Below are positions 1-64,000 of a stretch of 64,000 nt of DNA, piece by piece. The position numbers and the translations under genes were made by a program. The number at the start of each line of letters is the position of its first letter. The first letter of the stretch is position 1. Origin of the DNA: Giardia intestinalis (lineage: Eukaryota); NCBI GenBank assembly GCA_000002435.2, contig CM018793.1. One strand, 5' to 3'. Under the pieces are notes generated by a model. The model was not told the origin of the DNA. It searched no databases and worked only from the letters and a program-made list of their open reading frames with translations.

Positions 1-160
1 TACTAGCAATCCAGCTGAGATTTCTGCATACTATCTGCAACAGTACCCGTCAACGGCTCGCAAAACATACATATTACGGCCAGCCAATGGCCCAGAAACA
101 GTTTTTGTTCCTCACTTTGATCTACATCTCTTTAGCAAGGAGTGCGCTGTCAACGTAACT

Positions 161-1696
161 TTGGATGGAAGCGTGTACAATGGGGCAAAGGAGATCAAAA
201 TTGGCCTTGCTTTCTTTACAGGGCTTCTCATTCTTCTATGCATGTCACTACTGGCCGGGTCTTATCAACAGTTTGTTCTCACCTCTAATGCACAGCTGAC
301 GCGTGTTTCGTCCTTGGCCATCTACACCTTAACTATATCCTCCTTCACCCATTCAATTGCGCTCATAGCCCTGTCGGCGCTGTTTCCTTCACTTCAGTAC
401 TTCTTTTTAATGACGGGATCCATCGCCTTTCTAGAGTCCACTATCACAAACGTTCCCATTTGTGCCTACAAATTCGTCTCATGGTATGAGCGCCGCCGCG
501 GCTACCAAAACAATTTTCTTTTAATTATCTTTCTTATCTTTCTGATTATACTGAGCGCGTTACCAATCATTTGGGGGATGTTTATGCCCTTTTGGACTAA
601 TATCTTCCCCGTTCTTTTGCTCTTCTCACACTGGATCATCCAGTTTGTGTTTAGACTCGTGAAAAGGTTTGCTACTGGACCTCTTCTTAGCACATATATC
701 ATCTTCAATACTCTTCCAAAAGCGTATACCGCTGCATATATCCTTGGATTCCCGATTAACTTCATGGATTTGGAGTCACAGGAGATGTTTATGTGGATTA
801 TAGTTTTCTATGTTACAATATTCTGTGTTCTTCTCTGCCTTCAGAACGTATTTGGCTATGACCTTGGTCTAAGAAAGTTGTGCTGCAAGAAAGGACTCAT
901 GGACAGCTATGGGTCCACAACAACCATATACAAATATCACACACGCATTATAACAATGCCAATGCTTAAAGAGAGCAGCCCAAGTACAGTCTTGGACCTA
1001 CGGAACTCGGCGGAGTGTAAGAAAGACATCCTAGCCTATGTACATGCACTGGAGCGCCCATTTCTGTTTTCGTTCGAAGAAAGCTCAAAGATATCTACGC
1101 ACGACGCTGACCAGTCGCCAAGCCCTGTTAATCTCAGCGCCTCTAATGATATCATAAGCTGCGCGTCTAGCATTGTCACTGAGCCTTCAAAGTGGTGCAT
1201 GAATCCCTATCACCCCCACAGTGCATTTTACGACCCGTCGGTGGTCTTTTCGCAGCTGTTTGGTGCCAAGCTTTGCCCTTGGTTTGCAACTATGGATGTA
1301 GATCCAGCCTCAATCAATCTAGAGCAAGATACAAACTGCTTCTATATTAACGAGCTACAAGTCATAAGCAAGTTGTTCTTATGCTCCATCTGCCTAGAAC
1401 ACATATCCCTGCAGCTTCTAACCAATATTAACACCGTTTTGATATTCAAAGAAGGCACACTCACGTTTCGAGCAGAATATGCCGCTGCATTAATATTTAC
1501 ATCTACACAACGACGTGAGGAAGATCCTGCATTGGTTGCTGAGACTGCCACCAACTCCAGCGAAACAAAGGACTATGAACTCTGGATAACACCATGCGAT
1601 CACGGATTTCATAAGAAATGTTTGCTGAAGTGGATAGAACAGAACTTAACATGCCCAATAGACAGAAAAGCAATTCCTGAGTATATAATCGTATGA
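161..1696 (+). CDS. Multi-pass membrane protein with a C-terminal RING-H2-type zinc finger (CSIC...PCDHGFHKKCLLKW...CPID). The 5' end is uncertain: the frame is open back to the window start and the track's start is a TTG. The first in-frame ATG is at 242.
   Basis: A 511-codon ORF. Several hydrophobic helices in the N-terminal half. A C-x2-C ... C-x-H-x2-H-x2-C ... C-P-x-D ring-finger spacing in the last 60 aa. Confidence 0.6.
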   Translation: MDGSVYNGAKEIKIGLAFFTGLLILLCMSLLAGSYQQFVLTSNAQLTRVSSLAIYTLTISSFTHSIALIALSALFPSLQYFFLMTGSIAFLESTITNVPICAYKFVSWYERRRGYQNNFLLIIFLIFLIILSALPIIWGMFMPFWTNIFPVLLLFSHWIIQFVFRLVKRFATGPLLSTYIIFNTLPKAYTAAYILGFPINFMDLESQEMFMWIIVFYVTIFCVLLCLQNVFGYDLGLRKLCCKKGLMDSYGSTTTIYKYHTRIITMPMLKESSPSTVLDLRNSAECKKDILAYVHALERPFLFSFEESSKISTHDADQSPSPVNLSASNDIISCASSIVTEPSKWCMNPYHPHSAFYDPSVVFSQLFGAKLCPWFATMDVDPASINLEQDTNCFYINELQVISKLFLCSICLEHISLQLLTNINTVLIFKEGTLTFRAEYAAALIFTSTQRREEDPALVAETATNSSETKDYELWITPCDHGFHKKCLLKWIEQNLTCPIDRKAIPEYIIV

Positions 1697-1741
1697 GGCA
1701 CGCATGAAAGAGCTATGATGCACATGCATAAGTTACAGCTG

Positions 1742-4700
1742 TTACTTTCTGATAGTCTTCTTAAGCTTATGAAGCCACTCGCGAGTCAGTGGCTCTGAGT
1801 AACGTCTGAAGTTCAAAACTCTTACAACATACTCGCTGTGGGTAATCACATCGGTCATAAGATTTTTAGGAGTGTCCAGTTGCTCAAGGAGCATGTAATT
1901 ATCTTCAATATTCCCCATAGACATTAGCTTCTCTGACTCGAGCGTGTGGAGACACACAAGATCCTCCGCCTGCACGGCTTTTGCTGAGACAAATGAAGGC
2001 TTCAGGATGCAGTCTATGTAGTCTGCCCCTGCATCGTCAACCGACAGGTATAGACCAGGAAGTCTGGATGCAATGACTCCGTGAGCATGTGCAGCCTTAA
2101 ATAGCCTCTTGTATTCCGTTATATATTCCTCTCCGCAGAGGGCACTTCCCACTATCACCTCTTTAAGGAAAAGGAGGTCATCGTTGAGTATCTTTGAATC
2201 AGAAGGGGTTATTGTGCGCGCCCTTGGTCCGCTATCCAGTAAAATGAACGAGTGTGCATTTAATGCAGCAACTGCGATGTGTTCTGCAATGCACCTAATG
2301 TAAGATGGTATGACATTTCTATAGATGTCCTTGAGGGCGATTTCCAGGCCAGACCAGGCTGTACGCAACTGCGTTTGTATCACAACGGGGCAGTATGCTC
2401 GCTGGAGAAGAGGACACAGGCCCGTGTTTATGATGTACTCACACAGCAATTTTATATTCATCAGTATTGTGGACCGGATCTCTTTGACAATGTTGGTAAA
2501 GTATTCTAGGAGCATTGTATCTTCATCCTTAGCTGGCTTAGTGGCAGTGGCCTGCGCCTTCTTGGTATTTATAATCCAGTACGACTCTAGGTCTAGTGAG
2601 CCATCGCTGCTCAGCGCTTCCATGGTGTCTCCAATATCATATGATACTGAATTAGAGCTTAGATACTCATAGACAGAGGCTATGCGTGCAAGCAGCACTT
2701 CTAGAGAATTGATTCGATAGACAAAGACGCGAGACAATTGTATTATGTCTGAAAAACTCCTTGGCAGGTCTGTGAGATTGCACGATGAAAAGAGCAGTGC
2801 ACCGGACGGGACACCGCTTCCCATCGGAAGAATAGAGGATATGACGGATTCATCTGGACTCAGGTGATTTGCGTATGACCGTGCCTTTAGCGTTATAGAG
2901 TTCATTCTCTTCCTGATTGTGAGCTTTCCAACTGATAGCTCAGTCTTTGACAGGTTGATGCTTTGACCGGTATTATCGACATCCCACGAAAATATGTGCT
3001 TAATCGATCCGTGGCTGAGCTTTTGATATGCGATACTCGAGGCAACGTCCAAACTGCTTTTGTATCCCTTCTGGCTAATGATTTGAGCACTTAGGCAGGA
3101 AGAAGTGAATGACTTTTCCGATAAAATGCTTCCAGGACTACTCTCTGTAGACAACGAAGCTGATTTCTTAGTGGTGTTTTGCTTCATCATATTCTTACCT
3201 TGAAGAGCTTGGTCGATGGAAAACAGCTGCATAAGTGTGGGCAGTTTGTGACGTTCAACTATACTATTGTTATAATATATTGGCTGAAGAATAACCCTGA
3301 TTAAATCCAAGATTTGCGAACATAGGCATCGTAGGCAGGCAGCCGACAGATGAAAGTTGCTGAAAATAGACTCTAAGAAAAGTAGGACCGGTTCAATGCC
3401 ATCTATGGGGGCCGAGCTAGCATTGTAATGCAAAGCGTTGCATCGCCTGGAGGTGTCCGTTATTTCCTGTGCTTCCTGTAATGTCTTGTTTGTGATTAGC
3501 CAGTTGAAAGGCATCACATTCAGATTAGTCTCCTGGTCGTATATTCTCTTAACAGAAGCCGAGATGTGATCTGCCTCTCTTGTTATATAGAGTGAAAGCA
3601 ATGGTGTGGCCAGAATAATGGAAATATCAGGGGGAAAGGTAATGCTAAGAGATCGCTTGATAACAGAGGGTTTAGCATGGGTGATGGATGCAGCGCGTAG
3701 GTGCCCCTCCAGCCAAGTGTGGTATGTATTGTTCTCAAGATAAAACCTATAAAATGCTAACCCTAGAGTTATCATGGCTGCGTCGATGTGCTTGAGCATA
3801 TCTTTAACCTCTTGAAACCTTATCTTTGACAAGCTTGCAACTAGCTCAGGAGAGCTTAGAATATTATGTGCTTCGTGCGATGGACTCGTGGCGTCGACAT
3901 TAGATAAGTGATGACCGTGGCTCATTTGGGAGAAGGTCACCAATGCAGCACTTACTTTATCATTAATAAACTTTATTATCAAGCCAGCATAGATTGAAAG
4001 GGGCGAGACGCGAAGTTTGCCGCCGTTTTCCTCCATGACAACTGTTTCAGTGGCTAGCTCGCAATACGACTCAGAAAGGAGCCCCGGTATCTGCTTTAGT
4101 AGTGGAGATCCCAGGGGGGATTTTGCAGGCTGCGGAGATGGCATTCCAACAAAGCGGGAGACCGAGCAGAAACTAGTAGATATGTAAATATTATACAATA
4201 AGCTGCTAAGGCCAAATCCGTGTTCCAGAGACATTATTGAATTATCAAAGAATGCATCAGCAAAAATGGGGAGATGAATCGAGGTGTCCACTGTTATCTG
4301 ATCAGCCAAGATGAGGAATAGCTTCGATAGAATAATAAAAGGATTGGGCTTGCAATTCAGTTGAATTGCCGACTTCAGTGCTTCCTTATCAGCCTGCTTT
4401 TGGGCACGTGCTTCATCATGCTCTTCACTGACTTGTTGAAAGGTATACTCAGTCAAATCGTTGAGATCCAACTCTATCACATCTATTTCGTCAGCAAATG
4501 ACTCTGTCAAATAGTTTTGTATGCTTGTGCAGGCCATTAACTCATCAATTGCCTCAGCTTCTGACTGCGAATAAAGCCTATTTAATTGTCTGGTAACAGC
4601 AGTACAGAGGTATTTTTGCAAGCGCACCTGATAAATGTACATTGCTTCTGGTGTGGAGAGGATGGCCTTAGAACACTGTGGACCCAATTGAAGAGACGAG

Positions 4701-6742
4701 AAGTCGCTGGACTCGTAGTATTTTGAAAAGATAATGTGCATGACGGTTAGGGTATATCGTAGCCCGTAGCCATTACTGTGAAAGTTGCCCGTATAGTCGG
4801 ATAGATAGGGCTCTATAATGGAACAAACTTCATCGACCTCACTTCTATCCGCTATTTTAACATAATCTCTGAGAAAAGTTAGTACTGAATTGTACGATAC
4901 CTGATTTTGTACTAGCCTAAAGTTGCACAGCTTTAGTATAACAAGGAAAAAACTGTAAGAGTCATAAGTTGTCAGCACATGGTCCTTGCGAAGGCTTCTC
5001 TTTCGCTTTGTGGTAGACGCTGTTATGTCCTGAGTCGATTGCTTGGCTGAGCCAATGCACAGGGGACTGTCGGTGTTAGGAATCGGGCCGAAGACCAAAC
5101 CAGTATAGTCGTCCCCAGAGCTTATAAAGCCGTAGGTCTGTTTGCACTTAAGTAGCATACTTTGAATGTATGTTTTGTAGAGGAGGTCAACCACTGACCA
5201 ACACGTGTAGAGTGTCTGTGGGTCACATTCCTCATAAAAGCTCTGAGTATCCATATTTTGCACTAAAAGCCTTATGAGCTCTTCTATAAAATCCAGGCAG
5301 GTTGCAGGAGAAAATAGTGCTAGACGATCGATCATCAATAGATGAGACTTATCACCAGCCAAATCAGACATATAGTGGAGTATCTTAAACATGGCATCCA
5401 TAGCTAGACAAAACCGCTCTGAAAGCGATGTTTGAGAGAAGTCCTTCTGTGGCTGAGTGTCTCCTGGATTAACTGCCTTGTAATCTGTCATGTCGCTAAT
5501 TCCACTGAGAGCATCCAAGTGAAGTCCTGGTTCTGCTTCCAGAGATGATACATTAAGAGATGTACTAAGAAAGCTGGTTGTTACGCTGAAACTTTTACAT
5601 ATTATGTATAGCTTCTCAACCTCAGTACTCAGTTTTTCCCATCTGGCATGGCTCAGCTCAAAAAACGAAGAAAATCGCTTGTTGAGTTGCTCCAAAAGAG
5701 AAGAAGCAAGTAGCATTATGTGTCTGGAGGCTAGATTGGCCAGAAGGGCGGTGGAAATAACCGCAGATTTATCTTCCAATATAGTTGGTGGAAGTTCTTC
5801 GTCAAGCTGTGAGCTACAAAGAGCCTCAACCCAAGCAGCCAAGTGTGCTTCCTTTAGCCGTCGAAAAAGTTGAGACAGAGTGATCAAAAGAAAAAGCAAC
5901 CCGTTTCCAAAGCATGGAAGCGTGACTATGTCATCACCTGTCATCGTTGCTGTCCCTGCACGCTTCAAGTGTATATGATCATAGATCAGGCCTATCCAAT
6001 CTGCAATTGCAATAAGATCTGCCGCCGGTAGATTCAAGTTGGCCCTCATGGCAGTAAGAATTTCCTTAAAGGAGTCCTCATCAAAGAGCTCAACATACGG
6101 AGCAGCACGAGGCTTCTCATTTGTCGTCACTCTTTTGAGACGCGTGGGAGACGTGTAAAGCCCAGAGAATAGGGCCCAATAATCAAATACACAGTAACTA
6201 AGGTAAAACGTTCCGCTAATGGGGATCACACGCTTTATGAACTCATTAGGATATAACCGTTGATTCTTAACAGTACCAATGTTGGCGCTAGACATGGGAG
6301 CTGGCTTGTCTGGAAGAGCACATGTTATTGGCACAGTAGAGGCGTCACTGACTTCTTGTAGGGCATACACGGATGTCGAATCACTGGCAAGAATATCAGT
6401 AACCGGCTTGAGGGTACTACTCAGCGGATTCAATCTTTGTAGACGTGTTGGACTTACAGCTTGTAGATTAGGCTCTCCTAGTGCTTGTCCTAGCACTTTA
6501 GGCGTGCTAGTCTGAGAAGCAATCGCCTGAATCTTAGTACTGGTCACATCGTCGGGGACACTAAGGCACATGTCTAAAGGCTCCTGCACCAACGGGAGTG
6601 TGTTGATCGTCGTAACCGAAGGATCTTTCAACATATTCATGAGCTCAGGGATATTTAGACTGAGCGGATCTTCTGGGAGCTGCACATTCTTCAACTTCGG
6701 ATCTGTTTTAAAGAGATAGCCTAGAAGATTAATAAGGTCCAT
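1742..6742 (-). CDS. Large hypothetical protein of about 1,667 aa with no motif I recognise.
   Basis: An uninterrupted 5.1-kb ORF. The track start at 6856 is TTG. The first ATG (6740-6742 on the minus strand) is preceded by aaaaattaATGg, a Giardia-type AT-rich initiator. Confidence 0.8.
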   Translation of the reverse strand: MDLINLLGYLFKTDPKLKNVQLPEDPLSLNIPELMNMLKDPSVTTINTLPLVQEPLDMCLSVPDDVTSTKIQAIASQTSTPKVLGQALGEPNLQAVSPTRLQRLNPLSSTLKPVTDILASDSTSVYALQEVSDASTVPITCALPDKPAPMSSANIGTVKNQRLYPNEFIKRVIPISGTFYLSYCVFDYWALFSGLYTSPTRLKRVTTNEKPRAAPYVELFDEDSFKEILTAMRANLNLPAADLIAIADWIGLIYDHIHLKRAGTATMTGDDIVTLPCFGNGLLFLLITLSQLFRRLKEAHLAAWVEALCSSQLDEELPPTILEDKSAVISTALLANLASRHIMLLASSLLEQLNKRFSSFFELSHARWEKLSTEVEKLYIICKSFSVTTSFLSTSLNVSSLEAEPGLHLDALSGISDMTDYKAVNPGDTQPQKDFSQTSLSERFCLAMDAMFKILHYMSDLAGDKSHLLMIDRLALFSPATCLDFIEELIRLLVQNMDTQSFYEECDPQTLYTCWSVVDLLYKTYIQSMLLKCKQTYGFISSGDDYTGLVFGPIPNTDSPLCIGSAKQSTQDITASTTKRKRSLRKDHVLTTYDSYSFFLVILKLCNFRLVQNQVSYNSVLTFLRDYVKIADRSEVDEVCSIIEPYLSDYTGNFHSNGYGLRYTLTVMHIIFSKYYESSDFSSLQLGPQCSKAILSTPEAMYIYQVRLQKYLCTAVTRQLNRLYSQSEAEAIDELMACTSIQNYLTESFADEIDVIELDLNDLTEYTFQQVSEEHDEARAQKQADKEALKSAIQLNCKPNPFIILSKLFLILADQITVDTSIHLPIFADAFFDNSIMSLEHGFGLSSLLYNIYISTSFCSVSRFVGMPSPQPAKSPLGSPLLKQIPGLLSESYCELATETVVMEENGGKLRVSPLSIYAGLIIKFINDKVSAALVTFSQMSHGHHLSNVDATSPSHEAHNILSSPELVASLSKIRFQEVKDMLKHIDAAMITLGLAFYRFYLENNTYHTWLEGHLRAASITHAKPSVIKRSLSITFPPDISIILATPLLSLYITREADHISASVKRIYDQETNLNVMPFNWLITNKTLQEAQEITDTSRRCNALHYNASSAPIDGIEPVLLFLESIFSNFHLSAACLRCLCSQILDLIRVILQPIYYNNSIVERHKLPTLMQLFSIDQALQGKNMMKQNTTKKSASLSTESSPGSILSEKSFTSSCLSAQIISQKGYKSSLDVASSIAYQKLSHGSIKHIFSWDVDNTGQSINLSKTELSVGKLTIRKRMNSITLKARSYANHLSPDESVISSILPMGSGVPSGALLFSSCNLTDLPRSFSDIIQLSRVFVYRINSLEVLLARIASVYEYLSSNSVSYDIGDTMEALSSDGSLDLESYWIINTKKAQATATKPAKDEDTMLLEYFTNIVKEIRSTILMNIKLLCEYIINTGLCPLLQRAYCPVVIQTQLRTAWSGLEIALKDIYRNVIPSYIRCIAEHIAVAALNAHSFILLDSGPRARTITPSDSKILNDDLLFLKEVIVGSALCGEEYITEYKRLFKAAHAHGVIASRLPGLYLSVDDAGADYIDCILKPSFVSAKAVQAEDLVCLHTLESEKLMSMGNIEDNYMLLEQLDTPKNLMTDVITHSEYVVRVLNFRRYSEPLTREWLHKLKKTIRK

Positions 6743-6846
6743 TAATTTTTCCGAGTGTTTTGTAAAACAGTACTGCGATGCGTCAGTAAAAGCACGTATA
6801 GAGAAGCGGATAAGGCCTGATAGTTTTGCTGCCTCGCTTTTAAAAA
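6743..6846. promoter_or_regulatory. Short divergent promoter region of about 100 bp between the 1,667-aa gene (minus strand) and the Ser/Pro-rich gene (plus strand). An AT-rich initiator sits at each ATG.
   Basis: aaaaattaATG on the minus strand at 6742 and ttttaaaaaATGcc on the plus strand at 6847. Giardia promoters are known to be very short AT-rich elements at the start codon. Confidence 0.5.
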
Positions 6847-8103
6847 ATGCCTCCAAAGAACAGCCTGAAGTTAGAGCAAGAACGTACCAGAAAGCTAAAG
6901 GAAGAGGTGGAACAAATGGAGAAGGTTGCTCTTCAATTTACGTCTGGAGCGTCTTCTGCTGCGTCCATCCAGTCCGTCACTTTTGCCGGCCTCGGTACTG
7001 CGATAACATCTGGCCCAGCACCCCAGAAATCAGGACAGACCAAAGCCAGGACTACTAGTGGAAAGCCTGCACAACCCGGCTCTGCGCCTCGACAGCCTCA
7101 GGTACGTGTCCCAATGCCACCTCATGCTTCTCATGGCCCAATGGCCTCCACGAAATTGACCTCTTCAAGTACTTCTTCAACCTTGGTGAAGCCCAACGCC
7201 ATCAAATCTCCACTTCCAGCAATATCATCCAGGCCATCCTCTGGGACTATATCTGTATCGAGACACCAGGTAGTACAATCATCGAAGAACTTGCCTACCA
7301 AGCCCCAGGGGCCTGCCACAGGAGTTGGAGGCACTCGCTCTAGAAAGAGTAGCGCAAGTAGTTCCCAGGCAAACAGCAGAAAAAGCAGTATCAGTGGTCC
7401 AGAAGAAACTAGGCACCTAATTTCCGAAGCAGTAGTTAAGCAGAGCGCTATGCAGGCCTCAGAAAGTAAGCCCTCTGGGCGTATATTACGGAAGACTTCT
7501 TCGTCTGCAAATCCGCAGTCCGTCTCTAAGTTTCTTATGCGTGAAGGAGAAAACTTTACGCTTGGAAAAGACATTTTCCTCAAAGGAGATCTTCCCATAT
7601 CCACATCATGCGATATGGCCATAGGAGATGACTCACAATTAGAGTTGGACCCCTGTGATCCTCCTCCAGTCTCGAGCAAGGAAGGGCTTCATACCAATAG
7701 TACTGCACTGCAATACCAAACCCAGCCATTACAGATAACCGATACCCTAGCCATCCCCTTAGAAGAACAGTCTCCTAAGCAGCACCACATTCGGTTTGAA
7801 GTGGTCGAGGATGCTGCTGAAGAAGAGGTCCAGAACAGTAACTTAGCGGAGGCTTGCGGGATAGCGAACGAAGCAGAGGCCCCTGTGCCATATTTTGCTC
7901 AAATAGAAAAGGCTATAGTTCTCAAGACATTGACTGAGCTATCGCGTACACAGGAAAGCCCCGAGGAGCGGCATGCTCGTCTCTTGAAGGTTGCACTACA
8001 TGAGACACCCGCGCCCATTGAGGGCGTTGACGATGACTTGAACGCTGAATTAGTTGTTAGTCCCGAAGACATTATGGCAGAACTAGCAACGCTAGTAAAT
8101 TAG
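6847..8103 (+). CDS. Ser/Pro/Thr-rich low-complexity hypothetical protein of 418 aa.
   Basis: ATG at 6847 with an AT-rich initiator. Long ORF. The N-terminus looks coiled-coil (KLEQERTRKLKEEVEQMEK), followed by S/T/P-rich sequence. Confidence 0.65.
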   Translation: MPPKNSLKLEQERTRKLKEEVEQMEKVALQFTSGASSAASIQSVTFAGLGTAITSGPAPQKSGQTKARTTSGKPAQPGSAPRQPQVRVPMPPHASHGPMASTKLTSSSTSSTLVKPNAIKSPLPAISSRPSSGTISVSRHQVVQSSKNLPTKPQGPATGVGGTRSRKSSASSSQANSRKSSISGPEETRHLISEAVVKQSAMQASESKPSGRILRKTSSSANPQSVSKFLMREGENFTLGKDIFLKGDLPISTSCDMAIGDDSQLELDPCDPPPVSSKEGLHTNSTALQYQTQPLQITDTLAIPLEEQSPKQHHIRFEVVEDAAEEEVQNSNLAEACGIANEAEAPVPYFAQIEKAIVLKTLTELSRTQESPEERHARLLKVALHETPAPIEGVDDDLNAELVVSPEDIMAELATLVN

Positions 8104-8121
8104 ATAGATAGAGTCTGGAAG

Positions 8122-10380
8122 ATGTTTATGCATGGCTCAGGGTCGCAAGATTACGAAAAAATAATGAAGCCTACTGGCCTCTTTGACGTTGGAGAGCAAC
8201 CGACTCTCCAGGGGAATCAGGGCCGGCGAGCGGCTACTGTGCTTTCCTACAGTCTTTATGGTGATAGTAGTGGACTTGTAGCGTCGTTTTTTCGTATAAT
8301 TCATCAAGCACTCGCATTGCAACAAATTGAAATAGAATCCCTTCCAGTTTCCCAAGCAGAACGAGAAAGCACGTCCTTCAAACAGTGGGTTCCCCTGTTA
8401 ACTCGTGCGCTACAGCAGGAAATAACTGACATTGGAATTAGCAGCCTTGTTGATAACTTTTTCTCAGCCGAAAATGAACGAGATTCAATCTCTGCTCTTC
8501 TCAAAAGCTTACCCCCAACGATCTATAATTTCCTTTTTGCACGTCCCACAACGTGCTCTACATGTGGCAACACCACTAATATAGAGCCCCTTCTCTTTTT
8601 GGCTGAAGGAGAAAGCATTGAATCCCGGCTACAACGGGCTACCAATTGCAGTGTCTGTGGAGCTAACAGTCCTGAGTCAGCTTTGCAGGGGTTGATGCAG
8701 TGTGTCTGCCTACCACGTGGTTACGCTCACTCGATCCCTATGAGGCCTCCGTCTTCTCCTAGCGTTCTATTGGGGGCCGTTATAACAGTTAGTAATGGGT
8801 ATTATCTATGTACCTTTATAAACCCTCACATTATTACAGGGCAGACGGCAAACATCGTCAAGGATCGCTACTTTCTCCTGTATGCTCCTCATGATTCTCC
8901 TCTTAGGAGCATGCCTGGGAGCAGAGCTGCAGAACTAACTTATCTTAAGTACAGAAAAGTTAAACGGTATATAGATTCTCCAGCATCGTCTTCAGAAGCG
9001 GCCTTGTTGGGCTTGCCTGTGTATGCCATTTACTTTGATATAAGTGTCCTTACAAGTACAGTACGAGATCACCTTTATGCTATATTCACAGAAGAATCAC
9101 AACCCATACAAGCAGAGCATACGGTTTCCTCCAATACAGAGCCAGTTCCAAAGATGCTAGCTCCAGACTTGCCATCTATCTTTGAAATACCAGTTATCAA
9201 CCTGCAGGATCGGTATTCTTTTTCTAGATATGAAGAAGAAAGCTCAGAGAAGCACACAGCTGTCGAAAAAGCTGTTGTGGCATCTCCCTCCGTTAGCGTC
9301 CCACCGTTTCAGCAACCAGAAGTAACATATGTGTCCACACAGCGATACTGCCAGGATTGCCGCGATCACTGGATTATCTACCTCTTACTTGCTGGTCTTT
9401 TATTGGTCATCATAATCCTATTTGCTTTAGTGATTCGGTTTTACCTAAAGTTTGATAATCTGGTAGTTACTAATCTTCTTGTTACGCGGCGTGCATTTCT
9501 GGGATTTTCTGACTGGAACTCTCCAGACATACCTAGAGATCAGTTGGTCACCAACGATACAAGCTCAAGCAGTGCTACGCAAAACTACACTCTTGTTACA
9601 ACACGAGGCCTTTCCTCGTGGACCATTACAGATAACCTGATAGGGAATGGTGCGTTCCAAGCAAAAGATAATAAGGGTATCACAATCCAAGAGCTTCATG
9701 CAAATGAGGCTAACTTTAGCTCACTAAAGGTACAGAATCTTTTATTTAATCGTAGTCTTAGTCCAGATGCTACTGCAACGTCTACTCGCCTCTGGATCCA
9801 CGATCTATGGACAGATTTGGCCACGGTTAGTGACATACTGACAACAACCAACCTGACCGTCACAAATGACGTAACTACTGAGGCTTCTACACTTCCCGTT
9901 GAGGTGTCCAAAACTGTTACTGCAAATATCATTTCACAGCTCAGCGCCTTAACCATAAGCTCTCCAACGGGCTATCACAAGATTATCTCTGGGCCTGCAG
10001 CCCTTACTATCCCCAATGGACAGTTTACCTTTTCAGCCACCTCTTCTATTAAAGATCTTGATCTTATAACGGGATATTTCCAATTCACTGGCAAAACGAC
10101 CATCACCACGATGATTAGCAAGAACCTAATTGTTAACCTACTTGATCTAGGGAAAATGGACAGCAGAAGCAATATTACTGTAACCTCACTCAATGTAGGA
10201 GACGTCAAAATGGATAGTAGCGGGGTAACTTCAGGATCTGGTTCTTTCAGTATCAAATCAACTGCTACTGGAGTCCCACCAAGTACGCTAACACTTACAG
10301 GGGACCTGGGCCAAGGAGCTTTGACTGTCCAGCAAAGCACTACTGCGGCAGGGTGCACATGTGGCGTAGCACCTAATTAG
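8122..10380 (+). CDS. Hypothetical single-pass membrane protein of 752 aa. It has paired CxxC motifs (CSTCGN...CSVCGAN), a transmembrane helix (IIYLLLAGLLLVIIILFALVI) and a Thr/Ser-rich C-terminal region.
   Basis: Long ORF starting ATG at 8122, 18 bp after the upstream stop. A hydrophobic segment of about 25 aa at the middle. Confidence 0.7.
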   Translation: MFMHGSGSQDYEKIMKPTGLFDVGEQPTLQGNQGRRAATVLSYSLYGDSSGLVASFFRIIHQALALQQIEIESLPVSQAERESTSFKQWVPLLTRALQQEITDIGISSLVDNFFSAENERDSISALLKSLPPTIYNFLFARPTTCSTCGNTTNIEPLLFLAEGESIESRLQRATNCSVCGANSPESALQGLMQCVCLPRGYAHSIPMRPPSSPSVLLGAVITVSNGYYLCTFINPHIITGQTANIVKDRYFLLYAPHDSPLRSMPGSRAAELTYLKYRKVKRYIDSPASSSEAALLGLPVYAIYFDISVLTSTVRDHLYAIFTEESQPIQAEHTVSSNTEPVPKMLAPDLPSIFEIPVINLQDRYSFSRYEEESSEKHTAVEKAVVASPSVSVPPFQQPEVTYVSTQRYCQDCRDHWIIYLLLAGLLLVIIILFALVIRFYLKFDNLVVTNLLVTRRAFLGFSDWNSPDIPRDQLVTNDTSSSSATQNYTLVTTRGLSSWTITDNLIGNGAFQAKDNKGITIQELHANEANFSSLKVQNLLFNRSLSPDATATSTRLWIHDLWTDLATVSDILTTTNLTVTNDVTTEASTLPVEVSKTVTANIISQLSALTISSPTGYHKIISGPAALTIPNGQFTFSATSSIKDLDLITGYFQFTGKTTITTMISKNLIVNLLDLGKMDSRSNITVTSLNVGDVKMDSSGVTSGSGSFSIKSTATGVPPSTLTLTGDLGQGALTVQQSTTAAGCTCGVAPN

Positions 10381-10406
10381 GAGGACGTCAGTACAAAGCA
10401 GTTAGA

Positions 10407-10413
10407 GTAAATA
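10407..10413 (+). promoter_or_regulatory. Putative polyadenylation signal AGTAAAT (AGTRAAY), 27 nt after the stop of the 752-aa gene.
   Basis: Matches the Giardia poly(A) consensus AGTRAAY, and its position relative to the stop is typical. Confidence 0.4.
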
Positions 10414-10535
10414 ATTAAGGCATTATACTGTGATCTGCAAATGATGTAGGATAGAGGTATAAGTTAGTCACGTCTCTAGCGGTTGACTTACTCCTAAGAG
10501 CCAATCAGCCATATTCTGTTAAGATTTAATTAAAA

Positions 10536-12203
10536 ATGGAGGATGGAGTAGCGAAAATTAAACCGGAGTTTCTGGTTTCTCATGGAACAAGCAATATCGG
10601 TGCGCATTCGTTGACCAAGGAAGGAGGGAGGAACGTCAATTTCGGCACCTCTAGTAACAGCTTGAGACAGCTTTGTAATAGCATCATCCTCAATAAGCAG
10701 TGTAAAAACCCAAAATGTAATGCATACCATGACTTGGATGAATTCTCTGTCTACTATACTCCTCCTCAGACATCCATTTCGTGCCACTTTTTGAAAACGT
10801 ATGGAAAGTGCCCCTTCTCCGTTAATTGCATGTACGCATCTTCTCACTTTCAGGAGTCGCTAGACGATCTATTTGCTAAAAAGTCTGTACCCACAAAGGA
10901 AGAGGTTGTCCCACTTTTAAACGCGTTCCCAGGGGCAACATTGGCAGACCTTCGACGAGGTGAATATAGAAAGTTGGGAGAAAAGCGTTCTTCTGTCATG
11001 CCATCGACTTCATTTACAAGTGCGTTCACCCGCTCAAAGTCGTCATCAGAGCAAAAGCCGCTCATGCTAGCTCCTATGTGCACCGTTGGCACCATTCCGT
11101 TTAGAAGACTTTGCATCCACTACGGCTGCGAAATTACTCTCTGCGAGATGGTATTCGCCAGAGACATTCTTCATGGAGATGCACAGGAGCTTAGAAAAAT
11201 AAAGCGCCATCCAGATGAAAAATGCTTCGGGATTCAGCTAGCAGGGCGAGGGCAGGAACTTATGGAGATAGTCAACTTCATTTCACAGTGCTGTTCGTGC
11301 GACTTCATTGACCTCAACGCTGCTTGCCCACAGGATATCGCGACAAAGAAGTGCTGTGGTGCTGCACTTGCTGCCAATCTAAAGAAGCTAGTCAGTTCTG
11401 TTGATTGCATGGTAAGAGGAGGGGAGCACTATGGTGTCCCTGTATTTCTTAAGATTCGGGCAGGGGATCTGCGCGGCGACTGGACAGGAGACTCTGTGGC
11501 ACAGGCCTTAAGGCTATCTGGTTTATATGGTTTAAGTGTCCATCTGCGTACGGCAAAGCAGCGCTACTCTAAATTAGCAAACTGGGACTACCTGGTATCT
11601 ATGCGGCATGCTTTGGATAATTGTGAAGAAAGTACAGCGCCTGATCTAGAACCACAACTTAAGCACGATATCAGTAGTAGTACCACCAACAGGCCCATTA
11701 TACGTACCCCTCCTTTGCTGGGAGGAAATGGAGACATATTCGATTATACAGATTTGCACCGTGACGACCATTCAACAGTTGACTATTATCTTATTGCACG
11801 AGGAGCACTTGTGAAACCGTGGATTTTTCAAGAGATCAAAGAAGGCCGTCGAATAGACATGTCGTCACAATCGCGACTCGAAATGCTGAAGCTTTTTGCA
11901 TCCTTCTGTTTAGAGTATTACGGATCTGACGCCCCTGGAGTTGAGAAGGCCAGAGCTCAATTCTTAGAGAACTGGAGTTTTATGTGCAGGTATATTCCCG
12001 TCGGTATACTCGATGAGCCACAGAAACTCAACCAACGGCCCCCGATGTTCCGCGGCCGTGATGAGCTAGAGACGCTAATGGCTTCTCAATCAGCCTCTGA
12101 TTGGGTCACCATCTCCGAGATGCTCTTTGGGCCTGTACCAGCGGGATTTTCCTTTGTACCGAAACACAAAAGTCATGGATATGTTTCCGAGTCTGTAAAT
12201 TAA
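10536..12203 (+). CDS. DUS3: tRNA-dihydrouridine synthase of the Dus3 type: an N-terminal CCCH zinc finger (C-x8-C-x5-C-x3-H, CHFLKTYGKCPFSVNCMYASSH) followed by a DUS catalytic domain (LAPMCTVGTIPFRRLCIHYGCEITLCEMV...).
   Basis: The LAPM...T..PFR...GA..L..TEMV signature and the downstream GIQLAG / DLNAACP..I...CCGAAL / VFLKIR blocks are collinear with the Dus family. A CCCH finger ahead of the DUS domain is the Dus3 architecture. An AT-rich initiator taattaaaaATGg sits at the start. Confidence 0.8.
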   Translation: MEDGVAKIKPEFLVSHGTSNIGAHSLTKEGGRNVNFGTSSNSLRQLCNSIILNKQCKNPKCNAYHDLDEFSVYYTPPQTSISCHFLKTYGKCPFSVNCMYASSHFQESLDDLFAKKSVPTKEEVVPLLNAFPGATLADLRRGEYRKLGEKRSSVMPSTSFTSAFTRSKSSSEQKPLMLAPMCTVGTIPFRRLCIHYGCEITLCEMVFARDILHGDAQELRKIKRHPDEKCFGIQLAGRGQELMEIVNFISQCCSCDFIDLNAACPQDIATKKCCGAALAANLKKLVSSVDCMVRGGEHYGVPVFLKIRAGDLRGDWTGDSVAQALRLSGLYGLSVHLRTAKQRYSKLANWDYLVSMRHALDNCEESTAPDLEPQLKHDISSSTTNRPIIRTPPLLGGNGDIFDYTDLHRDDHSTVDYYLIARGALVKPWIFQEIKEGRRIDMSSQSRLEMLKLFASFCLEYYGSDAPGVEKARAQFLENWSFMCRYIPVGILDEPQKLNQRPPMFRGRDELETLMASQSASDWVTISEMLFGPVPAGFSFVPKHKSHGYVSESVN

Positions 12204-12518
12204 ATTACCAAAGCACATTTATGTATCACTAGTTGGCGCTTTTGTATCTTGCTACGACTCAATGGTCTGCACATAGACTTAGGCTAACATAGCGGATTCA
12301 TCCTCGACGCCAGATAGTCTCATTGTGCACGTTCTCCTTTGCTCATAGTATGTACTGCACAAGGCTTTGCGTCAGCTGTGGGTGTCACTCTTCGCTTCTG
12401 AAGCTCGCCCAGCACATAGCGCAGGGTTCAGTGCCGAAGACAGGAGACCGTGGGCCTGAGCAGAGGAGCAAGCGCAGGATGAGACTATCTTTCGGACACT
12501 CCTTACTGCTATTAGCTA

Positions 12519-14684
12519 ATGTTCGAAAAAATTCTCTTCACAAACTGCATATTGCAATTGGCCTGGATAATACAAACAGTAGCTGGGGCATGCACACCGG
12601 GAGAAACTGGTCCAACTAAGTGTAAAACCTGTGACGCTATCATAGGCACAGACAGCTATTGCAGCGAGTGTGACCAGGCGGGCGAAGGACCCATCAATGG
12701 AGTATGTACAAGCGAGCTAAGCGGCAATACTTGCGCTAATAAGATATGCACCCAGTGCGTAAAGAATTACTTCTTATATAAAGGAGGATGCTATAAATTT
12801 GCCGAATCACCGGGAAACATCATATGTGAAGACGCGATAGATGCAGCTGGCGGAACGGACGGAGTGTGTACCACGTGCAAGGCTGCTAACGGCTTCTTCA
12901 AGCATCCCGCCCCTGCAGAAACAAAACAGTCCTGCATTGCTTGTAATGAAACGGCCGGAGTCGTGGACAGTGACACCACGTACAAGGGTACATCCAACTG
13001 CCTGAAGTGTGACCCGCCCGCTGCTGCAATTGGAGCTAGAGCAGATAAAATGGCAGTGTGCACTCTTTGCGATCAGACTAAGTATCTCAAGGAAAGCGCA
13101 TGTGTCGAGAAAGCAGGGTGCGGCGCCAACATGTTTGGTAAGCCAAGTGTACAGGACGGGAATAAATGCATTGCGTGCGGGGATTCAAATGCTGGTATAG
13201 AGGGTTGCGCTGAGTGCACTGCGCCTGATGAACCAACTATTAAACCCACCTGTACAAAATGCACCGGTAACAACTACCTGAAAACCACAAGCGAAGGCAC
13301 GTCGTGCGTACAAAAGGAACAATGTAATGGGGCCTACTTTCCTAATGATAGTGTAGACGGTAAGAAACAGTGCGTTTCGTGTGGCGATGCAACTAATAAA
13401 GGCATAACCGACTGCACTGCATGCAATCTACTCAGCAGTCCGCTAGAAACAGTTCTTATTAAATGCTCTGCCTGCAGAAGTGGGAAGAAGCCTAATGAAG
13501 ATGGATCTGCGTGCGTCGATGCCCCAGGGCCCTCTCCAGAAGAATGCTCGATCGAAGGATGTCAGATATGTTCGGATGACAAAAAGACGTGTGATAAGTG
13601 CCAATCAAACAACTATCTCACTCCAACAAAACTCTGCATATCTGATTGCAAGAAGCTCGGAAACTATTATTTAGCTACCGAGCAAACAACTGGGAGCTGC
13701 AGGGAGTGCGCTATGGTTAATTGCAAAGAGTGTACTGAGAACGGTAAGTGTGGAATATGCAACGATGGCTTTTACCTCCTGAATGAGGAATGTAAGCCAT
13801 GTAATGATAGTTGCAAGACGTGCGAGGGTGGAGTGGAATCTGATAAGTGCACTAGCTGTAAGTCTGGAAGTGCTCTTATTTATGCAGGCAACGGAAATAC
13901 AGGCACATGTAGTCTTGGTTGCATACCCAAATCAAGTGCAGATCCTGGGTCTTGCAAGACATGTGATTTAGCTATTGATGGGACAAAGTATTGCTCAGTG
14001 TGTAATGTGGATAAAGAATACCCTCAAAACGGAGCTTGTGCTGGCATCAAGGCGCGTGCATCCTCATGCCAAGATGGAAATGTTAATAATGGTGTATGTA
14101 GTAAGTGCGAGACAGGGTTCTTCCTTATGAATGGGGGATGTTATGAAATAACCAAGTATCCCGGGAAAACAGTTTGCAGTAAGACAGCGGCTGATGGTAC
14201 ATGTGAGACACCCGCGACCGGCTTTAGTCTAAGTAGCAATACACTCAAAGCTTGCTTTGAAGGTTGTGCTAAGTGTGCTACTGGTGACGATTGTTCTGAA
14301 TGCATCAGCGGCTATGTATCAGGTAGTACCCCTAATAGTTGCGAAAAGTGTAGTACTGGTTGTGCTACATGCTACCCTACTGCCACGACTTGCACATCTT
14401 GTCTTGCTGGATACTATCAATCTGGACCTAAGTGCATTGCCTGTGATAAAGATGATTCTACTATCAAAGGTATTAGTAATTGCTTGAACTGCGCCCCTCC
14501 ATCGTCTGGTAGTGGCTCTGTCCTCTGTTATCTCATGAAAGGTGCCGACAACAACGGCGGGAGCACGAACAAGAGCGGCCTCAGCACAGGCGCCATAGCG
14601 GGGATCTCTGTCGCTGTCATCGTTGTTGTGGGGGGCCTCGTCGGCTTCCTCTGCTGGTGGTTCGTGTGCCGGGGCAAGGCGTGA
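12519..14684 (+). CDS. vsp: Variant-specific surface protein VSP-A (721 aa). It has the signal peptide MFEKILF..., many CXXC motifs, a C-terminal transmembrane helix and the CRGKA tail.
   Basis: An in-frame TAG lies immediately upstream of the ATG. The tail is NKSGLSTGAIAGISVAVIVVVGGLVGFLCWWFVCRGKA*. AGTAAAC sits 8 nt after the stop. Confidence 0.93.
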   Translation: MFEKILFTNCILQLAWIIQTVAGACTPGETGPTKCKTCDAIIGTDSYCSECDQAGEGPINGVCTSELSGNTCANKICTQCVKNYFLYKGGCYKFAESPGNIICEDAIDAAGGTDGVCTTCKAANGFFKHPAPAETKQSCIACNETAGVVDSDTTYKGTSNCLKCDPPAAAIGARADKMAVCTLCDQTKYLKESACVEKAGCGANMFGKPSVQDGNKCIACGDSNAGIEGCAECTAPDEPTIKPTCTKCTGNNYLKTTSEGTSCVQKEQCNGAYFPNDSVDGKKQCVSCGDATNKGITDCTACNLLSSPLETVLIKCSACRSGKKPNEDGSACVDAPGPSPEECSIEGCQICSDDKKTCDKCQSNNYLTPTKLCISDCKKLGNYYLATEQTTGSCRECAMVNCKECTENGKCGICNDGFYLLNEECKPCNDSCKTCEGGVESDKCTSCKSGSALIYAGNGNTGTCSLGCIPKSSADPGSCKTCDLAIDGTKYCSVCNVDKEYPQNGACAGIKARASSCQDGNVNNGVCSKCETGFFLMNGGCYEITKYPGKTVCSKTAADGTCETPATGFSLSSNTLKACFEGCAKCATGDDCSECISGYVSGSTPNSCEKCSTGCATCYPTATTCTSCLAGYYQSGPKCIACDKDDSTIKGISNCLNCAPPSSGSGSVLCYLMKGADNNGGSTNKSGLSTGAIAGISVAVIVVVGGLVGFLCWWFVCRGKA

Positions 14685-14691
14685 CTTAGGT

Positions 14692-14698
14692 AGTAAAC
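14692..14698 (+). promoter_or_regulatory. VSP poly(A) signal AGTAAAC.
   Basis: The conserved VSP 3' flank cttaggtAGTAAACgcatctcctattacatctgct. The same element occurs at 29954-29960 (plus strand), 23448-23454 (minus strand) and 38710-38716 (minus strand). Confidence 0.7.
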
Positions 14699-14913
14699 GC
14701 ATCTCCTATTACATCTGCTCAGCAGCCTTGCGCAGAAGTCCAGGAATGAGTGGCCACGAAGCAGGGTCTCCTGACGTCTCGAGTAAACATACATAGTGCT
14801 CGCTCTGCGTGGAGCATCGAAAGCCCGGCGCGGTGTAGCCACGGCTGCTGGTTGGAGCGGAACGCGTTGGAGCTTTTTGAAAATGGCCCTACCCCGTGCC
14901 GGCCACGCGGCCT

Positions 14914-15534
14914 CTAGACCAGCGAGGCGAGGAGCTTCGTGATCCCCGGGCGCGCGCGGTAGCCATCAAATAGCTCGCGCAGCGGCGGAAACTGGTCCAC
15001 GAGCTCCGGACACTCTGCGTCCGCATAATACAGGACCTCCAGGACCGCGTAGTCCGAGTCGAGCGGCTCGAACGCCAGGCTCCGAAGGTTCAGCACGTCC
15101 CGGGTCAGGACGGTCAGCCCCGGAAGGATCCTGTTCTGTCGGTAGGCCGCGATGCACTCCGAGCGCGTCATCTCTGCCCCAGCGGCAAGGGCCTCTGCCA
15201 CGGCTTTGGGCTCCTTCCAGGCGGCGGCAAGGAGATCCTCACAGAAGAGCACCAGGGCCCGCGCAGCAGCCTGCACCTGCAATGACGTGCTGTACCGCCC
15301 CAGGCTCGCCCCCAGGTACTCCAGGATGACCATGCCCCCGGCCACCCGCGCCGCGCTGTCTTCCCACACGGGGAGCGTGCACGATGGTGCACCCACCTTC
15401 GCCGCGGCCACCTGCTCGGCGCTCGCCAAGGGCGCCCACTCGTACCGTATCTCCAGGTCTGCGAGCAGGAGCCGGCACTTCAACGCGGTGCCCCGGGCGT
15501 CGTAGTACGTGAGTCTCGGCGGAACTACGTCCAT
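14914..15534 (-). CDS. Glutathione-S-transferase-fold protein (about 206 aa). The N-terminal thioredoxin-like domain resembles sigma/pi-class GSTs (RLTYYDARGTALKCRLLLADLEIRYE ... CTLPVWEDSAARVAGGMVILEYLGASLG). A GST-like C-terminus is also present (FPPLRELFDGYRARPGITKLL).
   Basis: Motif-level match to the GST N-domain (YFxxRGRAExIRLLL ... QLPVLExDG...QSxAIxRYLA) and to the C-terminal F-P-x-L-x-x-W/F-x-x-R-x-x-x-R-P-A/G signature. I trimmed the track's TTG start to the ATG at 15534, which has the initiator gaagtaaaATGgac. The gene lies in the GC-rich part of the left arm. Confidence 0.5.
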   Translation of the reverse strand: MDVVPPRLTYYDARGTALKCRLLLADLEIRYEWAPLASAEQVAAAKVGAPSCTLPVWEDSAARVAGGMVILEYLGASLGRYSTSLQVQAAARALVLFCEDLLAAAWKEPKAVAEALAAGAEMTRSECIAAYRQNRILPGLTVLTRDVLNLRSLAFEPLDSDYAVLEVLYYADAECPELVDQFPPLRELFDGYRARPGITKLLASLV

Positions 15535-18500
15535 TTTACTTCTCTGGTGGGCTCGTATCAACTGTGCCAAGGTGCGAGGCAACCCCTGGCACGCGGGCCA
15601 CCTCTCCCGGGGGGAGATCCTTGGGTTTCAGTTTACTATCTGAGCGCCAGCTTCATGTAGCTGCTATACGTTGCTAACTGCTAGTACCTGCATAGATAGT
15701 GGTGGGGTTGGGGTGGACACTAGGCTGGCGCGATTTATGGAGGTCGTTTGCCTCCTGGGTCGTTTGAACCTCGAGGGTCCGGAATCTTCCAGTTGGACCC
15801 TCTAAATCATATCACGAACCATCAGACGGAGAGACCGACCCACAGCTGGTCAAAAGGGTCGGCAGTGATCGCAGCCACTGTGTCACTCGAGGACCTGTTG
15901 GGGCCCGGGACTCTGCAGAAGCTCCTCACTAGTTCGGTCTTGAAGTCCACGCTCTTGTGTGCCAAGATCCACGTCTTGTTATGCGTGCCGTGCTTTCCAG
16001 TATAATCGTGCTTATACTTGTCGCCCTCTCTAATGCAGTTTCTAATGCTACCATGACGGGACTTCTCGCTATTTTGTGCTTCATGTTTGTCAACACGGCC
16101 TAGGTGCCCTGCTGTCTGTTCTGCAGCCGCTTCATCTCCTGCTAGAAGGAAGCGAGAGCCCTTGGGTATCCGGTAAGACTTCTGAGTAAACGAGGTAATG
16201 CTTCGATGAGTGTACGTTAGTCGCATCGGCACAGAGCGCGTACTAACCAGACGAAGTCACATGTCTGCTAACTTCTATATAATATTCTAAAGCTATCCGG
16301 TCTCTGGGTGGCACCGCCAGGTGTGTAGTGGGGCCCGTGGCCATTAAGACCCAGAAGGGCCTCTTCTCCTACTTGGCTCCGGAGTCAGTCCCAGTAGAGC
16401 ATTGTTATGAGGCTGGTGTGCAGAGAGACACCGGATAGTTTGTACCGGTACACACCCCTTGTCCCCAGACGGCACTCACCAGGAGTAGGCATTCGTAGAA
16501 CCGCAGCATCGTGGGCTTGTGCACCGCTCGCTGCCCATGCACGTGTAGCTGCAGGCACACAAGCCAGTCGAGAGGCGCTCACTTGCCGGAGCTCCCTAAT
16601 CACTGTTCAGAACACCGAACCGACGCCCCTGCCAGCGCGCCGCTCTTTGTAAGATACCCCAGAGGAACTCCAGTCGTCGCTCAACAGCGTGCATACCCGA
16701 GGCCTCTGTCTAGGGAACACTGCGCCCGCCTCTGCATGTCTTGAAGTGCAGAAAAGAAGGTCTACCGATAGAGCCCTACACCATGTCCAGACATCCTATG
16801 TTTTCAGAATCTTCGCGCAAGGATAAGAGGTAGGATGGGCAGAACTTGGCTGGCCTCGCGTCATGCAGATAGCGATGCTATGCGTACCACGTGATTGCAT
16901 GTCACCGCACAAAGACAAGAGCCTGTATCAGCAGCCGACGGCATTTTACCAGTAGACCGAGGGACATTCCCGCACTGTACTCATTCTCCTGTGTAACTTT
17001 CAAGCATGTTCGGTCGTGCTGGACGCTGCCTTTAGTCATATCTTGCTGAATAGCCAACGCAGTTGGCAGTGACCCCAAATATAGTGCGCCTTGCCTAATT
17101 CAGACTCCGGGATAGGCGTGTGGAAGACAAGCAGACGCATAGTATGGAGCACAGAGAGCCGTAGAGACAGTTCTAAGCGCATCATAGAGAAGCAGAGTGG
17201 GCTGTGGCCTCATGTGGTTAGAGGTATATGATCGTATAGTCTTCTGTTCAGGACACATATCTTGGGAGCCACTGCGTTGAGTCCTCTAGACCATCACTTG
17301 GAGGGCGAACCGTCGTGCAATGCAGGGCTGCATGCCAAAAGACACATGTCTGTCAGGAGAAGGTCGAAGGACGGATCCACAGGCATTGCATGACTTGCTG
17401 GCATTCTTCTGTACAGAGCGTAATGCCTCGTGACAGGGAAGTCGTAGTTTTGTCACCAACCCCAATAGGGCTAAGGCATGATCAACGCAGAACTATGCAT
17501 TCCTGCTGTGGTGTCCACAGAAGTGCTTGTCGAAGAGGATGTTCGCGCTCTCTGAGGGTACACACGAGGAGGGGCTGTGTAATGCGAAGAGCCGGGCACA
17601 GACCTTAAAGGGCTCAGGCTCGTGGTCATAAAAAGTCGCTCCTGCCCGTCTCCGCGGGTACTGCAGTCCTCGATGGTGGATCATCGCATCTTCTCCTTAA
17701 CCGGCACATTGGCAGCCTGGTCTCTGGCGCAGGCACGCAGAGCATCGGGCCAGAAGCGCCGACTCGTTACCTCCTTTGCTCAGCCAAGTCCCGTGTTGGC
17801 CACAGAACACGCGTGTCTGCCCCCAGTGCGTAGCCGCTGAATCCTCAACAGAGGGACGTGTTCAGAAGTCTACGCTAACGCAGCCCACTGCAAGCAAAGT
17901 TCATCTGTCTCTCAGAGAAGAGGCGGCTGGGCCGTGTGTTGCGCATCAAGAGGCCTTTGTGAAGGGCGCCCGCACGTCTCGTCACACATGTGCGTCCGAG
18001 TGACAAGTAGCAGCCGGCGATACGGCCGCCCTCGGCTTCGCAGACACAGCGGGTGTGCTTACTGGTGTTCAAAGCAGTATGCCGTTGATCGTGGCATGCC
18101 TTTTCTCCAGGAGGGCTGGACGCCACTCGAATTGTGACTGTGTGCCATAGACGGGTGCTCTCCTTGTTACTCTGTAACACTCGTGCGCATCGGGACCGGC
18201 GATTCGCATCTGTGATCCAGACAGGAGCAGCGTCTTGTACTTCCGAGTAAGATGCAGCCGGCCCGCGAGCCTACGTGCCGATCTATAGTCTATAACAAGC
18301 AAGCGGCAACCACTTGGCGTGCTACTCACGTGGACATTGCAGACTCTGCATCTGAATCGAGAGGCTTGACAGCGTACCGATTCCACGCTTGGCCGTCATA
18401 GGAGCCGCTTCCTTCTGCTCAGTAGTAAGCAGTCCGGCTTTACCGGTAGGAATGATCGATATAGCTGAGTGGCCCGAATAGACCCTAGTGACACCACGGC

Positions 18501-19526
18501 TTTCTGTTTATATTAAACGCCTTCGCTGTACTGGGGTCTCAGTGAGAAGACGAGCACAGATCCAGGCATGCAAGCCTTTAGAGATGCGTACTCCACGCAA
18601 TTCCGGTGTGCTCGCCTGACGAGTCCTACTGCTCTAGCCGGCATACCGTTAGATCCTTCTGTACAGATTGAGCGAGCAGATATTAGCATACGGGTCACGT
18701 TAAGTACCTATGTTCAAGGCAGCTGCTGTTGAACGGGCACACCCAGAGCCACTGTCACGTAAGATGCCAGCAAGATTCGCGGCCGCAGATCACACTGTAA
18801 TCTGGCGACTGATTTGGTCATGTCGCTTCTTTATCGGCTGGAAACTCGACTGGAAGCGACAGAGAGCACGTCGGGAGAACTCGATGGGAGAGGACTGGCA
18901 GGGCTTCCTGCGCCACGGGGGGAGCCACCGCAGGAGGACGCGCAGGCACGCACGCCAGGCCACAGTAGACACGCGGACGCCCCTGTAGACTGGGCCGGCA
19001 GCAGGCGTCCGCAGAATCCGCGCCAGAGCCAGCTGCTCAAAAAACTGGGCAGCCTCTGGTCGTGTGCAGGCCTTGCAGAGCGCTGCGGCTCCCGACACTC
19101 GGCGACCCCTCTCAGAGCGGAAGACCCCGCGGGCCGCAGGCAGCAGCTCGTCGTCGGCGATGTCCCGAACGAGGGGGACGGCCCCAGCCTGCCTGCCTCC
19201 GCAGAGCTCTGGGTGTCTGCAGACAAACCGGGGCTGCGCAGGGCGCGGCTCTCCCTGGCGGCCGAGGGCGGGGATCCCCGGCAATACCAAAAAACTCCGA
19301 TCAATACATCAACCCCGGCGCCGCCGTGTGCAAAGCAGTCTGTTCTGTGTGGCGACCTAAGCCAACTCGTACTGCGGCGATGGCCCGGATGAGGGCGCCC
19401 TGCTCGCCCGACGGACCGGGGCAGGCAGGCAACAAACACCCGCTAAAACTTTTGCGCAAGGCCTGTACATATTTAATTTCACATTATTCGTTGGTCTGTT
19501 TTTAGTTTTATCGCCGCTTCTATTGG

Positions 19527-20117
19527 ATGGGCTCTGGGGCAATGACGGCGGAGACGCGCGCCTCCGTTCTGCTCGAGCTCGCGAAGCAGGTCGTCGCTGC
19601 CCGGCGGCTGGGGGAGACGGCCGAGAGCCTCGCGCGGCGGCCGCTGCTCCTCCACCGGCACGTGCTCCGGACGGCCATCGACTGGAAGAAGATCGCCCGC
19701 GCCCTGTCCGAGGACCGGAGCAGGATCTACCACTGGTACCGCGAGACGCACTCGCGGAGCATCCTCAACGTGAAGATGACCGGCGAGGACCGCAGGGCCA
19801 TCAAGGCGATGATCATCGCCGGGGTCAGGGACCGGAGCATCCTGGGCCCGGACTTCTACCGCAGGGTCCACGAGCGCTTCGGGGCGAAGTATCCGCGCCA
19901 GGAGCTGCGGATGACGTACAACAACGCGCTCCGCACCCAGGACGTCCGCGCCGCCCTGGAGGAGCATGGGGTTCTTCCTGGGCCCGGCACCCTCTCGCTC
20001 CAGACGGGCCAGGATCTTCTCGGGCCGCCCACTTCCTTCGCATGCGTGCCATGCTTCCCCCCTGCGGGCTACGGGGGCGTGCCTGGGTGCGCTGATACAT
20101 ACCCCAGTAAGGGCTGA
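19527..20117 (+). CDS. Low-confidence hypothetical ORF (196 aa) with a possible Myb/SANT-like or HTH segment (TAIDWKKIARALSEDRSRIYHWYRETH). An identical mirror copy lies at 33291..33881 on the minus strand.
   Basis: Starts with ATG. Its amino-acid composition is balanced compared with the Arg/Pro/Gly-rich ORFs around it in the GC-rich block. It shows the W..IA..L....R....W.R.. spacing of helix-turn-helix domains. There is no strong initiator and the region is GC-rich, so chance ORFs are expected. Confidence 0.25.
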   Translation: MGSGAMTAETRASVLLELAKQVVAARRLGETAESLARRPLLLHRHVLRTAIDWKKIARALSEDRSRIYHWYRETHSRSILNVKMTGEDRRAIKAMIIAGVRDRSILGPDFYRRVHERFGAKYPRQELRMTYNNALRTQDVRAALEEHGVLPGPGTLSLQTGQDLLGPPTSFACVPCFPPAGYGGVPGCADTYPSKG

Positions 20118-23100
20118 AGACTGGAGAGCCCGGCTTGCCTGGTGGTCGTCGAGGGGCATCGACGAGTGGTCGGTAGAAACGGCTAATAGTTGAAGTCCTG
20201 GTCAGTGGCGAGACAGTCATTCCTAGAGCGTGTAGCATGCTCGGCCACTTCATAACGCAGGGCCCACCAGACGCAAGCTGTGACGGCCTGGATGTCGCGC
20301 AATCCGTGGCCTGTGCATCGTTGCAGGGGCCATACACAGCAGGTGGAGGCAGGGTTTCCTGTGTGCTCAGACGACTCGACCATCGCAGTTCTGGGTCGAC
20401 GATCCACTAGATATTCCTGTCTAACAACGGGCGGCCGAACGCCCTCTGGGCTGTGAGCTAACACTAACGTGCAGTTGGTCGGCCACCAGATCCATCTTGG
20501 TTAGCCCTCTGCCTACATGCGCCAACACGCCGAGGAGCTACAGGGCAGTCGTTTGCTGTCTTGACAGGTATACTATTGCCTCTATATCTGCACCCTGGAT
20601 GCGGCCACCATAGCACAGTTGCATCTCTGATCATCCTGTGCACACCTTCTGGCACGAGCAGGTGCGCCGGAAGGGATGCACTGCCCACCGCCGAGAAATG
20701 GATGAACTCCCTTACCCAGGAGCCGGCTGACCACTAGCCGTGCCCAGCAAACCCCAATAAGCAGGCCTGCTGAGCCAACCCATCCAAGAAGCTGTGTATC
20801 CGGAAGAGCTTCGCGTCGAATGGCTCCTTGATTAAAGAAGCTGGCATCCAGCGCGACATGACGACTGCTCGCCTGGTGCTGTGCTACCTGCTGGGCGGAA
20901 ACACAGACGCCCTAAGCTCCGTGTGAGCTTGTGCTCAAAGCGTCCTTCACCGGCACGGGATTCCAGGAACTAGGCGTAGATAGGAAGAGCATTCCCCGCT
21001 AGTGCCACGAAGTACCGGTACGCTACCTGGATACACCGATGGCAGCGAAGAGTACGAGAAGGTCCCAGGGCCTCATCGAGCGGGTCTGCTCCTAGCAGGC
21101 CCAAGTGGACGCTCTCTCCAGCAGTGTACAAGAAGCCTGGGAGGGAGTGCTCAGGCTGGAGCTGAGGCGTTGCTGGTACAGGCTGTCCTTACTGAGTGCA
21201 TCCCTCAGCGTCCAATAAGTGGAAAAGTGACCGGAGCTAGGTGTGCCTGCTTCTTCTCTGCCGCCTGCATGTTGTTGCATCTCTAGCTCTTCCTCATTTG
21301 TCGAGCGACTGCTCCTTCTGGCCTCTTGCTGGTCCTCGTTCGTCGTGTAGTCTCTTTTGGAGCTGCTCCCTGGAGGTCGGGCTGACCAGCAACATGGAGG
21401 AGCCTCATTCTTAGCTTCACACTCCACAACTGGCCCAGCGACATGTTGACCATTTTACAAGCAGTTCTGGGTCGCCCAGTCTGGGGCCGGCTGCTGTGCA
21501 TTCTCTGCTTGACTGCCAGGGTCCGCGTCTGGCCCAGACACTAGATGGACAGGAGGCACGGACAAACGCCATTTGCTTGTTGCTTTCATGATCCACGAAG
21601 CTGCTGTCTTTATGTGAGTCTCGACCCAGGTCGGTCTCCGTTGTAGGTGCAACAGTCTTGCGCATGCAATCTGGAGGATCTACGTTAGCGGGTCGAGCCG
21701 AGCAATCCTTGTTAGCGCCTGCCATCCGACGTCTCTGTTGTTGAACTGGCCTGTAGAAGTCCGCTATAGGCCCTCAGGCTCTTTGTCTGTGAGGTTCTGT
21801 GAGGTCCTCTATACCGGTCAGGCCTGTCCGCGTACTCTGTTGATGGGCGAGCTGGTGCATGCAGTCACAGCCCCTGCGCCACCTTCCATTCGGCACTCGG
21901 CGTGTCCACCTGCTTCCGGCCTGCCCTCGCAGAGCACGCTAAGCGCCCACCTATAGCGCATGTCGGTGGAGACTCCTCGGGAGCAATTTGCGGGGGTCTC
22001 GATGAGGTGGCCGACGCCCAGTGAACGACCCCAAGCCACCCTTTAGTGTCTGCGCTGTCGCTCCACGAGAGTGCGTAGTGGGATGCGGCCCGGAGTCCTC
22101 ATGTGCGGGGGCTGACAAGGACTGACAGCCACAGTCAACGGCAGAAAGTTCGGCACCCCGTGTTCCCACGACGTCTCCGATCGCAGTACTGGCGGGGCCT
22201 GACGGCGCTTCTCTTCTTAATTCGGAACGAGTTAAGGAGTTTCCGCCGTAGGATGGCCGAACTGGCGGCCGGCAGGGCTGTGCGATGTGTTAGAGATTGT
22301 TAGAGATTCATACTGTATATTGTGCAGTGGCTAACGTGTATGGGTGTCCCACCGAAGACCCGGCGAAGGATGGCACCGGAGGTGAGACAGGATGACTCCT
22401 GGTGGAGGGGACCACGGTGCTGGCTTGCCTGCAGATGCCGTGGCCAAAATCTCAGCCCGTCCAGGAGTTTAACGGAGGTCATGCGGCCGGACACCGAGGC
22501 CTACCGGAGAGCCGCATCGCCCCTGCACGAGCCAGCAAGCACTGCCTTCGACCCGACCACAGTTGAGAGCGCCCATGTCCGTGGATGCCGTCGGTCAGGT
22601 CCCTGAAGACCACCCTGCTCACAGCCCCAGGGATCCCTCTGCAGACTCTGATTTCTATATCCCTGGGGTAGATGTTTGCGGATAGCGGCACAGGGCTCAG
22701 CAAAACCGCCAGAAGATCCACAGCACACTGTCATTAACTATAAACGTCTTGCGGTATTCATTCCACAATTGAGCCGGTCGTACTGACACAGGAACTGGAG
22801 TCAGGCACTTCTAGGGTGCAACTACAGGACTGTGGAGGAGCTTGCCTTCACACAAAGAAGATCACGTGGACCAGATGTGCCCGGACTGAGAAGCGCCCGC
22901 TTTACCGAGTAATGGTCGCTAATCTATGCACACAGATCATGTTTGGCGGCAAGCTCCCCTGTAGCTCATGCATCACTGTGAATCACTGCCTAGAGGCTTG
23001 TGTTGGAGATGCCGCAAGACACTAATGGCTGACAGGTGTGACTAGCCGTTCTTCCAGTGGTCGTCTCTGGATGCACCGAGTACCTAAGGCGATAGATCAG

Positions 23101-23461
23101 CGCTGCAGGCCTTGACTGTCACGGGCCTTGTGCATAGCTGATCAAATGCCCAACACACTCTGCCCGAGGGTGCCCAAACCCCACGGTGCTGTAGTCGGGC
23201 TGCTAAGGTGCGAGAGGTGGGGCACAGAGGCGCCTATCAGAGCCAAGGATCTATGTGTCACCTGCCTCTGGGTGGAGCAACTACGCCATAGTAGGGGGTG
23301 TTTGTTGCCATACAGAAGTGGGTACGATGAGATACGAAGGCACAGTCCTGCCGCAGAATCCGACGGGTGCTCGGAAACGGGTAACCCGGTAACCTCGTAG
23401 AATAGCAACGTCGAAGCTATAGAGTAAGCAGATGTAATAGGAGATGCGTTTACTACCTAAG

Positions 23462-25426
23462 TCACGCCTTGCCCCGGCACACGAACCACCAGCAGAGGAA
23501 GCCGACGAGGCCCCCCACAACAACGATGACAGCGACAGAGATCCCCGCTATGGCGCCTGTGCTGAGGCCGCTCTTGTTCGTGCTCCCGCCGTTGTTGTCA
23601 CCAGTACTATCACCCATCTCGAGGCACATGAACGCACTGGTGGATGACACCGTGCACTGTCTGCACCCAGCGAGCCCCTCAGAGCACTTCTTGCACGGTC
23701 CACTATCGCTACTCTCCTTATAATATCCACGAGCACATACTTTGCATGTGGCAGCCGCGGTTTCGCAGGTGTAGCAGCTTTCATGACATTTCGTGCAAGC
23801 TTTGACGTTACTGAATGCTATGTATCCATCCATACATTCTGTACATTCATTTGCAGTATTACACGTCTTACAGCCTTCAGGGCATATTACAAGGTTGTTT
23901 TCATTATTTAAGTTAAACCCTGGCATAGGTCTATCACAAGTCCCACCAGTTGTCGCCACTGTTGCACATACACTGTGCGCAGGGTACTTCTCATCTTCGT
24001 AGCACCCTCCGTTCATCCGAAGGAGCCCATTAGCACACGAATTGCAGACACCGGTTCCTTGAGAGGTGCATGTCGCAGCCCGCCCACTTGGTTTCGGTGC
24101 ACAGACACCGTTCTGGGGATACTCATTGTCCTGGCTACATGCAGAGCAGTACCTTGTGCCTTTAACAATTAGATCACATGCTTTACAGTTCCCAGTGGCT
24201 TTATCTGTATTGACAACACATTCAGGAGCGCATTTACCCTTCTGCCCATTTGCATAGTCAAGGATGGTTCCAGGTTTGCACTCAGTACAATCATTAGCAG
24301 TGTTTCCCTTACAATTCTTGCAACTACCGTCACACTTCTGGCATATCCCAGCATCGTCAGCATAGAATCCATCTTCGCAGAAACCGCATTTGCCGTTCGG
24401 ATCACACACAACGCAATTCTTGACCTCGCACTTCTTACAGATCCCTTTGCCGCCCTCTGTGCTGCTGTAGTAGCCTAGAATATATTCGCAATATTTTATG
24501 CACATCCCTGTCGGAGTGAGATAGTTCTTGTCCTTGCACTCCTCACATGTCTTCTTGTCTGCAGAACATTTCTGGCAGTTCTCGACGGGGCAGTCAGAGG
24601 GCGGAGGTTCTGGGGCATCGACACATGTAGATCCCTCGTCATTGGGTGTCTTTCCGCCGTTACACGTAGTGCACTTGATAGCAGACTCTCCAGCTAATCC
24701 GCGAGCTTCCTTGAGAGTACATGTCTTACAGTCAATTATGCCACCGGCGTCGGTGTCTCCACACGGGACGCATTTTTTGATACCCTTAGCTGTGACAGGG
24801 AAGTGGTCTGTCTTACACTGCGTCTTTTCAACGCAACTAGAAGGCGTTACAGCTAATAAATAGTATTCGCCCTCACACGTAGTGCATGTGGCAGAGCCGG
24901 GGCCTTCAGGAGGAGTACACACTTTGCAGTTCGGAACACCTCTGAAACCATCAATCGTATCTGCCTCATTGCAGGCAATGCAAGATTGGTGGGTGTTATC
25001 GCTAGCACCCATATTTTTGAAGAACCCGTTAGCGTCATTGCATGTTTCACAGAGTCCTGCACTACTACTCGCACTTTTGCAAACGGTTTGTCCAGGAGGT
25101 GCTGCTTGTACATAGCATCCACCTTTGTGGAGGAAGTATCCAGCCTTAGTACACTTTCCACATGTGGTTGAATGCTCATCGAGAGCTCCATCAACTTTTT
25201 CACATCCGGCAGTTGTGATAAGCCCATCACTTTTATCCTTACATTCCCCATTAATGGGCACCTCTCCAGGTTTAGCACAGTCAGTGCAAACTCTATCTCC
25301 ACCTATGCTAATGCATTTACCCTGTTTACACTGTCCTGTTTGCGGGTCACTGCTAGCCTCTGTGCATGTTTTTGCTGCCCGTGCTACTTGCAGAATCAAA
25401 ATTCCAAAGAGGATTTTCTCGAACAT
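23462..25426 (-). CDS. vsp: VSP-B copy 1 (655 aa from MFEKILFGILILQVARAAKTC...). It has a CRGKA tail and is transcribed away from the palindrome centre.
   Basis: 100% identical at the protein level to 27982..29946. I chose the MFEKILF start by homology with VSP-A; the track ORF extends upstream to a GTG at 25642. The poly(A) signal is at 23448-23454 on the minus strand. Confidence 0.9.
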   Translation of the reverse strand: MFEKILFGILILQVARAAKTCTEASSDPQTGQCKQGKCISIGGDRVCTDCAKPGEVPINGECKDKSDGLITTAGCEKVDGALDEHSTTCGKCTKAGYFLHKGGCYVQAAPPGQTVCKSASSSAGLCETCNDANGFFKNMGASDNTHQSCIACNEADTIDGFRGVPNCKVCTPPEGPGSATCTTCEGEYYLLAVTPSSCVEKTQCKTDHFPVTAKGIKKCVPCGDTDAGGIIDCKTCTLKEARGLAGESAIKCTTCNGGKTPNDEGSTCVDAPEPPPSDCPVENCQKCSADKKTCEECKDKNYLTPTGMCIKYCEYILGYYSSTEGGKGICKKCEVKNCVVCDPNGKCGFCEDGFYADDAGICQKCDGSCKNCKGNTANDCTECKPGTILDYANGQKGKCAPECVVNTDKATGNCKACDLIVKGTRYCSACSQDNEYPQNGVCAPKPSGRAATCTSQGTGVCNSCANGLLRMNGGCYEDEKYPAHSVCATVATTGGTCDRPMPGFNLNNENNLVICPEGCKTCNTANECTECMDGYIAFSNVKACTKCHESCYTCETAAATCKVCARGYYKESSDSGPCKKCSEGLAGCRQCTVSSTSAFMCLEMGDSTGDNNGGSTNKSGLSTGAIAGISVAVIVVVGGLVGFLCWWFVCRGKA

Positions 25427-27981
25427 TGCCAGCAGTCCGTAGAGCATCCAGTAGAGAGAGCCTGCACACCTAATATCAGTGTGCTGTGTCGCTAGACATC
25501 GCTTATGGGGGCGGTCCAGAGGTCTTACATGAGCTGCCCCAACTTTCTGATCAGTTTGGAGACGATGGCTGGTTCTAGACAGCAAACAGGGACTCCTCTT
25601 TATTAGCATATCTAAAACCTGGCACCTTCCCCGGCCGCTCACCCTGGGATTTAGCTCACTTGCCCACTTGCGTCGTCCACCAATGGCGCCTCTCCTTGGT
25701 CTTCCTTCGTGGTGGGTGAAGCTCCGGTCGCTGTCTTTTTTAGATGCTCCCGTCTGTCAGGGGCTGCCATCGGGCTCTCCACTGGCCGCCCCTCGGTGTC
25801 CGTCTGGCTGTGGCCCGGGCAGCGCTCTACAGTCGCGGTCACTTGGGTCTCAGCGGGCCAGCTGGTGGGGAGGCTGGGGCATGGGGCGGTGAGGCTGGAG
25901 GGTGGCGGTGTCGTCTGTGCCCCTGGTCCGGTGGGCCATTGGGGTGGTAGGTGATCCCCTCTCTGTTTGCCAAGGTGGTTGTGTCTGATCTCCAACCGTC
26001 GTTGTACTCCCGAGACAAAGGCACCGACGATCGTGTCGTGTCCCCCTGACTGAGCGCCTCCTCTCAGCCCCTGCATGTCTCGGGCAGTACTGCTTCTCTG
26101 TTTGACTAGTACGTGAGGGTCAAAGCAGGCCATCCCAGGCCCTCCTGATGCTCTGTGCGGGTCTGCTGAGCCCCCTGGCATGCCCTGTCTGGTGCCTCGA
26201 CGGTAGTTCACCTCGGGCCAGCAGGGGCATGGATGACCCTGTGGATGGGATGGGTTCTCTCAGGCCTCTAGTGTGATGACCCAGAAGACTGACACGGTGG
26301 GGCACCAGTGACTGCACTGTCCCCGTGGTCAGCTGTGCTGCCCCTGGTGGGTCCTCGTTGTAGAGCGCTGTGTGTTGTTCATAGGCAGAGGTGAGCCTCC
26401 TTGGTCTCAAGATGCTCTACCATGCAGAGAGGAGCACGCTGAGGGTCACCCATACCTCACACCTGCTGTGTCCTCGGGGAGTTCCCGGTGTGATCCACTA
26501 GGACCTTGACCCCTCTCGTGGCTCTGATGACTCGCCTCAGGGAGAGTCGGGGCACCCTATACTGAGGGGTGTGCACCCTCCTGCATGAGCTGGGACCCAC
26601 TGCACTGCCCCCAAGGAGGTCTGCTATGAGAGGCAGTGAATGATTGACAGCCCCTCAGAGTGCGGTGGAGGGTGCTCGTGGTCGTCTCTTGTGATCGGGC
26701 ATCACTCTGATGGTCGGCTCCTGTGCCTGCGTGGTGCTCAGAGGTCACCTGTCTGCCTCGTAGCCTGCTGGACAGCCGGGCCTCTTGTGGCGTCCGAAGG
26801 TCTCCTCACTCCTCTGGTCGCTGTCCCCTCGGGTCATAGGTGGAGGCCAGCGAGTCTTCGGAGTCTGGTGCCTGCCTGGGTGTCATGGAGAGGCTGGCAG
26901 CTATCAAGGCTCTGCCACTGCTCGCCTGCCTGGAGTGTGCCTCCCTTGGGCCTGCTCTGCTGTGCTGCGTGAGTCCTCTGGCTCCTATCAGACCTCTGAT
27001 TGTGAGAGTGACTCCACCTGGCCTTCTGATGCCCCTGTGGATGAGCATAGCAATGTGTCTGGTTGAGGATCTCTGGTGCCCGTGGCTGTCACTGCCTCTC
27101 GGGTGCTTGGGTAGTTGCCTGGGGCTCTCGTATGGGGGCACAGTCTGTTCGTGTGTGGATGGTCCTCCTGGACTCATGTCCATCTGTGCACACTGTCACT
27201 CAGCCTCGAGAGCAGACCAGTGCAGTCACCAGGGTTGCTGTCAGAGGGAGTCGTCTGCCACTACCATCGTTCGAGCAGACTCTACAGCTCAGGCTGGCTG
27301 CTGTGCACCCTCATGGCAGGGCTGCTTGACTCCCCTTGGTCATCCTCTCTGTCCCGGTGCACACGGCTCCTGAGGGTTGTCTGGGTGGAGGCACTCACAG
27401 ACCACGAGCACACAGAGGGATGAGTCACAGATGGACAGCCCCCAGTCACCACAACTGCAATCACCCCAGTCCACCGAGAGGTCAGGGGCACAGACGACAC
27501 CGCCACCCTCCAGCCTCACCGCCCCATGCCCCAGCCTCCCCACCAGCTGGCCCGCTGAGACCCAAGTGACCGCGACTGTAGAGCGCTGCCCGGGCCACAG
27601 CCAGACGGACACCGAGGGGCGGCCAGCGGAGAGCCCGATGGCAGCCCCTGACAGACGGGAGCATCTAAAAAAGACAGCGACCCGAGCTTCACCCACCACG
27701 AAGGAAGACCAAGGAGAGGCGCCATTGGTGGACGACGCAAGTGGGCAAGTGAGCTAAATCCCAGGGTGAGCGGCCGGGGAAGGTGCCAGGTTTTAGATAT
27801 GCTAATAAAGAGGAGTCCCTGTTTGCTGTCTAGAACCAGCCATCGTCTCCAAACTGATCAGAAAGTTGGGGCAGCTCATGTAAGACCTCTGGACCGCCCC
27901 CATAAGCGATGTCTAGCGACACAGCACACTGATATTAGGTGTGCAGGCTCTCTCTACTGGATGCTCTACGGACTGCTGGCA

Positions 27982-29946
27982 ATGTTCGAGAAAATCCTCT
28001 TTGGAATTTTGATTCTGCAAGTAGCACGGGCAGCAAAAACATGCACAGAGGCTAGCAGTGACCCGCAAACAGGACAGTGTAAACAGGGTAAATGCATTAG
28101 CATAGGTGGAGATAGAGTTTGCACTGACTGTGCTAAACCTGGAGAGGTGCCCATTAATGGGGAATGTAAGGATAAAAGTGATGGGCTTATCACAACTGCC
28201 GGATGTGAAAAAGTTGATGGAGCTCTCGATGAGCATTCAACCACATGTGGAAAGTGTACTAAGGCTGGATACTTCCTCCACAAAGGTGGATGCTATGTAC
28301 AAGCAGCACCTCCTGGACAAACCGTTTGCAAAAGTGCGAGTAGTAGTGCAGGACTCTGTGAAACATGCAATGACGCTAACGGGTTCTTCAAAAATATGGG
28401 TGCTAGCGATAACACCCACCAATCTTGCATTGCCTGCAATGAGGCAGATACGATTGATGGTTTCAGAGGTGTTCCGAACTGCAAAGTGTGTACTCCTCCT
28501 GAAGGCCCCGGCTCTGCCACATGCACTACGTGTGAGGGCGAATACTATTTATTAGCTGTAACGCCTTCTAGTTGCGTTGAAAAGACGCAGTGTAAGACAG
28601 ACCACTTCCCTGTCACAGCTAAGGGTATCAAAAAATGCGTCCCGTGTGGAGACACCGACGCCGGTGGCATAATTGACTGTAAGACATGTACTCTCAAGGA
28701 AGCTCGCGGATTAGCTGGAGAGTCTGCTATCAAGTGCACTACGTGTAACGGCGGAAAGACACCCAATGACGAGGGATCTACATGTGTCGATGCCCCAGAA
28801 CCTCCGCCCTCTGACTGCCCCGTCGAGAACTGCCAGAAATGTTCTGCAGACAAGAAGACATGTGAGGAGTGCAAGGACAAGAACTATCTCACTCCGACAG
28901 GGATGTGCATAAAATATTGCGAATATATTCTAGGCTACTACAGCAGCACAGAGGGCGGCAAAGGGATCTGTAAGAAGTGCGAGGTCAAGAATTGCGTTGT
29001 GTGTGATCCGAACGGCAAATGCGGTTTCTGCGAAGATGGATTCTATGCTGACGATGCTGGGATATGCCAGAAGTGTGACGGTAGTTGCAAGAATTGTAAG
29101 GGAAACACTGCTAATGATTGTACTGAGTGCAAACCTGGAACCATCCTTGACTATGCAAATGGGCAGAAGGGTAAATGCGCTCCTGAATGTGTTGTCAATA
29201 CAGATAAAGCCACTGGGAACTGTAAAGCATGTGATCTAATTGTTAAAGGCACAAGGTACTGCTCTGCATGTAGCCAGGACAATGAGTATCCCCAGAACGG
29301 TGTCTGTGCACCGAAACCAAGTGGGCGGGCTGCGACATGCACCTCTCAAGGAACCGGTGTCTGCAATTCGTGTGCTAATGGGCTCCTTCGGATGAACGGA
29401 GGGTGCTACGAAGATGAGAAGTACCCTGCGCACAGTGTATGTGCAACAGTGGCGACAACTGGTGGGACTTGTGATAGACCTATGCCAGGGTTTAACTTAA
29501 ATAATGAAAACAACCTTGTAATATGCCCTGAAGGCTGTAAGACGTGTAATACTGCAAATGAATGTACAGAATGTATGGATGGATACATAGCATTCAGTAA
29601 CGTCAAAGCTTGCACGAAATGTCATGAAAGCTGCTACACCTGCGAAACCGCGGCTGCCACATGCAAAGTATGTGCTCGTGGATATTATAAGGAGAGTAGC
29701 GATAGTGGACCGTGCAAGAAGTGCTCTGAGGGGCTCGCTGGGTGCAGACAGTGCACGGTGTCATCCACCAGTGCGTTCATGTGCCTCGAGATGGGTGATA
29801 GTACTGGTGACAACAACGGCGGGAGCACGAACAAGAGCGGCCTCAGCACAGGCGCCATAGCGGGGATCTCTGTCGCTGTCATCGTTGTTGTGGGGGGCCT
29901 CGTCGGCTTCCTCTGCTGGTGGTTCGTGTGCCGGGGCAAGGCGTGA
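27982..29946 (+). CDS. vsp: VSP-B copy 2 (655 aa). It is identical to copy 1 and sits head-to-head with it across the spacer.
   Basis: Mirror of 23462..25426. ATG at 27982 (gcaATGttcgagaaaatc). AGTAAAC at 29954-29960. Confidence 0.9.
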   Translation: MFEKILFGILILQVARAAKTCTEASSDPQTGQCKQGKCISIGGDRVCTDCAKPGEVPINGECKDKSDGLITTAGCEKVDGALDEHSTTCGKCTKAGYFLHKGGCYVQAAPPGQTVCKSASSSAGLCETCNDANGFFKNMGASDNTHQSCIACNEADTIDGFRGVPNCKVCTPPEGPGSATCTTCEGEYYLLAVTPSSCVEKTQCKTDHFPVTAKGIKKCVPCGDTDAGGIIDCKTCTLKEARGLAGESAIKCTTCNGGKTPNDEGSTCVDAPEPPPSDCPVENCQKCSADKKTCEECKDKNYLTPTGMCIKYCEYILGYYSSTEGGKGICKKCEVKNCVVCDPNGKCGFCEDGFYADDAGICQKCDGSCKNCKGNTANDCTECKPGTILDYANGQKGKCAPECVVNTDKATGNCKACDLIVKGTRYCSACSQDNEYPQNGVCAPKPSGRAATCTSQGTGVCNSCANGLLRMNGGCYEDEKYPAHSVCATVATTGGTCDRPMPGFNLNNENNLVICPEGCKTCNTANECTECMDGYIAFSNVKACTKCHESCYTCETAAATCKVCARGYYKESSDSGPCKKCSEGLAGCRQCTVSSTSAFMCLEMGDSTGDNNGGSTNKSGLSTGAIAGISVAVIVVVGGLVGFLCWWFVCRGKA

Positions 29947-32900
29947 CTTAGGTAGTAAACGCATCTCCTATTACATCTGCTTACTCTATAGCTTCGACGT
30001 TGCTATTCTACGAGGTTACCGGGTTACCCGTTTCCGAGCACCCGTCGGATTCTGCGGCAGGACTGTGCCTTCGTATCTCATCGTACCCACTTCTGTATGG
30101 CAACAAACACCCCCTACTATGGCGTAGTTGCTCCACCCAGAGGCAGGTGACACATAGATCCTTGGCTCTGATAGGCGCCTCTGTGCCCCACCTCTCGCAC
30201 CTTAGCAGCCCGACTACAGCACCGTGGGGTTTGGGCACCCTCGGGCAGAGTGTGTTGGGCATTTGATCAGCTATGCACAAGGCCCGTGACAGTCAAGGCC
30301 TGCAGCGCTGATCTATCGCCTTAGGTACTCGGTGCATCCAGAGACGACCACTGGAAGAACGGCTAGTCACACCTGTCAGCCATTAGTGTCTTGCGGCATC
30401 TCCAACACAAGCCTCTAGGCAGTGATTCACAGTGATGCATGAGCTACAGGGGAGCTTGCCGCCAAACATGATCTGTGTGCATAGATTAGCGACCATTACT
30501 CGGTAAAGCGGGCGCTTCTCAGTCCGGGCACATCTGGTCCACGTGATCTTCTTTGTGTGAAGGCAAGCTCCTCCACAGTCCTGTAGTTGCACCCTAGAAG
30601 TGCCTGACTCCAGTTCCTGTGTCAGTACGACCGGCTCAATTGTGGAATGAATACCGCAAGACGTTTATAGTTAATGACAGTGTGCTGTGGATCTTCTGGC
30701 GGTTTTGCTGAGCCCTGTGCCGCTATCCGCAAACATCTACCCCAGGGATATAGAAATCAGAGTCTGCAGAGGGATCCCTGGGGCTGTGAGCAGGGTGGTC
30801 TTCAGGGACCTGACCGACGGCATCCACGGACATGGGCGCTCTCAACTGTGGTCGGGTCGAAGGCAGTGCTTGCTGGCTCGTGCAGGGGCGATGCGGCTCT
30901 CCGGTAGGCCTCGGTGTCCGGCCGCATGACCTCCGTTAAACTCCTGGACGGGCTGAGATTTTGGCCACGGCATCTGCAGGCAAGCCAGCACCGTGGTCCC
31001 CTCCACCAGGAGTCATCCTGTCTCACCTCCGGTGCCATCCTTCGCCGGGTCTTCGGTGGGACACCCATACACGTTAGCCACTGCACAATATACAGTATGA
31101 ATCTCTAACAATCTCTAACACATCGCACAGCCCTGCCGGCCGCCAGTTCGGCCATCCTACGGCGGAAACTCCTTAACTCGTTCCGAATTAAGAAGAGAAG
31201 CGCCGTCAGGCCCCGCCAGTACTGCGATCGGAGACGTCGTGGGAACACGGGGTGCCGAACTTTCTGCCGTTGACTGTGGCTGTCAGTCCTTGTCAGCCCC
31301 CGCACATGAGGACTCCGGGCCGCATCCCACTACGCACTCTCGTGGAGCGACAGCGCAGACACTAAAGGGTGGCTTGGGGTCGTTCACTGGGCGTCGGCCA
31401 CCTCATCGAGACCCCCGCAAATTGCTCCCGAGGAGTCTCCACCGACATGCGCTATAGGTGGGCGCTTAGCGTGCTCTGCGAGGGCAGGCCGGAAGCAGGT
31501 GGACACGCCGAGTGCCGAATGGAAGGTGGCGCAGGGGCTGTGACTGCATGCACCAGCTCGCCCATCAACAGAGTACGCGGACAGGCCTGACCGGTATAGA
31601 GGACCTCACAGAACCTCACAGACAAAGAGCCTGAGGGCCTATAGCGGACTTCTACAGGCCAGTTCAACAACAGAGACGTCGGATGGCAGGCGCTAACAAG
31701 GATTGCTCGGCTCGACCCGCTAACGTAGATCCTCCAGATTGCATGCGCAAGACTGTTGCACCTACAACGGAGACCGACCTGGGTCGAGACTCACATAAAG
31801 ACAGCAGCTTCGTGGATCATGAAAGCAACAAGCAAATGGCGTTTGTCCGTGCCTCCTGTCCATCTAGTGTCTGGGCCAGACGCGGACCCTGGCAGTCAAG
31901 CAGAGAATGCACAGCAGCCGGCCCCAGACTGGGCGACCCAGAACTGCTTGTAAAATGGTCAACATGTCGCTGGGCCAGTTGTGGAGTGTGAAGCTAAGAA
32001 TGAGGCTCCTCCATGTTGCTGGTCAGCCCGACCTCCAGGGAGCAGCTCCAAAAGAGACTACACGACGAACGAGGACCAGCAAGAGGCCAGAAGGAGCAGT
32101 CGCTCGACAAATGAGGAAGAGCTAGAGATGCAACAACATGCAGGCGGCAGAGAAGAAGCAGGCACACCTAGCTCCGGTCACTTTTCCACTTATTGGACGC
32201 TGAGGGATGCACTCAGTAAGGACAGCCTGTACCAGCAACGCCTCAGCTCCAGCCTGAGCACTCCCTCCCAGGCTTCTTGTACACTGCTGGAGAGAGCGTC
32301 CACTTGGGCCTGCTAGGAGCAGACCCGCTCGATGAGGCCCTGGGACCTTCTCGTACTCTTCGCTGCCATCGGTGTATCCAGGTAGCGTACCGGTACTTCG
32401 TGGCACTAGCGGGGAATGCTCTTCCTATCTACGCCTAGTTCCTGGAATCCCGTGCCGGTGAAGGACGCTTTGAGCACAAGCTCACACGGAGCTTAGGGCG
32501 TCTGTGTTTCCGCCCAGCAGGTAGCACAGCACCAGGCGAGCAGTCGTCATGTCGCGCTGGATGCCAGCTTCTTTAATCAAGGAGCCATTCGACGCGAAGC
32601 TCTTCCGGATACACAGCTTCTTGGATGGGTTGGCTCAGCAGGCCTGCTTATTGGGGTTTGCTGGGCACGGCTAGTGGTCAGCCGGCTCCTGGGTAAGGGA
32701 GTTCATCCATTTCTCGGCGGTGGGCAGTGCATCCCTTCCGGCGCACCTGCTCGTGCCAGAAGGTGTGCACAGGATGATCAGAGATGCAACTGTGCTATGG
32801 TGGCCGCATCCAGGGTGCAGATATAGAGGCAATAGTATACCTGTCAAGACAGCAAACGACTGCCCTGTAGCTCCTCGGCGTGTTGGCGCATGTAGGCAGA

Positions 32901-35900
32901 GGGCTAACCAAGATGGATCTGGTGGCCGACCAACTGCACGTTAGTGTTAGCTCACAGCCCAGAGGGCGTTCGGCCGCCCGTTGTTAGACAGGAATATCTA
33001 GTGGATCGTCGACCCAGAACTGCGATGGTCGAGTCGTCTGAGCACACAGGAAACCCTGCCTCCACCTGCTGTGTATGGCCCCTGCAACGATGCACAGGCC
33101 ACGGATTGCGCGACATCCAGGCCGTCACAGCTTGCGTCTGGTGGGCCCTGCGTTATGAAGTGGCCGAGCATGCTACACGCTCTAGGAATGACTGTCTCGC
33201 CACTGACCAGGACTTCAACTATTAGCCGTTTCTACCGACCACTCGTCGATGCCCCTCGACGACCACCAGGCAAGCCGGGCTCTCCAGTCTTCAGCCCTTA
33301 CTGGGGTATGTATCAGCGCACCCAGGCACGCCCCCGTAGCCCGCAGGGGGGAAGCATGGCACGCATGCGAAGGAAGTGGGCGGCCCGAGAAGATCCTGGC
33401 CCGTCTGGAGCGAGAGGGTGCCGGGCCCAGGAAGAACCCCATGCTCCTCCAGGGCGGCGCGGACGTCCTGGGTGCGGAGCGCGTTGTTGTACGTCATCCG
33501 CAGCTCCTGGCGCGGATACTTCGCCCCGAAGCGCTCGTGGACCCTGCGGTAGAAGTCCGGGCCCAGGATGCTCCGGTCCCTGACCCCGGCGATGATCATC
33601 GCCTTGATGGCCCTGCGGTCCTCGCCGGTCATCTTCACGTTGAGGATGCTCCGCGAGTGCGTCTCGCGGTACCAGTGGTAGATCCTGCTCCGGTCCTCGG
33701 ACAGGGCGCGGGCGATCTTCTTCCAGTCGATGGCCGTCCGGAGCACGTGCCGGTGGAGGAGCAGCGGCCGCCGCGCGAGGCTCTCGGCCGTCTCCCCCAG
33801 CCGCCGGGCAGCGACGACCTGCTTCGCGAGCTCGAGCAGAACGGAGGCGCGCGTCTCCGCCGTCATTGCCCCAGAGCCCATCCAATAGAAGCGGCGATAA
33901 AACTAAAAACAGACCAACGAATAATGTGAAATTAAATATGTACAGGCCTTGCGCAAAAGTTTTAGCGGGTGTTTGTTGCCTGCCTGCCCCGGTCCGTCGG
34001 GCGAGCAGGGCGCCCTCATCCGGGCCATCGCCGCAGTACGAGTTGGCTTAGGTCGCCACACAGAACAGACTGCTTTGCACACGGCGGCGCCGGGGTTGAT
34101 GTATTGATCGGAGTTTTTTGGTATTGCCGGGGATCCCCGCCCTCGGCCGCCAGGGAGAGCCGCGCCCTGCGCAGCCCCGGTTTGTCTGCAGACACCCAGA
34201 GCTCTGCGGAGGCAGGCAGGCTGGGGCCGTCCCCCTCGTTCGGGACATCGCCGACGACGAGCTGCTGCCTGCGGCCCGCGGGGTCTTCCGCTCTGAGAGG
34301 GGTCGCCGAGTGTCGGGAGCCGCAGCGCTCTGCAAGGCCTGCACACGACCAGAGGCTGCCCAGTTTTTTGAGCAGCTGGCTCTGGCGCGGATTCTGCGGA
34401 CGCCTGCTGCCGGCCCAGTCTACAGGGGCGTCCGCGTGTCTACTGTGGCCTGGCGTGCGTGCCTGCGCGTCCTCCTGCGGTGGCTCCCCCCGTGGCGCAG
34501 GAAGCCCTGCCAGTCCTCTCCCATCGAGTTCTCCCGACGTGCTCTCTGTCGCTTCCAGTCGAGTTTCCAGCCGATAAAGAAGCGACATGACCAAATCAGT
34601 CGCCAGATTACAGTGTGATCTGCGGCCGCGAATCTTGCTGGCATCTTACGTGACAGTGGCTCTGGGTGTGCCCGTTCAACAGCAGCTGCCTTGAACATAG
34701 GTACTTAACGTGACCCGTATGCTAATATCTGCTCGCTCAATCTGTACAGAAGGATCTAACGGTATGCCGGCTAGAGCAGTAGGACTCGTCAGGCGAGCAC
34801 ACCGGAATTGCGTGGAGTACGCATCTCTAAAGGCTTGCATGCCTGGATCTGTGCTCGTCTTCTCACTGAGACCCCAGTACAGCGAAGGCGTTTAATATAA
34901 ACAGAAAGCCGTGGTGTCACTAGGGTCTATTCGGGCCACTCAGCTATATCGATCATTCCTACCGGTAAAGCCGGACTGCTTACTACTGAGCAGAAGGAAG
35001 CGGCTCCTATGACGGCCAAGCGTGGAATCGGTACGCTGTCAAGCCTCTCGATTCAGATGCAGAGTCTGCAATGTCCACGTGAGTAGCACGCCAAGTGGTT
35101 GCCGCTTGCTTGTTATAGACTATAGATCGGCACGTAGGCTCGCGGGCCGGCTGCATCTTACTCGGAAGTACAAGACGCTGCTCCTGTCTGGATCACAGAT
35201 GCGAATCGCCGGTCCCGATGCGCACGAGTGTTACAGAGTAACAAGGAGAGCACCCGTCTATGGCACACAGTCACAATTCGAGTGGCGTCCAGCCCTCCTG
35301 GAGAAAAGGCATGCCACGATCAACGGCATACTGCTTTGAACACCAGTAAGCACACCCGCTGTGTCTGCGAAGCCGAGGGCGGCCGTATCGCCGGCTGCTA
35401 CTTGTCACTCGGACGCACATGTGTGACGAGACGTGCGGGCGCCCTTCACAAAGGCCTCTTGATGCGCAACACACGGCCCAGCCGCCTCTTCTCTGAGAGA
35501 CAGATGAACTTTGCTTGCAGTGGGCTGCGTTAGCGTAGACTTCTGAACACGTCCCTCTGTTGAGGATTCAGCGGCTACGCACTGGGGGCAGACACGCGTG
35601 TTCTGTGGCCAACACGGGACTTGGCTGAGCAAAGGAGGTAACGAGTCGGCGCTTCTGGCCCGATGCTCTGCGTGCCTGCGCCAGAGACCAGGCTGCCAAT
35701 GTGCCGGTTAAGGAGAAGATGCGATGATCCACCATCGAGGACTGCAGTACCCGCGGAGACGGGCAGGAGCGACTTTTTATGACCACGAGCCTGAGCCCTT
35801 TAAGGTCTGTGCCCGGCTCTTCGCATTACACAGCCCCTCCTCGTGTGTACCCTCAGAGAGCGCGAACATCCTCTTCGACAAGCACTTCTGTGGACACCAC

Positions 35901-37873
35901 AGCAGGAATGCATAGTTCTGCGTTGATCATGCCTTAGCCCTATTGGGGTTGGTGACAAAACTACGACTTCCCTGTCACGAGGCATTACGCTCTGTACAGA
36001 AGAATGCCAGCAAGTCATGCAATGCCTGTGGATCCGTCCTTCGACCTTCTCCTGACAGACATGTGTCTTTTGGCATGCAGCCCTGCATTGCACGACGGTT
36101 CGCCCTCCAAGTGATGGTCTAGAGGACTCAACGCAGTGGCTCCCAAGATATGTGTCCTGAACAGAAGACTATACGATCATATACCTCTAACCACATGAGG
36201 CCACAGCCCACTCTGCTTCTCTATGATGCGCTTAGAACTGTCTCTACGGCTCTCTGTGCTCCATACTATGCGTCTGCTTGTCTTCCACACGCCTATCCCG
36301 GAGTCTGAATTAGGCAAGGCGCACTATATTTGGGGTCACTGCCAACTGCGTTGGCTATTCAGCAAGATATGACTAAAGGCAGCGTCCAGCACGACCGAAC
36401 ATGCTTGAAAGTTACACAGGAGAATGAGTACAGTGCGGGAATGTCCCTCGGTCTACTGGTAAAATGCCGTCGGCTGCTGATACAGGCTCTTGTCTTTGTG
36501 CGGTGACATGCAATCACGTGGTACGCATAGCATCGCTATCTGCATGACGCGAGGCCAGCCAAGTTCTGCCCATCCTACCTCTTATCCTTGCGCGAAGATT
36601 CTGAAAACATAGGATGTCTGGACATGGTGTAGGGCTCTATCGGTAGACCTTCTTTTCTGCACTTCAAGACATGCAGAGGCGGGCGCAGTGTTCCCTAGAC
36701 AGAGGCCTCGGGTATGCACGCTGTTGAGCGACGACTGGAGTTCCTCTGGGGTATCTTACAAAGAGCGGCGCGCTGGCAGGGGCGTCGGTTCGGTGTTCTG
36801 AACAGTGATTAGGGAGCTCCGGCAAGTGAGCGCCTCTCGACTGGCTTGTGTGCCTGCAGCTACACGTGCATGGGCAGCGAGCGGTGCACAAGCCCACGAT
36901 GCTGCGGTTCTACGAATGCCTACTCCTGGTGAGTGCCGTCTGGGGACAAGGGGTGTGTACCGGTACAAACTATCCGGTGTCTCTCTGCACACCAGCCTCA
37001 TAACAATGCTCTACTGGGACTGACTCCGGAGCCAAGTAGGAGAAGAGGCCCTTCTGGGTCTTAATGGCCACGGGCCCCACTACACACCTGGCGGTGCCAC
37101 CCAGAGACCGGATAGCTTTAGAATATTATATAGAAGTTAGCAGACATGTGACTTCGTCTGGTTAGTACGCGCTCTGTGCCGATGCGACTAACGTACACTC
37201 ATCGAAGCATTACCTCGTTTACTCAGAAGTCTTACCGGATACCCAAGGGCTCTCGCTTCCTTCTAGCAGGAGATGAAGCGGCTGCAGAACAGACAGCAGG
37301 GCACCTAGGCCGTGTTGACAAACATGAAGCACAAAATAGCGAGAAGTCCCGTCATGGTAGCATTAGAAACTGCATTAGAGAGGGCGACAAGTATAAGCAC
37401 GATTATACTGGAAAGCACGGCACGCATAACAAGACGTGGATCTTGGCACACAAGAGCGTGGACTTCAAGACCGAACTAGTGAGGAGCTTCTGCAGAGTCC
37501 CGGGCCCCAACAGGTCCTCGAGTGACACAGTGGCTGCGATCACTGCCGACCCTTTTGACCAGCTGTGGGTCGGTCTCTCCGTCTGATGGTTCGTGATATG
37601 ATTTAGAGGGTCCAACTGGAAGATTCCGGACCCTCGAGGTTCAAACGACCCAGGAGGCAAACGACCTCCATAAATCGCGCCAGCCTAGTGTCCACCCCAA
37701 CCCCACCACTATCTATGCAGGTACTAGCAGTTAGCAACGTATAGCAGCTACATGAAGCTGGCGCTCAGATAGTAAACTGAAACCCAAGGATCTCCCCCCG
37801 GGAGAGGTGGCCCGCGTGCCAGGGGTTGCCTCGCACCTTGGCACAGTTGATACGAGCCCACCAGAGAAGTAAA

Positions 37874-38494
37874 ATGGACGTAGTTCCGCCGAGACTCACG
37901 TACTACGACGCCCGGGGCACCGCGTTGAAGTGCCGGCTCCTGCTCGCAGACCTGGAGATACGGTACGAGTGGGCGCCCTTGGCGAGCGCCGAGCAGGTGG
38001 CCGCGGCGAAGGTGGGTGCACCATCGTGCACGCTCCCCGTGTGGGAAGACAGCGCGGCGCGGGTGGCCGGGGGCATGGTCATCCTGGAGTACCTGGGGGC
38101 GAGCCTGGGGCGGTACAGCACGTCATTGCAGGTGCAGGCTGCTGCGCGGGCCCTGGTGCTCTTCTGTGAGGATCTCCTTGCCGCCGCCTGGAAGGAGCCC
38201 GAAGCCGTGGCAGAGGCCCTTGCCGCTGGGGCAGAGATGACGCGCTCGGAGTGCATCGCGGCCTACCGACAGAACAGGATCCTTCCGGGGCTGACCGTCC
38301 TGACCCGGGACGTGCTGAACCTTCGGAGCCTGGCGTTCGAGCCGCTCGACTCGGACTACGCGGTCCTGGAGGTCCTGTATTATGCGGACGCAGAGTGTCC
38401 GGAGCTCGTGGACCAGTTTCCGCCGCTGCGCGAGCTATTTGATGGCTACCGCGCGCGCCCGGGGATCACGAAGCTCCTCGCCTCGCTGGTCTAG
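37874..38494 (+). CDS. Second, mirror copy of the GST-fold ORF in the right arm. It carries one amino-acid difference (K to E), caused by the 15207 mismatch.
   Basis: Reverse-complement duplicate of 14914..15534, differing only at the single mismatch. Confidence 0.5.
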   Translation: MDVVPPRLTYYDARGTALKCRLLLADLEIRYEWAPLASAEQVAAAKVGAPSCTLPVWEDSAARVAGGMVILEYLGASLGRYSTSLQVQAAARALVLFCEDLLAAAWKEPEAVAEALAAGAEMTRSECIAAYRQNRILPGLTVLTRDVLNLRSLAFEPLDSDYAVLEVLYYADAECPELVDQFPPLRELFDGYRARPGITKLLASLV

Positions 38495-38723
38495 AGGCCG
38501 CGTGGCCGGCACGGGGTAGGGCCATTTTCAAAAAGCTCCAACGCGTTCCGCTCCAACCAGCAGCCGTGGCTACACCGCGCCGGGCTTTCGATGCTCCACG
38601 CAGAGCGAGCACTATGTATGTTTACTCGAGACGTCAGGAGACCCTGCTTCGTGGCCACTCATTCCTGGACTTCTGCGCAAGGCTGCTGAGCAGATGTAAT
38701 AGGAGATGCGTTTACTACCTAAG

Positions 38724-40994
38724 TCACGCCTTGCCCCGGCACACGAACCACCAGCAGAGGAAGCCGACGAGGCCTCCGACGACGACGATGACTGCGACGG
38801 AGATGCCCGCGATGGCGCCTGTGCTGAGGCCGCTCTTGTTGACGCTTCCGCCGGTGTTATCGCCGTCTGTTTTGATATAGCAGGTGACAGGGCCACCAGC
38901 GTTACCAGCTGGAGGAGCGCAGCTTACGCAATTAGCGACACCAGTGATTTGGTTGTTATTTCCACTACTAGCTGTACATTTGAAGCATTTATCACCGGCA
39001 CCTTTGTAGTATCCAGGAAGGCATTCAGTGCAGGCATTAGAATCATTGCATTTTGCACAGCCTTCAGAGCACTCCGGACACTTCTCTTGTACAGGTGCCC
39101 GGTTATTTGCAGCACACATAGTACACTTTCCATTATTAGCTGTCGTGCAGACAGCCTTCCCGGGCAGCTTCGCCACACCATAGCACCCGCCCGACATGAG
39201 AGTATACTCTCCTGCACATTTGGTGCACTTCCCGCCTGCCGCCGTACATACGCTCGCGTCTCTCCCAGTTTTCACTGCTGTACAGATCCCGTCGATCGGG
39301 GCGTACCCGTCCTTGCACTGAGCACAGTACTTCGCGCCCCCCACGTTAGCCGTGCACTGCCCGTCTGCACAGTTGGTAATGAACGCACCAGTGCACTCCT
39401 TGACGCATGTTCCGGCTGTGCCAGATCCATACAGGAGAGAGTACCCGGGATAGCAGGCCGTGCAGGAAGCAGCGTCCGCATTGCCGTTGCATTCTGCACA
39501 CGTAGCATGGCAGGAAGCACAGACACTGACTCCGTTAATATTATCGGCATATGTCCCTGCAGGACACTGTTCTAAACATGCATTGCCCGAAGGAGTAAGC
39601 CGCTTGTCTGTACACTCAGAGCACACAACTGTCGATTCTGTTTCTCCAGAGAGCGTTTTGAGGGCACACTTTTTGCAGCCTGTGATGCCGTGTGTCGCGT
39701 CGCTGCATGAGAGGCACATCTTCTTTGAGCCAGTAGAGTCCGCGACCTCCTTGGTGAAGTGCGTCGTATCAGATGTACAGGCAGAGGCCGATACGCACAC
39801 CCCTGAGTGGGCATCAGTATCCGTCACCTTCAGATAGTTGTCTCCGCTGCAGCTAAGGCACTTATCGTCTTCACTCGTATTAGCACCGCTGACGCAATCC
39901 TTGCAACTGGAGTGGCACCCCGGCGTGGCGGCGGGGCATTTCCCGTTCTCTGGTGGTGCGCCGGTACTGCATCTAGCGCAGACATCACTCTGATCACATC
40001 GTTCACAGTTAGAGTCGGGGCAAGCGAAGCACTGCGTACCTGCAGTATTAGGCTTTTGTCCTGCATCGCACTTCTTGCACTCCTTGGCGTTCGGATCGGT
40101 GGTGTCGTCGGCGTAGTAGCCTCCGTCCCTCGTGCAGTCCTCCTTGCTGACGCACGTCCCTGTTTGGTCGCCCGGATTCGTCTTCTTCAGGTAGGGCGTG
40201 GCGCCGCCTGCCTCGCACTTCGTACAAGCCGTCGCTAAACCGCTAGAACACGCCGCGCACGTAGCATCGCACTTCTTGCACTCCTTGGCGTTCGGATCGG
40301 TGGTGTCGTCGGCGTAGTAGCCTCCGTCCCTCGTGCAGTCCTCCTTGCTGACGCACGTCCCTGTTTGGTCGCCCGGATTCGTCTTCTTCAGGTAGGGCGT
40401 GGCGCCGCCTGCCTCGCACTTCGTACAAGCCGTCGCTAAACCGCTAGAACACGCCGCGCACGTAGCATCGCACTTCTTGCACTCCTTGGCGTTCGGATCG
40501 GTGGTGTCGTCGGCGTAGTAGCCTCCGTCCCTCGTGCAGTCCTCCTTGCTGACGCACGTCCCTGTTTGGTCGCCCGGATTCGTCTTCTTCAGGTAGGGCG
40601 TGGCGCCGCCTGCCTCGCACTTCGTACAAGCCGTCGCTAAACCGCTAGAACACGCCGCGCACGTAGCATCGCACTTCTTGCACTCCTTGGCGTTCGGATC
40701 GGTGGTGTCGTCGGCGTAGTAGCCTCCGTCCCTCGTGCAGTCCTCCTTGCTGACGCACGTCCCTGTTTGGTCGCCCGGATTCGTCTTCTTCAGGTAGGGC
40801 GTGTTGCCGTTTGCGTCGCATTTGGTGCATCCTTGTCCAGTTGAGTCACATTCAGCACAACCATCGATCGATGGACTGCATGCATCAGCCAATGCAACTG
40901 CAAAAATCAAACCAATTCCTACCAACATTGAGGCCAGAAGCTGACACAGCACCGCTCTGGTTTGCATTAAGAGGCGCACGGAACCCTGCTTCAT
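38724..40994 (-). CDS. vsp: VSP-C (about 757 aa). Its ectodomain carries 3.7 tandem copies of a 67-aa repeat, and it ends in a transmembrane helix plus the CRGKA tail. The start is uncertain: candidate ATGs are at 40994 (MKQGS...) and 40967 (MQTRAVLCQLLASMLVGIGLIFAVALA, a good signal peptide).
   Basis: Tail ...NKSGLSTGAIAGISVAVIVVVGGLVGFLCWWFVCRGKA*, followed by AGTAAAC on the minus strand. The track start at 41090 is TTG. Confidence 0.88.
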   Translation of the reverse strand: MKQGSVRLLMQTRAVLCQLLASMLVGIGLIFAVALADACSPSIDGCAECDSTGQGCTKCDANGNTPYLKKTNPGDQTGTCVSKEDCTRDGGYYADDTTDPNAKECKKCDATCAACSSGLATACTKCEAGGATPYLKKTNPGDQTGTCVSKEDCTRDGGYYADDTTDPNAKECKKCDATCAACSSGLATACTKCEAGGATPYLKKTNPGDQTGTCVSKEDCTRDGGYYADDTTDPNAKECKKCDATCAACSSGLATACTKCEAGGATPYLKKTNPGDQTGTCVSKEDCTRDGGYYADDTTDPNAKECKKCDAGQKPNTAGTQCFACPDSNCERCDQSDVCARCSTGAPPENGKCPAATPGCHSSCKDCVSGANTSEDDKCLSCSGDNYLKVTDTDAHSGVCVSASACTSDTTHFTKEVADSTGSKKMCLSCSDATHGITGCKKCALKTLSGETESTVVCSECTDKRLTPSGNACLEQCPAGTYADNINGVSVCASCHATCAECNGNADAASCTACYPGYSLLYGSGTAGTCVKECTGAFITNCADGQCTANVGGAKYCAQCKDGYAPIDGICTAVKTGRDASVCTAAGGKCTKCAGEYTLMSGGCYGVAKLPGKAVCTTANNGKCTMCAANNRAPVQEKCPECSEGCAKCNDSNACTECLPGYYKGAGDKCFKCTASSGNNNQITGVANCVSCAPPAGNAGGPVTCYIKTDGDNTGGSVNKSGLSTGAIAGISVAVIVVVGGLVGFLCWWFVCRGKA
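40058..40800 (-). repeat. Perfect in-frame tandem repeat with a 201-bp unit, about 3.7 copies, inside VSP-C. It encodes DGGYYADDTTDPNAKECKKCDATCAACSSGLATACTKCEAGGATPYLKKTNPGDQTGTCVSKEDCTR.
   Basis: Identical 201-bp units start at 40064, 40265, 40466 and 40667. Three small off-frame ORFs (40243, 40444, 40645) repeat with the same period. Confidence 0.9.
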
Positions 40995-43759
40995 GTCACG
41001 GAATTCAGTGGAACACAGCGACCAACGGAAGCGAGATCGCATCCTCGAGCCGCACCGGAGACCCGTTGATGCAGCATCCGCCCCCAGCAAGCACGACTGA
41101 GGAAGCCCAGCGCTGGCTTTCCTTGCTGTGGGAAGGCATAAGTGTATACATAGATAATGAGTGCATCCATTGCTACATTAACCCAGCTGGCGCTTGTAGC
41201 CCTTGACACCCGTAGCCACCGTGTCCTGCACCTGACTACTGCCCGAGTGACCATCGTGGGGGACACAGCGATCGTAATGCTCGTGGAGCGGCACGGGGCC
41301 GGCTCTAGGATCACCCCGCCATCCAGGCAAATGCGTACCATGAAAGGCCTCTTGTTGCCACCGTCCGAGGCTCACAGGATTGCAGGGCTCAGGCAGCCTC
41401 TGTCCCATGAGTGAGACTGGCCTCGCCCGGCGCCTCCAGCACTCTGCCAATAGCTGGCAGACAAGCGTGCACAATGGACTTAGATGGAGTGGATAAGGGA
41501 CAGCAACGCAAGACGACCAAGTAGGCGTTGACAGTACAAACACTGCCAGCCCTCGGTCAGAGAGCAGGCGTCTGGGAAAGGTGAGGGTTGCTTGTTACTC
41601 TACACCTTAACGGCCAGGCTCAACAGTAGTCACTGTTTGAGAGCTCTATTTGAAGGCACTGTAAGTGGGGTTCTTTGCCCTCCTGGATGTTGATCCCAGG
41701 AACGTGTTGCCTGATTGTTTGTCTCTGCATCGGAGTCGTTGCTAACGGCCGTCCTGGTGCAGCAAGGGGCCCATACAAGAACCATGTGCCGGGCACTACT
41801 CAAGAACAGAACAGATATCGTTGCTACTCATAGGCTTAGACCGATTTTCCGAAGCGGCAGATGTTAAGGGCAAGGACGGGGCCTGTTTCCGAGTCCCTAA
41901 TTCGAGAGTTTGTGTGAGGACCACAGCACTCTGTTAGACCTTCCTGGAAGAGGACATCCACACATATCCTTGACTCCAATCCACGTCAAAGAACGCCCAG
42001 CGGCTGCCATAGCAGTTGGGCAATGCCATCACTCCTTGCTCAGAGCTACCCATCGTTGGTGATAAGCAGCTAGCGACAGGGAAAAGCTTCTTTAGACTTC
42101 TGATTGCGCCTCAACGTTTTCAAGCCCCCCTATCGTTTTGCTGAGCCCAGGCTTCGCTGGTCTGGTGTGCTTGTATCCGTTCCAAAGCATGCTTGAAGTG
42201 GCGGCCAAGTGCTAGGCTTCATGTAGCTACCTCAGGCCACAGTGCTCGTGCGCAATAAGCAGAGTCTCCGGTCCACTGGCCACTACTCTTGCTACTCGTA
42301 AGCCTGCTCAGTGAGTGGCTATGGCAGGATCCTCCGCAAATGCGTATCTTTTGATACTTATTTCCACATGCACAGAGAAAGGTGTAGTGTAACTAGTCAA
42401 GGCATCTGCTGCTCAGCGTCCTCGCCGTGAGGGTCTACTGCATACCCCTTCAGCAGATGCTGATTAATGTGCCAGATACAACTACATCCTCAGACTGTCA
42501 GCTGTGCACGTGGTAGCTTCAGGCCATCCTCTAGCACTGTTCCAATGCCGCAGAATCTGGATGGGACATCCCGACTACAAGCGCAGCGCAAGGCTAGCGC
42601 ATTATGTCCAGCACTCTCCTACACCGCAGTTGGCTCCAGCGGCTATTGCCCTGGACTTACGTTTGGAGATAGGATGATCTGTACCCATCAGTGTGGATGA
42701 GCCATTGTCAGCCATTGTAGAAACGCTCAGAGTCAACGTAGGCAACATATTGATAGGCCGTAATGGATTGCTGGGCAGTCGTGGTACCCGGCAGCGCACT
42801 TTATGGAGCTGTGGCAAGTGAATACGCTGACTTCCGATTCACCCATCTATTAGGGTCCAGACACTTCAAATGGATATGCGGTATATGCTAGCCACGGTTC
42901 AGACTGCCAGCTGCATGGATCCTGTGACTGGCCATTAGACATCTTTAATGTGGTTGTAACACAGTGAAGTGGTACTATATACGTTTGCTGGCGATCATCC
43001 GCTATGCACAAATGTACCCGTCGGAGGCCAGTGTATCGGTCACTTTCTGCTGCGAAGGGAATGCTTAGCCGCTAGCACAGCCGATTCTCTACACCCTACT
43101 GATGGCTGTTTTGCGTATATCAGGCTTGGTATCCGCAAGCAGAGTATCCAGTTAGCAACAGACCAGGGTTATGTTCATCGGAGCAGATGATCAAGCGCCA
43201 GAGCTGGATTGTCAAGTCCCAGAAGGTGCCACCTCTTCTGGAACGCCCCTACAAAAGCAAGAACCCGACAGCGGAGTTGTGAGGAACTCGAAGTAGAGCT
43301 AGGTGAGAGTCTTAAAAGTCCATAGTGGTGGGGCTGACCGAGGCTTATAGGAACTAGTGATGAGCAGGTTCACAAAGATAGCCACTTAAGTTCAAGGTCT
43401 TCTAACGTTTCAATCTTTTCTGCATCTGTTTATATATTAGTAAAGAGGGTAAGAAGGAGTGTGCTCACCACCTACAGTACTTGGCTAGCTATACCTCCTA
43501 GAATTAGTATTATAGTGAGGTCTAGTGGATCCTTTATCTGCACTATCACTGTAAAATGGAGTACATGTTTGAATTCATGAATCAAAATTTCTGATCCCTT
43601 GATCTAGTAGATGCACTTATTAGCTGCATATCAAGATAACCAAAGTCCGGTAGAGAGGACTATTATACTCACCGTTATAACCTTACTCAATTTCAAAATT
43701 TGGCAGGACTCCTTAATTTCCTTGTTGACACAAAGCCCATAAACTCAATTAAAGAGAAT

Positions 43760-46558
43760 ATGTCAACAGAAAGGCACACAGAGGCAGCTCTTGCAAAGTG
43801 GTTTCAGTCCATAGTTGTCCAAGATTATGAGTATATTCTTGCCAATCTTCGTATGGCCAAATCGTGCAATAGCGAAGGTCATACCGCGCTTCACCTTGCC
43901 GTTCGCGCAAATGATTTGCAAATGGTACATATATTAACCCCACACGAAGCTGGATGCTTGAACAATGAGGGCAGCACGGCCCTATTGATAGCTGCTTCCT
44001 TGAACTATTCAGGCATATGCAAAGCCCTAATTCCTTATGAGAAAGCCATATGCACGCCTGATGGTAGAAATGCCCTCATGGTTGCCGCAGAGTGTGGTTC
44101 TGTTGACGCATTAAGGGCATTACTTAGTGCATACCAAATCGCCAGGGACCCCTCTGGTACGTCTGAGCTAGATTATGCGGTCCTGTCCGGTAGTGTTGAT
44201 TGTGTTGGTTTACTTTTGCAAAGCTATGGATACTCTCCGGATGATCTCAAGATTGCACTCCACCTCGCGCGAAAGCGACAGTCCCGGGAAATAATAAGTG
44301 TGTTGGAGCATGCTTGTGTCAACCGTATGGCATGCTCTACTAAGACTTCCAGCCACATGCACGCCGCCCCTGCCCTTTCAAAGCGCCCGTCTAGCGCAAA
44401 GCTCATCAACACAGCCACCGCAGCAGCTGTTGCCACTGTTGCCACCTCAACTGCAAGTCGGAATCTCATTTCTTTTGCGTCTGAAATCAATAAAATAGCA
44501 ACGTCACCCAAGCCATCTCTATCGAGAGTGCCAAGTGCACGACTGAGGCGCAGCTCTGAAGTTTTCAATCTCCATGAGTACGACAATAACATAAACGATA
44601 ACATTACACAATTGAGACAAGACGTACTCACTGCAACTGTCAGAACAAATGAAATACTTGAACTAGCAGATTGTGCACTCGATAAACCGTGTGTGGATAT
44701 TCATTACAACGAGAAAGACACTAAACCGCTTGAGCAACAACAGTCTACACGTAAATCCCACTCTGGAGGCTATCTTCTGAGCCAGTCTTCTTCCCAGACC
44801 CTTGCTAGAATTCTTAATTTAGAAAGAAAGGGGCTAGCGTCATCATATTTGCAATCACAGGATTCAAGGCAGTCACTAAATGTGTCGCAAGAGGAGGCAA
44901 TCAAACAGGAGCTAGATAGATTAACTGCGCGGCGGACACGGCTTACACGATCCTTGAAGGAGACGTGCGAGTATAATAAGTATTTTGCAGGCTCGACTAG
45001 TACCTTAGAACAAAAGTCTGATCAGACAATAAGGTCTTTAGAACATGAGCTCTTTGTTATTGATGAACGAATCAAAGAATTAGTGCGAGATTTGGATAGG
45101 ATAAGCATACAAACAGTAGAAGGCGCTATTTCACCCATTCCACAACATACTGATAAACCTGCATGTTTACCCTTACCACAGGCAGACTCTCCATTTGGTT
45201 CCGCTGCACATCAAGAACAGAGGAATGAACAGGATCTATTGAAAGAGAGTTTAACCATTGATGATATTAGGACAACAGGGAGACCAAAGAGTGCACGACT
45301 ACAAAAGAACTTGAAAGAGCTTCGTGATAGCTGTGCTTCAGTGAAGGGAACAATACAGGCGAGTGAGATTCTTAGTACCATTGAGCGCGTCGCCAGTAAG
45401 ATCTATGGTATAGAAACTAATAGCAGCGTAGGCGTACACCTACAGGCATCCATCTCTCGCTCACAAGCAGCCTTAGCCCAAACTGCCGGGATAAGTGAGC
45501 AAATCCAGTGCTTGAAGCGTAAGGCAGAGGTTGAGGCATCTATGAAGAACTTGGAGACTAATTATGCAGGTATCCTCCAACAGTCACGCTACACACAAGA
45601 TGCAGAAGGGGCTGGGCGACTATTAAGCTCACAGTACACCAAACTATCAGCTGAAAAAGCAGAGCTGATAAGAAACACTCATACAGATGATCGACCTGTC
45701 AGTAAGATTTTCAAGGAAAAGGTTATTTCCCCTGAGAGGCGCCATGAGCTCCTTCATAGGACGCTTAGCGAGAGACGAGATCAATGTCTTCTTTCAGATC
45801 CTAGTAAGACGCCGCTGATGCAGTCTGTGCTTAGAAAGAGTATCACAGACTGCAAGAGTAACCTGCAAGATGCAGGAAAAGCCGACGGGGATCGTTGCAC
45901 TGCGTTGATGTTGGCTGCCACAAATGGCTTCTCTGCTGCAGTCCAACTTTTAGTACCCTTTGAGCAGCGCATGCAAGATAAGTATGGCCAAACGGCTCTT
46001 ATGAAGGCTGCAATTGCAAACAGTCCAGAGGTCGCCCTTATCTTAAGGGAGCACGAGGCAGGAATAAAAGATCATGAGGGTCATACAGCATTGTACTATG
46101 CTCTTCTAAGTCGTAATATGGTTGTCGCAGAAATTTTAAAGGAGTATGAAGGAACATACTCTGCATTTGGATCTCAGACCACTGCTAACAAAACAGAGCT
46201 AATGACTGCCGCGGAAAAGAACGATCTCGTGCGTGTTTATTCGTTGCTACCAGCTCAAGGAAGAATGCAGGACTCCAATGGGAAGACGGCTCTTATGTAT
46301 GCCGTTGAAGCAAATGCACTGCCATGCATTCGTCTGCTAGCAGCTAAAGAGTCTGGACTAAGAACAACCGCTTCTCACCCGGAAGGCCCAGATTTTACGG
46401 CCCTGATGTTGGCAGTTAAATCCGGAAATATTGAAGCAGCAGAGATCCTCTTTCCACACGAGAAGCAGATTCGCAGAGCACATGGTCCGAGCATAGAAGC
46501 TTATGCACAAACAGATGCGATGAAAGATCTTGTTGCACGCTATCAGAATGAGCCTTAA
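43760..46558 (+). CDS. Ankyrin-repeat protein of the Giardia 'protein 21.1' family. It has N-terminal and C-terminal ankyrin repeat blocks (GHTALHLAVRANDLQMVHIL...; GDRCTALMLAATNGFSAAVQLL...GQTALMKAAIANSPEVALIL...) with a long coiled-coil middle.
   Basis: Repeated G-x-TAL(M/H)xAA-x-x-G motifs with a periodicity of about 33 aa. I trimmed the track's TTG start at 43700 to the ATG at 43760 (aattaaagagaatATG). Confidence 0.85.
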   Translation: MSTERHTEAALAKWFQSIVVQDYEYILANLRMAKSCNSEGHTALHLAVRANDLQMVHILTPHEAGCLNNEGSTALLIAASLNYSGICKALIPYEKAICTPDGRNALMVAAECGSVDALRALLSAYQIARDPSGTSELDYAVLSGSVDCVGLLLQSYGYSPDDLKIALHLARKRQSREIISVLEHACVNRMACSTKTSSHMHAAPALSKRPSSAKLINTATAAAVATVATSTASRNLISFASEINKIATSPKPSLSRVPSARLRRSSEVFNLHEYDNNINDNITQLRQDVLTATVRTNEILELADCALDKPCVDIHYNEKDTKPLEQQQSTRKSHSGGYLLSQSSSQTLARILNLERKGLASSYLQSQDSRQSLNVSQEEAIKQELDRLTARRTRLTRSLKETCEYNKYFAGSTSTLEQKSDQTIRSLEHELFVIDERIKELVRDLDRISIQTVEGAISPIPQHTDKPACLPLPQADSPFGSAAHQEQRNEQDLLKESLTIDDIRTTGRPKSARLQKNLKELRDSCASVKGTIQASEILSTIERVASKIYGIETNSSVGVHLQASISRSQAALAQTAGISEQIQCLKRKAEVEASMKNLETNYAGILQQSRYTQDAEGAGRLLSSQYTKLSAEKAELIRNTHTDDRPVSKIFKEKVISPERRHELLHRTLSERRDQCLLSDPSKTPLMQSVLRKSITDCKSNLQDAGKADGDRCTALMLAATNGFSAAVQLLVPFEQRMQDKYGQTALMKAAIANSPEVALILREHEAGIKDHEGHTALYYALLSRNMVVAEILKEYEGTYSAFGSQTTANKTELMTAAEKNDLVRVYSLLPAQGRMQDSNGKTALMYAVEANALPCIRLLAAKESGLRTTASHPEGPDFTALMLAVKSGNIEAAEILFPHEKQIRRAHGPSIEAYAQTDAMKDLVARYQNEP

Positions 46559-46607
46559 CACGGACTGCTCTACTTCTTCTACAAACCAGTTAATCCTAAA
46601 GTAAAAT

Positions 46608-49600
46608 ATGGATGATCTGTTTGATTTTCAAAACGGCTTCTCCTTTGGGAGCCTCGATGGCTTGGGTGGTTCTGCAGGCAACGGTGGAGACGAGAAGAAT
46701 GGAGATAAAGCTCCAGATTCCATTGATGAGTATAATTTAGACAATTTTAACATCGACAACTTTTTGGAAGATACTCCAGGTTCAGTACCTGCTAAGGAAG
46801 AGGCTCAGAAGAAATCACAGCCGGTGATAAAAGCACAGGAAAAAGACCCATTTGCTGGGGCTAGCGATCTGTTTGATTTTGGGTCGGACGAAAAACCAGC
46901 CTCAACACAGAAGGACACCCAGCAGACAGCCTCTTTCGGGGCAGGAAAAGAAGATGATATCGTGTGGGGAGATTTTTATCAAGAAGATAGTCCTCGTAAA
47001 TCCCCCGGTATCACGCAAGTAGAGCCAAGAAAGGATTCTCCTGTCAAAAACGGGACAGGGAAGGTAACTGTTTCTAATTCTGCACACTTACCTTCCACTG
47101 CTGAGCAGCATAATGGTACATCTATTGATAAATTCGATGACGATTTTGGAGACGACTTTGGAAATGATTTTGAACCGAATGCTCTAACTGTGCCAGAAGC
47201 CAATCATTTATCGACTGACGTCTCTGAGCCGCGTGCTATAACTCCCAATCCAGAGCCAGAGCAGCTGAGTTCTTCTATGCATAGTCCCCCAAAGGAAACA
47301 TTAAAGCAACTTCCACAAGCACACACTGATGCAGTGACAGATGCGTGGCCTAAAACTGTAAGGAGTACTGGGAGCGTCATTGGAAAGGTCACAGGTTCTC
47401 AGTTCGTTAAGGCGCGGCAGCCCTCTCTTCCCTTCTATGAGGACACTTCTGATGAGGCTGTCCCGGTAAAGAACCCCGAAAATCCATTTACAGTTGCACA
47501 AAAGCCAATCTATTACTCTCCGCCTAAATCAGAGCTAACGACGACTACAGACGAGACCAGTGCATTGACAACAGATGCATCTAGCCATATACAAGCACCG
47601 GCAACAACTCACGTTACTGCCATTCCAGCGTCTAAGCAAGCCCCTTTACCTCCTCGATCCAGAAGTACGTCTCCAACTCACTCCGACACCTTAAAGCGAC
47701 TTCAAGACCAAATGAACGTTATCCTGCACGAGCTTAAGGGTCTCACTGTTGGCCCGGATATGACCCAGCTCACATCTGCTCTGACTTCTGAAATTATAAA
47801 GCATCTACCGAAGGAGACACAACAGGGACATTCCAACAGTTTGCAGGCATCGGATATTCAATCACTGATTCAAAATGCACTTGATCAGACCAAAGAATCT
47901 GCATCAAGCCTTGTAGACCCGACTCCAGCACTTCACGGAATAGAACATAACATGCGCCGTTTGGAGGAGTCCATCGCAACTAAGCTTCAAAGCAAGTTTG
48001 CAGATGATTCTTGTAAGGAGGGTAAGATACTTGATACAATTAAACGATTGGAGCTTCAAATGAGTGGGATACAATCAGAAGTTTCCTCATTGGCTGTTAA
48101 GGCACAGCATTATAAGCAGGTGCACGTGAATGATCCGAATGTCCTGGCCCTAAATGCAGCAATCAACCTCGCCGAGGAGCGTGCGAAGCGCGCAGAAGAT
48201 AGGTACAATGAGTCTATTCAAAAAGTCAGCGACCTTACAGCAGAAGCCAAAAGAGCTATGGAAGAAGCAGAAAGGGCAAAGATAGAAGCCAACACTGCGT
48301 TAACATCAGCTAACCTTAGGGAGGCGAAAGCGAGAGATCTTGAAGAGGAGCTGAATAGACTTATGGAATCACTACACACCAGGGAGCGCAATATTATTGC
48401 CAGAGAGAGTGAGCTCAGAAAGAAGGAGGCCAATCTTCGTGAGCGTAATATTCAGCTGGAGACAGAGATGCTCAAGTTAACTACTCAGAAAGCAGAGCTG
48501 GAGGAACTTAAGGCAAAAGCAGATGCGTCCCGTCAGCTATCTATTTTAGAAAGGAACCAGTTGATTAAAGAGCAGGAAGAGCTTATTAATAACAACATAC
48601 TTCCAAATCCGGCACCAGTCCCCTTATACACAGACCTTCCATATAGACAATACCCCTCTGTTACCACATCACCTCATAATGGTGGCAATGCCTTATCCAT
48701 GTCTGCAATCGCAGCAGAGCCTCAAAAGCGTAGTAAAAGTGCAGCAAGAGAGGACCTTGAACGTGCAGTCAGCAAAGCCGATAAGGCGCTTAAGACTTCT
48801 CGCATACTGAGCACCTCTCAGATGCTTGGAAATCAAAAAGCAGAACCTTTTCTTGTTGATACAACTGCACATTCCTCGTTAGCTGCCTTAGAATACGATC
48901 TTCGCTCCACAGACCCCAAGCGAGAGGCGTTGCGTGTGGCCCGGAAATTTTTACAGGAAAAGGCACTAGCCAAGAGCATGACAGATACCCGGCCACCGAA
49001 GCCTCAGCCTCTGGTTGATACAGCTTCTTTGGCACAGAGCCTGAGCCTTAACAGTAGCAACGGAGCTATGAACTTAACAGCAATGCCTACTCGACCACAC
49101 GCACCTCCCTATGTCATTTCTTCTGGCTCAGAGAAGAGCAACTCTATGGCCAGCTCGCTTCCAAGCAGCCGTACATCATATGTCGAACCCCCCATATTTT
49201 CTGCAGCCACTGCGACTGCATCAATGAGTCAATACCCCTCACAGTTCTCGACACAGCGACCTTCGCTTCCATATTCTAGCAGGCCAACATCCCGGACAAG
49301 CGATAACATAGTGGCGCAAATCGCTGCAATTAATCGACCGTTTACACCAATTACGTTCGATCAATCGCAGTACACACCGGCAGAGGTTATCCGAAAAGCA
49401 TCTTTGGCTACCGTTACCCCAATAGTAGAGGCTCAGAATAGCTTTGCCACACGAACCACAAGCAAGCCCAGTAGCTTTGATATTTCTTCAGGGAGTGCTC
49501 CACTTGGGCCCTTGACATCAGAAACGTCTAAGTCTACCGACATTCCCGTTATGACGGCAGTTTCACAACTTATTCATCGCCAACCCTCAGCTCAACCCCC

Positions 49601-50342
49601 TTCTAACTCTACGTCAACTGAGATTGCTGTTCTCTACGATCAGTCATCTGTTCCAATAGCCACAACTAAAGGAGAAAATCTGGATGTACGGGAGTCCGCA
49701 TCTATTGTCACAGCAGTTCAAAACTTGCCGTCTGCCTCCACCAGCGCAGTAGATCCAGAAGCGTCTAGCTCTCGTAGTGGTAATGAGACAAGCACTCATT
49801 TTGGAACACAGCAGCAAAAGCAGCCTGATCACGCAATGGGCTCAACTGCTGTTCAGCTCCAGCCGCCAACTCAAGACTTGGCCACAGAACCGTCTATGAG
49901 TGCGTCCGCTCCAATCCCCTACCCGACAAATCGAGAAAACCCAATGCTTGCCGTTCAGTCTTCGAAGAGCGACCCGTCAACCTCGGGAAGCATATCTGCA
50001 GTGACGACATACAAGAAACAATCAGCAGGAGAGCAGGAAGTTGGCCACCCAGAGCTGAATTTCAGTTATCCCTACCAAGCACAGGTGGAGCCATATGCAT
50101 TTCTGCCTCAGGTATCTGCATCTCAACCAGGGCTTCTAGATGCGCTGTCAGAATCAAATCAAAACCGCTATTCAACCTCCAGGTTTACTGCCCAGAACGA
50201 GTTCTATGAGTTCAGTCCCCAGATAAGTACCAGTGACTTGGGCTATCCAGCACATAATCCCTTTGCAGACATTAAATATGACCTCGGCCTGTCAAACTTC
50301 AACAGCAACGAGCATTCTACAAGCCCAATGTTTCCATTCTAG
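46608..50342 (+). CDS. Large hypothetical protein of 1,244 aa. It has an acidic N-terminus, a central coiled-coil of about 150 aa (ERAKRAEDRYNESIQKVSDLTAEAKRAMEEAERAKIEANTALTSANLREAKARDLEEELNRL...) and a Ser/Thr/Pro-rich C-terminal half.
   Basis: ATG at 46608 preceded by aaagtaaaatATGg. An uninterrupted 3.7-kb ORF. Confidence 0.8.
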   Translation: MDDLFDFQNGFSFGSLDGLGGSAGNGGDEKNGDKAPDSIDEYNLDNFNIDNFLEDTPGSVPAKEEAQKKSQPVIKAQEKDPFAGASDLFDFGSDEKPASTQKDTQQTASFGAGKEDDIVWGDFYQEDSPRKSPGITQVEPRKDSPVKNGTGKVTVSNSAHLPSTAEQHNGTSIDKFDDDFGDDFGNDFEPNALTVPEANHLSTDVSEPRAITPNPEPEQLSSSMHSPPKETLKQLPQAHTDAVTDAWPKTVRSTGSVIGKVTGSQFVKARQPSLPFYEDTSDEAVPVKNPENPFTVAQKPIYYSPPKSELTTTTDETSALTTDASSHIQAPATTHVTAIPASKQAPLPPRSRSTSPTHSDTLKRLQDQMNVILHELKGLTVGPDMTQLTSALTSEIIKHLPKETQQGHSNSLQASDIQSLIQNALDQTKESASSLVDPTPALHGIEHNMRRLEESIATKLQSKFADDSCKEGKILDTIKRLELQMSGIQSEVSSLAVKAQHYKQVHVNDPNVLALNAAINLAEERAKRAEDRYNESIQKVSDLTAEAKRAMEEAERAKIEANTALTSANLREAKARDLEEELNRLMESLHTRERNIIARESELRKKEANLRERNIQLETEMLKLTTQKAELEELKAKADASRQLSILERNQLIKEQEELINNNILPNPAPVPLYTDLPYRQYPSVTTSPHNGGNALSMSAIAAEPQKRSKSAAREDLERAVSKADKALKTSRILSTSQMLGNQKAEPFLVDTTAHSSLAALEYDLRSTDPKREALRVARKFLQEKALAKSMTDTRPPKPQPLVDTASLAQSLSLNSSNGAMNLTAMPTRPHAPPYVISSGSEKSNSMASSLPSSRTSYVEPPIFSAATATASMSQYPSQFSTQRPSLPYSSRPTSRTSDNIVAQIAAINRPFTPITFDQSQYTPAEVIRKASLATVTPIVEAQNSFATRTTSKPSSFDISSGSAPLGPLTSETSKSTDIPVMTAVSQLIHRQPSAQPPSNSTSTEIAVLYDQSSVPIATTKGENLDVRESASIVTAVQNLPSASTSAVDPEASSSRSGNETSTHFGTQQQKQPDHAMGSTAVQLQPPTQDLATEPSMSASAPIPYPTNRENPMLAVQSSKSDPSTSGSISAVTTYKKQSAGEQEVGHPELNFSYPYQAQVEPYAFLPQVSASQPGLLDALSESNQNRYSTSRFTAQNEFYEFSPQISTSDLGYPAHNPFADIKYDLGLSNFNSNEHSTSPMFPF

Positions 50343-50446
50343 CCAACCCAGTGATGATTGCTGCCGTATTCATCCAAGCCTATAGAATTAAGGTAGTGTG
50401 CCCGAAATGGCAACCAATTAACCTCCGCGCAGAGAAGACAAAACAG

Positions 50447-51877
50447 CTACAATTCCAGGCCTTCCACATCATCACGTCTTTCTGCCCTTCCATCTTCATT
50501 GCGCTTTTCCGTTTTTTTATTCTGCTCATCAATTTCCCTGCTGATCTCGTCGTCAACTTTTCTAACAATCGACTCCACTTTTTCTTTGATCTCGTCAACA
50601 GAGTCTAGCGACGTGATGACGTGCTCTGTCCTTTTCTGGGTAGCGTACTTTTCGTCTATATGCTCAATTATTTTGTTCATATACACTTCCTCTGTGTCTT
50701 TCTCATATAGTGTGATGGAAACAGTTGCCTTTCCAAACCTACCACCACGTCCAATGCGATGAGTGTAAAGGGTAGGGTCTGCCACTTCATCCCCGTTATT
50801 GACCCACTTGACAGGTGGGTTATAGTTGACCACCAGCCTTATAGTAGCGACATCTATTCCTCGAGCCAAGCCATCGGTAGTGATCAAGCAATTGGTTTCG
50901 CGCTTTCTGAACTTTTCAAATTCTGCCATCTTTGCTTCCTTGCTCATGTCTGAGTGGTATCTAGAGCAACTATAGCCAGCGTTTTTCATCACTCGGTAGC
51001 ACTCATCAACAAATTTGCGTGTTTTGCAAAAGATAATGGATTGCGCACCTTTTTTATAGATTTCCAAGTTAATTACTTTGTCCAGGGCAACAGTCTTATC
51101 TGCCTCGGTACAACAGAGAGAAAACTGGACAGAATTTCCTAGGTATATGTTCACGCGCTCCACAAAATACGGGTTGTCAACATCTAGCCACTCCTTAACC
51201 ATCGTATCAACGACCTCACTAGGCATAGTAGCTGAGTAGAGATATCGCCTGGTCTTCTTTGGAGCAATCTCAATAAACTTCGATATCTCATGCTTGTTTT
51301 CAATGAAGTAATCGGCCTCATCAATAATTATTGTATTAATTGCGGTACAGTCAAAGGTTGCCCGTTCTGCTATTCGTGTCTTCCCTTTCACTACTATCTT
51401 TCCGCTGAAATTATTTAAAAGAGAGTGAATTGTCCCGATAACGATATGTGCAGTGGGATTCAATTCGCCTTCATTCAGTTCGTCTTTAGCAAAACAAAGG
51501 CTGACACGGATATTCGACCCCTTGGCAAGATTCTCAGCGACTCCATATATTTGACGACACAAAATTTTCGTGGGAGCAATTATGACGGCCTGTGGAAGAC
51601 TTTTATCTGGTGTGATATGCGACATGGCAACGGTGAGAAACGATATCGTCTTCCCGGTGCCAGTGGGGGCCTCAAGGAGCCCGGAGCGCTTACGATCGCA
51701 CAGGATTGGCTTGATAGCGGCCACCTGTGTCTTAGTGGGCATATGAAAGCCAGATGCGTGCAGTAACTCCATAATAGACTCTGGCACAGACAGCTTCTCC
51801 CAACTCATAGTGTCATCGAACAAGTCAATCTTATCATCAACAGGCAGAAGTGCTGTGTCCTCCTGTTTGTCAGCCAT
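50447..51877 (-). CDS. DEAD-box ATP-dependent RNA helicase (476 aa). Its size and N-terminal extension suggest a Dbp5/DDX19 or eIF4A-related subfamily, but I cannot resolve which.
   Basis: Q-motif (HMPTKTQ), motif I LEAPTGTGKT, Ia PTKILCRQI, II IIIDEADYF, III LYSATMP and VI HRIGRGGRFG are all present and in the right order. Initiator acattaaaaaATGgctgac on the minus strand. Confidence 0.9.
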   Translation of the reverse strand: MADKQEDTALLPVDDKIDLFDDTMSWEKLSVPESIMELLHASGFHMPTKTQVAAIKPILCDRKRSGLLEAPTGTGKTISFLTVAMSHITPDKSLPQAVIIAPTKILCRQIYGVAENLAKGSNIRVSLCFAKDELNEGELNPTAHIVIGTIHSLLNNFSGKIVVKGKTRIAERATFDCTAINTIIIDEADYFIENKHEISKFIEIAPKKTRRYLYSATMPSEVVDTMVKEWLDVDNPYFVERVNIYLGNSVQFSLCCTEADKTVALDKVINLEIYKKGAQSIIFCKTRKFVDECYRVMKNAGYSCSRYHSDMSKEAKMAEFEKFRKRETNCLITTDGLARGIDVATIRLVVNYNPPVKWVNNGDEVADPTLYTHRIGRGGRFGKATVSITLYEKDTEEVYMNKIIEHIDEKYATQKRTEHVITSLDSVDEIKEKVESIVRKVDDEISREIDEQNKKTEKRNEDGRAERRDDVEGLEL

Positions 51878-52052
51878 TTTTTAATGTTCACGCGTGTTTC
51901 TATTTTTTATTAAATATTTATCTCTGCAGAAAATCTTGGCATTTAAGACTTCAGGGCTGTTGAATTTTAGGACCACGGGATAGGCATTGAGGTTTTGTGC
52001 TACTGAACCTCCAATCAAGATTCGCGCCCCTTTGATTTGAGTCGTATCTTCT
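51878..52052. promoter_or_regulatory. AT-rich 175-bp divergent intergenic region between the DEAD-box helicase (minus strand) and the ankyrin/RING gene (plus strand).
   Basis: tttttattaaatatttatctctgcagaaaatc...; both flanking genes are transcribed outward from it. Confidence 0.4.
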
Positions 52053-53447
52053 ATGCAAGGACGTTGCGCTGCATCTGCTCACAAATCTAGCTCTAGTAGG
52101 GCAAAAACCACGGAGCCTACTGCACTCATGTATGCTGTCAGAGAGGGCCGCATTGACACCGTTCGTTTTCTAGCAGAAAAGGAGAGCGGGTATCTTGATG
52201 AGAAAGGAGACACTGCACTCATTATAGCCGCTTGTTCAGGGAACTATGATGCTGTTTCCATCTTAGCACCATTGGAGGCAGGAATCCGTGGCTCGGGTAG
52301 ACAGACAGCCCTCATGCATCTGTCGTCTCTGGGGTGCCCTCCCCATTTGCTTAAGCTACTTATTCATGTAGAAGCAGGTCTTACAGATAACATGGGATGG
52401 ACAGCGCTTATGTTTGCTGCACTATGGGGCCACGTGGAAACGATTTCATGCCTAGCTGATCTTGAAGCCGGCATGCAGGACCAAGATGGGATGACGGCTC
52501 TTATGCACGCAACCTCGAAGAGGAGACATGCTGCTGTCGAATATCTGCTAACACACTGCAAGGAAAAGGAGGTGGGCCGACAGAATAGCTTGGGGAGAAC
52601 TGCACTCATGATTGCCGCTACACTGGAAGGTCCAGAAAGCTACACAATTGTACAAGCGTTAGCTCCACAGGAAGCAAGAATGAAAGATCAAAATGGGATG
52701 ACTGCATTGATGTTGGCAATAAGGTGCAACATCGAGAGTAACACTGAGATCTTAGTGTATCTTGCTCAGTTAGAGGCCGGAATCCAAGACAAGGACGGGA
52801 TGACTGCGCTTATGCACGCTTGCTTGCGTGGAAATGGCACAGCTCTTGAGGTGTTAGCAAGGAGTGAGATAGGAATCTTGGATAGGCGTGGGTACTGTGC
52901 TCTAAACTACTGCATAGAAAATTACAAGGTCACGTTCTACCCCTATCTCGTCTCAGAACTAGATGTAATCTCCAGGCTTAACCCCTACAAACAGCTATTC
53001 AGCAGAAGGACGCTGTTGATTGACCTTGTCTTTCTTAGCTCACACTACAAGATTGCAAACCTGATAAAACGTTGGCTACATGTCATTGTCGTAAAGCTTA
53101 GTGATGTGGTCCATTTCGATACGACCGTTGAGCCTGCTATACTGGACTTCTCCATCTATGCGTTGATCGAGCTCTTGCTCAACTATTACATAGATAGCGC
53201 ACCCATTACCATTAACGACCTTTTGCGTAGCTATGATGAGCTGTTAGATACCGTCCTAGAGGCACACTTACACACCGTATGTAGCGTTTGCCTAGATTGT
53301 TTTGCGTCAGTCATCCATCTTCCATGCCGGCACATGGCCATGTGCAGCAAGTGCCACGAGCAAAATGAACAGTTGAGAGGCAAATGTGTAATTTGCAAGT
53401 CGATTGTTAAAGATTCTATTGTTCTCTCTCTGCATAGATGTGAATAA
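52053..53447 (+). CDS. Ankyrin-repeat protein with a C-terminal C3HC4 RING finger (CSVCLDCFASVIHLPCRHMAMCSKCHEQNEQLRGKCVICK), a 21.1-family-like putative E3 ligase. The start may instead be the second Met (MYAVREG).
   Basis: At least six ankyrin repeats (TALM.AA..G....V..L...EAG..D..G.TALM) followed by a C-x2-C-x(11)-C-x-H-x2-C-x2-C-x(9)-C-x2-C spacing. Confidence 0.85.
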   Translation: MQGRCAASAHKSSSSRAKTTEPTALMYAVREGRIDTVRFLAEKESGYLDEKGDTALIIAACSGNYDAVSILAPLEAGIRGSGRQTALMHLSSLGCPPHLLKLLIHVEAGLTDNMGWTALMFAALWGHVETISCLADLEAGMQDQDGMTALMHATSKRRHAAVEYLLTHCKEKEVGRQNSLGRTALMIAATLEGPESYTIVQALAPQEARMKDQNGMTALMLAIRCNIESNTEILVYLAQLEAGIQDKDGMTALMHACLRGNGTALEVLARSEIGILDRRGYCALNYCIENYKVTFYPYLVSELDVISRLNPYKQLFSRRTLLIDLVFLSSHYKIANLIKRWLHVIVVKLSDVVHFDTTVEPAILDFSIYALIELLLNYYIDSAPITINDLLRSYDELLDTVLEAHLHTVCSVCLDCFASVIHLPCRHMAMCSKCHEQNEQLRGKCVICKSIVKDSIVLSLHRCE

Positions 53448-53514
53448 CCATTTTATGTATTGCAGGTCAAACGAGTAACGTGCGTGTTGGGGCTGTCTTG
53501 CTGCAAAATTAAAA

Positions 53515-55983
53515 ATGTTTCCTCTGTTGCCACGCTATGTGCGGGGATCACAGAACGTCACACAGGGTATATCCATGCTCTATGTGCTTAAAGACTCCAA
53601 GAAAAAGAGTGCCATGGGATCCGTGTCTACTGTGCAACTGACTCCATCCAAGCGCGGAAAGAATATGATTGCCGTCTCCACTGTCAATGACAAAGAGTGG
53701 CACGGTAGACTTAACGAGTTCAACTATTACACCTACAATACATACCTCAAGTCCGAGGTGGATGCTCAGATTGCAGGGGTTGTCACTGAGACTTGTAGGT
53801 ACGGCCTCCCTTTTACTTTCTTCACTCCCTTGATAGTCTGCAACAATGAGATCTCCAATCTGATTGTGCCATACGAACAATATTTCAAAGACCTTATATC
53901 AGAGGTAAAGTCTGTGACCTTCACAGCTCTTGGGCTTAAGAACGGAGGCATTGTAGATATAGGTAAGCACATTACCGACAAAAATCCATCAAAGCAACCA
54001 GTCCCCGTGTCCCTAACGTTCAATTTGGCCGGAGAGATCGATTTTTCTCCCAAGCTGTATCTAACGGAATTTAGGGAATTGCACAAGACTCGTAGCAAGT
54101 GCACCTCTTACACGGAGAGGATGTCTGCCCTCAAAAACTATATCATAAAGACTGACGATCTTACTTGTGTTATTCTGACTTACACGAGCTGGGTTGACAA
54201 CGCATCGCATATCTACCCAGAGGGGCGCTGCGAGATGGTTCATACCTTTGTTGTCCCCATATTTAGGGACGAAGATAAGTTTTGGAAAGAAAATTTCCGA
54301 ACGACTTATAATCCATACGATCTTGACTCTGTGCAAAAGAAGTTTGATTTGGAGTCTCCCGCTATAGCGGAGAAAGTTTTCATGGCGCAGTATGTCCACT
54401 CGGGGAAAGGATACTTCAATGACGACTCTCAAAGGTTTATGCCCAAAACGTCTGGCAAGGAGAAGCCAGCGAAGGTTCCCAAAGCCACTCCAAGAAGCTC
54501 AGCTCAACCTTCTGACGGTCATGGTGAGTATTCCAAGCTCACAGCCTTCCAAGCCGACTACAATTCTCTTCTTTACGCCCCTGAAAATGTTCTGACCAGC
54601 GACCACTTTAAGCCGAGCACTGCTGCAGAGTATGTGCTGTTCTCGACTCCATGCGCATCAGTGAAGGTCCTTTACAAGTATCTCTACCTTCGTGAAGCCC
54701 TCACAGCCGCTATTATGATACTTCCAGAACGCTTTCAATGCTCCCCAGGTACCGTTTTGGCAGCCATTTCCTTTGTGGGACATGTGCAGTACACCAAATG
54801 CCTCAATCATCGTGGGTACAACACTATGGACTTGGTCGGTGGGCAACGTGCTATGTTTATGGCCCACCATTTGAAGGTCGACCCTAACTTCTTGTTCACT
54901 GCTGACAACTCTTCGCGTGCAGAGACCTTTGAGCTTGTTACAGAAAGTGGTGGATCCCTCGTAGTCAAGTTGGAGCGTTTCGATAACTGTACTCTTGTCG
55001 ATGAAACAGAGGACATCCCTGTTTTTGAGGGAGATGGCACGTTCGTTGAAGATCAAGACGATGATGATAAGGATAGCGTGACTATTGAAGACTCGATAAA
55101 GTCTAAGCCACCTGCTAAACCGGTGGTGTATGCGACTGCGGCACCCACCAGTACTGGCTCGAATAATGACCTCATAGTAGCAGATCTGCAAGCACAACTT
55201 GATGCAAAAGACAAGCTTATAACTGTTAGCGCAGAGAACATGAAGGCGGTAGAGTTGGAGAACAAGCGTCTCTGTGAAGAAATAGCCGATTTGCAGAAGA
55301 AGCTTGGAATCCCTCAAACGTATGAAGGCCGCGACCACGCGGATAATACATTTAGCGAAATGAATCCTGCATCTTTGTCACAGATTACATCGGGTCTAGG
55401 AACACAACGTGACGAGCTGCTGAACGACATTGATAAGGAAATCCAGGATCTCATCACCATGTCCAGGCGTAGAGACAATGAGATCACGGCGCTATCTGCT
55501 CAGGTGGAGCACGGAGGAGACACAGACTCCTTGGTCAAAGAGTACTTGGATCGCAATAAGGCACTCGAAGAAAAGCTCATCTCTACTGAGCAGGAGCTCG
55601 GAAACCAGAAGAAGTCATTAGAGACGGAGCGCGAGGCTAACAAGAAGCTGCAGCGACTTCTTGATGACCTCAAGGCTGGAGACGATAAGGGTAAAGGAGG
55701 TGGGAAGTCTGTAGATGAAGCTGCACTTCAGAAGCTCCGCATTCAATACGAAAACCAGATGGTTAACCTTAAGAAGGAGAACCTTGAAAAGGTTCAAGCT
55801 CTCCACGTAGAGATACAAAGACTACGCAGCACCCACGAGGCTAAGATGCACGAAGCCAAGAAGCACTATGAGGAGGAGCGCAACAAGGAGCTGCGATCTC
55901 TTAAGCGTCGCGCCGAGGAGGACTTCATGGCCAAGCTTACTGAGATCAAACTAAAGATCAAGGAAGCTTTTGCTCGACATTAG
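53515..55983 (+). CDS. Hypothetical protein (822 aa) with a globular N-terminal domain of about 500 aa and a C-terminal coiled-coil. It is paralogous to the next gene.
   Basis: Initiator aaaattaaaaATGttt. Shares PIFR..D.FW.EN....(Y/F)......(D/E)......(F/Y)DL.S, a collinear coiled-coil, and the ending KL.EIKLK(I/V)KEA with 56086..58527. Confidence 0.8.
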   Translation: MFPLLPRYVRGSQNVTQGISMLYVLKDSKKKSAMGSVSTVQLTPSKRGKNMIAVSTVNDKEWHGRLNEFNYYTYNTYLKSEVDAQIAGVVTETCRYGLPFTFFTPLIVCNNEISNLIVPYEQYFKDLISEVKSVTFTALGLKNGGIVDIGKHITDKNPSKQPVPVSLTFNLAGEIDFSPKLYLTEFRELHKTRSKCTSYTERMSALKNYIIKTDDLTCVILTYTSWVDNASHIYPEGRCEMVHTFVVPIFRDEDKFWKENFRTTYNPYDLDSVQKKFDLESPAIAEKVFMAQYVHSGKGYFNDDSQRFMPKTSGKEKPAKVPKATPRSSAQPSDGHGEYSKLTAFQADYNSLLYAPENVLTSDHFKPSTAAEYVLFSTPCASVKVLYKYLYLREALTAAIMILPERFQCSPGTVLAAISFVGHVQYTKCLNHRGYNTMDLVGGQRAMFMAHHLKVDPNFLFTADNSSRAETFELVTESGGSLVVKLERFDNCTLVDETEDIPVFEGDGTFVEDQDDDDKDSVTIEDSIKSKPPAKPVVYATAAPTSTGSNNDLIVADLQAQLDAKDKLITVSAENMKAVELENKRLCEEIADLQKKLGIPQTYEGRDHADNTFSEMNPASLSQITSGLGTQRDELLNDIDKEIQDLITMSRRRDNEITALSAQVEHGGDTDSLVKEYLDRNKALEEKLISTEQELGNQKKSLETEREANKKLQRLLDDLKAGDDKGKGGGKSVDEAALQKLRIQYENQMVNLKKENLEKVQALHVEIQRLRSTHEAKMHEAKKHYEEERNKELRSLKRRAEEDFMAKLTEIKLKIKEAFARH

Positions 55984-56085
55984 TGCTAATAGTTTAGACG
56001 CGTACTTGTTAATTTCCTATTATCTAACGCGTACTTTTCGAAATCCTAGTAAATTAGTGAGTCCCCTTTCTGCCTCACAAAAAAG

Positions 56086-58527
56086 ATGAGCCAGCACACG
56101 GCACGGGCCTTTTCGGCCACCCTCGCCAGTGACCATGAAGGTATGCCTGGCGTGTCCCTCTTCATGACATATTCAGTTGATAAGTCCACTTTACCGCCAT
56201 CGATACTAGATAACATCACCGTCCACTCTGACGAAAACAAGGAAACGGAGCTTATTGCCAACTCCACCCGTCTCGCATTTACGCCCACGCTAGGACAATG
56301 GCACGGCTCGGAACGGGAACTGAGTACAGCTGCAGAGCTATATTTCACAGAGATAATCCGCACTGTTGTTGCCGGGGTTACGCCCTTAACTATTGTCGTC
56401 CCCCTTCTATTTGAAAAGGGTGTAATGGTTAGTTCTTACAATCCTATTTGCAGCCTGCCTCAAGTGTTAAAGGTGACAGAAGCCACCGAGTTCGCATTTT
56501 CAGCTGTTTGCTTTATGAGCGGTAAGGCATATGACATGCATGATACTATCTCTACTACCTCTATGGCAACACCTACAGAGTTAAGCGTTTCAGTTGGGCT
56601 CACAGGAGAGGTGGTTTACAATCCTGCTCCTAGAAAGATTAGTGCAGCTGTCAAAGATTGTGCATCTGGCACCAATGACTTTCTAACTGAATACTCAAAG
56701 ATGATGACCTATCTCTTAAGCTACGTGTCACATAACTCTAGCATTTCCGCGATTGCAATCCACGTTCATTTGGACGGACTACCACACATCCTGGTCAAAA
56801 GCGTACCATGTAGAATGAATATTTCGTTTATATCCCCTATTTTTAGGTCTGGAGACTCCTTCTGGGAAGAAAATCTATCTACAGACTTTCCTGCCGATGA
56901 TATTGAAAGAGCATCGAAGCGTTACGACCTCGGAAGCATGAGTGTACTAGACAACCTTGCGTTGGCATGCTATGTTAACTATGGACGCTTGTTTTTTAGC
57001 TCTAAATCAGCTCCTGACACTCTTCCAACCTGCGCATATCAGCAATACGCAGCGTGGACGCTTTCACGGATCCCATCTCTGGACTTCCATAGGGACCAAG
57101 GTTGTAGCACCTCTGAATCCACTAATACACAGCTCATTACTAGGACTGACCATTCTAATGCAGGTGGTCTTGTCGACCCATGCTCAGATGTGCTAAAAAT
57201 ATGGCAGAATGCAGGCAACAGTGCAGGAAAGTCGAGAGATTATAGCTACAATTCTACCAGATGGAGGCAGATAGATAAGGAGTTCGTCTTGAAGTCTTTT
57301 TCCCTACAGGATTACATTTCAACAAAAACACTATCTGCGCTTGCGAAAGTGCTACACGAGCATCTCTTTCTTCGAACCTCTCGTGTCCTTGCGTGGGTTG
57401 CTCTGCCATCCGAATTCCTCTTTACCAAGGCCTCTGCCATTGCTATGTTTAGTTTTGTTGCTGGAATCCAGCGAGGATACTGTGTCCAGAGGCCTACGTA
57501 TTTAACTCGTGAGGCAGAGCTAGCTGATAGAATTCGCTACGTCCTAAACGAACTGCACACCCTTGAAACCATGACAAGGAAGAGCAATCCACTAAATCAG
57601 AACTCCGAATCAGACTTTGAATCATGTCCGAGCCGCGCAGTTCTCTACTCAAATATTCCCAATCCAGAGGTCCGTAAATTGCTCGAGCAAAAAGATAACC
57701 TTATCGATAAACTAGAAGATTGTATCAAAGCGTTGGAAAGCGACAATGCTCAGCTTCGGCAGGATATTTTGGCGTCCAATAACAACAAGGATCAACCATC
57801 CTCGTTCTTTGACTCAATTTTTGTTGAAGATAGCTCCATGTTGGCTCACGAAAAGAACGATCTCGTGAATGATATAGACACAGAGCTAAAGAATCTCATG
57901 GAGCAGCATCTGCTCAACAAGCAGCAACTGAACGACCTCCAGAAGTTGGCAGCAGGAGAAGGATCAGCTCAGCTACTAGAGAAACTTCAAGGAGAGGTAA
58001 ACGCAGCAAACGCCAAGATAAAGCTTCTAGAGACAGAACTACGTAATTCTCAGACAGCACTATACGCCGAGCAGGACTCGTGCTCTCGCCTTAAAAGAGA
58101 GACGGAAGACTTGGTGGCCCAACTAGAGCGCGCCGGACGCCTAGCGCTTGTTACCTCGCCGACAAAAAGCACTAGAGTAGGGTCACAGTTACCACCAGTA
58201 CTTCCACAGATCATTGTACCCTCAGCCGCAAACTACACAGAGGATGACGTCCGGAGTATAAGACAAGAGTATGAAAACAAAATCTACGGTCTTAAAGAGC
58301 AACGCCTTATGGATATGGCTGCTCACAGAGCTGAGGTGGATGCTCTCAAGAAAGCGCATGCTGATCAGCTTGAGTCCTTCAGACAAGCCGTGAAGAACAG
58401 ATATGCAAAAGAAAGGGACAGAGAATATGCCAAGATGAAGAAGCAGCTAGAGAGCGACTATATGCTGAAGCTTAAAGAAATAAAGCTGAAGGTCAAAGAG
58501 GCGATGCTTGGAGGTGTGAACATGTGA
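56086..58527 (+). CDS. Paralogue of the preceding gene (813 aa) with the same N-terminal domain plus coiled-coil architecture.
   Basis: Initiator cacaaaaaagATGagc. Collinear similarity to 53515..55983 over the whole length. Confidence 0.8.
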   Translation: MSQHTARAFSATLASDHEGMPGVSLFMTYSVDKSTLPPSILDNITVHSDENKETELIANSTRLAFTPTLGQWHGSERELSTAAELYFTEIIRTVVAGVTPLTIVVPLLFEKGVMVSSYNPICSLPQVLKVTEATEFAFSAVCFMSGKAYDMHDTISTTSMATPTELSVSVGLTGEVVYNPAPRKISAAVKDCASGTNDFLTEYSKMMTYLLSYVSHNSSISAIAIHVHLDGLPHILVKSVPCRMNISFISPIFRSGDSFWEENLSTDFPADDIERASKRYDLGSMSVLDNLALACYVNYGRLFFSSKSAPDTLPTCAYQQYAAWTLSRIPSLDFHRDQGCSTSESTNTQLITRTDHSNAGGLVDPCSDVLKIWQNAGNSAGKSRDYSYNSTRWRQIDKEFVLKSFSLQDYISTKTLSALAKVLHEHLFLRTSRVLAWVALPSEFLFTKASAIAMFSFVAGIQRGYCVQRPTYLTREAELADRIRYVLNELHTLETMTRKSNPLNQNSESDFESCPSRAVLYSNIPNPEVRKLLEQKDNLIDKLEDCIKALESDNAQLRQDILASNNNKDQPSSFFDSIFVEDSSMLAHEKNDLVNDIDTELKNLMEQHLLNKQQLNDLQKLAAGEGSAQLLEKLQGEVNAANAKIKLLETELRNSQTALYAEQDSCSRLKRETEDLVAQLERAGRLALVTSPTKSTRVGSQLPPVLPQIIVPSAANYTEDDVRSIRQEYENKIYGLKEQRLMDMAAHRAEVDALKKAHADQLESFRQAVKNRYAKERDREYAKMKKQLESDYMLKLKEIKLKVKEAMLGGVNM

Positions 58528-58549
58528 TTTAGTGACTGCCTAGAGTCAC

Positions 58550-61474
58550 TCAATGCTTAGAGTATGCTCTACATAGAATGTCCCAATAGTGACGCGTTCT
58601 TCCAATTTCATACTCTTTAATGTGAGAAGCATGTAGTAGGCCTACCTCTTCTGCAGTCAAGTAAATGCTAAGGGCCATATCATATATGTTCGTCTGGTTC
58701 AGATGTCTGACGGTCATGCTTTGCATTAGCCATTCCGTTGGTGACTCTGGTAGCACGACAAATCTAGGCCTGAACGAGCCCACAATCTTTTCCGAAAGGC
58801 ACTGAAAAGTATATTCTATAGTGTTTGCAGAAAGTACAAGGTACGAGGCCTTAGAGTAGAAGTATTTTGAACCATACTTTTCGGTAAGAAAACGGATGGA
58901 TGGAGAGCTCATTACATGTTGTACCATGCTGGTGGGTATAGAGGGAGGTGTGGACGACTCACTATCAGAGAGGACCAAGGATGGCACAACGATAAGCTCG
59001 CTGAAGCAGTGTCGTAACTGAAAAGAGTAAGGCGACGTACTTGCGGCGGAGAGGTCGGACTTGTCGTACCTTCGTGCGTCATCCGTATGGTCAATACTGC
59101 ACATATATTTTTCTGTTAGAAGCAGAAAGTAGTCATCAATTTCATTTAGCGGAGAATAGGTGTCTTTGCTCTGTGATTTAGACTGTGTAATATGTGTATT
59201 AATCTTCGTCTTAGAAGCTAGCTTGTTCCTATTTGCGGATTGGGAGATGGCAAGATTTCGATCTGCAAAGGCCAGCCTCCCCATATTGCTAGACGTTACT
59301 TTGGGAATATCATAGGCAATTCGAGCCTTTGACGGGCTCACGATACTTCTGGTAAGGATATTGTGAACTAAGGAAGCAGAATCTGTTGTAAGATTTTCTT
59401 TGGAGCTCGTTCTTTTAGATAACCTTGAATCTTTTTCTGTGAACGAAGAACGCATGGCATTATTGGAAATACTAGCTAAATCTAAGTCATTATTTGTGTT
59501 GAATCGTGATTGCAAGTCAAGTACAGGCGACGTCCAACGAAATCTGCACTCGCTTATACGTCTAATTCTCGTACGCTGTTCTAACCGGTCGTGTGCATTA
59601 AAGAACTTGAAAGCAAGACTACGAGGCGATGCTGCACGAGAAATCATGTTTCCCCGACTATGTGTGCATACTAGTTTGCTTTGCAATGACGGAACGTTAT
59701 TTATATGCTCGTTAAGAATCATTGTGACCGTTGCAGGATCTGAGTAGTCAATTTTCCTGCTCTCTAGTTCTGAGATTGGTAGACGTAAGCTCAGCTTAAA
59801 CCGTTCAGTGTTCGATAGTCGTCTGCCGTTCGGATGCATTCCCTTGATGATGAGATCCAAGTCTTCCTGACAATATCGTGGTGCATATACATTAAATTTT
59901 ACATACTTATCAACGGAATCACTGGATTGATGGGTGCTCGGGACGATACCTAGGAGCTTTTCTGTAATGTCCTCGATCATCTGGTGTTTAGCTGCCATCT
60001 GCGAAAAGTCCTTTGTATCTAGAGCGGAAGACAGTTCGGGGCTATCTTTCAATCTCTTCTTGTTAACATAGTCTTTGTACAGAGTAGTCTTCAGCCCATA
60101 GTCGTTCGAACTCTTTAGGCGTGTTTTGGATCCATTCTGAGTAGAGGGTCTGGGCATTTGCGGTGGAACTTTTGAGGGGCCAGGCACGCGCATATCTAGA
60201 TCTCTGACAAGCTTAGTTCGTGCACTCTCATCTAGTACTCTGTTAATATTGTTGATAAGTTTATCTTCCAACACTGTCGCAGTATACTGGAAAATCCCGC
60301 CTCCGTATGCCAGAGCAGCAGCAAAGATAGCAAATGCTACTTGTTCTATTGAATCTCCCATGAATAGGGTTTGCCTATTGAGATTGATCTTTCTAGAAGA
60401 AAAAAGTTCATTCAGGAGCTCTCTATGCTCCTGTAGCTGCTTATCATCGTCTACATCTTCGAGTCTCTCGTGGCTCACCGACTCGTTACTATGGACGCTA
60501 CCAGGCGTAGTAGTGGCAGTAGCAGAGTCATCGGCAGAATACTCGCATTGAGAGGGCTCTGAAGATTTGCCAGGAAGCAAGCGTGGCATAAAGATGGGTA
60601 CACCACTGCGATCCAGAAAGCAAGTGTATGGCAGGATGTGGACGATGGCAGGCGGATCTTCGTCGCGCACAGTGGTGTCAAAGACTCTGCTAGCAGGAGG
60701 CGATGTAGAGCGGAGATATTGCAACTGTTGGAGTGTTCGTGGGGGGTCCAAGTTTTCTGTGTCAAAGATGCTATAGTATAACAGTCTATTCTTCTTCCTT
60801 TGCTCAATATATTTCTTATGCTTTAGGGCTTCTTGCTTCTCAAGCTTGTTGTCCATTAGTTGATCCTTGAAACGGTGTGTCGCATGATGGAAAAGCTTCC
60901 TTATTCCTGGTTCGTCACGCGTTCCAACGTAAACAAGTTGCGTAAACACAAAGGGTTTCTGCTTGTATGCCTTTGTGGCCTTAACGCCAGTGAAGAAGAG
61001 CTCCAAATCATGAGGGGAGTAGTACATATAATGATCCGCCCAGATGTTCGCTTCTCTAAAGGTCCCCTTCTTCGAAGGGGCTCCTTGCTCAGTAGGAAGG
61101 CCCTGCATAGACCAGTCCTTGCAGTTTCCGGCAAGGAGAGATACAGTACGTATCTGGTGATACTGCAACTGCCACCAAACTCTGTATATGTGCAAGCTCG
61201 ATGTGGTGTCTTGATAAAGTATTATCGACTGGGTTGAGAGAAGGCCCTGGGAGCCTGTCCACTTGCAAAATTCCGAGACAGGAGGAACGGGTGCTTGGGG
61301 GTAGAGATCTGCTGTGCACACAAGGGGACGCGCCGAGGGGATGTGTGCTTGCAGAAAGCTATCCAGGTTTTCGCCCAAACAGTTTGGTTGTGGTTCTGTA
61401 CAACAAAAAACAGTGACTCGTCTATTAATTACTGCTTCGTAAAGCCATTTAGGGGTAACAAGCAAGGGGTTCAT
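58550..61474 (-). CDS. Hypothetical protein of 974 aa with no motif I recognise.
   Basis: ATG at 61474 on the minus strand, preceded by cgaaaagtaaaatATGaac, a strong AT-rich initiator. A 2.9-kb ORF. Confidence 0.75.
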   Translation of the reverse strand: MNPLLVTPKWLYEAVINRRVTVFCCTEPQPNCLGENLDSFLQAHIPSARPLVCTADLYPQAPVPPVSEFCKWTGSQGLLSTQSIILYQDTTSSLHIYRVWWQLQYHQIRTVSLLAGNCKDWSMQGLPTEQGAPSKKGTFREANIWADHYMYYSPHDLELFFTGVKATKAYKQKPFVFTQLVYVGTRDEPGIRKLFHHATHRFKDQLMDNKLEKQEALKHKKYIEQRKKNRLLYYSIFDTENLDPPRTLQQLQYLRSTSPPASRVFDTTVRDEDPPAIVHILPYTCFLDRSGVPIFMPRLLPGKSSEPSQCEYSADDSATATTTPGSVHSNESVSHERLEDVDDDKQLQEHRELLNELFSSRKINLNRQTLFMGDSIEQVAFAIFAAALAYGGGIFQYTATVLEDKLINNINRVLDESARTKLVRDLDMRVPGPSKVPPQMPRPSTQNGSKTRLKSSNDYGLKTTLYKDYVNKKRLKDSPELSSALDTKDFSQMAAKHQMIEDITEKLLGIVPSTHQSSDSVDKYVKFNVYAPRYCQEDLDLIIKGMHPNGRRLSNTERFKLSLRLPISELESRKIDYSDPATVTMILNEHINNVPSLQSKLVCTHSRGNMISRAASPRSLAFKFFNAHDRLEQRTRIRRISECRFRWTSPVLDLQSRFNTNNDLDLASISNNAMRSSFTEKDSRLSKRTSSKENLTTDSASLVHNILTRSIVSPSKARIAYDIPKVTSSNMGRLAFADRNLAISQSANRNKLASKTKINTHITQSKSQSKDTYSPLNEIDDYFLLLTEKYMCSIDHTDDARRYDKSDLSAASTSPYSFQLRHCFSELIVVPSLVLSDSESSTPPSIPTSMVQHVMSSPSIRFLTEKYGSKYFYSKASYLVLSANTIEYTFQCLSEKIVGSFRPRFVVLPESPTEWLMQSMTVRHLNQTNIYDMALSIYLTAEEVGLLHASHIKEYEIGRTRHYWDILCRAYSKH

Positions 61475-61477
61475 ATT

Positions 61478-64000
61478 TTACTTTTCGTATAGAAGGAGGC
61501 TATAATAAGCATTCAACCGCTTGAACTTATCATGCGGTATCATGCGCAATATGCTAGCTATAAATTTAATGTCTCTAGTGATCCGCAGAAGCGGCAAATA
61601 GGCAAGGAAAAGCCCAACTACCATGATGCACAGAGAGCTAATCAAAATATCTATCCAAAAGGCGTTTGTTCGCAGCCTGTCCAACAGCACAGATTGCAGC
61701 TCTTGTTGGTACAGACCCAATAGTATTTCTAGCTCCCCAGTGTTAACTATGCACTGTAAGATAGAGTTATACAAGGCATCCTTCTTTTGCATATCATCCT
61801 TGACTTTTGAGGTGGATTTGTGTTGGTACAGAATCGATTCGCTGATGAAGTCGGTGTAGAGGGCGGTGTTGTCGTCGCGAAGGACGCTGTTGTACATGCT
61901 CATCATGTCTCTGTGGAATATCGAAAGAATTCGTATGATGCTCGGCAAACTGTAGTTGCCAAGCTCCTGTCTGTCTGCATCTAGAATTTCCTGAATCTTG
62001 CTGTCGTGAGAAAACACGCTTATGTTGTAGATGTATTGTGTCCAATTAACATTCCTGGCAGTTAAACTTTCAATATCAAAAATGGTAGAAAATTTGTTGA
62101 CTGTTTTTTGATAAATCTCTCTATAAATATCGTATCTGTCTTTATTTGTAATTGTAATATTTAGCGTTGAAGCTAACTGGAAAAAGTCTATCCGATTGTC
62201 ATCTAAATAACTTGCAATCGACCTGTAGAGCGGATTCGTCAAACCAGAGGTCACAAGTTCATTTAGATATACTTGTGAACTATTATAATCCACTGACCAC
62301 AAGGCATGTGCTTCTTTAAAGATGGAGCTTAGTAGTGCGGTGTAAATATCTCCCTGCTGGATGGCCCAGTACAGCATGGCCAGATCCCTGATAGCCTCAT
62401 ACTGGAAGGATATGCTCAGGATGTTGGTTGTATCATGGAAGGCTCTGTATACGTGAGTATCAAAAGTTAGTGACCCACCGACAATAGGATAGATTGACGC
62501 TGAGTCGAGGAACAACTTCTTCTGACGAAAGTTACGCTGACTGGCAAGGCTTTGATTCAGCCACGTTGCGCTGATATAGGGGATCTGCAATCCCTTGTTG
62601 AGCTCCAAGAAGCTCATGCTATAGAACAATTCATCGGCGCTGCTCCGCAACTCCTTCAATCTTAATGACAAGTCCACAAGTCTACACTCATCTGAGGAGC
62701 TCGTCATGCAAGCTAAAACCTTCAGTAACTTAGATCTGGTCATGGAGGTGTCATGTACCAATCTGGTTATAACGTAAAGGAGCTTTTCTATGTATAGCAA
62801 TAGGTTGGTGTAGTAGACCAAACACAGAGAAATAACGACAAATAGCACCGCCATGAGAATGAGAAGTATCCTTCTAATGGTGATCATAACGCTATAGCAT
62901 TTCCGCTGCTTGAAGAGAAGTTCTGGGCGTAGTTGGTCTATCATTGCATCGTTTTTCGCTAAGAACGGGAAGAGAACAGAGAAAGTAGTTGTCAGATACT
63001 CCATAATCACTATTACGCAGCATATGATACCGAGTCCGAAGATGTATGGACCTATTGTGAACAATCCAACGGTGAGGCCACTACGTTCAACCCAGGCATT
63101 GTGCTTTTGGGCTGCTTGCTCCAAGTTACTGAACATTATCGTGTTTAGAAGCTCTATCAGTTCTACATAGTTGTCCAGGTGATACTTTGAGATCTGCTGA
63201 TTATAGGAGATAAATGCTACAAGGTTATGGGGGATAAGGTCACTACTTGTGTAGGGATAACCAGACAGATGCGGCATCGGATCGACACTTAGAGGACTGA
63301 ACTGATAACGATAAGGATTATGCTCTATTTGATCGCTCTGTGGATTCGTTGGCTCGTTAAAGTCTATCATGTCCTTGACAAATTTTCGGGGAGCACGTAG
63401 CGCATACAACACGCCGCTAGGAGTTATCTCCTCTAGGTTTTCAAGTATTTCTACAAAGGGGTTAACGATAGGATCTTGAGATGTCGGCGATTTAGCTAGG
63501 GTTTTCTCACGCCACAAGCAGTAATACCCCAACGCTCGCCTAGTGGCCCCTAGATACCGAATCATTCCTTGGGACAGCGTATTAAGAGATAAGAGATGAG
63601 AGTGTTGAGCAAACCGCGTCACTGCTGGCCGCTTATAATAGTATAAAATATTAGTATGAGTGGAGCCAGGTTGGACCATGTCCTGAAGAAAATGCGTCTC
63701 AGAAAGGCTTTTCCCAGTCCTCTTCGGTATCTCTGCTCGTAACCATGTGAGAAAGCGCTGCGACTCAAGGCTATTAGCATACAAGATAGCATTATAATAA
63801 GGAATAGCTAGTTGCTCCGGAAGTAAAAGCATAAGCTCGTTCATAACTGCATATGCATTACCATTTGGTCCAGTTATGAAATCCATGTGGCGCTGTCTCC
63901 GTCTGGAGGCTGCCGAAATTTTCTTGACTCTGCTTTCAAGTATGCTTCTAGCTGCTCGAGAGTCCAGTGTTCCGTTATTCAATTCATAATTTAGAATGAG
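61478..64000 (-). CDS. Hypothetical multi-pass membrane protein. It is 5'-partial: the frame stays open to the window end, and the track start at 63982 is TTG.
   Basis: Several hydrophobic helices (LFTIGPYIFGLGIICCVIVIMEYL; ILLILMAVLFVVISLCLVYY; ILISSLCIMVVGLFLAYLPLL). Its stop at 61478-61480 is only 3 nt from the next gene's ATG. Confidence 0.7.
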   Translation of the reverse strand, partial: LILNYELNNGTLDSRAARSILESRVKKISAASRRRQRHMDFITGPNGNAYAVMNELMLLLPEQLAIPYYNAILYANSLESQRFLTWLRAEIPKRTGKSLSETHFLQDMVQPGSTHTNILYYYKRPAVTRFAQHSHLLSLNTLSQGMIRYLGATRRALGYYCLWREKTLAKSPTSQDPIVNPFVEILENLEEITPSGVLYALRAPRKFVKDMIDFNEPTNPQSDQIEHNPYRYQFSPLSVDPMPHLSGYPYTSSDLIPHNLVAFISYNQQISKYHLDNYVELIELLNTIMFSNLEQAAQKHNAWVERSGLTVGLFTIGPYIFGLGIICCVIVIMEYLTTTFSVLFPFLAKNDAMIDQLRPELLFKQRKCYSVMITIRRILLILMAVLFVVISLCLVYYTNLLLYIEKLLYVITRLVHDTSMTRSKLLKVLACMTSSSDECRLVDLSLRLKELRSSADELFYSMSFLELNKGLQIPYISATWLNQSLASQRNFRQKKLFLDSASIYPIVGGSLTFDTHVYRAFHDTTNILSISFQYEAIRDLAMLYWAIQQGDIYTALLSSIFKEAHALWSVDYNSSQVYLNELVTSGLTNPLYRSIASYLDDNRIDFFQLASTLNITITNKDRYDIYREIYQKTVNKFSTIFDIESLTARNVNWTQYIYNISVFSHDSKIQEILDADRQELGNYSLPSIIRILSIFHRDMMSMYNSVLRDDNTALYTDFISESILYQHKSTSKVKDDMQKKDALYNSILQCIVNTGELEILLGLYQQELQSVLLDRLRTNAFWIDILISSLCIMVVGLFLAYLPLLRITRDIKFIASILRMIPHDKFKRLNAYYSLLLYEK

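Follow-up and report, generated by a model that had tools for sequence, protein, structure and literature searches.

The vsp26 gene pair of Giardia intestinalis WB lies in a palindrome with 11.3-kb arms whose three differences all fall near the arm edges

The window that we analysed (64,000 nt; all positions are counted from its first base) belongs to chromosome 5 of Giardia intestinalis WB and contains a palindrome of ~24.1 kb overall, consisting of two long inverted arms around a unique spacer (Table 1). The arms carry a VSP gene, a GST-like gene, two hypothetical genes and a 5S rRNA gene, and also contain non-coding DNA. The two arms were compared without gaps, by pairing each left position i with position 53408-i of the reverse-complemented right arm. 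Over the whole arm the nucleotide identity was 99.973% (3 substitutions, no indels), which confirms the mismatches at 15207, 25725 and 25781, and the identity elsewhere, that had been put forward in an earlier note on this DNA. The alignment revealed no additional mismatches that a comparison of ORFs had missed, nor an even spread of differences along the arms.

Table 1. Coordinates of the palindrome, of its arm-to-arm differences and of the associated genes within the window.
Feature	Position	Strand	Size	Remarks
Left arm	14634-25925		11,292 nt	reverse complement of 27483-38774; 3 mismatches, 0 indels
Right arm	27483-38774		11,292 nt	ancestral base at all three mismatch sites
Spacer	25926-27482		1,557 nt	unique, asymmetric, GC ~0.60
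Mismatch 1	15207 (left T) / 38201 (right C)			573 nt from outer edge; E->K in left GST-like gene
Mismatch 2	25725 (left C) / 27683 (right G)			200 nt from inner edge
Mismatch 3	25781 (left A) / 27627 (right G)			144 nt from inner edge
Decayed inner extension, left	25926-25965			right counterpart ~27445-27482
Graded outer zone	14517-14633			~80% identity with 38775-38891; VSP 3' coding-tail homology, not arm sequence
VSP-A, left flank	12519-14684	+		KAE8304970
GST-like gene, left, K variant	14914-15534	-		right copy 37874-38494 is the E variant
GL50803_0060223	18820-19392			adjoins GL50803_00113864
Hypothetical GL50803_00113864	19527-20117	+		right copy d113864 at 33291-33881
5S rRNA gene, left	22145-22264	-		RF00001, 88 bits; right copy 31144-31263
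VSP, left copy	23462-25447	-	661 aa	PF03302, 8e-120; GL50803_00137722/137723 pair; vsp26
VSP, right copy	27961-29946	+		protein identical to left copy
VSP-C, right flank	38724-40928	-		KAE8304979; vsp25 = A6-S2; 201-nt tandem repeat; tail holds right outer junction

The two arm-borne VSP genes (records KAE8304974 and KAE8304975) encode one and the same CXXC-rich protein of 661 aa with a CRGKA tail, and correspond to the head-to-head pair vsp26.1/26.2 (GL50803_137723/137722) that is placed on chromosome 5 in two earlier publications (PMC7000408, Table 2; Adam 2010, PMC2996952, supplement). Their start codons are 2,513 nt apart as annotated and 2,189 nt apart when the older start is used. The palindrome structure, in the form of an identical VSP pair, is previously published; for this known locus our analysis mainly refines the description, adding the full 11.3-kb extent of the arms, placing their end points within homology of the VSP family and determining on which arm each of the three differences is derived. 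These differences are ready arm-specific markers. Exact-protein searches of Logan, ENA and NCBI contigs with the K and E variants of the GST-like protein, GL50803_113864, GL50803_60223 and the VSPs returned the reference chromosome only, and so no further AI copy of the arms.

The segment to which the earlier note drew attention (25651-25929) is the non-coding inner end of the palindrome, located 204-482 nt upstream of the annotated VSP start at 25447. Neither the minus-strand ORF that overlaps it (25651-26211) nor the ORFs of the spacer had a match in the Pfam search, and the spacer and inner-edge ORFs were absent from the protein collection that was searched; used as a homology query, ORF 25651-26211 gave a single match, to one contig of assemblage AII. 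Residual inverted symmetry was not found in the spacer beyond the terminal zone described below. The GC-rich island was considered as a sign of GC-biased conversion and this was rejected, because GC is just as high in the spacer and in the flanking VSP-C region.

The three mismatches are all at most 573 nt away from an arm edge, and 10,517 nt in the centre are free of differences. The earlier note had located two of the three near the inner boundary, which holds, and had taken the one at 15207 to be interior, which does not; that site is close to the outer edge, so that all three differences lie near an edge. Assuming uniform placement, the chance that at least two of three sites fall within 200 nt of the inner edge is 9e-4 (3.7e-3 for either edge), and the chance that all three fall within 573 nt of an edge is 1.1e-3, or 1.0e-2 when 25725 and 25781, which are 56 nt apart, are counted as one event. 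The edge clustering is thus nominally significant, but on three sites that possibly represent two events. Depletion of the interior, a feature of conversion-maintained palindromes, is likewise seen here at P ~0.001-0.01 on three sites only.

The differences are single-base changes and, judged by the related sequences, the derived base is on the left arm in all three cases. At 15207 a C is found in the arm copy of isolate DH (assemblage AII), in three paralogues and in a Logan contig, and at both inner sites a G is found in AII contig L024, so that the left-arm base at 25725 is derived; among the sequences compared, the left-arm bases at all three sites are singletons. A scan of JGI metagenome contigs with a 73-nt pattern that covers both inner sites gave 0 matches. 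For the vsp26 pair, a 5' divergence at 169 nt is listed in Table 5 of Adam 2010 (PMC2996952). The difference at 25781, located 172 nt upstream of the old start codon, may be the same one, a correspondence that is suggestive only.

The spacer and the inner end of the left arm are collinear with contig L024 (86% identity over 25676-27145), which indicates that the continuity between left arm and spacer is ancestral. At the inner edge itself the identity changes in a step, from 0 mismatches over 144 nt to ~22-40% divergence over the next 35 nt. Past this edge, the continuation of the right arm (~35 nt) still matches the AII sequence at 28/36 positions with a 3-nt indel (z=5.8 vs shuffles), and the left side of the decayed zone carries two complex changes with respect to AII. 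The ~35 nt of decayed homology have the appearance that would be expected of an eroding palindrome boundary; alternatively, the zone could be the scar of error-prone synthesis at formation. A 25-nt motif at the inner boundary does not recur anywhere in the window.

On the outer side the arm ends inside the conserved 3' tail of the VSP genes (VSP-A and VSP-C), and perfect identity begins 51 nt before the stop codon. Both junctions sit in short inverted homology that pre-dates the palindrome (outer: ~80% over ~120 nt beyond the arm; inner: ~35 nt). VSP-A shares its last 138 coding nt and 35 nt of its 3' UTR (14547-14719) with the tail of the arm VSP at 100% identity, and three VSP genes of the locus have tails that are 100% identical over 173 nt. 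Since most WB vsp 3' ends are distinct (190 sequences among 254 ends examined; PMC2996952), this identity suggests local homogenisation.

Taken together, we consider gene conversion between the arms, which sites at the edges escape, to be the best reading of the locus, with a confidence that stays slightly short of an even chance. The earlier note had attributed an edge pattern to conversion within the palindrome: the pattern proved stronger than was claimed (3/3 sites) and conversion as its cause is partly supported. The inverted copy would have arisen through repair synthesis guided by homology (break-induced replication or synthesis-dependent strand annealing), with end points that fell within VSP-family homology, and intrachromosomal gene conversion between the arms would since have kept them identical. 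Because conversion needs homology that flanks the tract on both sides, correction is least frequent in the last few hundred bases of an arm; new mutations would persist there and the boundary would slowly erode. Gene conversion has been reported for assemblage AI, with an enrichment in GC-rich and VSP genes (PMC12669663).

A single recent inverted duplication without continuing conversion is the foremost alternative, which we rate as rather unlikely but worth serious consideration. Here, one repair-synthesis event would have copied ~11.3 kb by way of VSP-family homology at both ends, and the differences would be later mutations, or the outcome of patchy heteroduplex repair or error-prone synthesis near the tract ends, such that their edge placement would reflect the founding event or chance. 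The location of both arm ends in pre-existing homology agrees with such an event, and so do the flanks in other lineages. In DH the VSP of the left flank runs into arm sequence, up to where the contig stops inside the arm (window position 17508). On the right, synteny holds until 5 nt beyond the stop codon of VSP-C, where unrelated genes (788-aa protein, Brix, EGF) follow in place of an arm, in a draft assembly where misassembly at VSP tails is possible. With the left VSP-arm junction present and the right one absent in DH, the WB form of the palindrome may be young and lineage-specific. In assemblage E (P15) the VSP-A orthologue has no adjacent arm. A divergence of 0.027% is also what a very young copy would display without any conversion; set against the AI-AII difference of the arm (4-6%) it would correspond, if uncorrected, to an age of ~0.5% of that split. 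Identical pairs were read as recent duplications by Adam et al. 2010 (PMC2996952) and generally in the published papers on VSP pairs, which contain no analysis of arm-to-arm differences.

Several observations are nevertheless difficult to reconcile with a recent copy that has merely aged. Uniform mutation would yield the edge-only placement at P ~0.001-0.01, and the inner differences are derived on the left arm, which is AII-collinear through the spacer, rather than on the right arm, which presumably is the newly made copy. The abrupt inner step, with the right arm still homologous to AII, argues against uniform decay after a recent copy, which predicts no such step. Moreover, all of the 19 VSP pairs are identical and none of intermediate age is reported, so that a very high rate of duplication and turnover would be required.

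The other AII sequences were inspected for traces of the palindrome as well. The WB arms differ from the AII contigs by 3.4-5.9%, and in one of these contigs the context departs from that of WB from 18717 on. A palindrome remnant in DH was rejected, because the left VSP tail of DH is only 66% identical to its own VSP-C, and a search for WB orthologues of those DH genes that take the place of the arm gave short Logan contigs only. In one AII-like sample the arm-like contigs had 2.2-2.7x the coverage of the flank; this was rejected as proof of an AII palindrome, since at 18717 one of these contigs adjoins an ordinary gene, so that the segment may be no more than a dispersed repeat.

It is improbable, though less remote than some readings, that the differences are technical or allelic in origin, i.e. 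that PacBio/Quiver consensus error produced the left-arm bases, or that these are variants present on some of the four copies of chromosome 5. Near the arm ends only reads anchored in the spacer or the flank can be placed, so that variants could have been written into one arm. The assembly was Quiver-polished, with no mention of short-read polishing in the accessible text of its description, and the same text notes raised allelic variation around VSPs in mapped reads (PMC7000408). The singleton status of all three left-arm bases would fit this origin, as would the Logan short-read contig that spans 15207 unbroken with the right-arm base only; the first divergence listed in Adam 2010, at 169 nt, fits 25781 but would have missed 25725. 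All three differences are, on the other hand, substitutions. Consensus errors in PacBio assemblies are mostly indels. An independent Sanger assembly already had the inner palindrome (spacing 2,190 vs 2,189 nt) and a divergence near 25781, and anchoring alone leaves the perfect interior unexplained, because flank-anchored long reads should resolve interior differences too. Finally, it is highly improbable that the palindrome is a large mobile element with the arms as its terminal inverted repeats: only the geometry, long inverted repeats around a central segment, speaks for it, while no transposase, integrase or reverse-transcriptase domain was found in 18 ORFs taken from left arm and spacer, the arms hold ordinary cellular genes (VSP, GST-like, 5S rRNA), and the outer ends lie within the coding tails of the resident genes VSP-A and VSP-C and not at target-site duplications.

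Extending the preferred reading, continuing conversion between the arms, to the identical inverted VSP pairs of Giardia as a class would make them long-lived palindromes with homogenised arms and slowly eroding ends. We hold this generalisation as a possibility, more loosely than the reading of the locus itself. If true, it would amount to a self-correction of surface-antigen genes like that of the Y chromosome, in an apparently asexual tetraploid and here extending over 11 kb and several non-VSP genes. Active homogenisation would turn the 19 duplicated VSP pairs of WB into a concerted-evolution system and would bear on: i) the very low heterozygosity of an asexual, tetraploid parasite; ii) the upkeep and reshuffling of the antigen repertoire; and iii) the cause of the synteny breaks that separate the assemblages at VSP genes.

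The nearest known counterparts are the other identical inverted VSP pairs of Giardia (vsp1267 included), of which the present locus is one. Across the WB genome, inverted pairs are the only form in which identical vsp genes occur, with counts of 14 pairs (PMC2996952) and, in the later assembly paper, 19 duplicated pairs (PMC7000408), and G. muris has 7 such pairs (PMC7641422). The locus shares with them identical ORFs in inverted orientation (here head-to-head), ~2-4 kb of non-coding DNA between the ORFs and an abrupt 5' divergence. The published flank identity of VSP pairs is 139-729 nt, a range that accommodates the 5' side (478 nt above the start) but not the 3' side (8,828 nt, to 14634). 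For the vsp26 pair the published 3' extent was left blank; identity in fact continues ~8.8 kb past the stop and through four more genes, which makes the unit a multi-gene palindrome with 11.3-kb arms that end in two other VSP tails.

The palindromes of the human Y (P1-P8) and primate X chromosomes resemble the locus in their inverted arms, unique spacer, identity of >99.9% and content of gene-family members, and in the human Y palindrome P6 (110-kb arms) 16/29 arm differences are within 20 kb of the outer boundary (PMC3723533). Those arms are 10 to 100 times longer, and the host here is a tetraploid and apparently asexual protist. For the human Y, conversion is proven by persistence across lineages, whereas the present palindrome is seen with both arms in the WB assembly and the nearest sister lineage seems to be without one of the junctions. 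Inverted duplications produced by fold-back, break-induced replication or strand annealing share the asymmetric spacer, the junctions in dispersed homology (the VSP 3' tail and a short stretch upstream of the VSP) and the apparent absence of the structure from a sister lineage (the right junction in DH); no intermediate or unduplicated AI allele was seen, and the mechanism is suggested here by the end points alone. The inverted repeats of plastids, finally, are homogenised by conversion; the present arms are located on a nuclear chromosome, hold 5S rRNA only and consist mostly of non-coding DNA and surface-antigen genes, but have in common with them that long identical inverted copies include an rRNA gene and have boundaries that shift over time.

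In the 2020 PacBio assembly of Giardia intestinalis WB C6, the window falls on the chromosome of 4,018,654 bp (exact protein look-ups; genes KAE8304969 through KAE8304982), and the ORFs here include cysteine-rich proteins with a CRGKA end (PF03302). The structure in question is an inverted VSP pair already described for Giardia. Table 2 of Xu et al. 2020 gives GL50803_00137722/137723 as a chromosome-5 pair ("<- ->", 661 aa) that lies 2,513 bp apart (PMC7000408), exactly the spacing in the window; Adam et al. 2010 described the same pair as vsp26.1/26.2, head-to-head inverted with 2,190 nt between the ORFs, 5' divergence at 169 nt and the 3' extent left undetermined (PMC2996952). They reported 14 identical inverted pairs, found identical vsp genes only in this arrangement, and read them as probably recent duplications, termed "cryptic" (PMC2996952); G. 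muris has seven identical inverted VSP pairs (PMC7641422). Since both the pair and its class are in print, the structure was already known and its novelty is low; added here are the extent of the palindrome, its end points, a decayed extension and the absence of mobile-element genes.

A repeat search of the window yielded a single very large inverted repeat, and the identical VSP pair forms the centre of a palindrome with several genes: beside its VSP each arm carries a GST-like gene, two hypothetical genes and a 5S rRNA gene. Base-by-base comparison (left base i against the complement of base 53408-i) revealed no indels and exactly three mismatches in the near-perfect part (arm-to-arm identity 99.973%), and no symmetry was found inside the spacer. 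The earlier note had thus named the right three sites, and its guess of identity elsewhere in the arms holds at the nucleotide level.

Features of the palindrome and neighbouring sequence (window positions)
Feature	Left or only position	Right position	Detail
Inverted repeat, repeat search	14512-25946	27462-38896	
Near-perfect core	14634-25925	27483-38774	11,292 nt
Spacer	25926-27482		1,557 nt
Mismatch	15207		left T, right C; 573 nt from nearest edge
Mismatch	25725		left C, right G; 200 nt from nearest edge
Mismatch	25781		left A, right G; 144 nt from nearest edge
Arm VSPs, identical	23462-25447 (-)	27961-29946 (+)	661 aa; GL50803_00137722 and 137723
Outer-end VSPs	12519-14684 (+)	38724-40928 (-)	left KAE8304970; right vsp25 (also A6-S2, KAE8304979)
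Identical VSP tails	14547-14719; 23427-23599	29809-29981	138 coding nt + 35 nt UTR
Fourth VSP tail		38689-38864	91%; identical inside arm only
Collinear AII-like contig	25676-27145		86% identity
GST-like segment	14837-16620	36788-38571	1.8 kb
Overlapping opposite-strand ORFs	19479-20159		GL50803_113864 (+), GL50803_113865 (-)
GC-rich, gene-poor island	14001-42000		GC 0.52-0.61; flanks 0.43-0.48
Tandem repeat in vsp25		40063-40803	201 nt, 3.7 copies, 100% identity
Adjacent same-strand genes	53515-55983; 56086-58527		822 and 813 aa

Several further features were recorded. The GC-rich island spans palindrome, spacer and right flanking VSP; as the spacer matches the arms in GC content, this composition does not single out the duplicated sequence. 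The GST-like segment has a genomic paralogue elsewhere (94.5% identity; contigs L001, L002 and L006), whose WB protein is KAE8302024 on the 1.54-Mb chromosome; GST-like protein variants of other samples look mosaic between arm and paralogue types, and the arm-side copy of DH, an assemblage AII assembly, has a ~136-nt deletion within the gene. Neither of the overlapping long ORFs has a Pfam match; the 2020 annotation retains GL50803_113864, and GL50803_113865 occurs in that of 2007 only. Outside the palindrome, the two adjacent genes, alike in layout and coiled-coil C-termini, look like a tandem duplication that has diverged.

All three differences lie near an arm edge, and 10,517 nt without mismatch separate 15207 from 25725. 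The earlier note wrongly took 15207 to be interior; with that site near the outer edge, the clustering it had claimed is slightly strengthened. Under uniform placement, P = 1.1e-3 for all three sites so near an edge, 1.0e-2 when 25725 and 25781 (56 nt apart) are counted as one event, and 9e-4 for the original statistic (at least two of three sites within 200 nt of the inner edge); the clustering is nominally significant, resting on n = 3 sites. At 15207 the DH arm copy, three paralogous contigs and one Logan contig all have the right-arm C (the left arm encodes K, every relative E), and L024, an AII-like metagenome contig, has the right-arm base at the other two sites; the left-arm base is therefore a derived singleton at each of the three sites, two of them being changes from G:C to A:T.

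Collinearity with L024 covers the inner end of the left arm plus two thirds of the spacer, so the continuity of left arm and spacer is the older arrangement. Past the identity boundary, the right arm is homologous to L024 over ~35 nt (28/36 positions, one 3-nt indel, z=5.8 vs shuffles), then marginally over the following 100 nt, and not beyond; the copy therefore formerly extended further inward, its end stretch having strongly diverged on both arms. The step at the inner edge is sharp: 0 mismatches in 144 nt, then the strongly diverged 35 nt. Each outer end falls within the conserved 3' coding tail of a further VSP gene, a different one on each side; perfect identity begins 51 nt ahead of the stop codon, and outside the identical part the flanking tails are ~80% alike over 120 nt. 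Over 173 nt the left flanking tail matches those of both arm VSPs at 100%, whereas distinct 3' ends are reported for most WB vsp genes, which suggests local homogenisation. The length of the vsp25/A6-S2 protein is 734 aa in this assembly, 638 aa in the annotation of 2007 and 769 aa in an earlier GenBank entry; the copy number of its tandem repeat therefore varies between records.

In other isolates, DH flanks are 98.2-98.6% identical to WB. In its left contig, a dihydrouridine synthase gene and a VSP are followed by arm sequence (94.2% identity), and the contig ends at 17508; its right contig is syntenic to 5 nt beyond the stop of the right flanking VSP and continues with unrelated genes (788-aa protein, Brix, EGF) and no arm sequence. 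P15 (assemblage E) has the left flanking VSP orthologue and then housekeeping genes. AII-like metagenome contigs match 18637-23281 at 96.1-96.6% identity, and in one such sample arm contigs reach 2.7x and L024 2.2x the coverage of a single-copy flank contig, which is no proof of a palindrome because one arm contig adjoins an ordinary gene at 18717. That junction, from 18717 beside an ordinary protein-coding gene, occurs in L004 and L005 (1-1316 against 1317-4767), while L003 continues as WB and differs by 1.3% from that contig type; in AII this segment, which includes the 5S rRNA gene, may be a repeat that is dispersed or has other boundaries. The DH VSP beside the dihydrouridine synthase gene has the head of the WB left flanking VSP (98.6% identity), and its C-terminal 350-450 nt match the right flanking VSP of WB at ~76%, that of DH at 66% and the WB left one at ~50% (DH contig L012 13300-13840 vs window 38726-39071, 14250-14684). 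The flanking VSP genes have recombined differently in AI and AII.

We tentatively favour, at slightly less than an even chance, an inverted duplication by homology-driven repair synthesis followed by arm-to-arm gene conversion. Repair synthesis would yield an inverted copy with end points in VSP-family homology, and conversion would keep the arms identical; because recombination requires minimum flanking homology, correction would be rarest within a few hundred bases of the homology ends. Conversion with weak edge correction predicts edge-only differences, a sharp inner step and locally homogenised VSP tails. The proposal of conversion in the earlier note is supported in part: the edge-only differences (P ~0.001-0.01) favour it, but the DH and P15 synteny and the low divergence also fit a recent copy. 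One recent inverted duplication without continuing correction, which we consider rather doubtful though the main rival, draws on that synteny and on an arm divergence (0.027%) of only ~0.5% of that between AI and AII arms, and the decayed zone and near-junction differences could be formation scars; against it stand the placement of differences at edges only and the derived state of both inner changes on the older, collinear copy. That the three left-arm bases have a technical or allelic origin is improbable, though several facts would fit it: all three are singletons, Giardia is tetraploid, one short-read contig spans 15207 with the right-arm base only, and Quiver is the only polishing mentioned in the consulted part of the 2020 assembly's description. 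The 169-nt divergence of Adam et al. 2010 (PMC2996952) tentatively suggests that the difference at 25781, unlike that at 25725, was present in the Sanger assembly. A mobile element with long terminal repeats was rejected, as a domain search of 18 ORFs in left arm and spacer found no transposase or reverse-transcriptase domain.

As arm-specific markers, the three mismatch sites lend themselves to testing conversion directly. The favoured reading, duplication followed by conversion, fits the gene conversion reported in GC-rich, VSP-rich regions of assemblage AI (PMC12669663), and the edge pattern resembles that of the human Y palindrome P6, which has an excess of differences near a boundary (PMC3723533).
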